Below are positions 1 through 64,000 of a stretch of DNA of 64,000 nt, piece by piece. The notes below the pieces were generated by a model. The model saw only the letters and a program-made list of their open reading frames with translations, made no database searches and was not told the DNA's origin. The stretch is taken from the NCBI GenBank assembly GCA_016873655.1, contig VGWI01000002.1, positions 25,357 to 89,356 on the forward strand, in the 5' to 3' direction. Each line of letters begins with the position of its first letter. Within the stretch, counting starts at the first letter, position 1. This stretch comes from Lentisphaerota bacterium. Lineage in GTDB: Bacteria; Verrucomicrobiota; Kiritimatiellia; UBA8416; VGWI01. Position numbers and translations under genes: made by a program.

Positions 1-248
1 TCCGCGCCGACCTTGAGCTGGTCGCTGCACTTGGCCTCAACACCAAGACGCGCCCTGATCCTGTCACGCTGCCTGGTGAACTTGTCGCCATCGGCGTCCA
101 CCTTGGAATCGTCGTCTATCGTCTCATAGCGATACCTGATGTCGCCCTTCACCGTGACCTTGTCCGCCCATGACGACTGCGCCATGGCGGCGCCGCCCAC
201 TCCGGAAACCGCGATAACCCCTGCCATCACCCACGCCGCGTTCTTCAT
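1..248 (-). CDS. putative outer-membrane beta-barrel porin, N-terminal fragment (gene continues beyond the window start)
   Basis: Minus-strand translation from the ATG at 248-246 gives MKNAAWVMAGVIAVSGVGGAAMAQSSWADKVTVKGDIRYRYETIDDD... This has a signal peptide, an A-M-A cleavage context and an alternating beta-strand pattern. A strong SD (AAGGAGAAAGG) precedes the ATG. The gene is divergent from the pho operon. Confidence 0.45.
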   Translation of the reverse strand, partial: MKNAAWVMAGVIAVSGVGGAAMAQSSWADKVTVKGDIRYRYETIDDDSKVDADGDKFTRQRDRIRARLGVEAKCSDQLKVGA

Positions 249-480
249 GCCCGCTTCCTTTCTCCTTGTACCCGTAACCTTTTCCTTCCGTTTCACGGTG
301 CGCATTTCACACCGGACCCATTAGGCACGTGTGAGTGGCGTGTTAGAAATGAGTTAGCCCGGATTATTCATGAACGCTGCGCGTTCATTCACAACCGCCT
401 GCCGCGGTGCTGTGGCGCGACGCGGCCGGCTTCTGCTAAGCTGCGCGGCGCGCTCCGGCGCCTTCGGGGGAGGACCAGGC

Positions 481-954
481 ATGATACTGACGGACATTGA
501 CAGACTCGGGGTCGAGGCGCGCAACCTGCCCGCCTTGAACACGGCGCTGGCGTGGCTGAAGGACGCCGCGCGCCGGCCTCCGCAGGACGGCCGTGTGGAA
601 CTGGACGGGTCCCGCGTCTTCGCGATCGTTCAGACGTACACAACAAAGGACCCGGCGGCGCCTTTGAAGTTCGAGGCGCACAGGAAGTACGCGGACATAC
701 AGTTCATTCTTGCCGGACGGGAACGCTGCGGATGGGCGCCGCTGAACGCGCTGGCTGCGACCACCCATTACGACGAGGCGAAGGACATCGTGTTCGGCGA
801 GGTGAAACCGGAGTCGCACGCGCTGCTGCCACTCGCCCCCGGACACGCGGCGGTGTTCTTCCCGTCAGATGCGCACGCCCCGGGGCTGGCGTGGGGAACG
901 CCGGACACGGTGCGGAAGATCGTCATCAAGATCGCCGCCGGGCTCCTGGCCTGA
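481..954 (+). CDS. YhcH/YjgK/YiaL family protein (DUF386; TabA/EbgC-like)
   Basis: The product MILTDIDRL...HRKYADIQFILAGRE...AAVFFPSDAHAP...VRKIVIKI is about 158 aa. Its motif spacing matches E. coli YhcH. The start is taken at the internal Met of ORF 370..954. Confidence 0.8.
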   Translation: MILTDIDRLGVEARNLPALNTALAWLKDAARRPPQDGRVELDGSRVFAIVQTYTTKDPAAPLKFEAHRKYADIQFILAGRERCGWAPLNALAATTHYDEAKDIVFGEVKPESHALLPLAPGHAAVFFPSDAHAPGLAWGTPDTVRKIVIKIAAGLLA

Positions 955-1678
955 CCGCCGGGGACGCGACACGCGGAACCGCCATGTACCGGCGCCGGTC
1001 ACGGTCGGGCAGCCGTTCTATCGCGTACCTGAGCATCGTCCGCGGCATGCGCGGGGCATGTCGGTCAAGGAAACCCCTGAGCGCCGACTCGTCCCGCTTG
1101 CCCGCTTCGCGCAGCATCCAGCCCGCGGCCTTGTGGATCAGGTCCTCGCGATCGGCCAGCAGCGCCTCGGCGATGCGCAGTGTTTCGCCGAACCTTCCGC
1201 GGCGGATGAACGCGAACGTGGCGACAATCGCTATCCTGCGCTCCCACAGGCAGCGGGACCGGGCAAGCCTGTCCAGGGTGTTCGTCGGCCTGGCGAGGAG
1301 CCATTCGCCGACTATGTTCGGCGCGGAAAGGTCAACCAGGTCCCAGTTATTCACGCGGTCAGCGTTTGCAAGGTAGGCGGTATATATCCGGCGGCGACAC
1401 CCGGCGTCTTCCCGCTCGAACAGCGCAACCCACACCAGCAGGCCGCACAGCCGTTCCTCATGCCAGGGAGAACGCAACAGGCAAAGGCCGTCGCCGACCG
1501 CGGCATCGCTCGTGAACCGCCTGACAACCGCCCTGAGCGCCGGAACGCGGATGCCGAGAAACCTGTCGCCCTCGCCGTATTCGCCCCGGCCGGTCTTGAA
1601 GAAACGCGCGAGCTGCACGGCGTCGGCCGGCGACGCCGCCTTCCTGAGCGCAAGCTTCATCTCGCCAGAAACACTCAT
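926..1678 (-). CDS. DNA alkylation repair enzyme (AlkD/AlkC-like HEAT-repeat glycosylase family)
   Basis: A 250-aa ORF with WNDxDxVD-like NNWDLVDLSAPNIVGEWLL and a WMLREAGKRD HEAT-repeat signature. It is convergent with the yhcH-like gene. Confidence 0.7.
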   Translation of the reverse strand: MSVSGEMKLALRKAASPADAVQLARFFKTGRGEYGEGDRFLGIRVPALRAVVRRFTSDAAVGDGLCLLRSPWHEERLCGLLVWVALFEREDAGCRRRIYTAYLANADRVNNWDLVDLSAPNIVGEWLLARPTNTLDRLARSRCLWERRIAIVATFAFIRRGRFGETLRIAEALLADREDLIHKAAGWMLREAGKRDESALRGFLDRHAPRMPRTMLRYAIERLPDRDRRRYMAVPRVASPAVRPGARRRS

Positions 1679-1695
1679 GCTCTGCCTTCCCCCTT

Positions 1696-1872
1696 GCGCA
1701 CATTATTCATGAACCTTCTGCTGCGAGTGCACATGATACGTCACCTCATCGACTTACCTTGATGGCCGACTTTGGCGTGTGCCAACACGCCGCCATCCGG
1801 CCCTCTTCGGCAAGCCGTTGATCTGACGCACCCTGCGCCCTCTCGCGACGAAGAAACATGAATAATGTGCGC
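1696..1872. mobile_element. MITE-like 176-bp element, copy A, with 16-bp terminal inverted repeats GCGCACATTATTCATG / CATGAATAATGTGCGC
   Basis: It matches its own reverse complement at the ends, and is near-identical (2-3 differences) to the inverted copy at 27205-27380. It lies in the intergenic region upstream of phoB. It has an internal GGCGTGTGCCAACACGCC hairpin. Confidence 0.6.
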
Positions 1873-2207
1873 TTGATCCCGCCCCCGTGAAGCTCTCGTA
1901 CCGCAAGTCGGTCATCTTTGCCGTTTCGTCATCAGGCTCGACAACAGGGCGGGCGGCATTATGTCTTGCCGCCGCGAATCCGCGGGGTAGTCTGTGCGCC
2001 GTGACAGCGCCGGTCAAGAAATCAGGAGGCCCCCGCGCGAAACGGGGCATGACTCCAGGGGAGCGCGTGCTGGCCGCGATCCATTCCGCCAGGCCCGACC
2101 GCATTCCGGTGAACTGCCCGCCCGCGAAAAACGTTTTGGCCATGTGCGAAACTGCGCGCGAATCCGGCATGTGCCGGGACTGAGCCCGCGGAGAGAAGGG
2201 GAAAAGC

Positions 2208-2900
2208 ATGCCTGGCAAGGACATCCTCGTTGTCGAGGACGAGGCGGACATCGCCGCCATCCTCGCCCACAATCTTGAGCGCGAAGGGTTTTCAGCGTCG
2301 GTCGCCGCCGACGGCGAACAGGCTCTGAAAGCGGTGGCGCGACGAATTCCGGACCTGATCCTGCTGGACCTCATGCTGCCGCGCATGGACGGCCTGGAAG
2401 TGTGCCGCAGACTGAAACGCGACCCAGCCCACGCCGCGATACCGGTGATCATGGTCACCGCAAAGGGCGATGACGCCGATGTCGTCGTTGGCCTGGAACT
2501 GGGCGCCGACGACTACATTGTCAAGCCTTTCAGCGTTAAGGTGGTCTGCGCGCGCGTCCGGGCAATCCTGCGCCGGCGCGAGGAGCCGCCGGCCGGCGAA
2601 GGCAAGGATATCCGTATGCGCGACCTGGTCATCGCGCCAGGCCGCCACGAGGTAATGGTGAAGGGCAAGCCGGTTGAGATGACGGCTTCCGAACTGCGGA
2701 TTCTGCACCTGCTTGCGTCGCGGCCCGGAATGGTGCTTACTCGGCAGCAGATAATAGATTGCGTAAGGGGCACCGACTACGCGGTGACCGACCGCGCGGT
2801 GGATGTTCAAATCGTGGGGATAAGACGGAAACTGGGCGCGCTGGCGGACAGGCTCGAGACCGTACGCGGTGTTGGCTACCGGTTCAAGGAGCGGCAATGA
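2208..2900 (+). CDS. phoB: OmpR/PhoB-family response regulator (phosphate regulon)
   Basis: An REC domain (DLILLDLMLPRMDG, KPF) plus a winged-helix C-terminus (LTRQQI...VDVQIVGIRRKL...GVGYRF). It heads the pst operon. Confidence 0.85.
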   Translation: MPGKDILVVEDEADIAAILAHNLEREGFSASVAADGEQALKAVARRIPDLILLDLMLPRMDGLEVCRRLKRDPAHAAIPVIMVTAKGDDADVVVGLELGADDYIVKPFSVKVVCARVRAILRRREEPPAGEGKDIRMRDLVIAPGRHEVMVKGKPVEMTASELRILHLLASRPGMVLTRQQIIDCVRGTDYAVTDRAVDVQIVGIRRKLGALADRLETVRGVGYRFKERQ

Positions 2901-4693
2901 TGCGATTTTCCGGTTTCACGGCCCGCATGTACCTGCACTTCATCGGCGCCATGCTGGCGGTCGTCGCGTCGTCATCAATCTACAGCAGTTGCGAACTGCG
3001 CCGGTTCCGGGAAGGAAACCAGACCGGAGAACTGCAGCGCCATGCCTCCATGCTGACGATGATCCCCGCCATCGCGGACTCGAACGCCGACCCGTCCTCC
3101 ATCGACGCGGCATGCAAGGAGATCGGAAATAATACCGGTCTCAGGATTACGGTGATGGCCGCCGGCGGGCATGTCGTCGGCGATTCGCAATCCGACCCCG
3201 CCACGATGGACAACCACCTGGAGCGCCCGGAAATGAGGAAGGCCATGGAGGGCGGGATCGGGGTCTCCACGCGTTTCAGCGACACCACCCGCCGCCGCAT
3301 GTTGTACGTGGCCGCCCCGTTCGGAGCCCCCGGGAACCCGCGCGGCGTTGTCCGGGTGTCGGTCGCCGTGGAGAACCCGGACCCCGGCTTCGCCTCACTG
3401 CGGTCACACATGCTCGCCTCAACAGCCCTGGCGGCGGCCCTGTTCGCCGTCGTGGCCGCGTTCCTGTCGCGCAGAATAACCGGCCCGATCGCTTCCATCT
3501 GCGGCGCGGCGCGCAGGCTGTCGTCAGGCGACCTGGCCGCGCGCTGCGCGGTCCCGGCCGACACGGACCTCAAGAACCTGGCCGATGCCTTCAACGGAAT
3601 GGCCCGCCAGCTCGGGGAGCGCATGGAAACAATCGCCCGCCAGCACAACGAGCTGACAACCGTGCTTGAAAGCATGTCCGATGGCGTGCTCGCCGTGGAC
3701 GCGGCGGAAAGAGTCATCGAGGTCAACCGCTCCGCGGCCGCGCTGCTCGATATAGACCCGGCCATGTCCAGGGGCCGCAGCATCCAGGAAGTCGCTCGCA
3801 ACCCCGAGATGCAGAACCTTGTCGCGGCAACGCTTCGAGGCGCTTCGGCTGCGGAAGAAACCGTCATCCGCTTCGGGACCAGCGACCGGTTCCTGAGGGT
3901 CACTTCCGCGCCGCTGGTTGACCGTGAGTCGCGCACCATCGGCGCAGTCGTGGTTTTCAGCGACGTCACCAGGATGAAGAAGCTGGAGACGGTCAGGCAG
4001 GAATTCGCGGCGAACGCCTCGCATGAGCTCAAGACCCCCGTGACGGCCATCCGCGGTTGCGTCGAAACCATGAAGGACTCGTCCTTGACCCCGGAAGAGA
4101 CGCGCAGCTTCCTGGATATGCTGGATCGCCATTCGGTCAGACTGGATACGCTGGTCAACGACCTCCTGAACCTGTCGCGCATCGAGCATGACGCCGGGAC
4201 CCGCAGCATAGCGATGGAGCCGGCGCGCGTTCGGGACATCCTTCAGAAAGCCTGCGACTCGTACGCCGAAAGAGCCGGCGCCAAGAACATGAGTATCCTG
4301 CTTGAATGCCCCGACGCCCTGTCCGTGAACGCGAACCCAGGCCTCCTGGAAGAGGCGATCGGCAACCTCCTGGACAACGCGATCCGGTATTCGGGTTCCG
4401 GCTCCCCGGTGCGTGTCGAAGGCAGGCTCGCCGGGCCGGGCAACGTTGAGCTGCTGGTAAAGGACGAAGGTCCGGGCATTGAGGCGAAGCACCTCGATCG
4501 GATATGGGAACGCTTCTACCGGGTTGACCCGGCCAGGAGCCGCAGCCTGGGAGGCACCGGGCTGGGACTGTCCATCGTAAAGAATATCGCCGTTGCGCAC
4601 GGGGGAAAGGTCAGGGCCGAAAGCGAACCGGGTAAGGGTTCCAAGTTCGTGATTTCAATGCCGGGCAGACGGGCCGAAACGTGGGAGTTGTAG
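2897..4693 (+). CDS. phoR: sensor histidine kinase (PhoR-like; periplasmic sensor, HAMP, PAS, HisKA, HATPase_c)
   Basis: The ATG at 2897 overlaps the phoB stop (ATGA). It has two TM segments flanking a domain of about 150 aa, an H-box SHELKTPVTAI, and N/G1/G2 boxes (LLDNAIRYS, DEGPGI, GGTGLGLSIV). Confidence 0.8.
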   Translation: MMRFSGFTARMYLHFIGAMLAVVASSSIYSSCELRRFREGNQTGELQRHASMLTMIPAIADSNADPSSIDAACKEIGNNTGLRITVMAAGGHVVGDSQSDPATMDNHLERPEMRKAMEGGIGVSTRFSDTTRRRMLYVAAPFGAPGNPRGVVRVSVAVENPDPGFASLRSHMLASTALAAALFAVVAAFLSRRITGPIASICGAARRLSSGDLAARCAVPADTDLKNLADAFNGMARQLGERMETIARQHNELTTVLESMSDGVLAVDAAERVIEVNRSAAALLDIDPAMSRGRSIQEVARNPEMQNLVAATLRGASAAEETVIRFGTSDRFLRVTSAPLVDRESRTIGAVVVFSDVTRMKKLETVRQEFAANASHELKTPVTAIRGCVETMKDSSLTPEETRSFLDMLDRHSVRLDTLVNDLLNLSRIEHDAGTRSIAMEPARVRDILQKACDSYAERAGAKNMSILLECPDALSVNANPGLLEEAIGNLLDNAIRYSGSGSPVRVEGRLAGPGNVELLVKDEGPGIEAKHLDRIWERFYRVDPARSRSLGGTGLGLSIVKNIAVAHGGKVRAESEPGKGSKFVISMPGRRAETWEL

Positions 4694-4788
4694 GTGCTTG
4701 CCCCGGAAGAGGAACAGAGAACTTGCCTTGCCGTATCCACAGCGGTTACGCTCGGCGCCCTGCAAACACGTTGATGGATGAAAGAAGC

Positions 4789-5607
4789 ATGATCCCCACC
4801 AGGAAAACCGCCGCGCTCCCGTCAGGAACGGCCCTTGCCGCCTGCGTCCTGCTCCTCTTTTCCGGCTGCGGCAGGCGCGAAGGGCACGCGGTGAACGTGA
4901 TGGGTTCCACTTCGGTCCAGCCTTTCGCCGAACTGGTCTCCGAAGAATACATCCGCCTGCACCCGGACAAACGCGTTGAGGTGCAGGGCGGCGGGTCAAC
5001 GGCAGGAATCCAGGCCCTGGCAAGCGGGCTGGCGGAGATAGGTATGTGCTCGCGCAGCCTGAAACCGCAGGAGGCCTCCGATGCCGTGCCCCTGACGATC
5101 GCACGCGACGCGCTGGCGATCGTTGTGCACAGAAGCAACCCGATATCGGATCTCTCCATCCAGCAGCTTCGCGAGGTGTTCGCCGGCCGCGTCGCCGACT
5201 GGAAGGACGTCGGCGGAAAGCCCGGCCCGGTCCGGGTAATCACTCGCGAGGAGGGGTCCGGAACGAGGGAAGCCTTCACCCAACTCGTGATGGCCAAGGC
5301 GCGGATATCCGACCGCGCCCTGACGCAGGAATCGAACGGATGCGTGCGGGAACTGGTCGAGGGCGACAGGGCCTCGATCGGCTACATGTCGCTCGGCCTC
5401 GTGGGCGACGCGGTGAAACCGGTGCGCGTTGACGATATAACGCCGACCCACGAGAACGTTCTGAACAATTCCTACAAGCTCGTTCGCCCGTTCCTCTTCG
5501 TGACCAACGAGCGCACCGGCCCGCAGGCGCGCGAGTTTATAGACTTCATTCTCTCCGACAAGGGGCAATCAATCCTCGAGGAGGAAGGGCTGGTGAGAGC
5601 GCGATGA
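4789..5607 (+). CDS. pstS: phosphate ABC transporter substrate-binding lipoprotein PstS
   Basis: A signal peptide with an LFSGC lipobox, plus PstS-family motifs GGGSTAGIQAL and TREEGSGTREAF. Confidence 0.8.
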   Translation: MIPTRKTAALPSGTALAACVLLLFSGCGRREGHAVNVMGSTSVQPFAELVSEEYIRLHPDKRVEVQGGGSTAGIQALASGLAEIGMCSRSLKPQEASDAVPLTIARDALAIVVHRSNPISDLSIQQLREVFAGRVADWKDVGGKPGPVRVITREEGSGTREAFTQLVMAKARISDRALTQESNGCVRELVEGDRASIGYMSLGLVGDAVKPVRVDDITPTHENVLNNSYKLVRPFLFVTNERTGPQAREFIDFILSDKGQSILEEEGLVRAR

Positions 5608-6467
5608 GACAGGACAGGATCATCAGGTTCATTCTGATGCTCGTCGCCTTCTCCGCCATCGCCGGCCTGGCGTTGATCGCCTTCTTCATCTTCAAGGAGG
5701 GCGTGCCGCTGATATTCCAGGTCGGATGGCGCGACTTCTTCCTGTCATCCGAGTGGCATCCGTCGGAAGGCCTCTTCGGCGTGTTCGCGATGATCATGGG
5801 CACACTCATGGTAACCGCCGGCGCCATGCTGATCGGCGGCGTGTTCGGGCTCAGCCTGGCGATCGTGATGACCCAGTTCTCCGGGCCGCGGCTGGCGGGC
5901 GCGCTGAAACCTGTCATCGAACTCCTGGCCGGCATTCCCTCGGTCGTCTACGGGTTCATCGGCGTGAAAACGATTGTCCCGCTCATACGCGACCACCTCG
6001 GCGGGCCGGGACTTTCTGTGCTCGCCTGCTCGATTGTCCTCGGCGTGATGGTGCTTCCCACCGTCGCAAGCATCTCCATTGACGCTTTCCGGGCCGTGCC
6101 GCGTTCGTTCTGGGAAGGCTCGCTCGCCCTCGGCGCCACACGGTGGCAGACAACGTGCATGGTGATGCTCAAGGCCGCCAGGTCCGGCCTTGTTGCCGCG
6201 GTCATCCTCGGCATGGGCAGGGCCGTCGGGGAAACAATGGCGGTCATCATGGTGGCCGGCAATTCGCTTGCCATCCCCGACAGCATCCTGGCACCTGTCC
6301 GGACGCTCACGAGCAACATCGCGCTGGAAATGGGGTACGCGTCCGGATTGCACCGCAAGGCGCTCTTCGCCGCCGGCGTCACGCTCTTCGTCATCATCAT
6401 GATCCTGAACACGGCAGCCATCACCCTTTCGTCAAACCGCGCGCGGGCGAAGGGAGGCGCGAAGTGA
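5604..6467 (+). CDS. pstC: phosphate ABC transporter permease PstC
   Basis: A 6-TM permease with an EAA-like loop. It overlaps the pstS stop. Confidence 0.85.
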   Translation: MRQDRIIRFILMLVAFSAIAGLALIAFFIFKEGVPLIFQVGWRDFFLSSEWHPSEGLFGVFAMIMGTLMVTAGAMLIGGVFGLSLAIVMTQFSGPRLAGALKPVIELLAGIPSVVYGFIGVKTIVPLIRDHLGGPGLSVLACSIVLGVMVLPTVASISIDAFRAVPRSFWEGSLALGATRWQTTCMVMLKAARSGLVAAVILGMGRAVGETMAVIMVAGNSLAIPDSILAPVRTLTSNIALEMGYASGLHRKALFAAGVTLFVIIMILNTAAITLSSNRARAKGGAK

Positions 6468-7300
6468 GGCTCTCGCCAGCCGCATCGCAACGCGCCGCCG
6501 TGGCGGTCATGTGGACAATGACGGCCGCAACGATCGGCGTTCTTGCCTTTGTCATTCTCTACGTCCTTGCGCGGGGACTCCCGCACGTCACGTGGGAATT
6601 CCTCAGCCGCGCGCCCGAAAGCATGGGCCGCAGGGGCGGCATATTCCCCATGATCGTCGGGACACTGGCGGTTTCCGGCATGGGCGTGCTCATATCCGCG
6701 CCGATAGGCGTGGCAACGGCCATCTACCTGACCGAGTACACGCGCAAGGGCATGCTGACCACGATCATACGCTTCGGAGCCGATTGCCTCGCCGGCATCC
6801 CGTCCATCATCTTCGGCCTGTTCGGGTTCGTGTTCTTCGCCGTCGGCCTCGGCATGGGCCTCTCAATTCTCTCGGGCGGCCTGACGCTCGCGCTGATGGT
6901 GCTTCCAACAATCATCAGGACCAGCGAGGAAGCAATCCGCGCGGTGCCGCAGTCGTTCCGCGAAGTGAGTTTCGGCCTGGGCTGCACGCGCTGGCAGACG
7001 GTTCTCTTCGTGGTGCTGCGCTCGGCGCTGCCGGGCATAGGAACCGGCATCGTCCTCTCACTCGGACGCAGCATCAGCGAAACAGCCGCCGTCATGCTGA
7101 CCGCCGGTTCGGCCATGGGCCTCCCGCAGTCCCTTTTCGATTCCTCCCGCACACTCGCCCTGCACTTCTATATCCTCGCGCGCGAAGGACTCCCCATGTC
7201 CAAGGCCTACGCAACCGCCGCCGTCCTCATAGTGGCCATGCTCGGATTGAACCTGCTCGCATACGGGCTGATGAAACGTTTTCACGCGAAGGCGAGGTAA
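6464..7300 (+). CDS. pstA: phosphate ABC transporter permease PstA
   Basis: GTG at 6464 overlaps the pstC stop. The product VRLSPAASQRAAVAVMWTM... is a PstA-type permease. The long ORF 6143.. upstream is out of context. Confidence 0.8.
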   Translation: MRLSPAASQRAAVAVMWTMTAATIGVLAFVILYVLARGLPHVTWEFLSRAPESMGRRGGIFPMIVGTLAVSGMGVLISAPIGVATAIYLTEYTRKGMLTTIIRFGADCLAGIPSIIFGLFGFVFFAVGLGMGLSILSGGLTLALMVLPTIIRTSEEAIRAVPQSFREVSFGLGCTRWQTVLFVVLRSALPGIGTGIVLSLGRSISETAAVMLTAGSAMGLPQSLFDSSRTLALHFYILAREGLPMSKAYATAAVLIVAMLGLNLLAYGLMKRFHAKAR

Positions 7301-7303
7301 GGT

Positions 7304-8074
7304 GTGACTGAACAGCCGGCAAAACCGATGATGGAGACGCGGGGCCTGACCGTGCGCTTCGGCAACGCCGTCGCGCTGAAGAACATCTCTCTGGAGGTCC
7401 GCCGGAACGAGCGCCTTGCCATAATCGGTCCGGCACGCAGCGGGAAAACCACCTTCCTGCGCTGCCTGAACAGGCTCAACGACTTCGATCATGACTACAG
7501 CCGCTCCGGCGACATACTGCTCGACGGAACCGATATCCACGGCCCGGAGATGGACGTCGTCGCGCTCCGCAGGCGCATCGGAATGGTCTACGCCGTGCCG
7601 GTCCCGTTGCCGTGGTCAATCCGCGAGAACATCACCTACGCGATGAGGATGGCGGGCATCCGCAACCGCCGCGTACATGCCGAAAAGGTCGAGTCCTCCC
7701 TGAAACTGGCAGGGCTGTGGGATGAAGTGAAGGACCGTCTCGATTCGCACGCGCAGGACCTCTCGGGCGGACAGCAGCAGCGGCTCTGCCTCGCCCGCGT
7801 TCTCGCGCTCGAGCCCGAAGTGCTGATTCTGGACGAGCCCTGCTCCGGGCTGGACCCCATCTCCACCGCGCGAATCGAGGACGTGCTCGAGGAATTGAAG
7901 GCCCGCCAGTCCATCGTGCTGGTCACGAACAACACCATGCAGGCCTCGCGCGCATCCGACCGCACCGCGTTTTTCCTGATGGGCGAACTCGTCGAGGTCG
8001 GCGAGACGAAACAGCTCTTCACCGCGCCGCGGGAAGAGAGAACAAACGACTACCTGACAGGACGCTTCGGATGA
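7304..8074 (+). CDS. pstB: phosphate import ATP-binding protein PstB (copy 1)
   Basis: An ABC ATPase with Walker [10 protein letters not shown], signature LSGGQQQRL and Walker B ILILDEP. N-terminal [11 protein letters not shown] is PstB-like. Confidence 0.9.
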
Positions 8075-8838
8075 CGGACAACGGACAGGTGAAAATCAGA
8101 ACAGAGCGGCTGAACCTCCATTACGGCGCGTTCCACGCCCTGAAGGATGTGGACATGGCCGTGCCGCCGCGCATGATCACCTCCATCATAGGCCCGTCCG
8201 GGTGCGGCAAGTCCACTCTCCTGCGCTGCCTCAACCGCATGAACGATCTCATAGGCACCGCGCGCGTCACGGGCCGCATCCTGCTGGACGGGAAGGACAT
8301 CCTTGCCGGCGGCACGGCAATGACATCGCTGCGCCGCAGGGTCGGCATGGTCTTCCAGCGCCCGAACCCGTTCCCGCTGTCGGTCTTCGACAACGTGTCA
8401 TACGGGCCGCGCGTGCACGGCGAGCTGGACCGCCGCCGCCTTGCCGGAATAGTCGAGTCCGCCCTGCGCGCCACCGGCCTGTGGGAAACACTGAAGGACA
8501 GGCTGAACGAGCACGCCCTCTCGCTCTCGCCGGAACAACAGCAGCGCCTGTGCATCTCGCGCCTGGTAGCCGTCGAACCGGAGGTCCTTCTGATGGACGA
8601 GCCCTGCTCGGCCCTTGATCCGATCGCTACGGGCCATGTCGAAGACCTGATGAAGAACCTCGCACAGAACTACACCATCGTCATCGTAACGCACAACATG
8701 CAGCAGGCGGCCCGTGTTTCCGATGTCACCGCCTTCATGTACCTCGGCAGACTGATCGAGTCCGGCCCCACGAAGGACATATTCGTCAAACCGAAGGAAA
8801 AACAGACCGAGGACTACATCACGGGGCGCTTCGGCTGA
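8071..8838 (+). CDS. pstB: phosphate import ATP-binding protein PstB (copy 2, tandem paralog)
   Basis: Walker [10 protein letters not shown], signature LSPEQQQRL and Walker B LLMDEP. It overlaps copy 1 by 4 nt. Confidence 0.9.
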
Positions 8839-8870
8839 AGCCCCGCGCCGACGCGGAAAGGAAAGCGAAC

Positions 8871-9542
8871 ATGAGAATCCTGCTGGAACGCGAGATTGAC
8901 AGACTGAAGAAGCTCATCCTGGGCATGAGCGCCGAAGTGGAAAGCGAAGTCCACACCGCATGCAACGCCCTGCTGCAGAGAGACGACAAGACCGCGCAGG
9001 CGCTGATAGACGACGTCGACAAGGTTGACACAATGGAGTTGGACGTCGAGGAGGAATGCCTCAAGATCCTCGCGCTTCACCAGCCGGTCGCGGCCGATCT
9101 CCGGTACATCGTCTCGGTAATGAAGATCAACCGCGATCTCGAACGCATATCGGACATAGCGGTCCATATGGCCGAGCGGACCCTGAAGATATTCGCCGAA
9201 CCGGACTTGCTGCTGCCGGCCCAGCTCTCCGACATGTCCGTCCGCGTGCAGGCGATGCTCAAGAAGGTCCTCGACGCGTTTGTCCGGCTCGACGTCGAAG
9301 CCGCCCGCAACGTATGCATGGCCGACTCGGAGGTGGATACGCTCAACCGGGAAGTCCTCCGCCAGGTGAAGGAAGGCGTCCTGCGCAAGCCGGAACAGTT
9401 CGACGCCCTGTTGCAGGTGATGCACGTGTCCCGGCACCTCGAGCGCATCGCCGACCACGCCACGAACATCGCCGAAGACCTGATCTACATGGTGGAAGGC
9501 CGCATCGTCCGCCACTCCCCTGAAGTGTCCGACAAGGGCTGA
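8871..9542 (+). CDS. phoU: phosphate signalling complex protein PhoU
   Basis: A duplicated PhoU domain (DLRYIVSVMKINRDLERISD / HVSRHLERIADHATNIAEDLIY). Confidence 0.9.
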   Translation: MRILLEREIDRLKKLILGMSAEVESEVHTACNALLQRDDKTAQALIDDVDKVDTMELDVEEECLKILALHQPVAADLRYIVSVMKINRDLERISDIAVHMAERTLKIFAEPDLLLPAQLSDMSVRVQAMLKKVLDAFVRLDVEAARNVCMADSEVDTLNREVLRQVKEGVLRKPEQFDALLQVMHVSRHLERIADHATNIAEDLIYMVEGRIVRHSPEVSDKG

Positions 9543-9580
9543 GAGAGCGCGGCGCCCGGAATCGCAACCGCTCTCTTTCC
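9542..9580 (+). terminator. stem-loop after phoU (AGAGAGCG...CGCTCTCT followed by TTTCC)
   Basis: An imperfect 8-bp stem with an 18-nt loop and a short T tract immediately after the phoU stop. It is a weak intrinsic-terminator candidate. Confidence 0.35.
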
Positions 9581-9865
9581 CGATCTGAGGCATTTCTGCA
9601 AACCTGTGTTGGCGGCGAATGCCGGCTTCACTGGTTGCAGACAGCTTTTTAGCAATTCTCTGTTGCCCGCCACGTCCGCCCGGCCAGAACCTGCGCCATG
9701 ATGCGCGATATGACTGGGCATCCAGAGGGCAGTCGCGGATGAACGCACCTTGCTGCCCACTTCATGGGGTGGTAGCCTCTGGACGCAAAAGAAAACGGGC
9801 AAGCAGGTTCAGGCGACGCTTGACAACCCGCCTGAACGCGACGTTTTGCCTGAGAAAGGAAGACG

Positions 9866-10657
9866 ATGCGACGCCTCTTCGTCGTACTGGCCAAGCTGAT
9901 CGGGCTTCTCCAGATCTACTGGGGCCTGACGTATCTCTCCTCCATCGCTCTGTTCATCGGGCAAATGCCCAGAACGGAATCCTGCGAATTCAGGCCGCTT
10001 GCCGTTCAAATAGGTGGAATTGCCGCCTTCGCGCTCCTTTCCTTCGGCATGGCGTGGGCATTGCTGACCCGGACTGAATGGCTTGCCGACAAGCTCAAGA
10101 TCCGGGCAGACGACCCGCTTCCTGCGCTGTCTGACGATGTTGTGCTCCGGGCGGGAGTCAAGCTCGTCGGCGTCTACATCCTTGCCAATGCGATCCCCGG
10201 CCTTGTCAAAGCGATAGCGGAGGCGAGTGCCTACGGCCTTTGGGAAGGGCGTCTCGCCGCCATATGGATCAGGATCGCTCCTTCGGTGCTGCAAGTCGGG
10301 CTTGCGTTGTTCCTCGCGGTCAGAACAGGCAGTCTCTTGCGCCTTCTCGCCATGGGAGAAAAGACTCAGGGCAGGAAGATCATCATCGGCGGGGTCGTGA
10401 CCGTGGCTATCCTGCTTCTGCTCGGCCGGGGACTGACAATCCATCCGTGGCTCCAAAACCGGGGGAACCACTCATTCAAACCCATCCGGCGCCCCCCTCC
10501 GGAGAGTTGCATCGTCATTACCGGGAAGGATACCAACACCCCTGCGGCACGCGGCTGGTACGCCAGGCCGTATGCAGGCCCGGTCACAAACGATGTTCCT
10601 GACGGGACGAATTCCACTGTCATGGAGATCGATGTGCGCCTCCCTGCCTCCCCTTGA
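9866..10657 (+). CDS. hypothetical integral membrane protein
   Basis: A 263-aa ORF with 5-6 hydrophobic spans and no recognisable domain. The true start is uncertain. Confidence 0.4.
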   Translation: MRRLFVVLAKLIGLLQIYWGLTYLSSIALFIGQMPRTESCEFRPLAVQIGGIAAFALLSFGMAWALLTRTEWLADKLKIRADDPLPALSDDVVLRAGVKLVGVYILANAIPGLVKAIAEASAYGLWEGRLAAIWIRIAPSVLQVGLALFLAVRTGSLLRLLAMGEKTQGRKIIIGGVVTVAILLLLGRGLTIHPWLQNRGNHSFKPIRRPPPESCIVITGKDTNTPAARGWYARPYAGPVTNDVPDGTNSTVMEIDVRLPASP

Positions 10658-10719
10658 AGATGGCATTGGCGATTCGGGCCGATTTACATCGCAACTGATC
10701 CCGCGTATAGTCGCCGGGT

Positions 10720-12135
10720 ATGCGCCAACGTGACACATCGAGCGCGATTCAGAGTGTTCTGGCGGCGAGCATTGACGCCTGCGCCGTGTTCGCCGGCTTC
10801 ATGCTCGCCACGAAGGCCAGGTTCGATACGGGGCTGATCCCTCTGAGGCACGGCCGCCCCCCGCACCTCTACGAAATGTATGCGGCTGGCGCGGCCGTGG
10901 CGGTCCCGCTCTTCCTGTTCGTCTACCAGGCGCTCGGCCTCTACGTGCGCCCGCAGACGGGCAACTTCGAGAACCGGATACCCCGGATCGTCCGCGGCAG
11001 CATCATCGGCTCCGTTCTCGCCGTGGTAGTGGCGTTCGTGCTGAAGAACGAGATGGAATTCTCCAGCATGGTGATACTGCTTGCCGCGCCGATCACCACG
11101 GCACTTGTCCTGCTCGAACGATATGTCGTCTACCGCGCGGAATGGAACATGGCCCGGCACAGCCCGAAGACCAGCCGCGTGATCGTCGTCGGCACCGATC
11201 CGGTTGCGGTGCGGCTCAGCCGCACAATCCGCAAGGAGCCGATGCTCCGCGCGGAAGTGGTCGGATACCTGCGCGCCGGCGTGGAACCGGCCGCCGCGGA
11301 TATCCCCGCCGACAGAATACTCGGCACGCCGGACGACCTGCCGCGCCTCATAGGCGAGCTGGGAGTCGACCGCGTGATCCTGACGGGGGCCGGACTCGGA
11401 AGAAAGGCGATCCTGGACTTGCTCCTGCTGTGCGAGCGGCGGATGGTGACGTTCAACATGGTCCCGGACCTGTTCAGCATCATGACCAGCAGCATGGATG
11501 TCCAGTCGCTGAACGACATCCCTCTCCTGAGCGTGGGGCACTGGCCGCTGGATCACCTGTGGAACCGGGCGCTCAAGAGAACCGAGGATATCGCCGGCTC
11601 CATCTTCGGGCTCGTCATAGGCGCACCGGCAATCGCCCTCGCCGCAGCCGCCATACGCGCGACATCGCCGGGGCCTGTTTTCTTCCGCCAGGAACGCTGC
11701 GGACTCAAGGGCAAACCATTCACACTGTATAAGCTGCGCACCATGCGGATTGACGCGGAAGACGGAACCGGACCCGTCTTCACGGTTCCCGGCGATCCGC
11801 GCACGACGAAGGTGGGCGCCTTCCTGCGCCGGCACAACCTGGATGAACTGCCGCAGCTTTGGAACGTCTTCAAGGGCGACATGAGCCTCGTCGGGCCGAG
11901 GCCCGAACGCCCGCACTTCGTCGAGCGGTTTCGCGAAGACATCAACCGCTACATGTGGCGGCACGTCTCAAAGCCCGGCATCACCGGCTGGGCGCAGGTG
12001 AACGGACTGCGCGGAAGCACAACGAGCATCGAGGAACGCGTCCGCTACGATCTCTACTACCTTGAGAACTGGTCGCTGGCGTTCGATCTGAAAATACTGC
12101 TGCGCACCGTGTTTGCGCGCGAGAACGCGTACTGA
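10720..12135 (+). CDS. undecaprenyl-phosphate sugar phosphotransferase (WcaJ/EpsB-type exopolysaccharide priming glycosyltransferase)
   Basis: An N-terminal membrane domain plus the C-terminal bacterial sugar-transferase core (PGITGWAQVNGLRG, DLYYLENWSLAFDLKIL). Confidence 0.85.
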   Translation: MRQRDTSSAIQSVLAASIDACAVFAGFMLATKARFDTGLIPLRHGRPPHLYEMYAAGAAVAVPLFLFVYQALGLYVRPQTGNFENRIPRIVRGSIIGSVLAVVVAFVLKNEMEFSSMVILLAAPITTALVLLERYVVYRAEWNMARHSPKTSRVIVVGTDPVAVRLSRTIRKEPMLRAEVVGYLRAGVEPAAADIPADRILGTPDDLPRLIGELGVDRVILTGAGLGRKAILDLLLLCERRMVTFNMVPDLFSIMTSSMDVQSLNDIPLLSVGHWPLDHLWNRALKRTEDIAGSIFGLVIGAPAIALAAAAIRATSPGPVFFRQERCGLKGKPFTLYKLRTMRIDAEDGTGPVFTVPGDPRTTKVGAFLRRHNLDELPQLWNVFKGDMSLVGPRPERPHFVERFREDINRYMWRHVSKPGITGWAQVNGLRGSTTSIEERVRYDLYYLENWSLAFDLKILLRTVFARENAY

Positions 12136-12399
12136 AACAACAGGCGCGTTGCACTAGCATCCCATAGGGAACGTTTCACGATCACAAAACCCCGTATTTG
12201 CTGATGTTTTGAAATAGTCTGCGAGATTGTGATTCTTGAACTTCCCTTCGTAATCCTAATCGTAATCCTACTCATAATCCTCTCTGTAGCAGATGATTAC
12301 GATTACGATCAGGATTCCTGTGGGATGTCAACAGGCGCGTTGTTCAGGAAGGGCATCGGGAATGCCCGGAATGTTCGCCGGCGGCAGGTTCTTTCCCCG

Positions 12400-13758
12400 C
12401 TATTCGCGCCCGCGCTTCAGGTTGTGCTTCCTGATGAGCCGCTGGAGGTAGGCGCGCTCGATGCCTGCTTCCTTCGCCGCCTGCGATACGTTGCCGTGAT
12501 GGCGGCGCAGCAGATCCTGCACGTAGTCGGCCTCGAACTTGCGGACAAGGTCGTTCTTCACATCCTTGAACGGACGGTCGGCGCTGAAGTCCAGCCCGCG
12601 CGAGTCCTCTTCGGTCTTCAGAATCCCCATGTAAAGAAAGGCGCTCAGGTCTATCGGCCGTTTCTGGCTGTAACACGCTATTTCGACCAGGTTCCGCAGC
12701 TCGCGGACATTGCCGGGCCATGTGTGGTTCCGGAGCGTCTCCATCGCCTTTTCGAAGTTGGCAACCTGTCCCATCGCATCCGGCCCCAGGAAGTCCTTCA
12801 GGAACGACTCGGCCAGCACCGAAATGTCGTCCTTCCGCCTGCGAAGCGCCGGAAGCTCGATGCGCGCAATGGAAAGACGGAAGAATAGATCCTCGCGAAA
12901 GCGCCCGGCCTGCACCTCGTTTACCAGCTTCTTGTTCGTGGCCGAAACGATGCGCACGTCCACGTGGCGGACGGTGTTGCTGCCAACCCGCCGGATCTCG
13001 CGCTTCTCAAGCACCCGCAGCAGCTTCGGCTGAAGCTCGGCGCTGAGGTCGGCAATCTCGTCAAGAAAGACCGTGCCGCCGTCGGCATGCTCGAACGCGC
13101 CGACACGGTCGGTGTTTGCGCCGGTGAAAGAGCCTTTCTGGTGACCGAACAACTCGCTCTCGATCAGCTCGCGGGCAAGCGAGGCGCAGTCAATCACGAT
13201 GAAGGGTTTGTCTTTCCGGCGGCTGTTCCGGTGAATCTCCTCCGCGACCACTTCCTTGCCGGTCCCGGTCTCGCCCTCGATCAGCACGGTCGCGTCGGTC
13301 GGCGCGTAGGTCTCTATCTCGTGAAAAACCCGCCGCATCGCCACACTGCGCCCGAGCAAGGCGCCAAGCGACGTCCGTTCGCTCAGGACGAATTCACGCG
13401 TCTCCTGGAGCGGACAGAACACGATCCGCGCCTTGCCAAGCTGGATCTCGGTGCCTTGCCCAAGGTACGCCTCTGACACCCTGACGCCGTTGACGTACGT
13501 GCCGTTCGTGCTGCCGACATCCCGAACCACGTACCCGTCATCGGGGGTCATCTCGATCTCACAGTGCCCTTTGGATACGGTGTCGTCAGGCAACTGCAGA
13601 TCGTTGTCCGGAGAACTGCCGATCGTGAATGCATCCTTGTCCAGGATGAACTCCCGGCCCTGCAGACCGCCGGATACGACAAGCAGCTTCGCCTTCTTAA
13701 TCAGCATCTGCCCGCACGGGCCGGGCTGCGTAATGATGAGTGTCGGACTGTCCACCAT
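12400..13758 (-). CDS. sigma-54-dependent transcriptional activator with N-terminal FHA domain (FHA, AAA+ sigma54 interaction, HTH)
   Basis: An FHA core ([22 protein letters not shown]...STNGTYVNG), Walker A GETGTGKE, a GAFTGA-like GSFTGA, ESELFGH and a C-terminal Fis-type HTH. It lies 60 bp downstream of the lipid-like operon on the same strand. The alternative start is the Met at 13707. Confidence 0.8.
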
Positions 13759-13817
13759 GGCTGCTGCATACTCCGCGTTTCAAGGATGCTATACCCGCGT
13801 ACTCTTGTGCACAAGCC

Positions 13818-14891
13818 TCAAGGGCCGCGGGATGGGATGGGAGGACGTGGAGAGCCTGTGTGGGACCGCAATTCGACCAGCGCCTCTTCGCGGGTGAAAG
13901 AGCGTTCGCCGGCGTCGGCCATCATGTCCGCAAACCGCTTGCCGGAGAAGTCGAGGTTACGGCTGACCGAGTAGACGGCGTAGTGCGAGGGGTCCATGAA
14001 TGGCCTGTCGGCATCGAAAGCGTTTGACAGGGCGGAAACCATGCGGCCGAGGCCGACGCCTGCCCACATGGGGAGGCAGACTGTCTTGAAACGTTTCCCG
14101 GCCAGGAATACGTCCGCAACCATATGCGTGAACTCGTCAATGCTCGTTCGCTCCAAGTCAACCACGTTGATTGCCCTGCCCGCGGCGGCCCTGACCGTTG
14201 CCGCGAGGAAGCAGGCCTTCGCAACGTTGCGCACATGTGCAAGCGGCCACCTGTTTGCGCCGCGCCACGGCCCAAAGTGGACGATGAAAGGTGAAGAGCG
14301 CAGAAAGGAAGCGACTCTGGAAGTCAGCGTCAGGTCCCCGACGCCCCAGACCTGCGCCGGCCGGAGGATGGAATAGCGATCGGGTTCGAGTCCGGAGCGA
14401 ACGGCTTTCTCGGCCTCGATCTTGAACGCCGGGTACGGATTGGGCGGAAACGGCGAGAGCGGCAGGGCATCCTCGTCCTGGCCGTCGAAATCCCTCAGTC
14501 CGTAGACGTCGGTGGTGGAAACAAACACCAGGCGGCCGACATCGAATTCGTGCGCCAACTCAACCAGGACTCGAACCGGGTCAAGGTTGGTCCTCCGGAA
14601 TCGGGCGGTTCGTCCGGTATCCGTCGCACGGCCGGCGCAATGCACGATCGCATCCAGCTTTCCGCCCGCGGCTGCTTCGCGGACCGTGGCGCGGAGAGAT
14701 GCCGGCACGGTGATGTCGGTTCGCAGGAACGTGGTCTTCTCCAGGCCGGCCAGCACGTCGGCGGGTCTTTCGCCCGCGCCGGGGCGGCGCCTGTGGAATG
14801 TGCCGTACGTATTCCAGCCGCGCAGCGCAAAGAGCGCCGCCGCATAGCTGCCGATGAATCCGCCGGCGCCTGTGACAAGAACGGTGTTCAC
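13818..14891 (-). CDS. NAD-dependent epimerase/dehydratase-family (extended SDR) oxidoreductase
   Basis: A Rossmann motif, [15 protein letters not shown]. It overlaps the upstream gene by 4 nt (ATGA). It is the last gene of the 7-gene operon. Confidence 0.8.
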   Translation of the reverse strand: MNTVLVTGAGGFIGSYAAALFALRGWNTYGTFHRRRPGAGERPADVLAGLEKTTFLRTDITVPASLRATVREAAAGGKLDAIVHCAGRATDTGRTARFRRTNLDPVRVLVELAHEFDVGRLVFVSTTDVYGLRDFDGQDEDALPLSPFPPNPYPAFKIEAEKAVRSGLEPDRYSILRPAQVWGVGDLTLTSRVASFLRSSPFIVHFGPWRGANRWPLAHVRNVAKACFLAATVRAAAGRAINVVDLERTSIDEFTHMVADVFLAGKRFKTVCLPMWAGVGLGRMVSALSNAFDADRPFMDPSHYAVYSVSRNLDFSGKRFADMMADAGERSFTREEALVELRSHTGSPRPPIPSRGP

Positions 14892-16183
14892 GCAATGATC
14901 CCATTCCTGCGCCCGACATCCGCAAAGACGGAAAGGGCGGCGTCTATCTCAATCTCGGTCAGTGTGCTCATTGCGCTCACTCGCAGCCTGCATTCCTTGC
15001 GTCTCACAGCCGGGTATGTGACCAGGTTCGTGAAGACTCCGTTCGCGCGCAGCTCGTTGTGGAAGGCCGCAAGTTTCTGTTCATCGCCGACGATGACAGG
15101 GATTATCGCCGACTCCGTGTCACCGGTGTCGAAACCCAGCGCCTTGAGCCCGTCGCGCAGGCGGGCGATATTCCTCCACAACCTGTCCCTGCCTGCCGCA
15201 TCTGCGCGAATGAGGCGCAATGCCTCGACGAGTCCTGCCGCCGTCGGTGCGGGCATGCTGGTGGAGAAGAAATAGGTGCGCGCGTAGTAACGCAGGTAGC
15301 GGACGACGGACGCGCTTGCCGCGCAGTAGCCGCCTATGGCGCCGGGCGTCTTGCTCAGCGTACCGCAGAGCAGATCAATCCCGCGCGTGCAGCCGAAGTG
15401 CTCGGGCGTGCCCAGACCGGTCGGGCCGACGACTCCAAGTCCGTGCGCATCGTCCACCATCACGCGTGCGCGGTGGCGCCGGGCCAGGTCCGTGATCTCG
15501 TCAAGCGGCGCCAGGTCGCCGTCCATGGAGAAGACACCGTCGGTCACTATGAGCCTGCCGCGGACGGAGTCGGGTATGCGCTGGAGCACTCGCTCAAGGT
15601 GGCGCATGTTGCGGTGCAGGTAGACCTTTATTTCGGCGCCGGAGAGGCGGCAGCCGTCGAATATCGATGCGTGGTTCGAGGCGTCGTTGACAACAACATC
15701 CCCTGGTCCGCACAGGGCGGAGATGATGCCGACGTTCGCGGAGTAGCCGCACGGGAAGAGGATTGCGTCTTCCGTTCCGTAGAGCCCGGAGAGCTCCTCT
15801 TCAACAAGGCGGTGCAGCGGAGTCGTTCCGGCGTACAGGGAAACCGCGCCCATGCCGTAGCCGTACTCGGCGCATGCCTTGATGCTTGCGGCGACAACGG
15901 CGGGATGTGTTGTCAGCGCCAGATAGGAATTGGACCCGAGCATGGTCACTTTGTGGCTGTGGCCGTCGTGCTCGCGGACCGTGCACGTGTGGGCTGCCGG
16001 CCCCTCCATTCGCAGGCCGAGCCCTTCAGTGTACGAAGCCGGGTTGGCGCCCAGGTAGGAATCAAGGGCGTCGGCCTTCGCGAAGATGTCCGCATCGCCG
16101 TCTTGCGGAATGAAGTCCTCGAAGCGCCGTTCGGTCCCGTCCTCGCCACTGTCGCCGGGCAGCTTTCCCGGTTCCTTGTTCAT
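14888..16183 (-). CDS. alpha-oxoamine synthase family PLP-dependent acyltransferase (Spt/Kbl/BioF-like)
   Basis: A class I/II aminotransferase fold with a PLP-Lys context, [17 protein letters not shown], plus SMDGDLAPL and DDAHGLG. It has an N-terminal extension of about 60 aa. The ATG at 16183 overlaps the upstream stop. Confidence 0.8.
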
Positions 16184-17397
16184 GTGGTTGCCTTTCTCCT
16201 TCGGTGGCAGCGAAGCGGAGTGTGCGAATCGCAATACACCGTGCACAGGTTGCAGTTGGTACAGCCCGACCGTTCAGCCGAGCCCGACAGAAGACGCGCC
16301 GGCAAACCAGGGTCATGGACCAGCGGTCTGCACAGCGAAACGGCATCGAGTCCGTGTTCCGAACGCGCGCGGAGCATTCCGTCCGGCGAGCGAATGCCGC
16401 CCACGGCCCAGACGGGCACAGGCACCGCTTTCCGGATGGCGGCCGCGGCCGGTACGTTGTAGTTCTCGCAGAACGGTATCAACCCGCGAAGATGGAACCG
16501 TGCGAACAGCGCCTTCCACGGCGTCCTTGCCCAGCGCGGGATACGCGCGAAGAGGGGATTGACGCACAGTGCAACATCCACCGGGCAGGCGCCGCGGATG
16601 ATGTTGAGCGCCGTCTCCATGGTTCCGTAACTCACTTCGAAGGCGTCAGCTCCGGCAGCGGCCGCGCGCCGTGCAGCGGTCACCGCGTCAGCCGTTGTCA
16701 GCCCCGGCCTGTTGTCGTCGCCGGCGCTCAATTTGACGAGGATGCCGAAATCAGGGCCTGTTTCCTCGCGGATGGCGCGCACTATTTCCTCGAGAAACAC
16801 CGGGCGGTCGCCCCAGCGGTCGCGGCGATTGTTTGTCCATGGCGACAGGAACTGGTGCACAAGGTAGCCGTGCGCGCCGTGCACCTGCACCCCGCTGAAT
16901 CCCGCCTTTTGCGCGCGCGCCGCGGCCGCGGCGAACTCGGCGACAACGCCGGCGACTTCGGAGTCGGACAGCCGGCGCACCTTCTGCCGGAAGTATGTGC
17001 ACCGGCGGGTGGACGCGCCGACCGCCTCCATTCCGGTGGCTTCATGGCGCGTCTGCCGGCCGGCGTGGGCCAGCTGCATGAACAGCGGGACGAGCGAGCC
17101 CGCCGAACGCGCAACTCGAACCGTTTCAGTCCAGGCCGGCAGCTTGTCATCAGAATCGATCCCGCACTGGCCCGGCTGCATCGCGCGGCCCTGCCGGGAA
17201 ACGAATGCAAAGCCTGTTATCAACGCGCCTGTTCCGCCCTTCACGAGTTGCGCGTACAGTTCACCCAGCGCCGGAGTAGGGAAGCCTTCGGAATCAGCCA
17301 TGCCCTCATAGGTGGCGGAGCGAACGATGCGGTTGGCGGCCGTGACCGAACCGAGGCGAAGCGGTGTTGCAAGAGACTGCGTAAGTCCGGAAGTCAT
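16180..17397 (-). CDS. Old Yellow Enzyme-family NADH:flavin (FMN) oxidoreductase / ene-reductase
   Basis: The motifs [10 protein letters not shown] and [28 protein letters not shown] are OYE signatures. The start is the Met at 17397 (ATGA overlap). Confidence 0.8.
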
Positions 17398-18398
17398 TTG
17401 CCCTCTCTTCCGGCAAGCAGCCGCTTTGCCTCCGCAACAGCTGCAAGCGCGTGCTGTCCGGCGTCGCGGGCTTCGCGCGGGCACGGCGGTGGACACGTCA
17501 TGGGCAAAGCGCGGGCGTCTGCAGCGGCAAAGAACACGCCGGCCTCGTTCGAGGGAAACGCACGGCCGATCCTCGTGAGGCCGGCCCGTGCACATTTCGC
17601 GGCGAGTGTGCCGCCGTCCCCGGCTGGAAACGAGAAGAGCAATTCGTATTCCCCCGCGCCGCCGAACAGGGCCGATTCGGGCGGCGCGCCGATTGCAGCG
17701 CAGGCCTGTTTCACTCCCTCGGAATAGGGTATCGCCGGCAGCTCCACTTCAAGGCGCATGCCTGGACTTGCGCGCCTCATCATCCACAGCGCATCCGCCA
17801 GGCCACCGCTGGTATCCGTGCCGGCAACGGCGGCTTCACGCGCCAGCGCAGCGGCGTTAACGCGCAGCTCCAGCGCCGGGGTGGGCGCCCCTGTCAGCGC
17901 GGCGGCGTTCATGTGCCCCAGGGCGCCGGAGATCCACAGATCCTGCTCCACGGCGGGAAGCACGCGTTTCAGCGGGGTGCGCGCCGCGAGCGGGCCCATC
18001 GCGAAGCCGGCATAGCGCCATTCGCCGGCTGTGCCGAGGTCGCCCCCGCACAGCGCACAGCCGGCGGAATCGAGAATGCGGGACAGCCCGCCGCAAAGGG
18101 CGGAGACGAAGTCGGCGGATACGTCGGCCGGCAGCGAAATGGAATGGAGCATGAAGCGCGGCTCCACGCCCGCTGCGAGCAGGTCGCTCAACGTCGCGAC
18201 CGCAAGATTCGCGCCCAGCAGGTCCGGGTCCGCGGAAGTGAACAGGTCCTCCTTCTCGCTGAATTCGTCCACCGTCAGGCCCCACACCGCGCCGCCCACG
18301 CGGATGAATTCGGCGTCGCTTTCGAACGGCGCGTTGAGCTGTTCCGGACTGCGCCTGAAGCGCGAAGCGATCGCCGCTATCGTTTCGTATTCGTTCAT
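17394..18398 (-). CDS. AIR synthase-related (PurM superfamily, ThiL/HypE-like) ATP-dependent enzyme
   Basis: An N-terminal ESDAEF...[13 protein letters not shown] region and a C-terminal domain typical of the PurM/ThiL fold. It is 334 aa. Confidence 0.65.
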
Positions 18399-19333
18399 GG
18401 CGCAGTTCCTTCCGGCGAAGCGGGGCCGCGCGTTCCGCAGATCAGGTCAAGGCGGCGCGCGTGCAGCTCAATACTGACCGGCAGACCGCCGTGCGAATCG
18501 CCATCGAACTCGACGGAGACCGGCCGTTCCGTGCGCATGGAGAACCTTCGGCAACTGCCGGTGAAGACTCCTTCCGCGTTCACGGCCGAACCCGCGTAGA
18601 AGGCCGGGAGAAGCGCGAGCATGCCGGTTCGGCTGCGTCCCGAGACGGTCACGACCGTCAGCAGGCCGTCGTCCGGAGACCGGTCCACACTCAGCCGCAG
18701 GCCGGAGGCGATCCACGGATTCTTGAGAACAGCCACGTGGTTCACGCCGCGGAGTTCCATGCGCCGGCCGTCCAGAAGTATCTCCGCGTCGAACCTGCGC
18801 ACGGTCGCGATGGCGCAGAGAAGCGCCATCGCCGTGCCCGCGGTGTCGCCAGTGAACCGCCGCAGGCGGTTCGCGATATCCGCCGTTTTTGCTCCCAGCC
18901 CGATGTTGCAGCCGCAGCCGAACCATGAGGTCGCCGGACCGCCGGCATTCTGGAACCCGATTGATGCCACATCAACCTTTGTGGCAAGGCCATCCAGCAG
19001 CACCTGCAGCGCCGCGGCCGGATCCGTCGGGATGGAATGAAAGCGGCAGAAGTCGGGGCTTGTCCCGGCGTACAGAACGCCCATGCGCCTCTCCGCGGCG
19101 GGCGCATCAGCCAGCCCGGCGAGCACCGCGTTGATGGTTCCGTCTCCGCCAACCGCGACAACGACATCAAACCCGGGGGCTTCGGTTGCCAGTTGCCGTG
19201 CATGGCCGAGGTCGCGCGTCACAACCGGTTCAAAGTCGGCTCCGGCGCGTTTCATGCCCTCTGTCCAGAACTTCCATCGCTTCCGGCCGCGGCCGGCGCG
19301 GGATCCGGGATTCAGGATCAACAGGTATTTCAC
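18395..19333 (-). CDS. DAGK_cat-family lipid kinase (YegS/BmrU/sphingosine-kinase-like)
   Basis: YLLILNPGSRAG plus VVAVGGDGTINAVL, the GGDGT signature of diacylglycerol kinase catalytic domains. The GTG start at 19333 overlaps the upstream stop (GTGA). Confidence 0.75.
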   Translation of the reverse strand: MKYLLILNPGSRAGRGRKRWKFWTEGMKRAGADFEPVVTRDLGHARQLATEAPGFDVVVAVGGDGTINAVLAGLADAPAAERRMGVLYAGTSPDFCRFHSIPTDPAAALQVLLDGLATKVDVASIGFQNAGGPATSWFGCGCNIGLGAKTADIANRLRRFTGDTAGTAMALLCAIATVRRFDAEILLDGRRMELRGVNHVAVLKNPWIASGLRLSVDRSPDDGLLTVVTVSGRSRTGMLALLPAFYAGSAVNAEGVFTGSCRRFSMRTERPVSVEFDGDSHGGLPVSIELHARRLDLICGTRGPASPEGTAP

Positions 19334-20619
19334 CGGTAGATGCCCAGCTTGTCGTAAACAGGCGTTCTGCCGCCGCGGTCCCAGCCGGCGATCAGTTCCT
19401 GTGTCTGCGGCCAGCGCAGCGGCATGTCGGACAGGGAGTTGCGCCGCGCTATCGCCGCGATTGCGGCGCCTTGCGTGCAGCAGAGCCAGTCGCAGCAAGG
19501 TTCGCGGAAGGCATCGCGCATCCTGGCGAGGATTGTCTCGAACGGCTCCTCGGCCACGTTTCCGAACGAGACGTTGAGAAACTCGCACGGCTGCACTTCT
19601 CCGTGCGCGTTCATGTAGAAGCGGTCCACGCCGCCGGCGGTACAACCGAGAACATCCGGCGACTCCTCGAAGACCTGCGCCGCAAGCGACGGATGGCCCT
19701 GGAAGGCGCGTGAATTGTAGCGGAGGTGCTGGGCACGGAGATGACGCAGCACGGCGGGGTCGGTCTGCATTTCCTCGCGGCGGCCGAGCCAGCGGCCTGC
19801 GGGCTTGGGATGGATGAGCTGCACGAAATCGCAGCCCTGGTCCCCTGCGAAATCCATCAGGTCCGTCAATCTGCCGTCGCGGACTTCCTGTTCGGAAAGG
19901 ACGCTGTTCACCGCGGTGACGAAGCCGTGCTTCTTGAACATCCGCAGCGCCCGGACCGCGGAACCGAAGGAGCCTGCGACGCCGGTCATTCGATCATGCT
20001 TCTCCCGGCTGGTGGAATGGACAGAGATCATGACCCCGTAAAGTCCCGCGTCTTCCAGTTCGCGCAGCATGTTTTCTTCGAGCCCGTCGCCGGTGGTGTT
20101 GACCCATATCTCGGAACGTTCATCCAGCGCCCGCATCAGGGCGATCAACCGGTCAAAGCGCAGAAGCGGTTCGCCGCCCTCGATGTCGAACATGGCAACG
20201 CCGGCGTCGCGCATGGCCACGGCCGAAGCGGCCATCAGTTCCGCGTCCATGTCCGCGCCTCGGTCCGTCCTCTGGTAGCAATGCTCGCAGCGGTAGCGGC
20301 AGGCCTTTGTCATCGAGAACACCACCGTGGTCGGGCCGGGCGGCCGCCTGACGAGTTTCGCGTCGAGCGCGTGGAAGAAGGCGGGGGACGGGTAGGCTGG
20401 CAGGTAGAGGTGCAGCTTGATGCCGGACCTGGTGCGGACGGCCTTGTTGTGCCTGAAGACGAGCAGCAGTCGGAGCGCCCGCGAAAGGAACAGGATGTAG
20501 TCCTTCGGCGACCAGCGCAGCTCGCCCATGCGGCGGGCATAGCGGAGCGCGACGCCTGCCGCTATTCGGACATACGTCCACGCCTTGGCCGGTCCGGTGA
20601 TGAAACGGCTGTCTTTCAC
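19330..20619 (-). CDS. radical SAM enzyme with C-terminal SPASM/twitch-type auxiliary cluster domain
   Basis: CRYRCEHC is a CxxxCxxC motif. The SPASM-like region is GCTAGGVDRFYMNAHGEVQPCEFLNVSFGN, and an extra CCDWLCC follows. The GTG start at 20619 overlaps the UbiA stop. The alternative start is the Met at 20529. Confidence 0.75.
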   Translation of the reverse strand: MKDSRFITGPAKAWTYVRIAAGVALRYARRMGELRWSPKDYILFLSRALRLLLVFRHNKAVRTRSGIKLHLYLPAYPSPAFFHALDAKLVRRPPGPTTVVFSMTKACRYRCEHCYQRTDRGADMDAELMAASAVAMRDAGVAMFDIEGGEPLLRFDRLIALMRALDERSEIWVNTTGDGLEENMLRELEDAGLYGVMISVHSTSREKHDRMTGVAGSFGSAVRALRMFKKHGFVTAVNSVLSEQEVRDGRLTDLMDFAGDQGCDFVQLIHPKPAGRWLGRREEMQTDPAVLRHLRAQHLRYNSRAFQGHPSLAAQVFEESPDVLGCTAGGVDRFYMNAHGEVQPCEFLNVSFGNVAEEPFETILARMRDAFREPCCDWLCCTQGAAIAAIARRNSLSDMPLRWPQTQELIAGWDRGGRTPVYDKLGIYR

Positions 20620-21608
20620 GAGCGGGCGTCCTTGTGAAGATCGAAGAGGAAGCCGATGAACACATAGCTGGCAGTGAGCAGGTACAGCGCAAGCGTGCCG
20701 TTGAAGATGGCGATCATCGTCACCTGGCCGGCCACGCAGGCGCGGATATTCGTAACCAGGCTGAAATACGTTCTGTCGCCCAGCGGATGACGGAAGTAGA
20801 GAACGGCCGTCCAGAGCTGAAGAAACAGTGTCATCACAGCGCAGAAGACGAAGTCGCGCATGAACAGCACGTCGCCCAGCGGCAGCCAACCGAGAGAATG
20901 CAGCAGCACGAAAAGGAGCGTTGGGAGAAATGCGCCGGCGACGCCGGCATAGCGGGCGGCGTTCAGGCCGTACTTGACGACAAACGTCTTCTTCCCCGCC
21001 GCCCTGTCACCCCTGTAGTCCTTGAAGTAGGTATAGTATGTCATCAGCGCGTTGATCAGCGCCACCAGCGCGAAAGCCGATATGCGGTTGCTGGTGAAGA
21101 GCGGCGTTGGAGGCGGTCCTGAGGCAAGAAACCCGTATGCCATGCACGTCGCGATGGAGAGTCCGAAGACCGCGTTTCCGACAAGCGACCATGCCTTCGC
21201 GTATTCGTACAGGATGTTCAGAAGCACCCCGATCACGGCGGGAACAACGGACCACGGTTCGAGGAACCATGACACGGCTCCGACCAGGAAGAGGAGCCCG
21301 ACCGAGACAAGCATGGCGGCCCCGGGGTTGAGTTCGCCGGTAACCATCGGCCTGTTGGGTGCGTTGATGCGGTCTTCCTTCAGTCCGAAGAAGTCGTTGA
21401 TGACCTGGTTGACGCCGTAGCTGAGGAACAGCATGCCGAGTATCAGGGCCTTGCGCCCCGCCCCCCCGGCGCCGGGGCAGCAGAAGTCATAAAAGGATAC
21501 GCCTATCCAGCCGGCTATGCCGGTGACAAACGAGAAGTACAGCCGCATCGAGCGGATGTAAGCGAAGATGAAGGCGAGGGTGGAGCCGGAGCCGGAGCCA
21601 ACATTCAT
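20616..21608 (-). CDS. UbiA-family aromatic/alkyl prenyltransferase (ChlG/DGGGPS-like subfamily)
   Basis: It has 8-9 TM helices. The Asp-rich motif VINDFFGLKEDRINAPNRPMVTG resembles the NDxxDxxxDxINxPxRP motif of chlorophyll synthase and DGGGPS. It is the first gene of the operon. The long N-terminal part of ORF 20616..22064 is discarded as non-coding. Confidence 0.8.
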   Translation of the reverse strand: MNVGSGSGSTLAFIFAYIRSMRLYFSFVTGIAGWIGVSFYDFCCPGAGGAGRKALILGMLFLSYGVNQVINDFFGLKEDRINAPNRPMVTGELNPGAAMLVSVGLLFLVGAVSWFLEPWSVVPAVIGVLLNILYEYAKAWSLVGNAVFGLSIATCMAYGFLASGPPPTPLFTSNRISAFALVALINALMTYYTYFKDYRGDRAAGKKTFVVKYGLNAARYAGVAGAFLPTLLFVLLHSLGWLPLGDVLFMRDFVFCAVMTLFLQLWTAVLYFRHPLGDRTYFSLVTNIRACVAGQVTMIAIFNGTLALYLLTASYVFIGFLFDLHKDARS

Positions 21609-21764
21609 TGCCGCATTGAACCCTGAAGCGGGAGCGGCTTCAATCGCTTTCTTTTCGTCCCGGCAACCTGACGTGGCAGGCTGGACTGAAAGGCCAGGAA
21701 CGAATATTGTGGCCGGGTTGTTCGAATGAAGTTCTGATGCGGCGCGTGTCGGAGGACGGCGGTC

Positions 21765-23255
21765 ATGCCTCGAATAGACGAGTTCCTGCGGATAATGCTC
21801 GAGCGGGGGTCCAGCGACCTTCACATGGTAAGCGGGCACAGGCCGTACCTGCGCGTCTCCGGAGACGTGACGCCGATCGAGGAGATGGCGGCCCTCTCCA
21901 GCGATGAGATCCGCGGGATTGTCGAGGAAATAGCCCCGGAAGACAACCGCGCCCAGTTCAGCGCCGATTGGGACACGGACTTCGCCTACCAGAACTCGGA
22001 CCTCGAGCGCTTCCGTGTGAACTGTTTCATGGATAGCAACGGCGCGGGCTCTGTCATCCGCCACATACCGGGCGCCATCCCCACTTTCGACCAGCTCGGC
22101 CTTCCCCAGGTCCTGCGCGAGATGTGCCTGCTGACCAAGGGCCTGGTGATAGTCACCGGGCCCACGGGCTGCGGAAAATCAACCACCCTCGCGGCCATGA
22201 TAGACCTCATCAACAGGACAAGGGCCGAGCACATTGTTACGATCGAGGACCCGATCGAGTTCATGCACAAGCCCAAGATGTGCCTCATCAACCAGCGCGA
22301 AGTTCACAAGCACACGAAGAGCTTCTCGGCAGCGCTGCGGGCTGCCCTGCGCGAAGACCCCAACATCGTGCTCGTGGGCGAAATGCGAGACCTTGAAACC
22401 GTGGAAATCGCGCTGGAAACCGCGGAAACCGGCCACCTCGTGTTCGGCACGCTGCACACAAACACCGCCGTCTCCACGATCGACCGGATCATCGACAAGT
22501 TCCCGTCCGGCGAACAGAACCAGATACGCACGATGCTCGCCGATACGCTCAAGGGCGTTGTCGCCCAGACACTGTGCAAACGCCGCACCGGCGGACGCGT
22601 TGCGGCAATGGAGATCCTGGTGGTCACTTCCGGAATAGCTTCGAACATACGCGACGGGAAGTCGCACCAGATCGCCTCTTCGATCCAGACAGGCGGCGCG
22701 CTCGGAATGTGCCTCTTCGAAGACAGCCTTTTTGCACTCGTACGCGACGGGGCAATAACCACGAAGGAAGCGTATCTGAAGGCCGTGCGGAAAGACCTCA
22801 TACGCAAGAAGCTGCTCGACGCCGGCTTCCCGCTGGACGTCGGCGCGGACGAGATCCGCAGGAACGAGGGCAGCCTGGAAGAAGGGACATCGGCCCGCCC
22901 GGAAGAGGACATGCTCACGGAGTGCAGGGAGCGTCTGCGAACCGACCCCGACAACGTGGACTCGCTGTGCGACGCGGCATGGATCATGTCCGCCGGCGGC
23001 GATCTGAGCCTCAGGAAAGGGCGCGATGCCGTGAAGCTGGCCGAGCGCGCGGCGAAACTGACCGGCGGCAACGACATGCACGTCCTGATAGTTCTCGCCG
23101 CCGCGCAGGCGGAAAGCGGCAACTTCAAACGGGCGGTTGGTTTCGCGACCCAGGCGCTGGAACTGGCCGAGATCGCGGGAAGCGACAGCATTGCCGAACA
23201 ACTCCGCGCGCACCTGGCCACGTATGAGCAGAACCGCGCGCTGGGCCGGACCTGA
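21765..23255 (+). CDS. pilT: type IV pilus retraction ATPase PilT-like with C-terminal TPR-like extension of about 150 aa
   Basis: Walker A GPTGCGKSTT and PilT motifs (His/Asp boxes, GMCLFEDSL). The residues after about 345 are alpha-helical and TPR-like. Confidence 0.8.
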   Translation: MPRIDEFLRIMLERGSSDLHMVSGHRPYLRVSGDVTPIEEMAALSSDEIRGIVEEIAPEDNRAQFSADWDTDFAYQNSDLERFRVNCFMDSNGAGSVIRHIPGAIPTFDQLGLPQVLREMCLLTKGLVIVTGPTGCGKSTTLAAMIDLINRTRAEHIVTIEDPIEFMHKPKMCLINQREVHKHTKSFSAALRAALREDPNIVLVGEMRDLETVEIALETAETGHLVFGTLHTNTAVSTIDRIIDKFPSGEQNQIRTMLADTLKGVVAQTLCKRRTGGRVAAMEILVVTSGIASNIRDGKSHQIASSIQTGGALGMCLFEDSLFALVRDGAITTKEAYLKAVRKDLIRKKLLDAGFPLDVGADEIRRNEGSLEEGTSARPEEDMLTECRERLRTDPDNVDSLCDAAWIMSAGGDLSLRKGRDAVKLAERAAKLTGGNDMHVLIVLAAAQAESGNFKRAVGFATQALELAEIAGSDSIAEQLRAHLATYEQNRALGRT

Positions 23256-23333
23256 GAAGTTGCCGGCGCGCCGGCGGAACGCCGGACGCCCGCTGCTTGC
23301 CGTCGCAACTGTTTTGTGGTCTCATAACCCGTC

Positions 23334-25529
23334 ATGACCCGTCTGCTCACGATTGCGCTGATGGTGGCCGCCTCCGCGGCGGGCGCCGCGGCGCCCGTCC
23401 TGAAGTTCGAGCCGTTCCATTCGGACGTGGCCCGGCTTATTGTTTCGGAAGTCGCCCGCGACCACCTGAGCCACCGCGCCGCGGACGATACGGTTTCCGC
23501 CCGGGCATGGACAAATCTTCTCTCCGGCCTGGACTATGACCGCCTCTATTTCACCGCCGAAGACATCCGCGCATTCCGTTCGGCCGAGTTGACCCTCGAC
23601 GACGACCTGCGTGCCGGGGACCTGGACTTTGCCGCCGCCGTGTTCTCGAAGTTTGTCGAACGCGTGGAGGAACGGCTCTCCTTTACGGAGAGCATCCTCG
23701 CAAAGGGCTTCGATTTCACGAAGGACGAGTATTTCGAATGGCGCCGGCGCGACATGCCGTGGCCGGCCGCCGGCGCGGAACGGGACGAACTCTGGCGCAG
23801 GAAGATCAAGAACGACTACGTGCGCGAACTCGTGTTGCGCCGCATTGCGGCCAACGCAGCAACGAACGCGCCGTCTGCGGAATCCGCCGCCACCAACGCT
23901 CCGCCGGCGGGCGCGGAGACTTCATCCACGAACTCCGCCCCGCCGCAGGCAATACTCCCTGAGAAGACCGTGGAGGAGACAATCCTTGAGCGGCAACGGC
24001 AGGCGATGACTGTTTTCCGCGACAGCGATTCCGAATGGCTGCTGCAGAAGTACATGTCCGCCTTCACCCGTGCGTACGATCCGCATTCGGACTACATGTC
24101 GCCGAGCACTGCCGAGGATTTCGACATCGGAATGAAACTCTCACTGTTCGGGATCGGTGCGCTCCTGAGCCCGGATGACGGGGCGGCGAAGGTGGTCCGG
24201 CTCATACCCGGCGGACCCGCGGACCGCGACAAGAGACCCTTCAGGCTGCAGCCCAACGACCGGATCGTGGCCGTCGCACAGGGCAGCGACCCGCCGGTGG
24301 ATATCCTGCACTGGCCGCTTCACAAGACGGTCGCAATCATCCGCGGCCCGAAGGGGACGAAAGTGGTTCTCACCGTGATTCCGGCTTCCGATCCGACCGG
24401 TTCGACGACAAAGACCGTCGACCTCGTGCGGGACGAGGTCCGCCTCGAGGACCAGGAGGCGAAACTCAGGATTGAAGACGTGCGCGGCGAGAATGGCGAA
24501 GGCCCCGTCAAGGTCGCCGTCGTCAGGATCCCGGCATTCTACGCGAACATGAAGGTCCGCTCGAAGCGCAGCCCGGAATACAAAAGCGCCGCCCAGGACG
24601 TCGAGGCCCTGATCGCCCAGGCGTTGAAGGAGGGAGCGAAAGGCATGGTTCTCGACCTGCGCGGCAACGGAGGCGGATCCCTGCTCGAAGCGATCCGCAT
24701 GACGGGCCTGTTCATCCGGAACGGCCCCGTGGTACAGGTCATGGAATCGGAGGGCTTCACCGTGCTTCAGGACCGCGACCCCTCCATCGCCTTCGCAGGT
24801 CCGCTGGTGGTTCTCGTGAACAGGCTCAGCGCGTCCGCCTCCGAGATTCTCTCCGCGGCGCTGCAGGACTACGGCCGCGCAATCATCGTCGGCGACGCGA
24901 AGACGCACGGCAAGGGCACCGTGCAGTCGGTCCGCCCGCTCGGTCCGGATCCGAAGTTCGGTTCCATCAAGGCCACGACGGCGGTGTTCTACCGCGTGAA
25001 CGGACTCTCGACCCAGCTCGAGGCGGTCCGGCCGGATATCCCCCTGCCCTCGCCGCTGGACTACATGGAGCTTGGCGAGGAGTTCCTGCCCAACCCGCTG
25101 CGGTCTTCCCCCGTGCCGCCGGCCGTCTACGGCCCGCTGTTCGACCTGTCAGCCCTCACAACCGAGTTGAAGCGAAGGTCGGAAACGCGCCGCGCCGCCG
25201 ACCCGCGACAGCCGGTCTACGCAAAGGTACTGCAGCGCGTGCGCGAACTGCACGAAAGCCGCAGGCTCCCGCTCAAGCTTGAGGACCGCATGTCGCTTGC
25301 GCGCATGGAAGAGGAAATCCGGGATATCGAAAGCGATTTCAGCGACTCCGGCGAGGAAGACGACACCGGCCGGAACGGCAAGCCCGACCTGGCGGAGGAG
25401 GAAGCCGTCAGGATAGTCGCGGACATTGTCACCCTCTGCCCCGACATGGAAGGACAGATTCTCGACAACCGCGGGCCGCCGGACCTGGGCAACTGGCTCC
25501 AGCAGATGCTCAGACGCAGCGCGCTGTGA
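23334..25529 (+). CDS. prc: tail-specific (C-terminal processing) S41 protease Prc-like
   Basis: A signal peptide, a PDZ region and an S41 core (GNGGGSL, LVNRLSASASEI). A low-complexity ATNAP-rich linker is present. Confidence 0.8.
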   Translation: MTRLLTIALMVAASAAGAAAPVLKFEPFHSDVARLIVSEVARDHLSHRAADDTVSARAWTNLLSGLDYDRLYFTAEDIRAFRSAELTLDDDLRAGDLDFAAAVFSKFVERVEERLSFTESILAKGFDFTKDEYFEWRRRDMPWPAAGAERDELWRRKIKNDYVRELVLRRIAANAATNAPSAESAATNAPPAGAETSSTNSAPPQAILPEKTVEETILERQRQAMTVFRDSDSEWLLQKYMSAFTRAYDPHSDYMSPSTAEDFDIGMKLSLFGIGALLSPDDGAAKVVRLIPGGPADRDKRPFRLQPNDRIVAVAQGSDPPVDILHWPLHKTVAIIRGPKGTKVVLTVIPASDPTGSTTKTVDLVRDEVRLEDQEAKLRIEDVRGENGEGPVKVAVVRIPAFYANMKVRSKRSPEYKSAAQDVEALIAQALKEGAKGMVLDLRGNGGGSLLEAIRMTGLFIRNGPVVQVMESEGFTVLQDRDPSIAFAGPLVVLVNRLSASASEILSAALQDYGRAIIVGDAKTHGKGTVQSVRPLGPDPKFGSIKATTAVFYRVNGLSTQLEAVRPDIPLPSPLDYMELGEEFLPNPLRSSPVPPAVYGPLFDLSALTTELKRRSETRRAADPRQPVYAKVLQRVRELHESRRLPLKLEDRMSLARMEEEIRDIESDFSDSGEEDDTGRNGKPDLAEEEAVRIVADIVTLCPDMEGQILDNRGPPDLGNWLQQMLRRSAL

Positions 25530-25559
25530 CATGTCCCGCGGCGGCAGGAAAATTCAGCA

Positions 25560-26384
25560 GTGGACATCTCTTTCACCAAGATGCACGGCGCCGGCAACGA
25601 CTTTATCGTTGTTGACGACCGCGACGGGACGTTCCCGGAAGCGGACCGGGCCTGGATCGCCGGCATCTGCGCGAGGAACACCGGTGTCGGCGCGGAAGGC
25701 GTCATCCTGGTGCGCCGGTCGGACACGGGCGATGCCGCAATGCGCTTTCTCAATCCGGACGGACGGTCCGCCGAGTTCTGCGGCAACGGCGCGCGCTGCG
25801 CCGCGCGCTTCGTCTCCCGCATGAGCAACGGCAAGTCCGCAATCCGCCTTGAGACGGATTCGGGCCTGCTGAACGCGGAGGCGGGCGAAGATGTCGTCTG
25901 GATTGACATGCCGCGCCCGTCGGGACTGCGCCTGAACGAGAACCTGGCCGCGGGGGATGGAATGCTCACTTGTCACCGGGTCACGGTCGGTGTTCCGCAC
26001 GCGGTGATTGTTGTGGATGACCTCGCGGGCGTTGATGTGGCTGGCACAGGGCGCTCGGTCCGCATGCACGCGGCATTCGCGCCGGCCGGGACCAACGTTG
26101 ATTTCATCGCCCCGTCCGGCCGTTCATCTCTCTCGATCAGAACCTACGAGCGCGGAGTCGAGGCGGAAACCGGGGCCTGCGGATCGGGAGCGGTTGCGGC
26201 ATGTCTGGCTGCCGCGCGGCTTGGGTTGATCGAACTGCCGGCAACGGCCCGCACCCGCCTCGGTTACGAGCTGTCCGTCGCCGCCGAAGCCGCCGGCGAC
26301 TCGTTCGACCGCGTCCGGCTCGGCGGCACGGCGGAGTATGTGTTCGCCGGAACCGTCCGCTACGGAAAGGAGTTCCCGCGTTGA
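25560..26384 (+). CDS. dapF: diaminopimelate epimerase
   Basis: MHGAGNDFIVVDD, an active-site Cys context FCGNGARC, and a second-domain GSGA motif. Confidence 0.85.
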   Translation: MDISFTKMHGAGNDFIVVDDRDGTFPEADRAWIAGICARNTGVGAEGVILVRRSDTGDAAMRFLNPDGRSAEFCGNGARCAARFVSRMSNGKSAIRLETDSGLLNAEAGEDVVWIDMPRPSGLRLNENLAAGDGMLTCHRVTVGVPHAVIVVDDLAGVDVAGTGRSVRMHAAFAPAGTNVDFIAPSGRSSLSIRTYERGVEAETGACGSGAVAACLAAARLGLIELPATARTRLGYELSVAAEAAGDSFDRVRLGGTAEYVFAGTVRYGKEFPR

Positions 26385-27151
26385 GGATAGCGACGTTCAA
26401 CGCGAACTCCGTGCGGTCGCGGCTGGATATCATCACTGCATGGCTCGGGAAGCATGAGCCGGACGTGCTGTGCATCCAGGAAACGAAGGTGCAGGACCCG
26501 GACTTCCCGGCAATCGCCTTCTCCGGCATCGGCTATCACGCCGTGTTCCGCGGAGAGAAGTCCTACAACGGCGTCGCGGTCCTCTCGCGCCTGAAGCCGG
26601 ATGATGTGAGTTTCGGGCTGAACGACGGCGAACAGCCGGACGAGACCCGCCTCGCATACGCAAGGTTCGGCCGCCTGCACGTTGTCAACACGTACGTGCC
26701 GCAGGGACGCGAACTGGACCACCCGATGTACGCCTACAAGCTGCGCTGGCTGAAGCGGCTGCGTTCGTGGTTCGACCGCCGGTTCTCGCCGCGCATGCAG
26801 GTGGCATGGTGCGGCGACATGAACGTCGCCCGGGAGCCGGCCGACGTGCACAACCCGCAGGAGCAGTCAGGCCACGTCTGCTTTCACGAGGACGTACGCA
26901 AGGCATTCGCGGAGGTAGTCGACTGGGGGTTCGTCGACGTGTTCCGGAAGCACCACCCCGGGCCGGGCGCGTATTCGTTCTTCGATTACCGTATGCCAGG
27001 GGCGGTTGACCGCGGACTCGGATGGCGGGTCGACCTGGTCATGGCCTCAAAGCCACTTGCGAAACGCTCAACCGCGTGCTTCATAGACCTCGACCCGCGC
27101 CGCGCCGAACGCCCGTCCGACCATACCTTCGTCGTCGCCGACTTCGAATAG
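26381..27151 (+). CDS. xth: exodeoxyribonuclease III (Xth family AP endonuclease)
   Basis: A TTG start overlapping the dapF stop. The product MRIATFNANSVRSRLD...CIQETK...DHTFVVADFE matches the EEP nuclease family. Confidence 0.8.
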   Translation: MRIATFNANSVRSRLDIITAWLGKHEPDVLCIQETKVQDPDFPAIAFSGIGYHAVFRGEKSYNGVAVLSRLKPDDVSFGLNDGEQPDETRLAYARFGRLHVVNTYVPQGRELDHPMYAYKLRWLKRLRSWFDRRFSPRMQVAWCGDMNVAREPADVHNPQEQSGHVCFHEDVRKAFAEVVDWGFVDVFRKHHPGPGAYSFFDYRMPGAVDRGLGWRVDLVMASKPLAKRSTACFIDLDPRRAERPSDHTFVVADFE

Positions 27152-27204
27152 CCGTCCCTGCCTCGCGGCCGCCGTGGCGCGCCCCGCGGGTCACGCCGGC
27201 GCTA

Positions 27205-27380
27205 GCGCGGATTATTCATGTTCTTCGTCGCGAGAGGGCGCAGGGTGCGTCAGATCAACGGCTTGCCGAAGAGGGCCGGATGGCGGCGTGTTGACACACG
27301 CCAAAGTCGGCCATCAAGGTAAGTCGATGAGGTGACGTATCATGTGCACTCGCAGCAGAAGGTTCATGAATAATGTGCGC
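27205..27380. mobile_element. MITE-like 176-bp element, copy B (inverted relative to copy A)
   Basis: Its reverse complement matches 1696-1872 with 2-3 mismatches. The terminal repeats are GCGCGGATTATTCATG ... CATGAATAATGTGCGC. It abuts the rhaB stop codon. Confidence 0.6.
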
Positions 27381-28888
27381 TAAACTCCGCAGATTCCGCG
27401 GAACCTGGCGTATGCCTGCTCCCACGCGCCGGGGTCGCGCGGCTTGTATGTCCTGATCGGGAACGCTTTCCGGATCAGCGGCTGGGCGTCGGCCATCGAA
27501 CGGATAACCCCCATCCCCATGGCCTGGACCATCATGTTGCCAACCGCCGTCGCCTCCTCCGGCCCGGCAAGCACGGGCAGCCCGAGGCAATCGGCGGCAA
27601 ACTGGTTCAGCAGCATGTTCCTGCTTCCGCCTCCGACAATATGAACCACCTTCGTCCGGCCGTTGCAGGCCGCGCATATCTGCTCGTTCACAAGCCGGTA
27701 CTTCAGGGCAAGGCTCTCGTAGACGACGCGCAGGAACGTGCCCCTGTCGGCCGGAACCTTCTGGCGCGTGCGGCGGCAGAACGCCGCTATCGCCTTCTCC
27801 ATGTCGGCCGGGTTGTAGAATCCGGTATCGTCCGGATCCACAAACGCCGTGAAAGCCGGGGCTTTCTCCGTCATCTGGTCAAGCACGCTCCACGCGGGCT
27901 CCCTGCCGTCTTTCGTCCGCCAGACACGCCGCAGTTCCTGCACGAGCCACGTGCCCATGCAGTTCTTCAGGAACCGCGTGTTGCCGATCCCGCCCTCGTT
28001 GCTGATGTTGCAGGCCATCGCGGCTTCGGAGGTGATGGGGTTCGCGACCAGTTTGCCAACGAGCGACCATGTGCCCGAACTGATGACCAGCGCTTCCGCC
28101 GGGTCTGACACCGGCGCGGCGGCAAAGGCGGACGCGGTGTCGTGCGACGCCACGGCAACCAGAGCAGCCCGGCTTACGCCGGCGGCTGAGGCCAGGCCGG
28201 CATGCAGACGCCCCACCTTCGCGCCGGGTTCGACGATCCGCGGCATGATGCGTTTCGGAATGCCCAGAGCGCGGAGAATCTCCCCGCTCCAGCAGTGGCG
28301 CCGCGCGTCCATCAGCTGCGTAACGCTCGCCCACGATGAGTCCACGCAGCGCGCGCCGCCAAGGTAGTAGTAGAACAGCGACGGCACAGGCAGGTAGAAG
28401 CACCCGGGGTTCAGCCACCCGCCCCGGTTCTGCATGAACCACAGAAGCTGGTTGCTGACGTTGAACGGCTGGAAGTGGACGCCCGTGATCCCGTAGATGC
28501 GCTCCGGGGCCATCCGTTTCTTCACCTCATCAACCATGCGGTCAAGCCTGTGGTCGCGGTAGCAGTACATCTTCCCAAGCGGATCGCCGTCGGCGGTCAT
28601 CATCTGCCCGTCGGCGCCCCATGTGTCTATGCCTATTGAATCCAGCGAGCGGCCTTCGCTGCGCCCGAACTCCTCGAGACCAAGCAGTATGTTGCGGTAG
28701 AGAAGAGTGTCGTCCCAATGCGCGCGCTCGGCGAGCCGTCCCTTCGCGTCCGCGACGCGGAAGGTCACGCCTTCGTGCGGGAAACGGTGCACCTCGCGCA
28801 TGGAGAAACCGCCCCGCCCGATCGTTCCGGCAAAGCACTTTCCGCCGGATGCGCCAAGATCAACCGCAAACAGACGCGCCTTCTTCAC
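27380..28888 (-). CDS. rhaB: rhamnulokinase (FGGY kinase family)
   Basis: The motifs AVDLGASGG, IGIDTWGAD, VASHDTASA, SSGTWSL, NISNEGG, LKNCMGTWL and HIVGGGSRNMLLNQFAADC match E. coli RhaB nearly motif for motif. Confidence 0.85.
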   Translation of the reverse strand: MKKARLFAVDLGASGGKCFAGTIGRGGFSMREVHRFPHEGVTFRVADAKGRLAERAHWDDTLLYRNILLGLEEFGRSEGRSLDSIGIDTWGADGQMMTADGDPLGKMYCYRDHRLDRMVDEVKKRMAPERIYGITGVHFQPFNVSNQLLWFMQNRGGWLNPGCFYLPVPSLFYYYLGGARCVDSSWASVTQLMDARRHCWSGEILRALGIPKRIMPRIVEPGAKVGRLHAGLASAAGVSRAALVAVASHDTASAFAAAPVSDPAEALVISSGTWSLVGKLVANPITSEAAMACNISNEGGIGNTRFLKNCMGTWLVQELRRVWRTKDGREPAWSVLDQMTEKAPAFTAFVDPDDTGFYNPADMEKAIAAFCRRTRQKVPADRGTFLRVVYESLALKYRLVNEQICAACNGRTKVVHIVGGGSRNMLLNQFAADCLGLPVLAGPEEATAVGNMMVQAMGMGVIRSMADAQPLIRKAFPIRTYKPRDPGAWEQAYARFRGICGV

Positions 28889-29547
28889 TACCTGACTCCC
28901 TCCATCATCTTGATCCTGTGCTTCGGCCCTTCCAGCGCCATGAGGTCATTGACCTGTTTCGACGAAAGAAACCGCGGCTTGCCGACAACCGCGGCGGCGA
29001 CCATGGACTTTGCCGCGTCCTCGACGACGACGCAGCGGTAGTAGGCCTGCTTCATCGTCACCCCGAGCGCGGCTATGCCGTGGTTCACCATGAAGATCGT
29101 GTCGCACTTCGCCGCCTTCGCCGCCATTGCATCCGCAAGCATCTGCGTGGTCGGCGTGATGTATGGCACGGTGCCGACACGTCCGAGATCGCACACGAAC
29201 TCGGCGAACATCGGCCGCAACCGCGCGCCGGAGCTGATGACCCCTGACGCCCACGGTGAATGGGTGTGGAACACGCATGTCACGTCCGGACGCTCGTGGT
29301 ATATGGCGAGGTGCATGTTCACCTCGGAAGTGGGCTTGCGCGCGCCGGACACCTGCTTCCCCGTCTCAAGCTCCATGCCGCACAGATCGGCCGGGGCCAT
29401 GTCGTCCATCGCCACGCCGCTGGGCTTCATCCAGACAATCCCGCCCTCCCGCGCGCTGATGTTCCCGCCGGCGCCGGCCACCAGCCCGGCATTCGCGATC
29501 TTGATTCCGTACTGAACCAGTTCCTTCCTCACAGCCAACGAAGCCAT
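28888..29547 (-). CDS. class II aldolase/adducin-family aldolase (rhamnulose-/fuculose-1-phosphate aldolase-like)
   Basis: Zn-binding His motifs (HTHSP, MVNHG) in the class II aldolase fold. It overlaps rhaB by 1 nt. Confidence 0.8.
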   Translation of the reverse strand: MASLAVRKELVQYGIKIANAGLVAGAGGNISAREGGIVWMKPSGVAMDDMAPADLCGMELETGKQVSGARKPTSEVNMHLAIYHERPDVTCVFHTHSPWASGVISSGARLRPMFAEFVCDLGRVGTVPYITPTTQMLADAMAAKAAKCDTIFMVNHGIAALGVTMKQAYYRCVVVEDAAKSMVAAAVVGKPRFLSSKQVNDLMALEGPKHRIKMMEGVR

Positions 29548-29796
29548 CTTCTACCTCCCCTTGCTCTTCAGGTCTTGCCAAAAAGAAACCGGATTGTACC
29601 CAAACGGTTGCCATGCCCGCAAGTTTCCGGCAACGGCCGTTGAACGGCCCTGATACTCACACATTCCCGAACCTTTCCTGAAGCTGATTCTTCCGCAAAG
29701 CAGCGGGCCGAATACCGTCGCCTCTCGATCCGGCACTGCCGGAGGGTCGTCAAGAAGACGGTTTTCAAGGGAACGAGGAGCAGATACATTGGCGCC

Positions 29797-30330
29797 ATGA
29801 CAGGCCGACAGTTCTACGATTGGCAGACCGGCGGCGGCGGGGACGACGTCATGCGCATGGTAAACGCGCTTGAGCGATCCGAGCTGCCTTGGTGTGCCAT
29901 TGGAGGAGTGGCCGTCAATCACTGGGCCAGAGAGCCCATGGTTACGCGGGACGTTGATTTTGTTGTCGCCGTTGACCATGTTGAGAGGGCTGTGGACGCC
30001 ATGGCTGCAGCCGGGTTCAAGGCCGAAAGGCACGAATGGTCCATCAACTTCACCGGCAGGTCACAAGTCAGCATGCAGCTCAGCACCGAGGACTTCTACC
30101 GCGAGTTCCCGTCGCGCTCGGTTCCGGCGGATGTCCACGGCATTCTGTTGAGAGTGGCGTCTCTCGAAGACACGCTTGCGGGCAAGATCAAGGCATGGAG
30201 CGACGCCGCGCGGCGTCCGAGCAAGCACATCAAGGATCTGGGCGATATCGCCCGTTTGGTTGAGGCGCACCCGCGGCTCCAGTCCGCTCTCCCAGGCAGT
30301 GTCCGAAAGGCGCTTGAAGCAAACACCTGA
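29797..30330 (+). CDS. minimal nucleotidyltransferase-fold protein (MNT/AbiEii-like; uncharacterised)
   Basis: An NTase signature, GGVAVNHWAREPMVTRDVDFVV (GG...T.D.D), plus a C-terminal helical region. It is on the opposite strand to the flanking rha genes. Confidence 0.45.
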   Translation: MTGRQFYDWQTGGGGDDVMRMVNALERSELPWCAIGGVAVNHWAREPMVTRDVDFVVAVDHVERAVDAMAAAGFKAERHEWSINFTGRSQVSMQLSTEDFYREFPSRSVPADVHGILLRVASLEDTLAGKIKAWSDAARRPSKHIKDLGDIARLVEAHPRLQSALPGSVRKALEANT

Positions 30331-30402
30331 AACCTGACCACGAGTCAGGCGTCCTGAGCCCCGCCTGACTTGCCGTCATACGCCCGGCTGAGCGGGCCGG
30401 GC

Positions 30403-31662
30403 TCAACCGCGTTTGTTCAGCACCTTCTTCTCGTACTTCCTTGCCTCGGCCAGCCAGGCTGCGCCGACGGGGACGCCGGCGGCGAGACAGTGGTAGTCCC
30501 ACACCGCGGATACCGGCATGTTCTTCGCCTCTTCCATCAACGCGAGTCTGCCGGTGAGGTCGCCGTCAGCTTCGAGTTCCTTGAGCTTCGCGGCCGGCGA
30601 GAGCAGCGCCTCAAGCATCGCGCGCAGCATCGCGCGCATCCCGATTGCCCACGCAGCCACGCGGTTGATGCTGGCGTCGAAGTAGTCCAGCCCGATGTGC
30701 ACACGGTTAATGCAATCGCAACGCACTATTTCGTCGGCCACGGCGCGGATGTCGTCGCCCAGCACCACGACGTGATCGCTGTCCCACCGGACGCCGCGAC
30801 TGACATGCAGCAGTACGTCGTCCAGGAACAGCAGGACCGACGAGAGCTTGTCGGATATCGTCTCGGTCGGATGGAAATGGCCGCTGTCCAGGCAGATGGC
30901 CTTGCGATTCTCGATCGCGTACGCAAGGTAGAACTCGTGCGACCCGGCAACGTAGGACTCGGTGCCGATGCCGAAGAGTTTGCTTTCCACGGCGTCCATG
31001 TTGTGCCGGGGATTCAGCGGCCCGGCGAATATCTCGTCGAGCGACTGTTGAAGCCGCCTGCGCGGGGACATGCGGTCGGCCGGAGCATCCTTGTAGCCGT
31101 CGGGAATCCAGACATTCGTGATGCAGGTCTTGCCCAGCGTCTTCCCGAACGCCGCGCCTATCTCGCGGCACGCGATCCCGTGCCGCACCCAGAACCTGCG
31201 CGTTTCCTCGTCCGGACTCGTGAGGGTGAATCCGCCCGCCGCCCTGGGATGGGCGAAGAACGTGGGGTTGAAGTCCACGCCAAGCCCCTGTTCCTTCGCC
31301 CATCCGGCCCAGCCGCGGAACTGGTCGAAGGATATCGCATCACGGTCAACCTTCTTCCCGCCGAATTCGCCGTAGATGGCATGGAGATTCAGGCGGTGCC
31401 TGCCCGGGATCAGGCTGTAGGCCTTTTCGAGATCGGCGCGCAGTTCTTCCGGCGTCCGCGCGCGGCCCGGATGGTTGCCGGTGGCCATGATGCCGCCGTC
31501 GGTGAGCGATCCGGCGTTCTCGAATCCGCCAACGTCGTCGCCCTGCCAGCAGTGCATTGAGAGTGCGACTGCACGAAGCGCCGCAAGCGCCGCTTCCGTG
31601 TCAACGCCCGACTCGGCATAGCGCTCACGCGCCAGTTGGTACGCCTTCTCGACAGCCTTCAT
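30403..31662 (-). CDS. rhaA: L-rhamnose isomerase
   Basis: A 419-aa product from the internal Met at 31662, the same length as E. coli RhaA. Its characteristic motifs include HCWQGDDVGGFE, RLNLHAIY and DSGHFHPTE. Confidence 0.85.
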   Translation of the reverse strand: MKAVEKAYQLARERYAESGVDTEAALAALRAVALSMHCWQGDDVGGFENAGSLTDGGIMATGNHPGRARTPEELRADLEKAYSLIPGRHRLNLHAIYGEFGGKKVDRDAISFDQFRGWAGWAKEQGLGVDFNPTFFAHPRAAGGFTLTSPDEETRRFWVRHGIACREIGAAFGKTLGKTCITNVWIPDGYKDAPADRMSPRRRLQQSLDEIFAGPLNPRHNMDAVESKLFGIGTESYVAGSHEFYLAYAIENRKAICLDSGHFHPTETISDKLSSVLLFLDDVLLHVSRGVRWDSDHVVVLGDDIRAVADEIVRCDCINRVHIGLDYFDASINRVAAWAIGMRAMLRAMLEALLSPAAKLKELEADGDLTGRLALMEEAKNMPVSAVWDYHCLAAGVPVGAAWLAEARKYEKKVLNKRG

Positions 31663-31842
31663 CGAATGTCCTCCGGATGTTCCCCGACGAATGCCGGTCA
31701 GGGTAGCAGACGCCCGCTGCGAGTGGAAACCGAAACCACGTACGTCACGCGGGCCGGGGCATTGCATGCCGTGGTGTCTCGCGGCGCCGGACTCTCTTCC
31801 TTGACGCCGGGGGCGGGACGGCCCGATACTCCCGCCACTGCG

Positions 31843-32340
31843 ATGAAGCCGGATATCTCCGTATACAACGTTCTGAAGTGTCTGCCTTTCTGGTCCATGT
31901 TCTTCGGATGGGCCATAGCGCAGGGCACGAAGATGCTCTGCGTTCTCTACTATTCCGGCAAACTCGACTTCAGCTACATCGTCAGCACCGGCGGCATGCC
32001 CAGCGCGCACTCGGCGATGGTCACGGCGCTTGCAACTTCCGTCGGCATGGTGCTCGGGTTCGCGTCCGTTGAGTTCACGATGTCGCTCGCCTTCGCGCTC
32101 GTGGTGATGTTTGACGCCTCGACGGTACGCCGCGCGGCGGGCCAGCAGGCGCGCCTGCTGAACGAGATAGTCGACGAACTCTTCAAGGAGCACCATCTCT
32201 CCGAACGCAAGCTGAAGGAACTCCTCGGACACACCCGGATGGAAGTGTTCATGGGGCTGCTGATGGGCCTCGTGACGGGCATAATGGTCACGAGTCTCGG
32301 GACGCTGATCTCAGAACAAGCATCACTCCGTCTGCGGTGA
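31843..32340 (+). CDS. divergent PAP2/acid-phosphatase-like membrane protein (DUF212/YuiD family)
   Basis: MKPDISVYNVLKCLPFWSMFFGW...GGMPSAHSAMVTALATSVG, with a PAP2-like PSxHS motif. Confidence 0.6.
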   Translation: MKPDISVYNVLKCLPFWSMFFGWAIAQGTKMLCVLYYSGKLDFSYIVSTGGMPSAHSAMVTALATSVGMVLGFASVEFTMSLAFALVVMFDASTVRRAAGQQARLLNEIVDELFKEHHLSERKLKELLGHTRMEVFMGLLMGLVTGIMVTSLGTLISEQASLRLR

Positions 32341-32542
32341 CTTCCATGGACCCGGCGCCGACCCGCCAGCGCTCTTCCCCTCCCGCCGGCGGCGTCACGG
32401 CCATTTCACCCTGAATGATCTCGCAGAGAAATTTCTCGTGCCGCGGCAGAACGGCCCGGCGTCCGCTGGGAGTGGGCACGTTCACCCCGGACACCGCGCG
32501 CGGCGGGTGATGGACATCCGGGGTAACGATCTCGAGAGTCAT
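32288..32542 (-). CDS. atpC: ATP synthase F1 epsilon subunit (short form, beta-sandwich domain only)
   Basis: The C-terminal 84 aa of ORF 32288..32947, MTLEIVTPDV...GRRAVLPRHEKFLCEIIQGEMAV...ADGVMLVL, match the epsilon N-domain. The gene lies directly downstream of atpD. Confidence 0.55.
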   Translation of the reverse strand: MTLEIVTPDVHHPPRAVSGVNVPTPSGRRAVLPRHEKFLCEIIQGEMAVTPPAGGEERWRVGAGSMEVTADGVMLVLRSASRDS

Positions 32543-32561
32543 CGTGCTCGGCGGCACGGCG

Positions 32562-34810
<2,249 letters not shown>

Positions 34811-34834
34811 TCCACACCCCCGTCGAAGAAAGCG

Positions 34835-36385
34835 CTACGTTGACTTTCCTTTGCCCTTCGCCCCGGCCGAAGGCGCAAAAACCCGCTGGAACTGCTGCAT
34901 GGCCGCCTCGAGCATCGCCGCCATTTCAGGGCCGAGCCGGCCTGTCGCCTTCATCCCGTCGGCGAAACCCGGATAGCCCACGGCGACAAGCTGCACCCAT
35001 TCGGACTGAAACCGCGCAACATCCTCGACAGCGATGCCGTCTAAATATCCCTTTCCGGCAGCCCAGAACACGCTGGCCTGCGCCGCCACCGGCATTGGTT
35101 CGTGAGGAGGCTGCTTCAGAAGCTCCGCAAGCCGGCGGCCGCGGCGAAGCTGCTGCATCGTCGCCTTGTCGAGATCGGAGGTGAGCTCGGCGAAGGATGC
35201 GACCTCCCTGTACTGCGCAAGCTCCATGCGAAGCTGGATGGCGACTTTCCTGATCGCCCCGATCTGCGCCTTGCCGCCAACGCGCGATACGCTGAGCCCG
35301 ACGTTCACGGCGGGCCTGAATCCTTCATGAAAGAGGTCGCCGTCGAGATATATCTGCCCATCGGTTATCGAAACGAGATTCGTTGGAATGTAGGCGGAGT
35401 AGTCGCCCTGCTGCGTCTCGGCGATCGGCAGAGCGGTGATCGAGCCACCTCCGAGCGCGCTAGTCACGCGGCCGGCGCGCTCGAGCAGCCGGCTGTGCAG
35501 GTAGAATATGTCGCCGGGGTACGCCTCCCGGCCCGGCGGCCGGCGCAGCAGGAGCGACAGTTCCCTGTACGCAACGGCGTGCTTGGAGAGATCGTCATAG
35601 ACTATCAGCACGTCGCGGCCCCGGTCGCGGAAGTACTCGGCCATGGCGCAACCGGCGAACGGGGCTATGAACTGGAGCGGGGATGAGTCGCCGGCGGTCG
35701 CGGCAACAATGATCACGTTCCCGAGCACGCCGCGTTCCCGGAACAGCTCGGCCGTCGCGGTCACGTTGGACATCTTCTGTCCTATCGCCACGTAAATGCA
35801 CACCACGTCGCCCGGTTCCTGGTTGAGAATGGCGTCTATCGCGACGGTGGTCTTGCCCGTCTGCCTGTCGCCGATGATGAGCTCGCGCTGGCCGCGCCCG
35901 ATGGCCGTGAGCGCATCCACGCTCTTCAGCCCGGTCTGCAGCGGCACCGACACCGGCTCGCGTTCGGAGATGCCGGGCGCGTCGGACTCGATCCGGCGTG
36001 TTTCCGAGGTCCGCACCGGCCCCTTCCCGTCAAGCGGCCGCCCAAGCGGGCCGACGATACGGCCCAGCAGCGCCTCGCCAACCGCGGTCTCGAGAACCCG
36101 GCAGGTTCGGCGCACAACGTCGCCCTGGTGAACCGCGGCCGGGTCGCCAAGAACAACCACACTGACGCGGTCGCGCTCAAGATTCATGACCATTCCCGGC
36201 TGGCCGCCGGGGAACTCGACCATTTCGGCCGCCATCGCGCCGGGCAGGCCGTCCACGCCCGCGATGCCGCCGCCGGCCTCGATCACGTACCCGGTCTCTT
36301 CCGGACCGAGCTGCTCCCTGTGATTGCGCAGCGCCGATTCCAGAGCCGCGTTCACGACCGAAGGATCTATGTTCAGAACGTTCAT
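34835..36385 (-). CDS. atpA: ATP synthase F1 alpha subunit
   Basis: The internal Met at 36385 gives MNVLNIDPSVV... It has Walker A GDRQTGKT. The 77-aa N-terminal extension of the ORF is rejected. Confidence 0.9.
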   Translation of the reverse strand: MNVLNIDPSVVNAALESALRNHREQLGPEETGYVIEAGGGIAGVDGLPGAMAAEMVEFPGGQPGMVMNLERDRVSVVVLGDPAAVHQGDVVRRTCRVLETAVGEALLGRIVGPLGRPLDGKGPVRTSETRRIESDAPGISEREPVSVPLQTGLKSVDALTAIGRGQRELIIGDRQTGKTTVAIDAILNQEPGDVVCIYVAIGQKMSNVTATAELFRERGVLGNVIIVAATAGDSSPLQFIAPFAGCAMAEYFRDRGRDVLIVYDDLSKHAVAYRELSLLLRRPPGREAYPGDIFYLHSRLLERAGRVTSALGGGSITALPIAETQQGDYSAYIPTNLVSITDGQIYLDGDLFHEGFRPAVNVGLSVSRVGGKAQIGAIRKVAIQLRMELAQYREVASFAELTSDLDKATMQQLRRGRRLAELLKQPPHEPMPVAAQASVFWAAGKGYLDGIAVEDVARFQSEWVQLVAVGYPGFADGMKATGRLGPEMAAMLEAAMQQFQRVFAPSAGAKGKGKST

Positions 36386-37182
36386 TACCGGTCCGATGTC
36401 CGGTGCCACTTCGGCAGCCTTGTGGCCCGGGTTTCCGCGCTGCGCGCGCCGCCCGACTTGCGGTGCACGCTGATCCAACTCTCCGCACAAAGGGCGGGAT
36501 ACGAGGTAAGCACGTCGAAAACAAGTCTGCCCGACTCCCTGCCCCTGAGGTTCCGCTCGCCGAACCTGGCGGTGAACCATGTTGACGCCTTCACGGCCGG
36601 CGCGAAAAGCAGCCACAGCAGCGCGCTCTTGAGCTTGAAACCCGCGCCGGCGAAGTCCGCGATATCCATGCCGATCGAGTGCGCCTGGTAGAGGTAGACC
36701 GGCAGATACACCGGGTGGTTGTGGAAAGTGAAAGCCTTGCCCGGCGGGACATCAAACCCGATGAACGCGCGCTTGACCTTCAGGAAGCCGGTAAAGAAAT
36801 AGTGCAGCCTCGAGCTGAGCCTGTTTATGTTCGGGGAAAGCACCACCAGGAAGCCGCCGTCCCTGAGCACGCGCGCCGCCTCGGCAAGCGTGCGCGCGTG
36901 GTCGGAGAGATGCTCTATTACGTCGCACAGGACCACGCAGTCGAACGCCGCGTCCGGGAAAGGCAGGCCGGAAATCACGCTCACTCCCGTCGTCACCGGC
37001 ACGCCGTCAGGAACAGTGTCGTACTCCGAGTAGTTCGTGCCGCGCACCGGGTAGCCGTCCGCCTTCAGCCGCCTCAGCAGCCTGCCCTCGCCGCAGCTTA
37101 TTTCGAGCACTTCGCCGCCGGGGCTGACGTGCTTGCGTATGAGCCTGTGACACCCGCGCTGTCGCTCATTCATGTCTGTCAT
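36385..37182 (-). CDS. class I SAM-dependent methyltransferase
   Basis: SAM-binding motif I, VLEISCGEGRL, and motif II, DCVVLCDVIEH. Its stop overlaps the atpA start by 1 nt, so it occupies the position where atpH usually sits. Confidence 0.7.
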   Translation of the reverse strand: MTDMNERQRGCHRLIRKHVSPGGEVLEISCGEGRLLRRLKADGYPVRGTNYSEYDTVPDGVPVTTGVSVISGLPFPDAAFDCVVLCDVIEHLSDHARTLAEAARVLRDGGFLVVLSPNINRLSSRLHYFFTGFLKVKRAFIGFDVPPGKAFTFHNHPVYLPVYLYQAHSIGMDIADFAGAGFKLKSALLWLLFAPAVKASTWFTARFGERNLRGRESGRLVFDVLTSYPALCAESWISVHRKSGGARSAETRATRLPKWHRTSDR

Positions 37183-37356
37183 GCGTTCACGCGCTCCTCA
37201 ACTGTTCGCCGGCACGGATGCGAACACTGAACATCATGGGACCAAACCGCGCAAGGCCGGATTTCGACGCGGCCCTGCGCAGGGGTTGCCGGTTGACCCG
37301 CCATACGACCGCACAGTAGACTCGACATCGGATACAGGAGGGAGGAGCTTCCACCG

Positions 37357-39183
37357 ATGAAACGCCTTGCTATGGCAGCCGTCTTCTTCGCCGGCCTCGC
37401 CGCCGCGATGGAGCTTTCAGATCTTTCGCCCGAAGCGAGGAAGCTCTTCCCGGAAGAGCGCGAGGGAATAGTCGAGCTGCCGGACGGCGCAACGGTCCGC
37501 GGCATCGTTGTCCAGGACACGCCAGCGTCCGTCGTGCTCAAGACGCGCAAGTCGGACACGGTTACCATGTCGCGCGAGTACAGGCGGGCAGACATCAAGT
37601 CCTTCCAGTATCTCGACATCGAACCGGCGTTCGCGGCCGTCCTGCTCGACATGGAACTCGACGAGGAGAACAGCCTGCCGCTGGAGGACCTGGACCGCGC
37701 CGTCGCCCTCTTCGACGAGTTTCTCGCCAAAGCCGCGCCGCGCGCGGTGGACCGCCAGGCCGTGACGGAGAAACGCGCGCTGCTCGCGGACGAGCTGGAA
37801 AAAGTCCGGCGCGGCTGGGAGAAGATCGAGGGGGCCTGGCTGGCCCCGGTCCAGGCCGCCGTGAAGAGATTCGACGTGTACACACGCCGCATAGGCGAAC
37901 TGGAGAAGAGGGCTGACTTCAAGACCAACCCGAAGGTGTCCCAGGCGCGCGATGACCTCGTGGAGAAACGGCGCGCCACGGCAAGGGCGCTCCCGGGAAT
38001 GATGCAGACTAGGGTGCCGGAACTGGTCGGGAAACGCGCATTCGATGAGGTGGTCGACGAAATGGGCGCGTTCATGAGTTTCTGGATCAAGCAGGTTGTA
38101 CGCACTGAAGGCCCGGCCGCGAAAGTGATGGGCGAGATGGATTTCGACTACATCATGCGCCTGCAGAACCAGATCATGGATGCGTACCGCGCCTCCGGCA
38201 TCGGCACCACCATCACCCGCATGCCCCCGCAGGCGAAAGACATGGTCTACGTGCCCGGCGGCTATTTCCTGATGGGGCGGCGCGACGCAAAACCGAACGA
38301 CCCGGCTTTCCCCATGCACTTCGTCTATGTGCCGCCGTTCCTGATGGACAAGTACGAGGTGAGCAACGCCGAGTACCGGCGGTTCGTCGAGCACGTGCGC
38401 GCCACCGCCGACTCCTCGATGGAACACCCGGACGCGCCGCCGCTGAAGAGCCACGACCCGGACGGATGGACAAGGCCCGAACTGGGCAAGGACCGGCAGC
38501 CGGTCGTCGGCGTGGACTGGTTCGACGCCTACGCCTACGCCAAGTGGGTCGGGAAGTCGCTCCCGACCGAGGCGCAGTGGGAGAAAGCCGCGCGCGGGCT
38601 CGACGGGCGCCTCTACCCGTGGGGCGACGACCCGCCGGAGAAGACGGCCGTGAACTTCGCGCCCGGCCGCGAATTCCTGGCAAGGGAGATCGACCGGCAG
38701 AAACCGCCGCCCCCGCCGCCGCCCCCGCCGCGCTTCGGCTGCGGCTGCATAGCGAAGAACGAGGAACCGCCGCCCCCGCCGCCGCCCACGGAGCTGAAGG
38801 CGGCCACGTACGACGTTGACAAATCGCTGCCGGCGCTCGCGCTTGAGCTCAAGGCGGGCGAGATGTTCGAGTGGAGCAAGGAATACCCGAGCCCGTACGG
38901 AGTTCTCCACATGGCCGGCAACGCGGCGGAATGGGTGCTGGATGGCTACGAACCGGCCTTCTACGGCGAATCGCCAGTTCGCAACCCGCTCGCGGCCGCC
39001 GGGCCCAATTCGCCGCGAATTCATCGCGGCGGGTCCTACCTGTCCCGGAATCCGGACGACCTGAAGACCTACTCGCGCGGTATTGCCACAGGAGAGAAGG
39101 AGAAGTCCGGGAACGACGCCGGCGGACGGCCAATGGTCGGGTTCAGGTGCGTGAAGAACCTGGATATCGCGGGAGGCAACTGA
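37357..39183 (+). CDS. secreted FGE/SUMF1 (formylglycine-generating enzyme)-domain protein with poly-proline inserts
   Basis: A signal peptide and an N-terminal helical region of about 290 aa. The FGE-sulfatase domain includes YVPGGYFLMG, VSNAEYRRF, GVDWFDAYAYAKW and RGGSYL. PPPPPPPPRFGCGCIAKNEEPPPPPPP is inserted in the domain. Confidence 0.8.
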   Translation: MKRLAMAAVFFAGLAAAMELSDLSPEARKLFPEEREGIVELPDGATVRGIVVQDTPASVVLKTRKSDTVTMSREYRRADIKSFQYLDIEPAFAAVLLDMELDEENSLPLEDLDRAVALFDEFLAKAAPRAVDRQAVTEKRALLADELEKVRRGWEKIEGAWLAPVQAAVKRFDVYTRRIGELEKRADFKTNPKVSQARDDLVEKRRATARALPGMMQTRVPELVGKRAFDEVVDEMGAFMSFWIKQVVRTEGPAAKVMGEMDFDYIMRLQNQIMDAYRASGIGTTITRMPPQAKDMVYVPGGYFLMGRRDAKPNDPAFPMHFVYVPPFLMDKYEVSNAEYRRFVEHVRATADSSMEHPDAPPLKSHDPDGWTRPELGKDRQPVVGVDWFDAYAYAKWVGKSLPTEAQWEKAARGLDGRLYPWGDDPPEKTAVNFAPGREFLAREIDRQKPPPPPPPPPRFGCGCIAKNEEPPPPPPPTELKAATYDVDKSLPALALELKAGEMFEWSKEYPSPYGVLHMAGNAAEWVLDGYEPAFYGESPVRNPLAAAGPNSPRIHRGGSYLSRNPDDLKTYSRGIATGEKEKSGNDAGGRPMVGFRCVKNLDIAGGN

Positions 39184-39221
39184 TCGGCACTCAACCGCAA
39201 GGCGGGAAGGAGGATGACACC

Positions 39222-39692
39222 ATGGAAATCAGGATCGACAGGATTCTCTGTCCGGTGGACTTCTCGATGAACTCGGAACACGCGCTGCTGTATGCAACCG
39301 CCTTCGCAACTTCGCACGGTGCGGAACTGCTGCTGCTTCATGTCGTTCCCCCGCCGGTTTACGAGGGAATGGATGTCGGCGGATTCTATGAACTTCCCGC
39401 CGAGGCGGTGCAGGAATTGGCCGATGCCTGCAACCGCCGCCTGGAGCAGGTTGCGGAGTCGGCACGGAAGCGCCATCCGAAGGTGGCGGCGAAACTTGTG
39501 AGCGGCAACCCGTTCCTCGAAATCGTGAAGACCGCGCGGGAAGAGAAGGCGGATCTGATCGTGATGGGCACGCACGGCCGCACGGGCATGGCGCATGTCC
39601 TCATGGGCAGCGTGGCGGAACGGGTGGTGCGCAAGGCACCGTGCCCGGTCCTGACCGTGAAACATCCGGAACACGAGTTCGTGATGCCGTAG
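39222..39692 (+). CDS. universal stress protein (UspA family)
   Basis: A strong SD, GGAAGGAGGA. The motifs ILCPVDFS...LLLHVV and ADLIVMGTHGRTG...GSVAERVVRKAPCPVLTV are present. Confidence 0.85.
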   Translation: MEIRIDRILCPVDFSMNSEHALLYATAFATSHGAELLLLHVVPPPVYEGMDVGGFYELPAEAVQELADACNRRLEQVAESARKRHPKVAAKLVSGNPFLEIVKTAREEKADLIVMGTHGRTGMAHVLMGSVAERVVRKAPCPVLTVKHPEHEFVMP

Positions 39693-39807
39693 GAATATCC
39701 GCCCGCCGACCGTGTCGCCGGACGCTGCACGACCGATCCCGAAGCGGGGGGGGCGGGAGGACAATCAGGAGTTGCCCGGACCCTCGAGCAGCTTCCTGAG
39801 ACTCCTG

Positions 39808-40881
39808 TCACGGTCGGTTGTGCCGTCCCTTCAGGTCCTTCTTCACGGTTTTCACGTAGCGGCCGAACGCCCTGTCTTTTCTCCGTTTCTCGACGCGGGA
39901 CATGTCGTGATACTCGGCTTCCTGCCTAAGTTTGAGGTAGCTTTGGTAGCGGTCTTCGCTCAACTCCCCGGCATCCAGCGCCGCCAGGACCGCGCAGCCC
40001 GGCTCTCGCGTATGCGTGCAGTCGGCGAAGCGGCATAGCGCGCTGTGTCCGCCAACCTCCCCGAAGGTCGCATCGACGCCTTTGCCGGTCCCAAGGAGCC
40101 CGAGTTCGCGCATGCCGGGGGTATCGATAAGCATGGCGCCGCCGTCGAGAACCACCAACTGCCGGCGTGCCGTCGTGTGCGTTCCTTCGCCGGTCCCGCT
40201 TACGCTTCTGGTCTCCAACGCCTCGCCGCCCATCAGGCGGTTGATCAGCGTGGTCTTCCCGACACCCGATGAGCCGATGAGGCAATACGTCCTGCCCGGC
40301 TCAAGGCATTCCCGGAACGCCCGCAGTCCGATGCCTGTGCTATTGCTGAGCGGGAGAATGCCGGCGGAGATGCCGTTGTTTCTGATTTCGTCCATCTGCC
40401 GCCGCAGTTCATCGCCCGAGACCAGGTCCATCTTGCTCAGCACGATCCGGGGCTCAATCCGTCCGTCGTTGGTCATCACCAGGTACCGGTCAAGCCGGGG
40501 CAGGTTGAAGTCGTACTGGCAGCCCTGGACAATGAAGGCAACGTCTATGTTCGCGGCGATCATCTGGAAATCAACGGACTTGCCGGGGCGTTTGCGCCGC
40601 AGGAAAGTCTTCCGCGGCAGCACTCCATGAATAATGGCCGGGCCTCCCGGCGGCGTCAGCCGGACACACACCCAATCGCCGACACAAGGCAGGTCCACGG
40701 CGGACTGAACGGTGAACCGCAACCTGCCCGCCAGTTCCGCCTGAAGTTCGCCAAGCTGGTTGCGGACAAGAAAAGCATCCCTGTCCACGGCCGTGACGCG
40801 TGCAATGGCGTATCCCTCCTGCCGGAAGGGGGCCGCACGCTCCTCGAACCATCCGTCGAATCCCAATGAGGCCAGTTCCAT
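39808..40881 (-). CDS. rsgA: ribosome small-subunit-dependent GTPase A
   Basis: An OB domain, circularly permuted GTPase motifs (LSKMDL, GSSGVGKTTLINRL, DTPGMRE) and a C-terminal Zn finger, CRFADCTHTREPGC. The start is the internal Met at 40881. Confidence 0.8.
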   Translation of the reverse strand: MELASLGFDGWFEERAAPFRQEGYAIARVTAVDRDAFLVRNQLGELQAELAGRLRFTVQSAVDLPCVGDWVCVRLTPPGGPAIIHGVLPRKTFLRRKRPGKSVDFQMIAANIDVAFIVQGCQYDFNLPRLDRYLVMTNDGRIEPRIVLSKMDLVSGDELRRQMDEIRNNGISAGILPLSNSTGIGLRAFRECLEPGRTYCLIGSSGVGKTTLINRLMGGEALETRSVSGTGEGTHTTARRQLVVLDGGAMLIDTPGMRELGLLGTGKGVDATFGEVGGHSALCRFADCTHTREPGCAVLAALDAGELSEDRYQSYLKLRQEAEYHDMSRVEKRRKDRAFGRYVKTVKKDLKGRHNRP

Positions 40882-41325
40882 GGTCTTCCCGCAATGCAGG
40901 TATGGCGGACCTGCGGCAATCCTCTTATCACCGCCCGCGCCAGAACAGAAAGGCGCCTTCAGCACAGACGCACATCCCCGGGCGTCCCGCGAAGATGGGA
41001 TGTTCTTCCATCCGTCACGGCTTTCCCCCGGACAGTAAGACCGGCGAGGGAGGAGTGGCAAGCGGGTTCCTGTGGCTTGGGGCGAGTCCGTCCCCCGCTC
41101 CGCTTCCTCCGCGACCTCAGCGCCTCCGCGAGATACAGGCCTCCCATACGGCGGCCAAGCCCATGGTTGCACGCAAAATACAGGGTTTTCGGCCTTGCTT
41201 TCGCCGGTCTCCATACGATAGCGTGTGCGGTTCGCGGCCGGTTATGCCGCGATCACTGTTTGCGGTCCCCCGTGCCTCGGGGTACGGAATGAGGGACGCA
41301 GGTGTCTGTAAACCAGGTGTAATCA

Positions 41326-43140
41326 ATGGCAGCAACAAAGAAACAGAAGCGGCGCGTGAACTACGATCTCAAGCAGTTCACCGGCAACGAAGTGGCCGAA
41401 ATGGCCAAGATGTACGAAGAGACCCTGAAGGACTTCTCCGAAGACTCCATCGTCAAGGGCAAGGTGCTGGAAGTACGTGGGAATGAAGTCCTTGTGGATA
41501 TCGGCTACAAGTCCGAAGGCGTCATCCCCCTCAACGAATTCAGCGACCGGCCGGACCTCAAGGCTGGTGACGAGATTGACGTCCTGATCGAGCAGATCGA
41601 AGACGACAACGGCATGGTCGTTCTCAGCAAGGAACGGGCTGACCAGGAAATCAGATGGGCCCGCGTGCGCGAGAGCTGCCAGGAAGGCGGCGTTGTCCAG
41701 GGCCAGATCAAAGCCCGTGTGCGCGGCGGCATGATTGTCAGCGTGGAAGGCGTGGACGCGTTCCTGCCTGGCTCGCAGATTGACGTGATGCCGGTGCACA
41801 ACACCGACCCGTTTGTCGGCAAAACATTCGACTTCAAGGTGTTGAAGATCAGCTCCGAGCGCCGCAACATCATCGTTTCACGTCGCGAGCTGATCGAGGA
41901 AACGCTCAAGTCGAAGAGAAAGCAGCTCCTCGAAACCATCGAAGTGGGCCAGACCCGCAGGGGTGCGGTGAAGAACATCACCGACTTCGGCGCGTTCGTG
42001 GACCTGGACGGCATGGACGGGCTCCTCCACATCACTGACATGAGCTGGGGCCGTATCCGCCATCCGTCGGAGATGGTGAACGTCGGCGACGAAGTCGAAG
42101 TGCTCGTTCTCGACGTTGACCGCGACAAGGAGCGTGTCTCGCTCGGACTGAAACAGAAGACGCCGAACCCGTGGGAGAATATCGAGAGCAAGTACCCGGT
42201 CGGCAGCCGCCTGCGCGGGAAGGTAGTCAACCTGGTTCCCTACGGCGCATTCGTGGAAATCGAGCGCGGTGTGGAAGGCCTCGTGCACGTCTCGGAAATG
42301 TCGTGGACAAAGCGCATCGCCCGCGCGTCGGACATGCTCAACGTCGGCGACGAGGTGGACGTGGTTGTCCTGAACGTGAACTCCGGGGAGCAGAAAATCG
42401 CTCTGGGCATGCGCCAGACGGAAGCCAACCCGTGGGATACGGTGCAGGAGAGATACCCGGTCGGCAGCCGCGTAAGCGGCGCTGTCCGCAACTTCACCTC
42501 CTACGGCGCTTTCATCGAGCTCGAGAGCGGCATAGACGGCATGATCCACGTTTCGGACATGTCCTGGACGCGGAAGATCAACCATCCGTCAGAGCTGCTC
42601 GAGAAGGGCCAGACGGTCGAAGCGGTCGTCCTCGAGGTGGACCCGGAGAACAAGCGCATCAGCCTCGGCCTCAAGCAGGCCCAGGACGATCCGTGGCACA
42701 CGATCGCCGCGCGGTACCACATCGGCCAGCTCGTCAAGGGCAAGGTCACGAAGGTCGCCAGCTTCGGTGCGTTCGTGGAGATCGAAGAGGGCGTGGACGG
42801 GCTCGTCCACATCTCGCAGCTCAGCGATTCGCACGTGGCGAAGGTCACAGACGTGCTGCAGGTCGGTCAGGACGTCGAAGCGCGGGTCATCCGCATCGAC
42901 CGCGACGAACGTCGCATAGGGTTGAGCATCAAGGCAGTCGGTATGGCCGAGGAAGACGTCGTGCGCCAGCAGGAGGATATGTCCATCGGGCTGCGGCCGG
43001 GTGAAGACATGGTTGATCTGGCCGGCGCGTTCGAGGAAGCCTTCGGCACCGCGGGCGAGGAGTGGAGGCCGGGCGGCGGCGGACGCCGTGACCGCGACCG
43101 CGACCGCAGTCGGCGCGAGGACAAGGACGAGGAAGGCTGA
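41326..43140 (+). CDS. rpsA: 30S ribosomal protein S1 (six S1 domains, RD/RGG-rich tail)
   Basis: Repeated S1 motifs (GxV.G.V.....GAFV.L..GV.GL.H.S). The C-terminus is GGGRRDRDRDRSRREDKDEEG. Confidence 0.95.
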   Translation: MAATKKQKRRVNYDLKQFTGNEVAEMAKMYEETLKDFSEDSIVKGKVLEVRGNEVLVDIGYKSEGVIPLNEFSDRPDLKAGDEIDVLIEQIEDDNGMVVLSKERADQEIRWARVRESCQEGGVVQGQIKARVRGGMIVSVEGVDAFLPGSQIDVMPVHNTDPFVGKTFDFKVLKISSERRNIIVSRRELIEETLKSKRKQLLETIEVGQTRRGAVKNITDFGAFVDLDGMDGLLHITDMSWGRIRHPSEMVNVGDEVEVLVLDVDRDKERVSLGLKQKTPNPWENIESKYPVGSRLRGKVVNLVPYGAFVEIERGVEGLVHVSEMSWTKRIARASDMLNVGDEVDVVVLNVNSGEQKIALGMRQTEANPWDTVQERYPVGSRVSGAVRNFTSYGAFIELESGIDGMIHVSDMSWTRKINHPSELLEKGQTVEAVVLEVDPENKRISLGLKQAQDDPWHTIAARYHIGQLVKGKVTKVASFGAFVEIEEGVDGLVHISQLSDSHVAKVTDVLQVGQDVEARVIRIDRDERRIGLSIKAVGMAEEDVVRQQEDMSIGLRPGEDMVDLAGAFEEAFGTAGEEWRPGGGGRRDRDRDRSRREDKDEEG

Positions 43141-43169
43141 GGCGCCTTCTCAAGATCAGGTAAACGCGG

Positions 43170-43200
43170 AAAAGGCGCCTTTCACGGCGCCTTTTCCTTC
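43170..43200 (+). terminator. rho-independent terminator after rpsA
   Basis: AAAAGGCGCC-TTTCAC-GGCGCCTTTTCCTT: a 10-bp GC stem followed by a T-run. Confidence 0.55.
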
Positions 43201-43217
43201 TACGGAGGTATCTGCCC

Positions 43218-44483
43218 GTGGAATCGGTTCTGGACATCCTCAAGCAGCGCGGCCTTTTCGACGCCGTAACCTCGGAAGAACTCGCCCGGACACTTCGCGA
43301 GCCGGTGACACTGTATGCCGGCTTCGACCCGAGCGCGCCGAGTCTCGGTGTCGGGAACATGGTGACGCTGATGGTGCTGTCCCATTTTCAGCGCTGCGGA
43401 CACCGCGTCGTCGCGCTGGTCGGCGGAGCCACCGGCATGATCGGCGACCCGTCCGGCAAGTCGGCCGAACGCCAGCTCCTCGGCCGTGAAGACATCGATA
43501 GAAACGTGCGGGGCATCACCGGGAACATCTCGCGGTTCCTGGACTTCGAACACCCATCCGCCCCGGCCCGCCTCGTCAATAACGAAGAGTGGCTTGGCCG
43601 CTTCACTTTCATCGAGTTTCTCAGGGATGTCGGCAAGCATTTCCGGATGGGCGCGATGCTTTCCCGCGACAGTGTGCGCGCGCGTCTCGACAGCGAGGGC
43701 GGGATGAGCTTCACCGAGTTCAGCTACGCCCTGCTGCAGGCGTATGACTTCCTCCATCTCCATGACACCTGCGGGTGCGTTCTCCAGGTCGGCGGATCAG
43801 ACCAGTGGGGCAACATCACCGCCGGAACCGACCTCGTGAGACGGCTGCGCGGCCGCGAGGTGTTTGGTCTGACGTTTCCCCTTCTGACCGACTCTGCCGG
43901 CCAGAAGTTCGGTAAGAGCGAGGGCAACTCCGTGTACCTCGACGCGGGGATGACATCGTGTTACGCGTTCTACCAGTTCTTCCTGCGCGCGGCCGATTCC
44001 GACGTTGACCGGCTGCTGCGGGTATTCACGTTCCTGCCGGAAAATGAGCTGGCCGCGCTTGCGGAACAGACACGGACCGCGCCCGAGAAGCGGGAAGCGC
44101 AGCGGACACTTGCGGAAGAAGTGACGCGGATGGCGCACGGCCGGGCCGGACTGGAAAAGGCGCGCCGCGCAAGCGAAGTGCTCTTCGGCGGGCCTGTCGC
44201 GGGAATTGCCGCGGATGACGCGCTCGAAATATTCGCGCACGTTCCGTCAACCGAAGCGGCCCGCGGCGGATTCGTGGGCCGCCCGGTGGCTGAAGTGGCC
44301 GCGGAAAGCGGCCTGTGCCAGAGCAAGAGCGCGGCCCGCCGGCTTGCGCAGAGCGGCGGGCTCTATGCGGGCGACCGCCGTGTCTCGCAGGAAGACACGG
44401 TGCTCGAAGGCGACCTGCTTGACGGCAGACTGCTTGTTCTCCGGTCGGGCAAGAAGACCTTCCGCCTTGTGAAACTGGTGTAG
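43218..44483 (+). CDS. tyrS: tyrosine--tRNA ligase
   Basis: A GTG start with an SD, GGAGGT. A HIGH-like region GFDPSAPSLGVGN, a KMSKS-like KFGKS, and a C-terminal S4 domain. Confidence 0.9.
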   Translation: MESVLDILKQRGLFDAVTSEELARTLREPVTLYAGFDPSAPSLGVGNMVTLMVLSHFQRCGHRVVALVGGATGMIGDPSGKSAERQLLGREDIDRNVRGITGNISRFLDFEHPSAPARLVNNEEWLGRFTFIEFLRDVGKHFRMGAMLSRDSVRARLDSEGGMSFTEFSYALLQAYDFLHLHDTCGCVLQVGGSDQWGNITAGTDLVRRLRGREVFGLTFPLLTDSAGQKFGKSEGNSVYLDAGMTSCYAFYQFFLRAADSDVDRLLRVFTFLPENELAALAEQTRTAPEKREAQRTLAEEVTRMAHGRAGLEKARRASEVLFGGPVAGIAADDALEIFAHVPSTEAARGGFVGRPVAEVAAESGLCQSKSAARRLAQSGGLYAGDRRVSQEDTVLEGDLLDGRLLVLRSGKKTFRLVKLV

Positions 44484-44555
44484 CCGGCAGACCTTGGGCC
44501 TGCCGGCTGTCATGGCGATTCCTGCGATGGGACTGTCTGGAGACGGGTTTGCCAA

Positions 44556-47402
44556 ATGTCACGCGACGCCATCCTTATCACCGGTGCACGTGAACACAAT
44601 CTCAAGGACGTCACCGTCTCCATCCCTCGCAACCGCCTCACGGTCATCACAGGCCTGAGCGGGTCGGGCAAATCCTCCCTCGCCTTCGACACGCTCTACG
44701 CGGAAGGCCAGCGCCGTTACGTCGAAAGCCTGTCCGCCTACGCGCGCCAGTTCCTCGACCAGCTTCAGAAGCCCGACGTTGATTCCATTGACGGGCTGTC
44801 GCCGGCGATAGCGATCGAACAGCGCACCGCCGGTTCGAACCCGCGCTCGATCGTCGCGACAACCACGGAGATCCACGACTATCTCCGGCTCCTCTACGGC
44901 AGCGTAGGCGTCGCGCATTGCCCCCGCTGCGGCAGAAGGGTCGCCCGACAGAGCGCGGAGCAGATCGTTGACCAGCTTCTCAGGCTCCCCGAAGGCGCGA
45001 AGGTCTCGCTCCTTGCTCCGCTCGTGCGCGGCCGCAAGGGGACGCACGATGACGTCTTTGCCGAGCTTCGCCGCCAGGGATTCGTCCGCGCTCGAATTGA
45101 CGGCGCGCTATGCGAAACCGACAGCCTTCCGAAACTGGAGAAGACGAAGGCGCACACGATAGAGGCCGTCGTGGACCGGCTTGCGGTCTCGGCGAAGGTC
45201 AGGACTCGCCTCACCGATTCCGTCGAGCTCGCCCTGAAACACGGCAAGGGGCTGATCTCGGCCCTGGTCCAGCGCGAGGGCACGGAGGTTTCCGAACAGG
45301 TGTTCTCCGAACTCAACGCCTGCCCGGACTGCTCGATCAGCTTCGAGGAACTCAAGCCCCGCCATTTCTCCTTCAACAGCCCATACGGCGCATGTCCCGC
45401 GTGCTCCGGGCTGGGAACGGTTCTCGTGTTCGACGAGGAACTGCTCGTCCCCGACCCCTCGCTATCCATCGCCGACGGCGCAATCCAGGCCTGGCGGCGC
45501 GGCGGGCGCAGGCTGATCCTCTATTACCGCGGCCTGCTCCGCTGCGTGGCCGCACATTACGGTTTTGACACCGCCACGCCATACAAGGACCTGCCGGAGA
45601 ACATACGCCGGATACTCATGTACGGGTCTGACACGGAAGAGGTCGAGTTCGGCTACTGGCGCGGCGGCGCGTACCGGCGTCACATGAAACCGTTCGAGGG
45701 GGTGATCCCGAACCTCCGCCGCAGGCTGGAGGAAACCGACAGCGACTACACGCGCCAGCGCCTGCGCGGCTACATGAGCCGCAAGCCCTGCGGCGACTGC
45801 CGCGGCACCCGCCTGAAGCCCGAGGTGACCGCGTGCACCGTGGCCGGCAGGAGCATAGTCGAAATCCTCCGCATGTCGGTTGACGAAGCCGCGGTATTCT
45901 TCAAGAACATCGAACTCGCCGAAAGCGAACTGGGAATCGTGAGGGACGTATTGAAGGAGATACGCGCCCGGCTGGGATTCCTCGTTCACGTCGGGCTCGA
46001 ATACCTGACGCTGGACCGGGAGAGCGGCACGCTTTCCGGCGGCGAAGCCCAGAGAATACGCCTGGCGACCCAGATCGGGTCCGGGCTCGTCGGCGTTCTC
46101 TACGTCCTCGATGAGCCCACCATCGGCCTGCATCAGCGCGACAACCAGCGGCTCATATCAATGCTCAAGGCGCTCCGCGATCTCGGGAACACCGTCGTAA
46201 CCGTCGAACATGACGAGGAAATGGTCCGCCAGGCGGACTACGTGATAGATCTGGGACCAGGGGCCGGGCGGCACGGCGGCGAAGTGATCTGCGCCGGAAC
46301 GGTCGCCGAACTGCTCTCCCACCCCGTCTCGCTAACGGCGAAGTTCCTGCGCGGCGAGGAGACCGTGCACACCCCCGCCCCGCGCCGCCCGCGCAACAAG
46401 GCGGAACTGCGCATAGTCGGCGCGAAGGAAAACAACCTTCTCTCAATCAACGTGACCATCCCGCTCGGCCTGCTCGTCTGCGTTACCGGCGTGTCCGGCA
46501 GCGGCAAGAGCACGCTGGTTGACGAGATCCTCAAGAAGGCCCTGTTCCGCCATTTCTTCAATTCCCCCGAAACCCCGGGCCGGCACACCCGCATAACGGG
46601 CCTGCAGCACCTCGACAAGGTGATAGTGATAGACCAGTCGCCCATAGGCCGCACGCCACGCAGCAACCCGGCAACCTACACCGGCGCCTTCGACGTGATA
46701 CGCGGACTGTTCGCGCAGGTGCCCTCGGCACGGGCGCGCGGCTACAAGGCCGGCCGCTTCAGCTTCAACGTCAAGGGCGGCCGCTGCGAGACGTGCAAGG
46801 GCGACGGAATGCTGAAACTCGAAATGCATTTCCTGCCCGATGTCTACGTAACCTGCGAACAATGCGGCGGCGCGCGCTACAACCGCGAAACGCTGGAAAT
46901 CCGGTACGCGGACCGGACCATCGCCGAAGTGCTCGGTCTGACGATTGACGACGCCCTGGAGACGTTCCGCAACGTGGCTGGAATCGAGCGGCGGCTCCGG
47001 ACCCTCTCGGAAGTGGGACTGGGCTACTTGCATCTGGGCCAGCCAGCCACTACACTTTCCGGCGGCGAGGCGCAGAGGGTGAAGCTCGCGGCGGAACTCA
47101 GCAAGGTCTCCACCGGCCGCACGCTGTACCTTCTCGACGAGCCCACGACCGGCCTGCATTTCGCCGACATTCAGAAGCTGCTGCAGGTTCTGATGCGGCT
47201 GCGCGACGCCGGGAATTCGATTGTCGTCATTGAACACAATCTTGACGTCATCAGAACGGCCGATCATATCGTTGATCTCGGCCCGGAAGGCGGCAACCGC
47301 GGGGGGCGGCTCGTCGCCGAGGGCACGCCCGAGGAGATTGCAGAATGCCCGGACTCCTACACGGGGCACTACCTGAAAGAAGTGCTCGGAAAACAGGCAT
47401 GA
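44556..47402 (+). CDS. uvrA: excinuclease ABC subunit A
   Basis: Two ABC modules (GLSGSGKSSLAFDT, GVSGSGKSTLV), Zn-finger Cys pairs and a length of 948 aa. Confidence 0.95.
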   Translation: MSRDAILITGAREHNLKDVTVSIPRNRLTVITGLSGSGKSSLAFDTLYAEGQRRYVESLSAYARQFLDQLQKPDVDSIDGLSPAIAIEQRTAGSNPRSIVATTTEIHDYLRLLYGSVGVAHCPRCGRRVARQSAEQIVDQLLRLPEGAKVSLLAPLVRGRKGTHDDVFAELRRQGFVRARIDGALCETDSLPKLEKTKAHTIEAVVDRLAVSAKVRTRLTDSVELALKHGKGLISALVQREGTEVSEQVFSELNACPDCSISFEELKPRHFSFNSPYGACPACSGLGTVLVFDEELLVPDPSLSIADGAIQAWRRGGRRLILYYRGLLRCVAAHYGFDTATPYKDLPENIRRILMYGSDTEEVEFGYWRGGAYRRHMKPFEGVIPNLRRRLEETDSDYTRQRLRGYMSRKPCGDCRGTRLKPEVTACTVAGRSIVEILRMSVDEAAVFFKNIELAESELGIVRDVLKEIRARLGFLVHVGLEYLTLDRESGTLSGGEAQRIRLATQIGSGLVGVLYVLDEPTIGLHQRDNQRLISMLKALRDLGNTVVTVEHDEEMVRQADYVIDLGPGAGRHGGEVICAGTVAELLSHPVSLTAKFLRGEETVHTPAPRRPRNKAELRIVGAKENNLLSINVTIPLGLLVCVTGVSGSGKSTLVDEILKKALFRHFFNSPETPGRHTRITGLQHLDKVIVIDQSPIGRTPRSNPATYTGAFDVIRGLFAQVPSARARGYKAGRFSFNVKGGRCETCKGDGMLKLEMHFLPDVYVTCEQCGGARYNRETLEIRYADRTIAEVLGLTIDDALETFRNVAGIERRLRTLSEVGLGYLHLGQPATTLSGGEAQRVKLAAELSKVSTGRTLYLLDEPTTGLHFADIQKLLQVLMRLRDAGNSIVVIEHNLDVIRTADHIVDLGPEGGNRGGRLVAEGTPEEIAECPDSYTGHYLKEVLGKQA

Positions 47403-49936
47403 GAAGCCTGTTTCTGCCTTTCACGATGGCCGCGCTGCTGGCCGCCATGCCGGCCGCCGCCGACACGGCGGCGTCAACAAACCAGGCCGCCGCCCTTCTC
47501 CGCGCCCGGTCCGCCATCCAAGACGGGCTCTTCCGGATGGCGGCGGCGGAATTGACCCCGTGCCTCGACAACTCCGCCGCCTCCTCCTCGGAAGCGCGCG
47601 AAGCCCTGCTGCTTCTCTGCAGGGCTCTGTTCGAGGACATGCGCGGCGCCGATATCGTCCGATACACGGACCCGGCGCAGCCGTGGATCGCCCGGGCCGG
47701 ACCTTCGCACGAGATATCGTTCTGGCGTGCCGGCGGCTTGTTCCTCGAGGGTCGCGACGAAGAGGCGTGCTCCGCCCTGAAGGAAATCGAGGACGTTTTC
47801 CCCGCCGGATCTGAATACGCCGGACGTGTTCTGCGCCTGTCGGCGCGCTGCGCGGCGCGCTGCGGCAGGCCGGCCGACTCGATCGCGGCAATGCAGCGCT
47901 TTGACAATGAGCATCCGGGCTCACCCGATTCTTTGCGCAACCTCCTCGAACTGGCATCACTTCTCCGGAAAACCGGCCGCACCGACGATGCCATCGCGGC
48001 GCTCCGCCGGCTCGCCGCGATGCCGGAGGCGGCCGATGCCGTGACTGAAGGACGTTTCCTGCTTGGCCAGATCTTGAGCGAGTCGGGCCAGATGGCCGAG
48101 GCCGAAACCGCGCTGCTTCCCCTTTCCGGCGGAGGCCCGACCGTGACAACACAGCTCCAGGCGCGGGCATGCATCCTCCTTGCTCAAGTCCGTTCGGCGG
48201 CCGGAAGACCGGACGAAGCGATCGAATCCGCCCGCAGCGCCTTCGCGCTGGCAGTGGCGCCCGAGGTGAAAAGACGCGCGGGCCTGGTGCTCGGGAAGCT
48301 GCTGGTCGAACGCGGCGAGGTCGAAGAGGGCGTTCCGCTCGTCAAGGCTTTCATCGCTTCGGGCGCAACAAACGAGGAGGCGCAGGTCACCCACCTGCAG
48401 CTCGCCGAAGAACTCCTGAAGCAGGGCCGCTACGACCGGGCCGCCCAGGAATTCCAGAACTTCGAGGAGGCGTTCCCTGCCAGCGCAAGAAGCGGTTTCT
48501 CCCTGCGCGGCAAGGGATGGGCCATGTACCGGCTGGGCCGCTTCTCCGAAGCCGCGGCATCCTTCGCCGGGGCCGCCGAGCGCATGAAGGATAAACAGGA
48601 CCAGCTCCTGTGCCGGTTCAGAACCGGCGACGCCCTGTTTGCGAACGCTTCCTACAGGCAGGCCTTCGCCGCCTACGAATCGGTCCTTGCCGATGCGGAT
48701 GCCGGCGACCTGGCCCCGGGCGCGGCCTTCCAGGCCGCTGAATGCATGATGCGGGAAGGCGAAAAAGCCGCCGCGCTCGCAGCGTTCACCAACATGGTTG
48801 CCCGCTGGCCCACCAACGCCCTCGCCGCCGACGCGCTGCTGCGGATTGCCGAGGCCCACAGACAGGAAAGGCGCTGGGGTGACGCCGCCCGGGCATACGA
48901 AACGGCAGCCGCTTCCGTCACCGACACAAACCGCCTCGCCGAGGCCATGCACGGGCTCGGGATCGTGCATTACCAGCTGTTCGACTTCGCCTCGGCTCTG
49001 CGCAACTTCAACGCTGTGATCGCGCGCACTCCAACATCCAAGGCGGCGGAACAGGCCGAGTACATGGCAGGCCTGTGTAACTACTGGCTGGGCCATGACG
49101 AAAAGGCCCTTGCGGCCTGGGACGCGTTTCTCCAGAAACGCCCGGCCTCGGAATGGGCGCCGGACGTCCATTTCTGGCGCTCAAAACTGAGGTTCAACAA
49201 TGACAGTTTTGCCGCCGCACAGAGCAACTTCCTCGCCTTCGCGGAATCGTACCCCGCGCACCAGATGGCCGATGACGCGCTTCTGTGGGCGGCGCGCGCC
49301 GCCGCGCGCCGGCGGGAATTCCTGCGGGCCACCGAGTTGCTGGGCCGCCTCCTGCGCGATTTCCCCGGGTCCGACAGGCTTGCCGAGGCGCGGTTCACCC
49401 AGGCCGAAACGCTTATGGAACTGGCGCGCTATCCCGAGGCGATCCTTGCCCTGGACGAGATCATCCAGAAGTACCCCGACAGCGAACTCGTGCCGGCCTC
49501 CTGGGGCAGGAAGGGCGACTGCCACTTCACGCTCGGCGCCGAAGACCCGCGCCGTTACTCGGAAAGCATGGACTCGTATGCCGCCGCCGCCAACCACCCG
49601 GCTTCGCCCCCGGACCTGGCGCTGCAGGCCGAGTGCAAGATCGGCCGGTGCATGGAGAAGCTCGGGAGGCCTGACGACGCCCTGAAGCAGTACTACATGA
49701 AGGTCGTTGTCCCGTTCATGGCCCAGCGCGAGAAAGGGGTTTGGCAGAACGAAGCCGCCAAGGTATGGTTCACGAGGGCGGCGTTTAACGCGGCCGATCT
49801 GCTCGAACAGCGCGGCGAATGGAAGAAGGCCTCGCGCATCCTGGAAAGGGTGGTCGAGGCGGGTGTTCCTTCGGCAGCACAGGCGCGCGAGCGGATAGAG
49901 AAAATTACGGCGGAACACGCGGGCGCCTTTCGCTGA
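47399..49936 (+). CDS. large TPR-repeat protein with signal peptide
   Basis: The ATG overlaps the uvrA stop. The signal peptide is MRSLFLPFTMAALLAAMPAAA, followed by many TPR-like helical repeats. It precedes exbB/exbD. Confidence 0.7.
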   Translation: MRSLFLPFTMAALLAAMPAAADTAASTNQAAALLRARSAIQDGLFRMAAAELTPCLDNSAASSSEAREALLLLCRALFEDMRGADIVRYTDPAQPWIARAGPSHEISFWRAGGLFLEGRDEEACSALKEIEDVFPAGSEYAGRVLRLSARCAARCGRPADSIAAMQRFDNEHPGSPDSLRNLLELASLLRKTGRTDDAIAALRRLAAMPEAADAVTEGRFLLGQILSESGQMAEAETALLPLSGGGPTVTTQLQARACILLAQVRSAAGRPDEAIESARSAFALAVAPEVKRRAGLVLGKLLVERGEVEEGVPLVKAFIASGATNEEAQVTHLQLAEELLKQGRYDRAAQEFQNFEEAFPASARSGFSLRGKGWAMYRLGRFSEAAASFAGAAERMKDKQDQLLCRFRTGDALFANASYRQAFAAYESVLADADAGDLAPGAAFQAAECMMREGEKAAALAAFTNMVARWPTNALAADALLRIAEAHRQERRWGDAARAYETAAASVTDTNRLAEAMHGLGIVHYQLFDFASALRNFNAVIARTPTSKAAEQAEYMAGLCNYWLGHDEKALAAWDAFLQKRPASEWAPDVHFWRSKLRFNNDSFAAAQSNFLAFAESYPAHQMADDALLWAARAAARRREFLRATELLGRLLRDFPGSDRLAEARFTQAETLMELARYPEAILALDEIIQKYPDSELVPASWGRKGDCHFTLGAEDPRRYSESMDSYAAAANHPASPPDLALQAECKIGRCMEKLGRPDDALKQYYMKVVVPFMAQREKGVWQNEAAKVWFTRAAFNAADLLEQRGEWKKASRILERVVEAGVPSAAQARERIEKITAEHAGAFR

Positions 49937-49962
49937 CATTACCGCGTACGGGAGCCTGAAAT

Positions 49963-50622
49963 ATGCCCTTGTATCTCCTTTCACGCGGCGGCGCGCTGGT
50001 CTGGGTCATCTTCGGCGCCGGCATGGTCGCCCTCGGCGTCTTCATCGAACGGTCGCTGCATCTCCACAGGGCGCGCATACGCGCCGAGGACTTCATGCGC
50101 GGCATAAAGAACAACCTCATCCGCGGCAACATTTCCGAATCCCTTTCCATATGCGACGGCACGCCCGGCCCGGTAGCCCACGTCGTCAAGACGGCCATCC
50201 TTCACAGGTCCGGCGGCAAGGATGAGATCCAGAAGGCGATGCAGGAGGCGGCGCTCTCCGAGACCTCGCGCATGGAACGCAGGCTGGTAGTGCTCGCAAC
50301 AGTCGCGCAGATTGCTCCGGTCCTCGGCCTCCTCGGGACCGTGCTGGGAATGCTCCGGTCGCTCCTGGTGATCCGCGGACACGGCGCCCTCGTGCAGTCA
50401 ACCGATGTCACGGACGGCCTGATGTCGGCGCTGGTTACAACGGCGGCCGGCCTGTCAGTCGCCATCCCGTGCTATATCGGGTTCAACATACTTGTGATAC
50501 GGATCGACCGGCTCGTGCTCGACATGGAGCGCGTCGCGTCGGAAATGACTGCATTCCTCGACGAAAACAGGGCAACCATCGGGACGGGCAACAATCATGT
50601 TCCTTCGGAAACCGGCAAGTGA
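49963..50622 (+). CDS. exbB: MotA/TolQ/ExbB proton-channel family protein
   Basis: A 3-TM topology with a conserved TolQ-like motif, LGTVLGM. Confidence 0.85.
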   Translation: MPLYLLSRGGALVWVIFGAGMVALGVFIERSLHLHRARIRAEDFMRGIKNNLIRGNISESLSICDGTPGPVAHVVKTAILHRSGGKDEIQKAMQEAALSETSRMERRLVVLATVAQIAPVLGLLGTVLGMLRSLLVIRGHGALVQSTDVTDGLMSALVTTAAGLSVAIPCYIGFNILVIRIDRLVLDMERVASEMTAFLDENRATIGTGNNHVPSETGK

Positions 50623-51088
50623 CCGGGCATCCGGTCTGAGAACCAGGTTCGTTCCGCGCAGTAGGATCGCGCAGGGCCTCTTCGGCGCGGCGCCGTGGGC
50701 GGATGTCGTTCTGCTCGTGATCTTCTTCCTGCTCGTGGGCTGGAGCGTCTCGCTCCAGCCTGGCCTGGTAGTCAACCTGCATCCCGCGCCGTTCACCGAC
50801 GGAACTCCGCTGGGCCGGATAGCAGTCATCCTCCCCGGGCCCGGCCAGGGCACGGCGGAACCCGGGGACGAGATGGTGTTCTTCGACGACGAACGCTTCA
50901 GGCTGGGAAGCCCGGCGCAATGTGAACGCCTCCGTCAGATGTTCGCACGGGCGGCGGCAAAACAGAACGACATGAGCCTGATCGTTGTTGCCGACCGCAA
51001 CATCCGGCACGGCACCGTTCTGCAAGTGTTGAACATGGCGCTGGAAGCAGGAATACCGCGCGCAAACCTGGCCGAAAGGGCAGAATGA
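50597..51088 (+). CDS. exbD: ExbD/TolR biopolymer transport protein
   Basis: A single N-terminal TM (VVLLVIFFLLVGW) and a periplasmic ExbD fold. The start is uncertain. Confidence 0.7.
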   Translation: MFLRKPASDRASGLRTRFVPRSRIAQGLFGAAPWADVVLLVIFFLLVGWSVSLQPGLVVNLHPAPFTDGTPLGRIAVILPGPGQGTAEPGDEMVFFDDERFRLGSPAQCERLRQMFARAAAKQNDMSLIVVADRNIRHGTVLQVLNMALEAGIPRANLAERAE

Positions 51089-51825
51089 CACGGGGGGCGG
51101 GCGGAGCGTTGCGGCGCGCGTGGCGGGCGGTTTTCCAGCGGGGAGGGAGGCGCGGCGACACGGTTCTGGCCGTCATGGTCGCACTCTGGATTTCGATCTG
51201 GTTCGTCTGGCCTTCGCCGCCCCGGAGCCGGGCGCCCGCGGCCCTGCCGGCCCCGCGCGTGTCGCTCGTGCAACTGCCGCGCGAACAGGGCCTCGTCTAC
51301 ATGGGACCGACATTGTTCGGCCGCACATCTCCGCTGGGCTTTACAGTCGCCGAAAAGCGCGATTCACGGCCCGGAGAACTTCCTTACCGTCCCTCGACGC
51401 CGACAGCGACGCTGACGAACATTCCCCCGCGCGCCCCTGTCGCGACGCCGCCGGTTTTCGCGCCCGAGATTGCTCTCCCTGACAGAGCGGCATGGAGCCT
51501 GCGCATGGCCCCGGAACAGGACGCTTTTGCACTGACGGAGCCACCAGCCCACGGCTTGCACGTCGTCCTGCGCGGCGCCCTCAAGGAATTCGACTTGCGC
51601 GTGCCGCCGTTCCCCGCCAGCATTACCAACCGTCAGACACTGGCGTGGAACATCCGCGCCTACGTGGAAACGGATGACGAAGGCAAGGCCCGCAACGTGT
51701 TCGCGGAGGCATCCTCGGCGGAACCGTGGGTCAGGGCTGAGGTGATCCGCACGCTGCAGGCGTCGCGCCTGGCAAAGCCGGCCCCGCCGTGCGCCGGTCG
51801 CGTCGAGGTGGGTTACGAGCCGTAA
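51085..51825 (+). CDS. TonB-like energy-transducer protein (Pro-rich periplasmic linker)
   Basis: An N-terminal TM, a Pro/Ala-rich linker and a C-terminal domain, in the exbBD context. The domain assignment is weak. Confidence 0.45.
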   Translation: MTRGAGGALRRAWRAVFQRGGRRGDTVLAVMVALWISIWFVWPSPPRSRAPAALPAPRVSLVQLPREQGLVYMGPTLFGRTSPLGFTVAEKRDSRPGELPYRPSTPTATLTNIPPRAPVATPPVFAPEIALPDRAAWSLRMAPEQDAFALTEPPAHGLHVVLRGALKEFDLRVPPFPASITNRQTLAWNIRAYVETDDEGKARNVFAEASSAEPWVRAEVIRTLQASRLAKPAPPCAGRVEVGYEP

Positions 51826-51862
51826 CCGTTTGCCGGAATCCGGAGCGGAGTAGTACTGAACA

Positions 51863-53170
51863 ATGATCAGAATCGCAAACTGGACCACGCCCGACGGACG
51901 CAGGTCCGCTGAATCGTTCTGCAAGCGGCCCGCGTTCGACGCGGCAGCGGAGAAGACGGCGGCAAGAATTCTCGCCGACGTGCGGCGCGAGGGCGACGAC
52001 GCCGTTCTTCGCTATGCCCGCAAGCTCGACGGCGCGAACCTGAAGGCCGCCGGAATGCGCGTCGAACCGGAGGCGTTCACGAGAGCCGCGGCAGCGGTGG
52101 ACAATGATTTCAAAACAGCCGCCCGCGATTCTCTGCACCGCATAACAGCTTTTTCGCACAAAGGCATGCGGCCCGACTGGATAATGCCGAGCCCGCGCGG
52201 CGGCCGCCTCGGCGAAAAGTTCACGCCGCTTGACCGCGTGGGCGTCTATATTCCGGCGGCGGAAGCGCCCCTGGCTTCCACCGCGCTTATGACCGCGGCC
52301 ATCGCGCGTTGCGCAGGCGTGCGTGAAATCGTCGCCTGCACGGCTGCAATCCGCGGCATGGACGTCAATCCCTACGTGCTGTTCGCCCTTAAACTCGCCG
52401 GCGCAACGGAGGTGTACAGGGTCGGTGGAGTGCAGGCCATTGGGATGATGGCGTACGGGACGGACACGGTGCGGCCGGTCCAGAAGATAGTCGGTCCCGG
52501 CGGCGCGTACGTGACGGCAGGCAAGAAACTCGTGTACGGCACGGTCGCACTGGACCTCGTGGCGGGGCCGAGCGAAATAGCGGTTCTTGCCGACGCCGCC
52601 GCAAACCCCCGCATCGCCGCGGCGGACCTGCTCTCGCAGATCGAACACGGGACCGGCAACGAGAAGGCGTTGCTCGTCACCACTTCCGCGTCCGTCGCGA
52701 AAAGGACGGCAACGGAACTGGAGCGCCAGAGCCGCAGCCTTTCCCGCAGCGCGGCAATCCGCCGCAACATGCGCGGCGGCGTTCTGATCGTGATCGTGCC
52801 GGACATGGAGACAGGCGTCGAGATCTGCAACACGTTCGCTCCGGAACACCTGGAACTGCTCGTCCGCCGCCCGATGGCATGGCTGCGCCGCGTGCGCTGC
52901 GCTGGCGCCGTGTTCGTAGGGCCATGGACGCCGGAATCGGCCGGCGACTTCGCCGCCGGCCCCAGCCACGTCCTGCCGACCGGCGGAACCGCGCGCATGT
53001 TCTCGGGTCTCACGGTGGACGATTTCCGCAGGCGAACCAGCTTCATGGCACTCACCCGCGCTGACCTCGAGGAAATGCTTCCGACTATCGAGGCGTTCGG
53101 AAGGGTCGAGAGGCTCGACGGACACGCCATGTCCGCGCGGCTGCGGTTCGAAGAGGGCGCGAAGGAATGA
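51863..53170 (+). CDS. hisD: histidinol dehydrogenase
   Basis: HisD motifs, including EHGTGNEKALLVT and PEHLEL. Confidence 0.9.
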   Translation: MIRIANWTTPDGRRSAESFCKRPAFDAAAEKTAARILADVRREGDDAVLRYARKLDGANLKAAGMRVEPEAFTRAAAAVDNDFKTAARDSLHRITAFSHKGMRPDWIMPSPRGGRLGEKFTPLDRVGVYIPAAEAPLASTALMTAAIARCAGVREIVACTAAIRGMDVNPYVLFALKLAGATEVYRVGGVQAIGMMAYGTDTVRPVQKIVGPGGAYVTAGKKLVYGTVALDLVAGPSEIAVLADAAANPRIAAADLLSQIEHGTGNEKALLVTTSASVAKRTATELERQSRSLSRSAAIRRNMRGGVLIVIVPDMETGVEICNTFAPEHLELLVRRPMAWLRRVRCAGAVFVGPWTPESAGDFAAGPSHVLPTGGTARMFSGLTVDDFRRRTSFMALTRADLEEMLPTIEAFGRVERLDGHAMSARLRFEEGAKE

Positions 53171-54198
53171 TCCGCCGCACCGTTACCGGCCTCGCGGCGT
53201 ATGTGCCGGGCGAACAGCCGCGCGACGCCGGTGTCACCAAGCTCAACACGAACGAGAACCCATACCCTCCCTCGCCGGCCGTGGCACGGGCGCTGGCGGC
53301 ATTCGATCCGGCGCGCCTGCGGAAATATCCGGACCCGGTCTCCGGCGCGCTGCGCGCGCGCCTGGCCGACCTGTACTCGTTTTCCGCCGGCTCAGTGTTT
53401 GTCGGCAACGGCTCCGACGAGGTGCTTTCGCTCTGCGTTCGCGTGTTCGTGGATGACGGCGGAACGGTGGGCTACTTCAACCCTTCGTACTCCCTCTACC
53501 CCGTCCTCGCCGACATACGCGGCATCGCGAAGAAGCCGCTCGAACTTGATGCCGACTTCGGATGGGCCATGCCGGCCGACTATGACTGCGACCTGTTCTT
53601 CATCACCTACCCCAACGCGCCGACAGGCACGGTCTTCCCGCGCGCCAGGATCGAGGAGTTCTGCGACCGGACACGCGGGACGGTGGTCATAGACGAGGCC
53701 TACGCCGAGTTCGCGGACGGGGACTGCCTCGAACTGGCGCGCACCCGCCGGAATGTGCTCGTCGCGCGCACGCTTTCGAAATCGTACTCGCTCGCCGGCC
53801 TGCGCGTGGGCTATGCGCTGGGCCCGGCTGAGCTCATCGGGGCGATGGACAAGGTACGCGATTCCTACAACCTGGACGCGCTGTCGCAGGAAGCGGCGCT
53901 GGCCGCGCTGTCGGACGTGGACCACATGCGCCGCAACGCGGCGCGCGTGCGGGCCACACGGCAGCGCATGACCGCGGCGATCGAGGCCATGGGCCACCGC
54001 GTGTGGCCTTCGCAGGCCAACTTCATCTGGGCAAAACCGGCGGGGATCGCCGCGCAGGCCCTGTACGAAAACCTGAAGGCGCGGCGCATATTCGTGCGAT
54101 ACTTCGCGGGACCACGCACGGGCGACTTCGTCAGGATAACCGTCGGCACGGATGCCGAAGCCGACGTTCTTCTCAAGGCCATGGAGGAACTGAAATGA
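53167..54198 (+). CDS. hisC: histidinol-phosphate aminotransferase
   Basis: KLNTNENPYPPSP and a PLP Lys in RTLSKSYSLAGLRVGY. Confidence 0.9.
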   Translation: MIRRTVTGLAAYVPGEQPRDAGVTKLNTNENPYPPSPAVARALAAFDPARLRKYPDPVSGALRARLADLYSFSAGSVFVGNGSDEVLSLCVRVFVDDGGTVGYFNPSYSLYPVLADIRGIAKKPLELDADFGWAMPADYDCDLFFITYPNAPTGTVFPRARIEEFCDRTRGTVVIDEAYAEFADGDCLELARTRRNVLVARTLSKSYSLAGLRVGYALGPAELIGAMDKVRDSYNLDALSQEAALAALSDVDHMRRNAARVRATRQRMTAAIEAMGHRVWPSQANFIWAKPAGIAAQALYENLKARRIFVRYFAGPRTGDFVRITVGTDAEADVLLKAMEELK

Positions 54199-54788
54199 AC
54201 AGGAAACGCAGCGCCGTCGTGCACAGGAAGACGCGCGAGACGGATATACGGATCAGTCTCGACATCGACGGAACCGGCTCATGCTCGGCGAGCACCGGCA
54301 TGCCGTTCATGGACCACATGATCGAGCTGCTGGCGAGACACTCGCTGTTCGACCTGACTCTCAGGGCGCGCGGCGACCTGCAGGTCGATTACCACCATAC
54401 GGTCGAGGATATCGGACTCGCGCTCGGAACGGCGCTGGACAAGGCGCTCGGAACACGGAGGGGAATCCACCGCTACGGCTGGTGCATGGCGGCAATGGAT
54501 GAAAGTCTGGGCAGGGCGGCCGTGGATCTGGGCGGCCGGCCTTACCTTGTCTACGAGATCGCCAACCGGCGCCGCAAGATTCTCGAATTCGATTTGGGCC
54601 TGATCGAGGAGTTCTTCCGCGCGTTCGTCGTGCAGGGGCGGATGAACCTGCACGTTGCGCACATGTACGGCTCCGAACCGCACCACGCATACGAGAGCGT
54701 GTTCAAGGCGGCGGCGCGGGCGCTGCGCATGGCATGCGCGCTGGACCCGCGCGAGAAGGGACTCCCGTCGAGCAAGGGCAAGATCTGA
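54195..54788 (+). CDS. hisB: imidazoleglycerol-phosphate dehydratase
   Basis: The ATG overlaps the hisC stop. RKTRETDI, DHMIELL and HHTVEDIGLALG are IGPD motifs. Confidence 0.9.
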   Translation: MNRKRSAVVHRKTRETDIRISLDIDGTGSCSASTGMPFMDHMIELLARHSLFDLTLRARGDLQVDYHHTVEDIGLALGTALDKALGTRRGIHRYGWCMAAMDESLGRAAVDLGGRPYLVYEIANRRRKILEFDLGLIEEFFRAFVVQGRMNLHVAHMYGSEPHHAYESVFKAAARALRMACALDPREKGLPSSKGKI

Positions 54789-54800
54789 AGAAAGGACGAG

Positions 54801-55538
54801 ATGCCGCAGTTCACCATATACCCCGCGATAGACCTCAAGGACGGCAGATGCGTGAGACTCAGGCAGGGCCGTGCGGACGACGCCACCGTGTATGCCAACG
54901 ACCCCGTCCAGGCGGCGCTGCACTGGAAAGAACTGGGCGCCAGGCGCCTCCACGTTGTTGACCTTGACGGCGCCTTCAGGGGAGAACCGGTGCACACGGA
55001 AATCGTCAGGCGCATCGTTGACGCCATCGGCATTCCAGTCCAGCTCGGCGGAGGGCTGCGGACCGACGCCGATATCGAAAAGGCGCTCGCGGCGGGCGTC
55101 GGAATGGCGATCATTGGCACACGGGCTCTGGCGTCGGCCGACACGATCCGCGCCATGGCGCGGCGGTTCGGGGAGCGGCTGGCTGTCGGGATAGACGCGC
55201 GGAACGGGCTTGTGCAGGTGAAGGGCTGGGTGGAAACAACGGGGCGCACGGCGCTGGATCTCGCACGGGAAGCCGACGCCGAAGGCGTGCGCGCGATCAT
55301 CTGCACAGACACCGCGACCGACGGCATGATGCGCGGCCCCAATATCCCGGGCATGGACGCGGTATGCGCGGCCGTATCGTGCGATGTGATAGCATCCGGC
55401 GGAGTGTCCTCCCTCGACGACATCCGCAGGCTGCTGGCGCTGAAGCGCCCGAACCTCTCCGGGGCGATCGTGGGCAAGGCTCTCTACGAGGGGGCAGTGA
55501 CCCTCCCGGATCTCAATGCAGCGGCGGAGGAAGGCTGA
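54801..55538 (+). CDS. hisA: 1-(5-phosphoribosyl)-5-[(5-phosphoribosylamino)methylideneamino]imidazole-4-carboxamide isomerase
   Basis: IYPAIDLKDGRCVRL and a (beta/alpha)8 HisA signature, VGGGIRS-like GGGLRT. Confidence 0.85.
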   Translation: MPQFTIYPAIDLKDGRCVRLRQGRADDATVYANDPVQAALHWKELGARRLHVVDLDGAFRGEPVHTEIVRRIVDAIGIPVQLGGGLRTDADIEKALAAGVGMAIIGTRALASADTIRAMARRFGERLAVGIDARNGLVQVKGWVETTGRTALDLAREADAEGVRAIICTDTATDGMMRGPNIPGMDAVCAAVSCDVIASGGVSSLDDIRRLLALKRPNLSGAIVGKALYEGAVTLPDLNAAAEEG

Positions 55539-55539
55539 A

Positions 55540-56820
55540 GTGAATGTTGAACGCACCGATCTCCCGAATGGCGTGCGCGTGATATCCGCGCGAATGCCGT
55601 CGGTTCAAAGCGCCAGCATCGGCCTGTGGGCAGGCGTCGGGGGCCGCCACGAGCCGGCGGCCGCGTGCGGAATCAGCCACTTCATCGAGCACATGCTCTT
55701 CAAGGGAACGGCGTCGAGGTCGGCAAGGCAGATATCCATGGCGGTCGAGGGCGTGGGCGGCCACCTCAACGCGTTCACACAGGAGGAATGCACCTGCTAC
55801 TACGCGCAGGTGCCGTTCGACCACGCCTGGCGCGCTTTTGCGGTGCTGGCCGACATGTACCTGAACGCGGAGTTCAACGGACAGGAGCTCGACCGCGAAC
55901 GCGGCGTCATAATCGAGGAGATCATGATGTATCGCGACGAGCCGCCGCACCATGTGCAGGATCTCCTTACCGAGGCACTGTGGAGAGGCCACCCTCTCGG
56001 GCGCCCCATTTCCGGAAGCCCCGAAACCGTGCGGCGCATTTCGCGCGCGGACATGCTCAAGTACCGGGAACGCTGCTACACCGGCCGCAACACGGTCGCG
56101 GCGTTCGCGGGCCGGGTCGAACACAAGGCATGTGTCGCCGCGGTTGAGCGGTGGCTCTCGGAACTGCCGCCGGGGAAGCGGGCGTCTTTCCGGCCGGCCG
56201 CCGCCGGCATGCCGCAGGATGACGTGCGCATCGTCGGGCGCGACGTGGAACAGAGTCACGCGGCGATCGGAGTCCGGATCTTCGGCAGAAACGATCCCCG
56301 CCGTTTCCCTCTCTCGGTCCTCAACACGATCCTCGGCGGCAACATGAGCTCAAGGCTGTTCCAGCGCCTGCGGGAACGGCACGGATTCGCCTATTCGGTT
56401 CACTCCTCCGTGCAGCTCCTTGCAGACAGCGGCGCGCTGGTCATCGAGGCAGGGCTGGACCGCAAACGCGCCGCAAAGGCGCTGACCATGGCGGTGGCAG
56501 AACTGTCCCGCCTCGTGCGCTCCGAACCGGGCCGCGCGGAATTGAAGCGCGCGAAGGACTTCATCATCGGACAGATCAGGCTCGGGCTGGAAAGCACTTC
56601 GCGCCAGATGCTCTGGATAGGCGAGAACCTGGTCTCTCGCGACAGGTTCGTGCCGCCCGCGGAACTTGTGGAGAAGATCGAGGCGGTTGACGCCAGGGCC
56701 GTGCGCGAAGTCGCGCGGGACATATTCACGCGCAACCGCATCTCGCTCGCGATCGTCGGCCCGGAAAGCGCCGCGCCGGACGAGGGCGCCGCCCGGCGCG
56801 TGCTCGATTCAATCGGGTAA
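55540..56820 (+). CDS. M16-family zinc peptidase (pitrilysin/insulinase-like)
   Basis: A GTG start 2 nt after the hisA stop. It has an inverted zinc motif, HFIEHMLFKG (HxxEH), and a downstream E. Confidence 0.8.
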   Translation: MNVERTDLPNGVRVISARMPSVQSASIGLWAGVGGRHEPAAACGISHFIEHMLFKGTASRSARQISMAVEGVGGHLNAFTQEECTCYYAQVPFDHAWRAFAVLADMYLNAEFNGQELDRERGVIIEEIMMYRDEPPHHVQDLLTEALWRGHPLGRPISGSPETVRRISRADMLKYRERCYTGRNTVAAFAGRVEHKACVAAVERWLSELPPGKRASFRPAAAGMPQDDVRIVGRDVEQSHAAIGVRIFGRNDPRRFPLSVLNTILGGNMSSRLFQRLRERHGFAYSVHSSVQLLADSGALVIEAGLDRKRAAKALTMAVAELSRLVRSEPGRAELKRAKDFIIGQIRLGLESTSRQMLWIGENLVSRDRFVPPAELVEKIEAVDARAVREVARDIFTRNRISLAIVGPESAAPDEGAARRVLDSIG

Positions 56821-56837
56821 ACAGGAAGAGGTCGGCC

Positions 56838-57230
56838 ATGAAGGGGAAAAGTCTCTTACTCCTGGTGTTCGGTATCCTTATCCTGGTGAAGGGCGTCTGG
56901 TGCATGGCCGGCCCAGGCTCTATCAAGCGCGCGGCGGCGGCATGGGCTTTCCTGAACGAGAAGCTCCGGCCGGTCATCGTCGGGCTGATGCTGGCGATAT
57001 GCCTCCTGCTCTGGGGAACGGTGCTCGTGTACGACCCTCTCATCGACTGGATGCTCGGCGCGCTCGGGCTCTGGTTCGGCGCGCTGGCCGTGTTGAGCCT
57101 CGATCCGAAACGCATGCGGTCACTGACGGCCGCGACTGCGCTGAACCGCGGGACGGGCCTCATCCGCCTGTTCGGCGCCGCCGGAGCCGCGCTGGCGCTC
57201 TGGATGATATGGGTCGCTGTGAAGTCATAG
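56838..57230 (+). CDS. small hypothetical membrane protein (4 TM)
   Basis: An SD, AGGAAGAGG. It is hydrophobic and 130 aa, with no domain assignment. Confidence 0.45.
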   Translation: MKGKSLLLLVFGILILVKGVWCMAGPGSIKRAAAAWAFLNEKLRPVIVGLMLAICLLLWGTVLVYDPLIDWMLGALGLWFGALAVLSLDPKRMRSLTAATALNRGTGLIRLFGAAGAALALWMIWVAVKS

Positions 57231-57255
57231 TGAGTCCGCAGCGGGAAGAGGATGC

Positions 57256-58827
57256 GTGATGCGGCGTCCGCTTGTCGGCGTTGCCGTGGCCTTTCTGGCC
57301 GGGACGGCAATTGGGCTGAATTCATCCGTCCACATGTCATGGCTTGCCGGCGCGGTCATTCTCTGGGCCGGCGCATTGCTGCTGGCAGGCCGCCGCCGCT
57401 TCAGCGCCGGACCCGGTGATGTGTTTCTCCTGCTGGCCGTATGCGCCTCGGCGGCGGCATCGGCGGCACTGCGCACCGGGGCGGCCGGCGAATGCCGCAT
57501 CGAACCGGCGGCCGGCTCACCCTTGACGGCTGTGTGCGTTGCCGACGGCGAGAAGGTCGCCACCCGCTCCGGGCGCGCCTGCGTGCGGGTTCCGATGCGC
57601 CTCACGGAGCAGACGCCGACCGATCCGGCCGCGCCGCCCGGGACGGAATTCGACCTGCTGCTGTTCGGCTCCTCCGAAAAACCCGTGCCTCTCAGGGGAG
57701 AGACGTGGAGAATCCACCGCGCCCGTGCCGGCCGCGAAACGGCGGGAGGCAAACAGACACTGACGGCCTTCGCCGACTCGGCCTGGCGGGTGAGCCGGGC
57801 CGGGAGAGATATCGTCGGCCTCTGCCACGCCGCACGCCGCGCTGCCGCGCGCCGCCTTGCCGTCGGGATCGAGGATGAGCCCGAAACCGTGGCGGTCATC
57901 AGGGCGCTCATGCTCGGATACCGCGCCGGCATGGATCGCGAAATCGCCGACCTGTTCGCGCTGACCGGGACCCTTCACATCTTCGCCATATCCGGACTGC
58001 ACGTCGCCATACTGGCGGGCCTGCTGACAACCGCGATGAGCGCGCTCCGCGTCTCCCGGCCGCTGTGGGGCATATTCCTCGCCCCGCTTCTCGCCGCATA
58101 CGTCGTCTCCACCGGGGCTTCCCCAAGCGCGCTGCGCGCACTCGCCATGGCGTGCATCTACTGGGCGGCGCCGCTGGCGCACCGCAAGCCGGACGGCGCC
58201 TCCGCACTGGCAGCGGCCGCGGTGATCATACCGGCGGCAGCGCCGGCGCAGGTTGCGGATCCCGGCTTCATCCTCTCATTCACGGCGGTACTCGGAATGA
58301 TCGCGCTCTACCCCGCGCTGGACAGGAGTCTCCCTGGCCGGCTTGAGCCCGACCCGCTCGCGCCCGCCGGACCGCCGTCCCATGCCGACCGCTGGCGGGC
58401 GGCACTGCGGCAGTTGCGCGACCTTGCCATTCTCTCGCTCGCCGCATGGCTGGTGTCGGTGCCGCTGATAGCGTGGTATTTCGGGCGCGTCTCGTTTGCC
58501 GGGCTGCCGGCGAACCTGTTCGTTGTTCCGGGCTCGTTCCTGGTGCTTGTCGGCGGATGCATGTCTCTTCTTGCCGGCCTGGCACACGACTGGTTTGCCG
58601 CGGTCTTCAACTCCGCCAACCTCGGGCTGGTGGGAGGCATGGTCGGGATCGTCCGCTGGTTCGCTTCGTTGCCGGGGGCATGGACGGAGGTGGCGAGGCC
58701 GTCGCCGACGTGGATTGCAGCCTGGTACCTTCTTCTCGCCGGATGGTGCTTCGCGTCGCCGGCCAAAAAACGTGGACAGTCCGCAGGTACAGTGGGAGTA
58801 TTTCCCACTCCCGAAGGAAATGCCTGA
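57256..58827 (+). CDS. comEC: ComEC/Rec2-family DNA internalisation channel protein (no C-terminal MBL domain)
   Basis: Multi-TM, with the competence domain LTGTLHIFAISGLHVAILAG. Confidence 0.7.
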   Translation: MMRRPLVGVAVAFLAGTAIGLNSSVHMSWLAGAVILWAGALLLAGRRRFSAGPGDVFLLLAVCASAAASAALRTGAAGECRIEPAAGSPLTAVCVADGEKVATRSGRACVRVPMRLTEQTPTDPAAPPGTEFDLLLFGSSEKPVPLRGETWRIHRARAGRETAGGKQTLTAFADSAWRVSRAGRDIVGLCHAARRAAARRLAVGIEDEPETVAVIRALMLGYRAGMDREIADLFALTGTLHIFAISGLHVAILAGLLTTAMSALRVSRPLWGIFLAPLLAAYVVSTGASPSALRALAMACIYWAAPLAHRKPDGASALAAAAVIIPAAAPAQVADPGFILSFTAVLGMIALYPALDRSLPGRLEPDPLAPAGPPSHADRWRAALRQLRDLAILSLAAWLVSVPLIAWYFGRVSFAGLPANLFVVPGSFLVLVGGCMSLLAGLAHDWFAAVFNSANLGLVGGMVGIVRWFASLPGAWTEVARPSPTWIAAWYLLLAGWCFASPAKKRGQSAGTVGVFPTPEGNA

Positions 58828-58830
58828 GCA

Positions 58831-60120
58831 ATGAACACCGGAAGCTACATCGCCGCCGCGGCGGCGCTTTGCATGTTGTGCGGAACGCGCGGCCTGTCGG
58901 TGGAAACGCGCGGGAAGCAGGCCTCGACCAACGCCGTCGCGGAGGATCCATACGAAGAGATCGAACGGCTGGCCGAAGTACTGGTCCTCGCGGGCAAGCA
59001 CCATGTCGGAACAAACAGCTTCCACTCGATGGTGGAAGGGGCGCTCGGCGGGTTGATGCGCTCGCTGGACCCATACAGCGACTTCCTTGACTCTGATGCC
59101 TACTCGGACATGCAGTCCGACACTTCCGGCAAGTACAGCGGCATCGGGATACAGATCGGCATGCGCGATGGCGTGCTCACCGTCATCGCCCCGATAGAGG
59201 ATTCTCCCGGCTACCGCGCGGGGTTGATGCAGGGGGACAGGATCATCGACATCGACGGCAAGGATGCGGCAGGCATGTCCCTCAAGAACGCGGTGGACAT
59301 GCTGCGCGGACCGTCCGGCGCGAAAGTGGTCATAAGTGTTCTACGCTCGGGCGAACGCGAGCCGCGAACATTCGAGGTCGTTCGCGAGGAGATATCCGTT
59401 TCCAGCATCAAGGGCGCCCGGATACTCCGCGACGGCGTGGGCTATGTCCGCGTAGCCCAGTTCACGGACCCAACCCACGACAAGCTGAAGGAGGCAATAT
59501 CACGGCTCATCGGCGAAGGCATGGATTCGCTGGTGCTGGACCTGCGCGATAACCCGGGCGGGCTTCTGAAGTCGGCCGTGCAGGTCTGTTCACTCTTTCT
59601 GGACAAAGGCTCGCCAGTCGTCATCACCCGCGGGCGCGAAGGCCCGCGCGGCGAACTCCGCATGGAAACAGCAGCCCGCCCCGCCCACCCGAAGCTGCCG
59701 CTGGTCGTGCTTGTGAACGGAGGGAGCGCGAGCGCATCGGAAATAGTGGCCGGCGCAATGCAGGACCATGGCCGCGCCATCGTTGTGGGAGACACCACTT
59801 TCGGCAAGGGATCGGTGCAGACAATCATTCAGCTTACAACCGATCCGTCCGCGGCCGTGCGGCTTACCACCGCGCACTACCGCACTCCGAAGGACCGCCT
59901 GATACAGGGCAAAGGCATAGACCCGGACATCGTGATCAAGCTGACGCCTGACGAATGGCGCGGCGTCCTTACCGCGCGAGCGCGCATCGAGGCGGCCGGA
60001 CTGCCGGGGACAGGCACAGCACGCGAGGACGAACCTGCAGCCGTTGACCGGCAGCTTGAAAGGGCGGTGGACCTCCTTCACGCAATCCGGGTATTCAACG
60101 GGATCGGCATGCGGCGCTGA
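58831..60120 (+). CDS. ctpA: carboxy-terminal processing peptidase (S41A, CtpA-like)
   Basis: A signal peptide, a PDZ domain (GIGIQIG...GDRIIDIDG) and an S41 core (DLRDNPGGLL, LVNGGSASASEI). Confidence 0.85.
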   Translation: MNTGSYIAAAAALCMLCGTRGLSVETRGKQASTNAVAEDPYEEIERLAEVLVLAGKHHVGTNSFHSMVEGALGGLMRSLDPYSDFLDSDAYSDMQSDTSGKYSGIGIQIGMRDGVLTVIAPIEDSPGYRAGLMQGDRIIDIDGKDAAGMSLKNAVDMLRGPSGAKVVISVLRSGEREPRTFEVVREEISVSSIKGARILRDGVGYVRVAQFTDPTHDKLKEAISRLIGEGMDSLVLDLRDNPGGLLKSAVQVCSLFLDKGSPVVITRGREGPRGELRMETAARPAHPKLPLVVLVNGGSASASEIVAGAMQDHGRAIVVGDTTFGKGSVQTIIQLTTDPSAAVRLTTAHYRTPKDRLIQGKGIDPDIVIKLTPDEWRGVLTARARIEAAGLPGTGTAREDEPAAVDRQLERAVDLLHAIRVFNGIGMRR

Positions 60121-60151
60121 GCCGCTGTCGCGCTGTCCGGCGAAACACAAA

Positions 60152-61189
60152 ATGAACGTTCTTGGCATAGAGACGTCTTGCGATGAAACAGCCGCGGCCG
60201 TGGCCGCGGGTCCTCGCGACATACGCTCGAGCGTCATCTTCAGCCAGGTGGAACTGCACGGCCCGTACGGCGGCGTGGTGCCGGAGATAGCTTCGCGCTG
60301 CCACGTTGATTCCCTGCCGGGCGTTATCGACGAGGCGATGAGAACGTCGGGCATGGCATGGAGCGACCTTGATGCGATTGCGGTGACGCACGGGCCGGGC
60401 CTGGCAAGCTCGCTTCTGGTTGGAATGGCGACGGCCAAGGGACTTGCGCTCCGGCTCGGCATACGGCTCTGTGCTTCGAACCACCTCGAAGGGCACATCT
60501 ACTCGCTGTTTCTTGCCGGTGGCGCGCCGGGAATAGAGGAAGCCTGCCCGTTCGTCGCGCTTGTCGTGTCGGGCGGCCATACCTGCCTCGTGCGGGTGGA
60601 AGGGCTGGGGAAATACGGCCTGCTGGGCCAGACGATCGACGACGCAGCCGGCGAGGCGTTCGACAAGGGCGCCAGCCTGCTCAAACTAGGGTACCCGGGC
60701 GGACCTGTGATAGACCGTGTCGCCAGGGGCGGAAACCCGGGCAGCGTGCGTTTTCCGCGCGGCAGGGTTCGCCCGGGCCCCGGCCTGGAAGGACTGAACC
60801 CGGATCTCTGCTTCAGCTTCAGCGGACTCAAGACCGCCCTGCTCTACCACCTGCGCGACAATCCCGCCGAGGGCAACCCGGCAAGAACCGCCGACGTCGC
60901 GGCAAGTTACCAGCAGGCCATCATCTCCGCGCTCGTGGAGCGATGCGACGCGGCGCTGCGTGACGGCGACCGCTGCATCGGCGCATGCGGCGGGGTATCT
61001 CTCAACAGCGCCCTGCGCGCCCGGCTCGGGGAACTCGCGGCACGCCGCGGCATCCGGCTCCTGCTGGCCGAGCCGAAACACTGCGGCGACAACGCAGCCA
61101 TGATCGCCGGCCTGGCCGCCGCCGGCCGCGGCATCTGGGACGAAACAGCCTTCCTCGCCGACGCCGACCCCAGCCTGCCGGTTTGTTGA
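60152..61189 (+). CDS. tsaD: tRNA N6-adenosine threonylcarbamoyltransferase
   Basis: MNVLGIETSCDETAAAV, with the HxxxH metal-site context HLEGHIYS and GGVSLNSALR. Confidence 0.9.
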   Translation: MNVLGIETSCDETAAAVAAGPRDIRSSVIFSQVELHGPYGGVVPEIASRCHVDSLPGVIDEAMRTSGMAWSDLDAIAVTHGPGLASSLLVGMATAKGLALRLGIRLCASNHLEGHIYSLFLAGGAPGIEEACPFVALVVSGGHTCLVRVEGLGKYGLLGQTIDDAAGEAFDKGASLLKLGYPGGPVIDRVARGGNPGSVRFPRGRVRPGPGLEGLNPDLCFSFSGLKTALLYHLRDNPAEGNPARTADVAASYQQAIISALVERCDAALRDGDRCIGACGGVSLNSALRARLGELAARRGIRLLLAEPKHCGDNAAMIAGLAAAGRGIWDETAFLADADPSLPVC

Positions 61190-61294
61190 TGGCTATCCGC
61201 CTCTCCTTCTGATTCCGATGCGGACTCTCCGAACGTGCGCCAAGCAGCAGTCCACCTGCCCGATCCGCCATTCGATCACACTGTGGCATTGCAT

Positions 61295-61316
61295 TGTGCA
61301 TCGTATGTGATGCACA
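61295..61316 (+). promoter_or_regulatory. palindromic operator candidate TGTGCATC-N6-GATGCACA upstream of the antitoxin gene
   Basis: A perfect 8-bp inverted repeat 30 bp upstream of the antitoxin ATG. It is preceded by a direct repeat, GCATTGCATTG. This is typical of a type II TA autoregulation site. Confidence 0.4.
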
Positions 61317-61346
61317 CTATGACCATCAGAGACGGAGGTAAGGCCG

Positions 61347-61637
61347 ATGAAGTTCATGACAGTGAGGGAGTTCCGCCTGAACACGGGCGGCGCGCGAAAA
61401 ACCTTGGAGAAGGATGAAGACTTGGTCCTGACGTCGAACGGCCGCCCGTTCGCCGTCGTCTCGCGAGTGCACGCGGATTCGCTCGACAAGGAACTGTCTG
61501 CCATGCAAAGGGCCCGGGCACGGGTGGCCATTGACCGCCTGCGTGATGCTGCACGTGCAGACGGCTCGGATGGCATCACCATGGACGAGATAGACGGCAT
61601 CGTCCAGGGGGTGCGACAGAAGAAGGTTAGGGCGTGA
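61347..61637 (+). CDS. type II antitoxin (Phd/YefM-like)
   Basis: A 96-aa product with an SD, GGAGGT. It overlaps the downstream PIN gene by 4 nt. Confidence 0.6.
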   Translation: MKFMTVREFRLNTGGARKTLEKDEDLVLTSNGRPFAVVSRVHADSLDKELSAMQRARARVAIDRLRDAARADGSDGITMDEIDGIVQGVRQKKVRA

Positions 61638-62053
61638 GGGTTGTGCTCGATACGAATGTGCTCGTCTCTGCGCTCAAGACGCACTCCGGCAATTGCGCTG
61701 TGATCTTGGATCTGGCCGTCAGCGGAGATTTGGAGATATGCGCCGACCAAAGGATCCTGGACGAGTACGAGAGGGTTTGCGGCGAGCCCCGGTTGAGGCT
61801 CGATCAACAGGCCATCCGAACTGTTCTGGGTTTTCTGCGAACCACAGTCGAAAGAGTTGTTCCGCGTCCGCTGGATCTGGCACTTCCCGATTCCGACGAC
61901 CTGCCGTTTATTGAAGTGGCGGCACAAGCCGGGGCCGTGTTGATCACCGGCAACAAGAAACACTTCCCCGCGGACTCATGCCGCACGGTGAGCGTGTTCA
62001 ACCCGGCAGAATTCGTAGAGGTACTGCGAAAGAGCTCGGCTCCACCCCGGTGA
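61634..62053 (+). CDS. vapC: PIN-domain ribonuclease toxin (VapC-like)
   Basis: MRVVLDTNVLVSAL... The acidic residues D6, E, D and D are distributed as in PIN domains. It is 139 aa. Confidence 0.75.
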   Translation: MRVVLDTNVLVSALKTHSGNCAVILDLAVSGDLEICADQRILDEYERVCGEPRLRLDQQAIRTVLGFLRTTVERVVPRPLDLALPDSDDLPFIEVAAQAGAVLITGNKKHFPADSCRTVSVFNPAEFVEVLRKSSAPPR

Positions 62054-62162
62054 CAAGCGTCAGCCCCCGCCTGTGGCGGGGCAAGCTTCCAAGTTCACCC
62101 CGCTTTTTGGCGGGGCTGATGACAATCCTGACCGGCCTTGCCGTCGGGGCTGCTCCACGGCC

Positions 62163-62190
62163 TTGACTTGACCGCCCATTGGGGTAGCAT
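62163..62190 (+). promoter_or_regulatory. candidate sigma70 promoter for tRNA-Gly (TTGACT-N16-TAGCAT)
   Basis: A -35 TTGACT and a -10 TAGCAT, about 18 nt upstream of the mature tRNA 5' end. Confidence 0.35.
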
Positions 62191-62208
62191 CACCCAAGCT
62201 TTCCCTTC

Positions 62209-62282
62209 GCGGGCGTTGCTTAGTGGTAAAGCGTCAGCCTTCCAAGCTGATGACACGGGTTCGATTCCCGTCGCCCGCTCCA
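62209..62282 (+). tRNA. tRNA-Gly (anticodon UCC)
   Basis: The cloverleaf was folded by hand. The acceptor is GCGGGCG/CGCCCGC. The D-stem is GCTT/AAGC. The anticodon stem is TCAGC/GCTGA with loop CTTCCAA. The T-arm is ACGGG-TTCGATT-CCCGT. The discriminator is U, and CCA is encoded. Confidence 0.85.
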
Positions 62283-62456
62283 CCGAGCCAACTGCGCAAA
62301 CCGGCAAGTCTCCCAAGAATCTCGCAGACTTTTCGAGTTTCACGAGAGAACAGGCTGGATAGGAGCGATGTCATTTCACATAGTATCCATCAACAGAAGC
62401 CGCTGGCGGCTTCTCCGGTTATACCGACGGCAAAAGCATCAACAGGAGAGACGACC

Positions 62457-62558
62457 ATGGCAAAGGAACGCAGTGCCAGGAAAGAAGCAAGGAAGGCCCC
62501 GGCGATGACGATGAAGGAGAAGAGAGAAGCGAAGAAGGCCAAGAAGGCGGCGAAATAG
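62457..62558 (+). CDS. small lysine-rich basic protein (33 aa), hypothetical
   Basis: An SD, AGGAGAG, 6 nt before the ATG. The product is MAKERSARKEARKAPAMTMKEKREAKKAKKAAK. It is not in the ORF track because it is under 60 aa. Confidence 0.35.
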   Translation: MAKERSARKEARKAPAMTMKEKREAKKAKKAAK

Positions 62559-62729
62559 CCCGCCGGATCAAAGAACAAGACGGCGCGCCGAACACGTTTC
62601 GCACTGCCGGACGTTAATCCACACGCGAAGGCACGGCAAGGCGTCCCCGCCGAACCGCGGCCTTCAGGACGCCGTTCGGCCAGAGACGCTGACGGGTCAG
62701 GAACCAGCAAGGCCGGTTCGCTCCGGAGG

Positions 62730-62846
62730 TCAGGGAACCCTGGAATGCTGCTGCCTGGCGCGCTTCTCCGAGGCGGCCTTTGCCTGTTTGGCTTCCCGCT
62801 GTTTCAGGTCTTTGGCCTTGTCGTGCTTGCTTTTCTTGTCGCCCAT
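62730..62846 (-). CDS. small lysine-rich basic protein (38 aa), hypothetical
   Basis: Minus-strand ATG preceded by AAGGAG. The product is MGDKKSKHDKAKDLKQREAKQAKAASEKRARQQHSRVP. It is convergent with the 33-aa ORF. Confidence 0.3.
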   Translation of the reverse strand: MGDKKSKHDKAKDLKQREAKQAKAASEKRARQQHSRVP

Positions 62847-62932
62847 ATTGCGGCTCCTTTCCGGCGTATCGCCTGCTCTTCTCCGCTTGTCGCAATCACC
62901 TCGACGTCATCAGCCGGACCCGAATGCCGGCT

Positions 62933-63514
62933 TCAGACAAGGTCGCAGGCATCCGGCGGCATCCAATGCGCGTCCCGGTTGTTCCACTTCACGTTGCATC
63001 CGACCGGATTGGTCAGGGCAACACGCGGGGGCCGGCCGGCGAGATGATCTTCCAGCGCATTAGCCAAGTCGTTGACCTTCACCTTCGAGGAGTCGCGGGG
63101 ACTGTCCACCCCGCGGCCGGTATAGACAAGCCTGCGCCCGGCGTCGAAAACATAGAAGTGCGGGGTTCGCAGGGCGCCGTAGGCAAGCGCAACGGCCTGG
63201 CTCTCGTCGTAGAGGTATACCCACGGGAACTTGTGCTGCTTCATTCGTTCGACCATGAACTCGAACGCGTCCTGGGGATATGTCTTGCTGCTGTTCGAGT
63301 TGATGCCGACAAAACGGACGCCCAGAGGCTCAAACCGTTCAGCCGTCCGGCGAGTGATCTCGTCGGAACCCACGACATACGGGCAATGGTTGCACGTGAA
63401 GAAGACTACCAGCACTTTGGACTCGCTGAAGTCCGAAAGACTGTAAGTTCGCCCGTCCGTCGCCGGCAGCTTGAAGTCCGGCGCCCTGTCTCCCAGTTGC
63501 AGTGTAAACCCCAT
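62933..63514 (-). CDS. thioredoxin-fold thiol-disulfide oxidoreductase (TlpA/redoxin-like)
   Basis: An internal Met gives a 193-aa product, [17 protein letters not shown]...[12 protein letters not shown], a CxxC redoxin motif. Confidence 0.7.
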
Positions 63515-63906
63515 TGCCGCCTCCCCGCATGGACTGTCCACGCCCAGTCCGTTGCTCTTACCTTGCCGCGTCCGGCGGCAGAGGGCACGCGCGACCGCGC
63601 CATGTCTCCGCTCCGGACTTCGTTCAGTCCGAACCCATATACGCCTGCAACTCGGGCTTTGTCCATCATGGGTTCGTCTGTTGGCGCTAACCCGCCGCGC
63701 GGGCGGCGAGTCGAAGTTGCCTGTCCTCTCTGGCCCCACCTGCGATATGTCCCGGTTTCGGCGAGCAGAAGCCGGCCCACGCCGGAGATCTCCGGCACAG
63801 GTCTCCCGCATTGGTAACGACACAAGTGGAACAGCGTTTATTGCGGCCTTGACCCGTTCTGCGGGGCGCGTTGACAACAAGGCTGCCTGCGGCCTATCCT
63901 CGCGAC

Positions 63907-64000
63907 ATGCTGCCACAGTGGATTGTAGAGAAGAAGCGCGACGGCGGCACACTCTCCGAGGAAGAGATCCGATCCTTCATCGCCGGTTTCGCGGACGGCG
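63907..64000 (+). CDS. pyrimidine-nucleoside (thymidine) phosphorylase, N-terminal fragment (continues past window end)
   Basis: [31 protein letters not shown] matches the conserved N-terminus of DeoA/Pdp (..II.KKRDG..LS.EEI..FI.G). Confidence 0.6.

Follow-up and report, generated by a model that had tools for sequence, protein, structure and literature searches.

The window, a stretch of 64,000 nucleotides from a contig of a Lentisphaerota bacterium, carries a seven-gene cassette whose clustering is conserved far beyond chance, since the genes for its DAGK_cat kinase and its ThiL-like protein are adjacent in 76 of the 76 loci where the contig permits, and the identical seven-gene order recurs in 37 of 78 non-redundant loci of other genomes. 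The best explanation, advanced tentatively from the protein families encoded, is that the cassette is self-contained and horizontally mobile, that the four genes at 17394-21608 are its first half, and that it would make a phosphorylated, two-chain, sphingolipid-like membrane lipid.

Gene calls and Pfam matches place these four minus-strand genes in succession, UbiA, radical SAM, DAGK_cat kinase and ThiL-like, and the cassette extends past 17394 into genes for an OYE, an alpha-oxoamine synthase (AOS) and an SDR. Every junction among the cassette genes is a 4-nt stop/start overlap, GTGA or ATGA. The lengths of the first four proteins (330, 429, 312 and 334 aa) and their overlaps were reproduced where genes had been called independently on identical public contigs, and the window's UbiA protein is 100% identical to P0121 of a Lentisphaerae MAG. 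The genes and neighbouring features are as follows.

12400..13758, minus strand: FHA + sigma-54 AAA+ + HTH_8 activator (Pfam), 60 nt downstream of the SDR gene
13818..14891, minus strand: extended SDR, 357 aa, epimerase/3beta-HSD/OleD-like, presumed ketoreductase (PF01370, 92.7 bits)
14888..16183, minus strand: PLP-dependent AOS, 431 aa, SPT/KBL/BioF-like (PF00155, 172.8 bits)
16180..17397, minus strand: OYE/FadH-type FMN oxidoreductase, 405 aa (PF00724, 154.9 bits)
17394..18398, minus strand: ThiL-like PurM-superfamily putative ATP-dependent kinase, 334 aa (PF00586 AIRS, 48.8 bits; TIGR01379 thiL, 106.9 bits)
18395..19333, minus strand: soluble DgkB/YegS-type lipid kinase, 312 aa (DAGK_cat, 81.5 bits; YegS_C, 69.5 bits)
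19330..20619, minus strand: radical SAM enzyme, 429 aa (PF04055, 62.7 bits; PF13186 SPASM borderline, 21.9 bits)
20616..21608, minus strand: UbiA-family integral membrane transferase, 330 aa (PF01040, 86.6 bits)
21609..21764, no strand: intergenic region from the UbiA gene to a divergent PilT-like gene, presumed promoter region (sequence read)

An initial annotation had described the UbiA, kinase and ThiL-like genes as consecutive and translationally coupled; the order and the overlaps are real and the latter are consistent with coupling, without being proof of it, but the extent given was too short by three genes. Its placing of a radical SAM gene between the UbiA and kinase genes was borne out at 19330..20619, with a SPASM match barely above the PF13186 cut-off of 21.5 bits. 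The 21609..21764 region yielded no convincing match to a sigma-54 or sigma-70 consensus. The FHA/sigma-54 activator is possibly a local regulator outside the conserved cassette, and does not recur beside it at other loci, where a MarR gene is found upstream in its place.

The 78 loci span ~15 phylum-level groups, mostly uncultured anaerobic bacteria, and their flanks are unrelated to one another; complete genomes bearing the cassette include NZ_CP152277.1, OW818698.1 and OY781964.1. A search for co-occurrence of the DAGK_cat and PurM-like pair, as the initial annotation had proposed, revealed a conserved unit, with overlapping junctions in 90% of 73 loci. The OYE gene is missing from ~10% of cassettes; some variants have an additional gene, for either a FabF-like ketosynthase or a fatty acyl-AMP ligase (FAAL). 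Neither a prenyl-PP synthase, in or near any cassette, nor a linked GGPP or FPP synthase, GGGPS or G1P dehydrogenase was found; thiamine genes do not recur nearby among the loci examined, and the cassette contains no N-acyltransferase or ceramide synthase. A full-text literature search found no description of the cassette.

Judged from sequence, the catalytic motifs are intact across all cassette families, and the ThiL-like protein is a member of a separate PurM-superfamily family (212 representatives at 50% identity with E<=1e-30) that lies nearest to ThiL. Among NCBIfam profiles the window's protein scores 34.8 bits against selD and 17.3 against hypE, far behind thiL, which is the best match in 20 of 20 members tested (best E 1e-34, vs 1e-12 for selD, 6e-6 for purM and 1.5e-4 for hypE) and leads every other subfamily by 60-70 bits. 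Its best solved-structure relatives are ThiL proteins, and the AF2 model (pLDDT 92) has A. aeolicus ThiL as its top Foldseek match (4e-24). The initial annotation's assignment to ThiL, rather than to HypE, SelD or PurM, thus stands on profile, solved structure and fold; neither grouping with HypE or SelD nor loss of ATP-binding residues, which it had named as grounds for doubt, was seen, and the ThiL ATP/Mg residues D43, D71, D207 and S209 are conserved. Compared with ThiL itself (TIGR01379; PDB 3c9r/3c9t/1vqv), the family shares the PurM-superfamily fold, these ligands and, presumably, a reaction in which a phosphate monoester receives the gamma-phosphate of ATP. It differs in scoring 107-115 bits against a thiL cut-off of 184, in having Gly for D210 in type-1 cassettes (type-2 proteins retain the full ThiL DTSDG motif), and in its own invariants, including the acidic E50 and D51 as well as W39, W127, W155 and GAGEYELLF. 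Furthermore, its gene is always preceded by that of a lipid kinase and never neighbours thiamine genes; thiamine phosphate is almost certainly not the substrate of the protein.

That lipid kinase resembles S. aureus DgkB, YegS and BmrU in its DAGK_cat + YegS_C pair and its invariant GGDGT motif. DgkB is its best PDB match (5e-35), and SphK1 is matched over the N-terminal part only (6.5e-9). The kinase differs in falling below the family cut-off (TIGR00147, 98.7 vs 118.65 bits) and in a motif of its own, Y-GTSPDFC.

The AOS finds Sphingobacterium SPT (3a2b) as its best PDB match at 269 bits, followed by KBL at 253 bits, and keeps the PLP Lys, the His of HAS and the Asn of SNxYL. In the SDR, TGxxGxxG and YxxxK are conserved, and the best NCBIfam match is the OleD 2-alkyl-3-oxoalkanoate reductase (65.4 bits). 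The OYE has no NAD(P)H/FAD domain, and its C-terminal Fe-S motif, CxxCxxCxxxC, is retained by at least 90% of 59 sequences; mycofactocin OYE_2, NamA and BaiCD, through their N-terminal domains, are its best NCBIfam matches. The radical SAM protein combines a ~95-aa helical N-terminal extension with a twitch-like auxiliary-cluster domain, and has invariant C107, C111 and C114 together with C326, C345 and C380. Its relatives by profile and Foldseek are generic (SkfB, SuiB, BlsE, DesII, viperin and MoaA, with query-normalised TM-scores <=0.55), and its match to GDGT-MAS reaches an E of 0.0085 at most.

An SPT-like AOS, an extended-SDR reductase and a DAGK_cat lipid kinase together recall the core pathway of bacterial sphingolipids; in Caulobacter this reportedly comprises Spt, the epimerase-family reductase CerR and DAGK_cat-family ceramide and sphingosine kinases. 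Unlike that pathway, the cassette lacks a ceramide synthase, a dedicated ACP and an acyl-ACP synthetase, and has instead the UbiA, radical SAM, ThiL-like and OYE proteins; moreover, its AOS reaches no NCBIfam equivalog cut-off, including all three for SPT.

From family membership, a six-step route can be proposed. By condensing an amino acid with a fatty acyl thioester, the AOS would form a long-chain alpha-amino ketone, in which an adjacent C=C would be adjusted and the keto group reduced by the Fe-S OYE (optional) and the extended SDR, yielding a sphingoid-type amino alcohol. The DgkB-type kinase would phosphorylate a hydroxyl of this product, and the ThiL-like enzyme would, much as thiamine-phosphate kinase does, add a second phosphate onto the first (-OH to -P to -PP). 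In the membrane, the UbiA enzyme, which resembles DGGGP synthase, would then couple the phosphorylated lipid to a second hydrophobic chain, and the twitch-type radical SAM enzyme would carry out an O2-independent modification. A lipid substrate is suggested because the kinase is DgkB-like, the AOS is nearest bacterial SPT, variants carry FabF-like ketosynthases or FAAL, and the UbiA protein is membrane-integral. The substrate of the kinase is probably a long-chain amino alcohol made in situ, because the operon also encodes the SPT-like synthase, the reductase and the OYE. A relay from alcohol to phosphate to diphosphate by the two kinases is plausible, because the PurM-like protein is nearest to ThiL, keeps the ATP/Mg residues and is conserved as a pair with the kinase. 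Against this explanation, the ThiL-like family is below its cut-off, type-1 proteins lack D210, and at one locus (L065) no AOS lies within 21 kb of the kinase, SDR, radical SAM and UbiA genes. We know of no PurM-superfamily enzyme that acts on a lipid phosphate.

How the UbiA enzyme would be used is where the readings diverge. Of the cassette proteins it alone has hydrophobic stretches of the kind seen in transmembrane helices, and it reaches no NCBIfam equivalog (best PRK12884, 72.6 bits vs a cut-off of 269). DGGGP synthase and chlorophyll synthase use ordinary prenyl diphosphate donors and O-nucleophile acceptors. Possibly, though with less confidence than attaches to the lipid product as such, the cassette enzyme follows the same polarity, taking a housekeeping polyprenyl diphosphate as donor and prenylating the phosphorylated amino alcohol to an N- or O-prenyl sphingoid phosphate; here the sn-2 OH of GGGP would have its counterpart in the 2-NH2 of sphinganine-1-phosphate, and the ThiL-like kinase would make a diphosphate head group or act before UbiA, improving binding. 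Among solved UbiA proteins, the family profile matched only DGGGPS (6m31, 7e-14) and ChlG (1.4e-6), and JGI labels the orthologues as GGGP geranylgeranyltransferase. With archaeal DGGGP synthase, its nearest solved relative, the enzyme has in common NDxx…DRINxPxRPxxxG, YxxxK and the second DxxxD, as well as being an integral membrane enzyme on a phosphorylated single-chain lipid, if the substrate proposed for the cassette is right. The Asp motifs of MjDGGGPS serve chiefly to bind the phosphorylated acceptor (PMC9385802), and this polarity accounts for a sphingoid-making cassette without an N-acyltransferase or ceramide synthase. However, it does not need the universally coupled second kinase, which is left without an obvious role if UbiA uses an ordinary prenyl-PP. 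The lack of a linked GGPP or FPP synthase also tells against it, as does N-prenylation by a UbiA enzyme, for which no precedent is known to us. The enzyme also differs from DGGGP synthase in falling far under equivalog cut-offs (60 vs 296), in having no linked GGGPS, G1P dehydrogenase or GGPP synthase, and in D180, which is Tyr in all orthologues.

In the model of the initial annotation, which we consider unlikely, the cassette's own lipid diphosphate is the alkyl donor, and UbiA transfers a non-isoprenoid chain to an acceptor that the cassette does not make. This would account for both kinases, no cassette family other than UbiA binds diphosphate substrates, and no cassette has a prenyl-PP synthase in or near it. 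The first Asp-rich motif is also altered: the window's version is the non-canonical NDFFGLKED, NDxxGxxED (a few having N in place of G) occurs in 64 of 64 orthologues, and D66 of MjDGGGPS, a Mg ligand, is Gly or Asn in all of them. Otherwise UbiA is strongly DGGGPS-like (DRINxPxRP and the second DxxxD are retained), and no acceptor-making gene is present. We know of no UbiA-family donors other than allylic prenyl diphosphates and, for decaprenyl-phosphate phosphoribosyltransferase, PRPP. A cassette-made donor would be unprecedented chemistry for the family. Should the BaiCD-like OYE retain or introduce a 4-ene by the 3-keto group, the SDR would deliver an allylic alcohol, the diphosphate of which could feasibly serve as donor, yet ~10% of cassettes lack the OYE. 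Phytanyl-PP and other saturated diphosphates lead nowhere, since no stabilised carbocation can arise from them (PMC9385802). Hence the conserved kinase pair, the ThiL-likeness and the ATP/Mg ligands of that model hold good, whereas the donor role is unsupported, UbiA being DGGGPS/ChlG-like and a saturated alkyl-PP a poor donor.

Somewhat less probable again is that the PurM-like protein activates a carbonyl or amide oxygen with ATP, followed by cyclisation, dehydration or amination on the amino-ketone, as in PurM, PurL and HypE. In its favour, the superfamily spans diverse chemistries, the folds of HypE and SelD lie near that of the model (E 1e-20, TM about 0.7), and the sub-cut-off ThiL score, the missing D210 equivalent of type-1 proteins and the family-specific E50 and D51 fit such a role. 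Nevertheless, the lead of the ThiL profiles in all 20 members and the complete DTSDG motif of type-2 proteins argue against it, and constant pairing with a monoester-making kinase suits ThiL-type chemistry; HypE-like Cys chemistry is unlikely because Cys306 of type-1 proteins is not conserved across the family.

There is little probability that the kinases salvage free polyprenol, via polyprenyl-P, to a polyprenyl-PP donor, with the AOS, SDR and OYE making the acceptor. The donor would be chemically sound, and a two-enzyme route feeding UbiA enzymes is established in plants, and most of the kinase genes are still unidentified (PMC9782597, PMC9385802). In plants and cyanobacteria, VTE5 (phytol kinase) and VTE6 (phytyl-phosphate kinase) likewise take an alcohol through phosphate to diphosphate before the UbiA-family VTE2/ChlG, but they belong to dolichol kinase- and COG1836-related families rather than DAGK_cat or PurM, and their substrate is an allylic isoprenoid (PMC9782597). 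Here, free polyprenols have no known bacterial pool, a prenyl-PP synthase would be the simpler choice for a biosynthetic operon, and the kinase's nearest solved relatives are soluble bacterial DgkB-type DAG kinases. No DAGK_cat prenol kinase is known to us. Least probable is a housekeeping thiamine-phosphate kinase, or a cassette for small molecules with KBL/TDH-like aminoacetone chemistry, for although JGI labels many members thiamine-monophosphate kinase and the AOS matches KBL nearly as well as SPT, the gene is held in the cassette at all 76 loci across ~15 phylum-level groups with no recurrent thiamine genes nearby, all members are under the thiL equivalog cut-off, the SDR profile search gave no threonine-dehydrogenase signal, and the FabF-like ketosynthase, FAAL, DgkB-like kinase and membrane UbiA indicate long chains.

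For the sphingolipid-like product that we prefer, a housekeeping polyprenyl-PP is thus slightly favoured as the UbiA donor over a cassette-made alkyl-PP, both being doubtful and the latter the more so. Were the cassette diphosphate nonetheless the donor, these bacteria would make ether or N-alkyl lipids without any prenyl diphosphate.

The cassette is a single minus-strand unit of seven genes spanning 7.8 kb, with UbiA first and a short-chain dehydrogenase/reductase (SDR) last. Consecutive genes overlap by 4 nt (ATGA or GTGA) at all six junctions, and the genes called on identical public contigs match these in both proteins and overlaps.

Genes of the cassette in the window, assigned with Pfam and NCBIfam.
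21608..20616, minus strand, UbiA, 330 aa
20619..19330, minus strand, radical SAM enzyme (rSAM), 429 aa
19333..18395, minus strand, DAGK_cat + YegS_C kinase, 312 aa
18398..17394, minus strand, AIRS/ThiL-like protein, 334 aa
17397..16180, minus strand, OYE-type FMN oxidoreductase, 405 aa
16183..14888, minus strand, alpha-oxoamine synthase (AOS), 431 aa
14891..13818, minus strand, extended SDR, 357 aa

The initial annotation had the UbiA, rSAM, kinase and ThiL-like genes as consecutive, which the 4-nt overlap at each junction bears out, but it drew the unit too short, these being the first four of seven genes. The window has a G+C content of ~64% and its opposite strand is rich in spurious long ORFs; plus-strand ORFs of 300–500 aa lying antisense to the cassette genes (15059-16462, 16204-17727, 17451-18599 and 19726-20637) are taken as high-GC shadow ORFs. 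The flanking genes are unrelated to the cassette, and comprise an EPS priming sugar transferase and an FHA/sigma-54 activator downstream, and a PilT-like ATPase, a tail-specific protease and DapF upstream. The PilT-like T2SSE ATPase (21765-23255, plus strand, 496 aa) carries its ATPase domain at residues ~82–272 only, and has a C-terminal extension of ~150 aa that, judged by eye, has a helical-repeat (TPR-like) look.

Over 300 proteins are close relatives of the ThiL-like protein (43–63% identity), and at 50% clustering the family comprises 212 representatives with E<=1e-30, with ~5,000 more at E<=1e-10 that presumably include ordinary ThiL. Scanning one genome per species yielded 78 distinct loci (labelled within L001–L081), found in Kiritimatiellia, Lentisphaeria/Victivallales, Verrucomicrobiota, Planctomycetota, Elusimicrobia, Armatimonadota, Omnitrophota, Sumerlaeota, Zixibacteria, Desulfovibrio, Alphaproteobacteria, Gastranaerophilales, Auribacterota, Myxococcia, Fusobacteriaceae, Fibrobacteres and Halobacteroidaceae; one host strain, Elusimicrobium posterum Dip510 (Elusimicrobia), is cultured. 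When the seven window proteins were searched against the ORFs of these loci, the order UbiA-rSAM-DAGK-ThiL-like-OYE-AOS-SDR (type-1) was identical in 37 of the 78, and most of the remainder keep it, interrupted by contig ends or lacking OYE. A second architecture (type-2), UbiA-OYE-AOS-DAGK-ThiL-like-KS-SDR-rSAM, occurs in 13 loci, mostly of Omnitrophota, its added gene being a FabF-like ketosynthase (KS), and the Myxococcia locus adds a fatty acyl-AMP ligase (FAAL). The initial annotation had proposed looking for the DAGK_cat and PurM-like pair elsewhere: the two genes adjoin in all 76 loci in which the contig lets this be judged, with an overlapping junction in 90%.

UbiA orthologues share 67–83% identity across phyla, and the window UbiA is 100% identical to that of a Lentisphaerae MAG. 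Flanking genes vary between loci, and in an Armatimonadota copy (L004/L005) two phage-integrase-family genes lie immediately 5′ of UbiA (4384-5986), while a pair of small inserted ORFs (9283-10020), one Imm8-like, separates the kinase gene from the ThiL-like gene; both features hint at mobility. Together, the varied flanks, the upstream integrases and the high UbiA identity across phyla suggest a mobile and self-contained cassette. One MAG (L065:12557-13746) has the arrangement DAGK-ThiL-like-SDR … rSAM-UbiA, with two ORFs breaking it up, one Cys-rich and zinc-ribbon-like and the other STAS-like, and neither AOS nor OYE was found within 21 kb. This locus is a weak argument for the amine being dispensable, because the ORFs filling the gap are unrelated and the AOS may be elsewhere in the genome.

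The ThiL-like protein has the two-domain fold of the PurM superfamily (PF00586, 48.8 bits), and its affinity within that superfamily is read from profile scores and a fold search. NCBIfam models score the window protein at 106.9 bits for thiL, 34.8 for selD and 17.3 for hypE, and thiL was the best match for all 20 diverse members scored (best E 1e-34, versus 1e-12 for selD, 6e-6 for purM and 1.5e-4 for hypE). Against solved structures the family profile finds ThiL first (E 3e-23), followed by PurM, HypE and SelD; a Foldseek search with the AF2 model (pLDDT 92) likewise places Aquifex aeolicus ThiL at the top (E 4e-24, TM 0.74–0.81), with HypE and SelD next at ~1e-20. The relay of two kinases put forward in the initial annotation was to fall if this protein grouped with HypE, SelD or PurL, or had lost its ATP-binding residues, and it survives the first by profile and fold, and the second for most of those residues. 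The ATP/Mg residues of ThiL we take to be D27, D43, D71, D207, D210 and S209 (A. aeolicus numbering). In an alignment to 1vqv, D43, D71, D207 and S209 line up with D44, D72, D195 and S197, all invariant; the D210 position is Gly in type-1 proteins and kept (DTSDG) in type-2, and D28 is a probable counterpart of D27, albeit outside the aligned stretch.

Judged by its sequence, the protein is nonetheless not a ThiL orthologue, because none of the 20 members reaches the TIGR01379 thiL equivalog cut-off of 184.15 bits (106.9 bits for the window protein, 115.5 for a type-2 member), the family has invariant residues of its own, and in the loci examined the gene always sits within the cassette. No thiamine genes recur near it in the 78 loci. 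A HypE-style catalytic Cys was ruled out, since the Cys306 of the PPPCPR motif, invariant in type-1, is Asp, Ala or Ser elsewhere in the family. No domain fusions were found among the 150 best representatives, and neither the window nor the 1.3 Mb of cassette loci contains a PurM-superfamily paralogue.

Its constant partner is, by homology, a soluble DgkB/YegS-type lipid kinase, with DAGK_cat (81.5 bits) and YegS_C (69.5 bits) domains, an invariant GGDGT motif, and DgkB as its best solved relative (5e-35); its 98.7 bits against the TIGR00147 subfamily lie below the cut-off of 118.65. A sphingosine-kinase-like identity was rejected, the SphK1 match being confined to the N-terminal nucleotide part and DgkB far closer. 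The AOS has the fold of its family, and the PLP Lys, the PLP-stacking His and the SNxYL Asn are kept in at least 90% of 60 sequences; the roles of the catalytic Lys, His and Asn in serine palmitoyltransferase (SPT) have been described (PMC10196870). Its best PDB match is Sphingobacterium SPT (3a2b, 269 bits), with KBL second, and it reaches no NCBIfam equivalog cut-off: it scores 277–337 bits against SPT equivalogs with cut-offs of 500–670, and 359–361 bits for KBL and BioF. The SDR is OleD/HpnA/3beta-HSD-like with YxxxK intact.

The OYE-type protein is similar to the FMN domain of Fe-S flavoenzymes of the FadH and BaiCD type, and has a conserved ferredoxin-like CxxCxxCxxxC…C motif at its C-terminus (16180-16260). 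It lacks the FAD/NAD(P)H domain found in those enzymes, and so, on domain content, must receive its electrons from another protein. It is dispensable, being missing from ~10% of cassettes. Some of these have remnants at the OYE position (L001:10969-11058, L023:10970-11344, L046:10596-11339), either a 29-aa ORF or fragments of ~111–114 bits, which indicates secondary loss of the gene and not an ancestral six-gene form.

UbiA (PF01040, 86.6 bits against a gathering threshold of 34.2) is, from its several hydrophobic segments, the sole integral membrane protein of the cassette. The only solved UbiA-family proteins found with its profile are DGGGP synthase (7e-14) and chlorophyll synthase (1.4e-6). 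The second Asp-rich motif (FKDYxGD; DxxxD) and YxxxK are kept in at least 90% of sequences, but the first reads NDxxGxxED in 64 of 64 orthologues (N at the G position in a few) in place of the canonical NDxxDxxxD, in which D66 and D70 of MjDGGGPS bind Mg. The D66 position is never Asp, thus this Mg ligand is missing throughout. The score against the DGGGPS equivalog PRK12882 is 60 bits (cut-off 296), and neither GGGPS nor G1P dehydrogenase was found as a neighbour in the 78 loci.

In the rSAM enzyme the CxxxCxxC cysteines (C107, C111, C114) are invariant, and only three further Cys are (C326, C345 in Gx4C, and C380); the full seven-Cys SPASM motif is absent, with PF13186 borderline at 21.9 bits versus 21.5. 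The enzyme therefore looks twitch-like, with one putative auxiliary cluster. Profile and fold searches return generic relatives only; likeness to Tes/GDGT-MAS was rejected, as 7tol has a profile E of 0.0085 and is absent from the top 50 Foldseek matches.

Near the cassette, prenyl-PP synthase, ACP, head-group transferase and thiamine genes are not recurrent in the 78 loci, the recurrent neighbours being a MarR regulator and a small four-TM protein only. The MarR-family gene lies immediately 5′ of UbiA in 12 loci (L073:4707-5345, L016, L018, L054, L059, L060, L063, L070, L071 and L079–L081). In its place the window has the FHA/sigma-54 activator (12400-13758), 60 nt downstream of the SDR gene; because this gene adjoins the cassette a sigma-54 promoter was sought, and no convincing -24/-12 site was found 5′ of the window UbiA. 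The predicted four-helix membrane protein (~125 aa; GLYD..LG..FL…PPNHxGY…NP.ANRNLI.YG.LLK) lies directly beside the cassette, 5′ of UbiA or 3′ of the rSAM gene, in 10 loci of both architectures (L051:5634-6242, L056:666-1043, L060:6550-6939, L061:173-577, L062:6556-6933, L070:14592-15002, L075, L076, L079 and L081). It has no Pfam match and is not present in the window.

The FAAL and KS of variant cassettes, the DgkB-like kinase, the SPT-like AOS and the membrane-bound UbiA point to long-chain lipid chemistry, and the cassette is classed as a lipid biosynthetic operon in which known families occur in a new combination. From family membership, AOS, SDR and OYE would produce a sphingoid-type amino alcohol, the DgkB-type kinase would phosphorylate it, and the ThiL-like enzyme, by homology with ThiL, would add a second phosphate to give the diphosphate. 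Among the readings this relay, still tentative, has the best support.

The part played by UbiA can be read in two ways. A DGGGPS-like reaction, with ordinary polyprenyl-PP as donor and the phosphorylated base as acceptor, is possible if somewhat doubtful: it agrees with the family affinities of UbiA and accounts for the missing ceramide synthase, but gives the second kinase no clear function. The proposal of the initial annotation, that the diphosphate made by the cassette is itself the UbiA donor, gives both kinases a role and agrees with the altered metal motif, yet a saturated alkyl diphosphate forms no stabilised carbocation (PMC9385802) and the cassette has no acceptor gene; the proposal is considered unlikely. 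It could be rescued if OYE left a 4-ene, giving an allylic alcohol, but OYE is not universal. The full claim, which makes the ThiL-like protein the first lipid-phosphate kinase of PurM fold, acting on a non-isoprenoid sphingoid phosphate, with the diphosphate as alkyl donor for a divergent DGGGPS-like UbiA, likewise falls on the improbable side. Non-kinase PurM chemistry of the ThiL-like protein is quite unlikely, prenol salvage by the two kinases very unlikely, and a housekeeping ThiL, or small-molecule chemistry, scarcely credible.

In function, the relay comes nearest to phytol salvage in plants, in which VTE5 and VTE6 feed UbiA-family enzymes, although their kinase folds are unrelated to those of the cassette. 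The nearest homologues of the cassette proteins are ThiL, DgkB, DGGGPS and bacterial SPT, and each cassette protein departs from its homologue in one defining feature or more. Full-text searches of the literature brought up no description of the cassette, and a lead from the Lipocone paper proved irrelevant. Enzymes converting lipid monophosphates to diphosphates are a long-standing gap, with only a handful of prenol and prenyl-phosphate kinase genes known, and archaeal and animal activities without an assigned gene (PMC9782597, PMC9385802).

A compact cassette and one cultured host make the scheme directly testable by heterologous expression and lipidomics. If the relay is correct, that gap would be filled in a new way, by a lipid-phosphate kinase of ThiL fold. 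If the diphosphate is also the donor, the cassette would let anaerobic bacteria make two-chain lipids with ether or N-alkyl linkages without O2, combining sphingolipid and archaeal-type lipid chemistry. The cassette is widely distributed among hard-to-culture anaerobes of the Kiritimatiellia, Victivallales, Elusimicrobia, Omnitrophota, Armatimonadota and Planctomycetota. In it a sphingolipid-type head module is combined with a DGGGPS-like transferase of archaeal type and with a radical SAM enzyme, and the resulting lipid may represent a new class, bordering on the divide between bacterial and archaeal lipids.

What the first reader, a model, noticed from the sequence alone, without database searches (positions are those of the whole stretch)
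19330..20619. Radical SAM-SPASM enzyme in a lipid-gene context rather than a RiPP context
Seen: a canonical CxxxCxxC, a SPASM/twitch signature (C-x3-G...G-x-V-x-P-C...GN) and an additional CCxxxCC near the C-terminus. No precursor-peptide-like small ORF is adjacent. Its neighbours are membrane-lipid-type enzymes.

Established: most SPASM proteins modify peptides or proteins. The lipid-modifying rSAMs described so far (tetraether synthase, membrane-spanning lipid synthase, GDGT ring synthases) differ in architecture.

Inference: this may be a new rSAM-SPASM subclass acting on a lipid or small molecule, for example C-C coupling or cyclisation.
Basis: partly seen in the sequence, partly recalled or inferred. 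Interest (0 to 1): 0.55.

Follow-up and report, generated by a model that had tools for sequence, protein, structure and literature searches.

The report
Radical SAM partner of lipid prenyltransferase
This gene encodes an uncharacterised iron-sulfur radical enzyme that always travels with a membrane prenyltransferase and sphingolipid-type enzymes in a tightly packed operon, found in many uncultured anaerobic bacteria, so it most likely tailors an unknown membrane lipid and not a peptide.

Summary
Window 19330-20619 (-) encodes a 429-aa radical SAM protein with CxxxCxxC and the first half of a SPASM motif (C326-x13-G-x4-C345). The 'CCxxxCC' is not a conserved feature. Across the family only C326, C345 and C380 are invariant and the CX2CX5CX3C block is missing, so it looks like a one-cluster 'twitch' enzyme, not a full SPASM.

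It is gene 2 of a seven-gene operon in which every junction is a 4-nt start/stop overlap: DGGGP-synthase-like UbiA, rSAM, DgkB-like lipid kinase, ThiL-like kinase, Fe-S old-yellow-enzyme reductase, serine-palmitoyltransferase-like oxoamine synthase, extended SDR. The same gene set recurs in about 140 loci from about 13 bacterial phyla, all metagenome-derived. Natural UbiA-rSAM and SDR-rSAM fusions exist. Some lineages add ACP, ketosynthase, dehydratase and an MMPL exporter. There is no conserved precursor peptide, no named family and no literature.

A sister rSAM family sits in a second lipid cluster type that also has UbiA and kinases.

Verdict: a new rSAM family that tailors a phosphorylated long-chain (sphingoid-type/prenyl) lipid together with UbiA. 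The exact reaction is unknown; my leading guess is O2-independent oxidation or desaturation near the lipid head.

The parts
19330..20619 (-). Radical SAM / twitch-type enzyme, 429 aa. This is the finding.
   Evidence: ORF and translation. Pfam Radical_SAM and SPASM. 770+ homologues, the 120 listed at 56-76% identity and about 428 aa. AF2 model with pLDDT 92.6.
20335..20619 (-). N-terminal about 95-aa domain (helix-helix-hairpin-helix) containing the conserved 'LYLPAYPSPAF' motif. It matches no known family.
   Evidence: AF2 secondary structure. No Pfam or NCBIfam hit even at relaxed thresholds. The motif is kept in the wider clade.
20278..20301 (-). CxxxCxxC (C107, C111, C114), ligands of the radical SAM [4Fe-4S] cluster.
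   Evidence: Translation. Invariant in 40 close and 19 diverse homologues.
20167..20178 (-). GGEP (GGE) SAM-binding motif.
   Evidence: Translation. Invariant.
19585..19644 (-). Twitch / half-SPASM motif C326-x13-G-x4-C345, flanking a beta-hairpin.
   Evidence: Translation. Strands 333-336 and 341-343 in the AF2 model. Both Cys are invariant. The Pfam SPASM match covers model positions 4-52 only.
19477..19497 (-). CCDWLCC (aa 375-381). Only C380, in the 'WLC' context, is invariant and is the likely third ligand of the single auxiliary cluster.
   Evidence: Cys conservation table: C380 19/19, C375 10/19, C376 4/19, C381 11/19. Fusion proteins P0122 and P0123 keep only the C380 equivalent.
20616..21608 (-). 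UbiA-family prenyltransferase, 330 aa, first gene of the operon. Its stop overlaps the rSAM start (GTGA).
   Evidence: Pfam UbiA. The closest solved relative is M. jannaschii DGGGP synthase 6m31, E=1.9e-11. Junction. 55-80% identical orthologues lie next to the rSAM. Natural UbiA-rSAM fusions.
18395..19333 (-). Soluble lipid kinase (DAGK_cat + YegS_C), 312 aa. Its start overlaps the rSAM stop.
   Evidence: Pfam and NCBIfam. Closest PDB entry is DgkB 2qv7. Junction.
17394..18398 (-). ThiL-like (AIR-synthase-related) ATP-dependent enzyme, 334 aa. Presumed phosphate-to-diphosphate kinase.
   Evidence: Pfam AIRS. TIGR01379 thiL scores 107 bits, below its cutoff of 184. Closest PDB entries are thiamine-monophosphate kinases.
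16180..17397 (-). Old-yellow-enzyme/FadH-type FMN reductase, 405 aa, with a C-terminal Cx2Cx2Cx3C Fe-S motif and no NAD(P)H domain. Optional member of the cluster.
   Evidence: Pfam Oxidored_FMN. The Cys motif is conserved in 35 of 39 orthologues. The gene is absent from some loci, such as L004, L011, L018, L072 and L122.
14888..16183 (-). Alpha-oxoamine synthase, 431 aa, most similar to bacterial serine palmitoyltransferase.
   Evidence: NCBIfam Kbl, BioF and SPT models all score below their cutoffs. PDB best hit is SPT 3a2b at 269 bits, then KBL at 253.
13818..14891 (-). Extended SDR (epimerase / 3beta-HSD / NAD_binding_4 type), 357 aa, last gene of the operon. Presumed keto-reductase of the oxoamine product.
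   Evidence: Pfam and NCBIfam. Conserved at the end of the cluster. A natural SDR-rSAM fusion exists, P0122.

Best explanation
Layer 1 (well supported, p about 0.85). The protein founds an unnamed family of twitch-type radical SAM enzymes. It has one SAM cluster on CxxxCxxC and one auxiliary [4Fe-4S] cluster held by three invariant Cys (C326, C345, C380), so that cluster may have an open or variably ligated fourth site. It is the partner of a DGGGP-synthase-like UbiA prenyltransferase in a translationally coupled seven-gene lipid operon.

Inferred pathway:
1. The SPT-like oxoamine synthase condenses an amino acid with an acyl-ACP/CoA to give an alpha-amino ketone.
2. The Fe-S OYE, which is optional, saturates an enone.
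3. The SDR reduces the ketone to a sphingoid-type amino alcohol.
4. The DgkB-like kinase and the ThiL-like kinase phosphorylate the lipid, possibly as far as a diphosphate.
5. UbiA makes an ether (or N-alkyl) link between this lipid and a prenyl chain at the cytoplasmic face of the membrane.
6. The rSAM, sitting against or fused to UbiA, modifies that lipid by radical chemistry.

Layer 2 (committed guess, p about 0.3). SAM cleavage gives 5'-deoxyadenosyl radical, which abstracts an H atom from a carbon close to the phosphorylated head or ether linkage. The auxiliary cluster binds the substrate and/or accepts the second electron. The net result is an O2-independent two-electron oxidation: a desaturation to an allylic system, or an alcohol-to-ketone/lyase step as in BtrN, DesII or AprD4. 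This step would prepare or complete the UbiA transfer. It would be the anaerobic counterpart of O2-dependent sphingolipid desaturases and hydroxylases.
For: - Identity and motifs.
- One-cluster topology, with Cys before and after the hairpin, a helix, then a Cys.
- No known family or close structure.
- Operon with six 4-nt overlaps.
- The seven-gene set is conserved in 60 genome loci from about 13 phyla. It is collinear in PVC groups, Elusimicrobia, Armatimonadota, Sumerlaeia and Auribacterota, and shuffled but still linked in Riflebacteria, Omnitrophota, Fibrobacteres, Bacteroidetes, Cloacimonadota and Bacteriovoracaceae.
- Reverse test starting from UbiA: 43 of 51 metagenome loci with enough downstream sequence carry the rSAM, 36 of them immediately downstream. 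Most of the rest have the UbiA-OYE-first order, in which the rSAM lies 8-10 kb away, beyond the flank.
- Fusions UbiA-rSAM (P0123, P0124) and SDR-rSAM (P0122). The two UbiA-rSAM fusions recur as full-length proteins in independent assemblies; P0122 is a single sequence.
- Lipid nature: UbiA is closest to DGGGP synthase, the oxoamine synthase to SPT and the kinase to DgkB. ACP, FabF-like KS, PKS-type DH and an MMPL exporter are inserted in the Riflebacteria version. A KS is inserted in the FCB-type version.
- A sister rSAM family (about 160 bits) lies in a second cluster type with UbiA, a CarS-like gene, PPDK-like dikinases, a PlsC acyltransferase (fused to the rSAM in P0264) and FAAL/ACP-reductase-kinase.
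- For layer 2: a single auxiliary cluster is typical of small-molecule twitch enzymes. The best PDB sequence hits are BlsE, SkfB, MoaA, PqqE and DesII. The SDR-rSAM fusion parallels rSAM-lyase plus reductase pairs, which I cite from general knowledge. All hosts are MAGs from largely anoxic habitats.
Against: - No biochemical data exist and no cultured host with a known lipid was found.
- The AF2 coordinates could not be inspected, so the spatial clustering of C326, C345 and C380 is inferred from topology only.
- The amino-acid and acyl substrates of the oxoamine synthase, the acceptor and donor of UbiA, and the substrate of the ThiL-like enzyme are all inferred from family resemblance. Every NCBIfam equivalog score for the seven operon genes is below its cutoff.
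- Similarity to BlsE, DesII and MoaA is confined to the rSAM core, with TM about 0.5 for every solved structure, so it does not discriminate reaction type.
- Characterised lipid rSAMs (Tes, Gms, Mss) mostly make C-C bonds.
- The sister cluster has no amino alcohol, which argues against chemistry specific to the amino group.
Confidence: 0.45

Rival explanations
1. Tes/Gms/Mss-like C-C bond former. The rSAM abstracts H from an unactivated carbon of the alkyl or prenyl tail and couples it to a second tail or to the same molecule. The product would be a macrocyclic, cross-linked or membrane-spanning version of the hybrid lipid, or a ring in the prenyl chain.
For: - Most characterised lipid rSAMs do this kind of chemistry (review PMC13459092).
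- Gms has a comparable layout of N-terminal helical domain, RS core, bridging hairpin and SPASM, and is restricted to anaerobes.
- Tethering to UbiA at the membrane.
Against: - There is no detectable sequence relationship to the solved tetraether synthase. It is absent from the PDB sequence hits at E<=0.01 and from the top 50 Foldseek hits.
- Gms has two fully ligated auxiliary clusters, whereas this protein has one with three invariant Cys.
- Tail-coupling enzymes are not usually translationally coupled to the enzymes that build the backbone.
- Many invariant residues are polar or basic, for example H270, K272, R333 and R157. That hints at a phosphorylated head-group ligand, although their location in the pocket is not verified.
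Confidence: 0.2
2. HpnH/MqnE-like adenosyl transfer. The 5'-deoxyadenosyl radical adds to a double bond of the prenyl group installed by UbiA. The adenosyl-lipid formed is then processed into a polar head group.
For: - The substrate after UbiA would carry alkenes.
- HpnH appears among the weak NCBIfam hits, at 46.7 bits.
- The operon encodes no obvious head-group transferase.
Against: - The HpnH score is far below its cutoff of 225.
- No nucleosidase or phosphorylase-type follow-up enzyme is present in the conserved set.
- The kinases already provide a phosphate head group.
Confidence: 0.07
3. Non-lipid small-molecule or cofactor pathway, for example an AhbD/NirJ-like tetrapyrrole reaction or a prenylated amino-ketone metabolite or signal. 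The rSAM would tailor a soluble intermediate.
For: - The best named HMM hits after GeoRSP are NirJ2 and AhbD.
- Oxoamine synthases also make ALA, KAPA, aminoketobutyrate and CAI-1.
- The ThiL-like enzyme resembles a cofactor kinase.
Against: - The AhbD and NirJ scores are 80-85 bits against cutoffs of 500.
- ACP, KS, DH and an MMPL exporter are inserted in lineage variants.
- The kinase is DgkB-like and the UbiA is DGGGPS-like.
- The sister cluster is full of glycerolipid enzymes.
Confidence: 0.08
4. Peptide or protein maturase (RiPP or anSME-type) whose substrate is encoded elsewhere. The lipid neighbours would be coincidental.
For: - Most SPASM/twitch proteins with a Pfam SPASM hit are peptide or protein modifiers.
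- Foldseek's top hits include SkfB, SuiB, PqqE and anSME.
- PVC bacteria are rich in sulfatases (general knowledge).
Against: - Linkage to the same six genes is seen in about 140 loci across about 13 phyla, and the genes are fused in some.
- There is no conserved small ORF.
- No RRE or PqqD-like domain was detected.
- All RiPP-maturase equivalog scores are far below their cutoffs.
- There is only one auxiliary-cluster site.
Confidence: 0.03

Closest known systems
Twitch-domain radical SAM enzymes acting on small molecules (BtrN, MoaA, and relatives such as BlsE and DesII)
   Same: - A partial TIM-barrel rSAM core.
- A truncated SPASM ('twitch') with Cys before and after a beta-hairpin plus a later Cys, giving one auxiliary [4Fe-4S] site.
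- MoaA likewise uses three Cys, which leaves a free Fe for substrate (general knowledge).
- These proteins are the best PDB sequence hits.
   Different: - Similarity is limited to the core: E is 1e-7 at best and TM is about 0.5.
- The N-terminal 95-aa domain and the C-terminal 45-aa extension are unique.
- The context is a membrane-lipid operon, not sugar, aminoglycoside or Moco genes.
GMGT synthase Gms (archaeal lipid rSAM-SPASM; PMC11186832)
   Same: - A lipid-modifying rSAM with an N-terminal helical domain, RS core, bridging hairpin and a SPASM-type C-terminal domain.
- Restricted to anaerobes.
   Different: - Gms has two auxiliary clusters, each with four Cys. This protein has one site with three invariant Cys.
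- Gms acts on finished GDGTs and is not reported as operonic with UbiA.
- The sequence relationship was not tested here, because no Gms sequence was available.
Tetraether synthase Tes / GDGT-MAS and bacterial Mss
   Same: Radical SAM enzymes that work on membrane lipid chains at the membrane surface. Tes acts downstream of a UbiA-family DGGGP synthase in the archaeal pathway.
   Different: - No detectable similarity to the solved Tes homologue.
- Different cluster complement.
- Those enzymes are not fused to, or translationally coupled with, the prenyltransferase.
Archaeal ether-lipid core pathway (GGGPS, DGGGPS, CarS, GGR)
   Same: - The UbiA here is closest to DGGGP synthase.
- The logic is the same: a single-chain backbone phosphate receives a second, prenyl chain, and is then activated and reduced.
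- The sister cluster even contains a CarS-like gene.
   Different: - The backbone appears to be made by an SPT-like oxoamine synthase, an SDR and a kinase, not from glycerol-1-phosphate.
- Activation would be by a ThiL-like kinase, not CTP.
- The reductase is an Fe-S OYE, not an FAD-dependent GGR.
- The hosts are bacteria.
Bacterial sphingolipid pathway (Spt, CerR-type extended SDR, DAGK-like ceramide kinase)
   Same: An SPT-like PLP enzyme, an epimerase-type SDR and a DAGK_cat lipid kinase occur together.
   Different: - There is no ceramide synthase (N-acyltransferase). A UbiA prenyltransferase, an rSAM, a ThiL-like enzyme and an Fe-S OYE take its place.
- SPT equivalog cutoffs are not reached: 337 bits against 640.

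Membership tests
Radical SAM superfamily (PF04055) | CxxxCxxC motif for the SAM-binding [4Fe-4S] cluster | tested here: met
   C107-x3-C111-x2-C114. Invariant in homologues. Pfam E=4e-17.
Radical SAM superfamily (PF04055) | GGE SAM-binding motif and a partial (beta/alpha)6 barrel | tested here: met
   GGEP at aa 148-151. Six beta/alpha repeats in the AF2 model, pLDDT 92.6. Foldseek matches rSAM cores.
SPASM subfamily (PF13186 / TIGR04085) | First half-motif CX9-15GX4C around a beta-hairpin | tested here: met
   C326-x13-G340-x4-C345. Hairpin strands at 333-336 and 341-343. PF13186 scores 22-25 bits over model positions 4-52.
SPASM subfamily (PF13186 / TIGR04085) | Second motif CX2CX5CX3C plus a final Cys, giving 7-8 conserved Cys for two auxiliary clusters | tested here: not met
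   The motif is absent. Only C326, C345 and C380 are invariant in 19 diverse members. PF13186 positions 53-67 are unmatched. The C-terminal 130 aa give no TIGR04085 hit at E<=0.01.
Twitch subclass (BtrN/MoaA type) | Truncated SPASM with Cys flanking the hairpin and a further Cys after the following helix | tested here: met
   C326 / hairpin / C345 / helix 360-370 / C380.
Twitch subclass (BtrN/MoaA type) | Actually binds exactly one auxiliary [4Fe-4S] cluster | not testable with these tools
   Needs Fe/S quantification and EPR or Moessbauer spectroscopy.
RiPP radical SAM maturases (PqqE, MftC, AlbA, SkfB, StsB ...) | Adjacent precursor-peptide gene | tested here: not met
   All operon junctions are 4-nt overlaps. 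No small ORF outside the core genes is conserved in 61 loci.
RiPP radical SAM maturases (PqqE, MftC, AlbA, SkfB, StsB ...) | N-terminal RRE (PqqD-like) domain | tested here: inconclusive
   The N-terminal 95 aa give no Pfam or NCBIfam hit, even at E<=10. RREs are divergent, however, and no structural comparison of the isolated domain was possible.
RiPP radical SAM maturases (PqqE, MftC, AlbA, SkfB, StsB ...) | Reaches the curated equivalog score | tested here: not met
   PqqE 56.6 against 381; MftC 58.1 against 265; AlbA 40.4 against 850; StsB 71.2 against 625.
AhbD / NirJ (tetrapyrrole rSAM-SPASM) | Reaches the curated equivalog score | tested here: not met
   AhbD 80.3 against 500; NirJ2 84.8 against 500; NirJ 68.1 against 515.
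anSME (sulfatase maturase) | Full SPASM with two auxiliary clusters and a sulfatase partner | tested here: not met
   One three-Cys site. There are no sulfatase genes in the conserved neighbourhood. The structural match to anSME has TM of only 0.5.
Tetraether synthase Tes / GDGT-MAS | Detectable homology to the solved enzyme | tested here: not met
   Absent from the PDB sequence hits at E<=0.01 and from the 50 best Foldseek matches.
GMGT synthase Gms | Two fully Cys-ligated auxiliary clusters (PMC11186832) | tested here: not met
   Only three invariant auxiliary Cys, compared with the description.
GMGT synthase Gms | Sequence homology to Gms (WP_062369926 / METOK_RS04425) | not tested
HpnH (adenosyl-hopene transferase) | Reaches the curated equivalog score | tested here: not met
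   46.7 bits against a cutoff of 225.

The most novel reading that the evidence does not exclude
The operon makes a chimeric membrane lipid not yet described. The backbone would be a sphingoid-type long-chain amino alcohol, built by bacterial/eukaryote-style oxoamine-synthase chemistry. It would be phosphorylated and joined to a second chain by an archaeal-type DGGGP-synthase-like UbiA.

In the boldest version, the DgkB-like and ThiL-like kinases turn the lipid alcohol into a non-isoprenoid lipid diphosphate. The rSAM makes this allylic by O2-independent desaturation, so that UbiA can use it as an alkyl donor. That would be a new, radical-assisted route to ether (or N-alkyl) lipids.

The parallel 'two phosphotransferases + UbiA + sister rSAM' cluster in Desulfobacterota-like contigs would be a second instance of the same logic, starting from fatty alcohols. 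The lipid would be widespread in uncultured anaerobes: PVC groups, Elusimicrobia, Riflebacteria, Omnitrophota, Cloacimonadota and others.
Probability: 0.2. Interest if true: 0.85.

Novelty: new variant of a known kind. Interest (0 to 1): 0.66.

Why it matters
If the inference is right, many uncultured anaerobic bacterial phyla share a strongly conserved pathway. The UbiA is 46-83% identical and the rSAM 36-73% identical across the related loci. The pathway combines sphingolipid-type backbone synthesis, an archaeal-type prenyltransferase and a radical SAM enzyme.

- It bears on the 'lipid divide' debate. DGGGPS-like genes in bacterial MAGs could belong to this pathway and need not indicate archaeol synthesis.
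- It bears on the search for the biological sources of orphan sedimentary lipids.
- It bears on how anaerobes replace O2-dependent lipid tailoring.
- It adds a large, unnamed three-Cys twitch clade (391 representatives at E<1e-30) to the short list of lipid-associated rSAMs. It also supplies ready-made fusion proteins (UbiA-rSAM) for biochemical work.

Tried and rejected
- An exact look-up of the window protein's contig found nothing on record.
- Seven literature searches found no paper on this cluster. The term sets combined radical SAM, UbiA/prenyltransferase, SPT/oxoamine synthase, lipid kinase/OYE, sphingolipid/sphingoid, DGGGP synthase, and names of host phyla. The Cloacimonetes GGGPS/DGGGPS paper does not mention these phyla or an rSAM neighbour.
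- A sigma-54 -24/-12 promoter upstream of the operon, suggested by the adjacent sigma-54 activator: no match beyond chance and none in the 21609-21765 region.
- Riboswitches or other Rfam RNAs over 12-24 kb: none at E<=1.
- Sigma-70 promoter and terminator scans gave nothing above shuffled expectation.
- The first small-ORF clustering returned only shadow ORFs inside conserved genes. After masking, only the ACP remained.
- The B12-rSAM lipid desaturase Ted was considered as a relative and rejected. It is a B12-binding class, and this protein has no B12 domain.
- An anSME role was considered, given sulfatase-rich PVC hosts, and rejected (see membership tests).
- The substrate amino acid of the oxoamine synthase could not be assigned from sequence. 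SPT, KBL and BioF models score similarly and all below their cutoffs.


Full report
**1. The observation**

Window 19330-20619 on the minus strand is a 429-aa ORF with a GTG start. It has ten cysteines: 107, 111, 114, 263, 326, 345, 375, 376, 380 and 381.
- Pfam gives Radical_SAM (E=4e-17), Fer4_12, and a marginal SPASM hit of 22.3 bits against a cutoff of 21.5. The SPASM hit covers only model positions 4-52 of 67.
- The gene model is sound. 770+ database proteins match, and the 120 listed are 56-76% identical and almost all 426-451 aa.

**2. Which cysteines matter**

- In 40 close homologues the invariant Cys are 107, 111, 114, 326, 345 and 380. C381 is present in at least 90%, and C375 in fewer.
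- I then aligned 19 members from distant lineages: Riflebacteria, Omnitrophota, Fibrobacteres, Bacteroidetes, Cloacimonadota, Bacteriovoracaceae, Auribacterota and others. Only C326, C345 and C380 remain invariant outside the SAM motif. C375 occurs in 10/19, C376 in 4/19, C381 in 11/19 and C263 in 10/19.
- There is no CX2CX5CX3C block. The C-terminal 130 aa do not hit the SPASM model TIGR04085 at E<=0.01; only the hairpin region weakly resembles AhbD and NirJ2.
- The AF2 model has pLDDT 92.6 and pTM 0.92. It shows a six-stranded partial barrel, a bridging region, a beta-hairpin (333-336 and 341-343) bracketed by C326 and C345, a helix (360-370), then C380.
- That is the topology of a 'twitch' (truncated SPASM) domain with one auxiliary cluster. 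It has three invariant ligands and a variable or open fourth site.

**3. No known family**

- No NCBIfam equivalog comes near its cutoff. GeoRSP scores 106 against 400, NirJ2 85 against 500, AhbD 80 against 500, PqqE 57 against 381, MftC 58 against 265, HpnH 47 against 225 and BlsE 37 against 400.
- Against all PDB sequences the best hits are BlsE (1.8e-7), SkfB, MoaA, PqqE and DesII. These matches cover the core only.
- Foldseek against the PDB gives SkfB, SuiB, BlsE, DesII, viperin, PqqE, anSME and MoaA, all with TM about 0.5.
- The solved tetraether synthase is not among the sequence hits or the top 50 fold hits.
- The N-terminal 95 aa (helix-helix-hairpin-helix, with a conserved LYLPAYPSPAF motif) match nothing in Pfam or NCBIfam.

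**4. The operon**

Seven minus-strand genes are joined by six 4-nt start/stop overlaps (GTGA or ATGA).

| Gene | Coordinates | Closest relative and evidence |
|---|---|---|
| UbiA | 20616-21608 | Closest solved relative is M. jannaschii DGGGP synthase, E=1.9e-11 |
| rSAM | 19330-20619 | See sections 1-3 |
| Lipid kinase | 18395-19333 | DAGK_cat/YegS_C; closest is DgkB |
| ThiL-like | 17394-18398 | AIR-synthase-related; closest are thiamine-monophosphate kinases |
| OYE reductase | 16180-17397 | OYE/FadH-type FMN reductase with a C-terminal Cx2Cx2Cx3C Fe-S motif, kept in 35/39 orthologues, and no NAD(P)H domain |
| Oxoamine synthase | 14888-16183 | Closest to bacterial SPT (269 bits), then KBL (253) |
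| SDR | 13818-14891 | Extended SDR of the epimerase / 3beta-HSD / NAD_binding_4 type |

There is no intergenic space for a precursor gene. The 157-bp region upstream of UbiA holds only unconserved ORFs.

**5. Conservation of the gene set**

- A scan of one genome per species found 60 loci, all from MAGs. They come from Verrucomicrobiota/Kiritimatiellia, Lentisphaeria/Victivallales, Planctomycetota, Armatimonadota, Elusimicrobia, Sumerlaeia, Auribacterota, Riflebacteria, Omnitrophota, Zixiibacteriota, Bacteriovoracaceae, Fibrobacteres, Bacteroidetes and Cloacimonadota.
- tblastn with the window's proteins shows the same seven genes, in the same order, in roughly 40 of the 60 loci. In the distant lineages the same set is present in shuffled order.
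- OYE is missing from a few loci (L004, L011, L018; also L072, L073 and L122), so it is an optional tailoring step.
- Clustering all flank ORFs found no other broadly conserved family.
- Lineage-specific additions:
  - In Riflebacteria, an MMPL transporter, a FabF-like ketosynthase and an ACP recur across the loci; in L031 a PKS-type dehydratase also sits between OYE and the oxoamine synthase.
  - In the FCB-type arrangement, a ketosynthase between the ThiL-like gene and the SDR.
  - In a Cloacimonadota locus, a CysK-like PLP enzyme and a MobA-like nucleotidyltransferase.
- These additions (acyl-chain building, ACP, exporter) argue that the product is a lipid.

**6. Reverse test**

I started from the UbiA protein in metagenome contigs and obtained 80 loci. 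Of the 51 with at least 1.3 kb downstream, 43 contain the rSAM, and in 36 it lies immediately downstream. Most of the remaining eight have the UbiA-OYE-first arrangement, in which the rSAM lies 8-10 kb away and so beyond the fetched flank. I found no clear case of this UbiA without the rSAM.

**7. Fusions and the wider clade**

- A profile search of 1.84 billion cluster representatives gave 391 hits at E<1e-30.
- Among the best hits are P0123 (739 aa) and P0124 (721 aa), which are UbiA-rSAM fusions, and P0122 (787 aa), an SDR-rSAM fusion.
- The two UbiA-rSAM fusion clusters each contain 6-7 full-length members from independent assemblies, so they are not assembly artefacts. P0122 is a single sequence.
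- Weaker hits (150-280 bits) keep the N-terminal motif and the three auxiliary Cys. They include a Helarchaeota protein, methyltransferase fusions and a PlsC-acyltransferase-rSAM fusion, P0264.
- I followed that sister family, P0264 and P0295-P0314, which includes proteins from Ca. Electrothrix and Deltaproteobacteria MAGs. Its genes sit in a second recurrent cluster with a CarS-like gene, one or two PPDK-like dikinases, a UbiA (called in two of the five loci and faintly in a third), a methyltransferase, a PlsC acyltransferase and a FAAL plus ACP-reductase-kinase protein. One locus also has a B12-rSAM.
- The combination of a lipid alcohol, phosphotransferases, UbiA and this rSAM clade therefore occurs in two different cluster types.

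**8. What it most likely does**

Shown: the domain composition, the single conserved auxiliary-Cys triad, operon coupling, synteny, fusions and the absence of a precursor.

Inferred from family resemblance:
- The oxoamine synthase and SDR, with OYE in some lineages, build a sphingoid-type amino alcohol from an acyl thioester.
- The DgkB-like and ThiL-like enzymes phosphorylate it, possibly to a diphosphate.
- The DGGGPS-like UbiA forms an ether or N-alkyl link to a prenyl chain.
- The rSAM, held at the cytoplasmic membrane face next to UbiA, modifies this lipid.

My committed guess (about 0.3):
- The chemistry is H-abstraction near the head or ether region, with the auxiliary cluster acting as substrate ligand and/or electron acceptor.
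- The result is an O2-independent desaturation or oxidation, of the BtrN, DesII or AprD4 kind.
- It may create the allylic system that a UbiA enzyme needs.

Rivals are Tes/Gms-like C-C coupling or cyclisation (about 0.2), HpnH-like adenosylation of a prenyl alkene (about 0.07), a non-lipid cofactor or metabolite pathway (about 0.08) and a peptide maturase (about 0.03). The remainder is chemistry I have not thought of.

**9. Comparison with what is known**

- A 2026 review of lipid-modifying rSAMs lists Tes, Mss, Gms, GrsA/B, Gmm, Cds, HpnH/J/P/R, Jaw5 and ladderane candidates. None of them has this context.
- Gms shows that a SPASM-type rSAM can act on lipids.
- Seven literature searches found nothing on this cluster.
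- The protein is a radical SAM enzyme of the twitch type, which is a known kind. It belongs to an unnamed family in an undescribed, widely distributed pathway. I classify it as a new variant of a known kind.

**10. Limits**

- Every functional assignment beyond the domain level is inference.
- All hosts are uncultured.
- The AF2 coordinates could not be inspected.
- No regulatory RNA or promoter signal was found.

Noticed in passing
window 12400-13758 (-): A sigma-54-dependent activator with an N-terminal FHA domain lies directly downstream of the operon on the same strand. It is not part of the conserved set in other loci. No -24/-12 promoter match lies upstream of the operon.
   Followed up: partly
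window 21765-23255 (+): A PilT-family type IV pilus ATPase carries an extra C-terminal region of about 150 aa that is TPR-like. It is transcribed divergently from the lipid operon. Weak PilT-like hits also lie about 4.2 kb upstream of the cluster in two Elusimicrobia loci, L026 and L027.
   Followed up: no
window 16180-17397 (-); orthologues in L001-L058: The OYE/FadH-type reductase ends in a ferredoxin-like Cx2Cx2Cx3C...C motif, conserved in 35/39 orthologues, and has no NAD(P)H/FAD domain. It is therefore probably ferredoxin-driven. The gene is absent from several otherwise complete clusters.
   Followed up: partly
L031 2108-7485 (also L032, L033, L056, L038, L042): The Riflebacteria versions of the cluster insert an MMPL/RND-type transporter, a FabF-like ketosynthase and an 83-aa ACP. 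In L031 a 187-aa protein with no family hit and a PKS-type dehydratase also lie between OYE and the oxoamine synthase.
   Followed up: partly
L138 4369-5637; L131 11872-13194; L055 1124-3077: The FCB-type arrangement (UbiA-OYE-AOS-kinase-ThiL-...-SDR-rSAM) carries a ketosynthase between the ThiL-like gene and the SDR. One Cloacimonadota locus has a CysK/cysteate-synthase-like PLP enzyme and a MobA-like nucleotidyltransferase just upstream. These may supply an unusual amino acid or head group.
   Followed up: partly
L061-L065 (contigs carrying P0264, P0314, P0304, P0312, P0311): A second recurrent lipid cluster occurs in Desulfobacterota-like contigs. It contains a sister rSAM (sometimes fused to a PlsC acyltransferase), a CarS-like gene, PPDK/rifampin-phosphotransferase-like dikinases, a methyltransferase, PlsC and FAAL plus ACP-reductase-kinase. 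A UbiA is called in two of the five loci and faintly in a third, and one locus has a B12-rSAM. I did not recognise it as a described system, and the literature searches run here did not target it.
   Followed up: partly
P0130 (1467 aa, Logan contig of 10.3 kb): A full-length member of this rSAM family is fused to a C-terminal region of about 1000 aa that contains a DUF362 domain. It is a single sequence, so an assembly artefact is not excluded.
   Followed up: no
window 10720-12135 (+): A WcaJ-type polyprenyl-phosphate glycosylphosphotransferase lies about 1.7 kb beyond the operon's end. A homologue also appears about 10 kb from the cluster in L009. This is probably coincidental.
   Followed up: no
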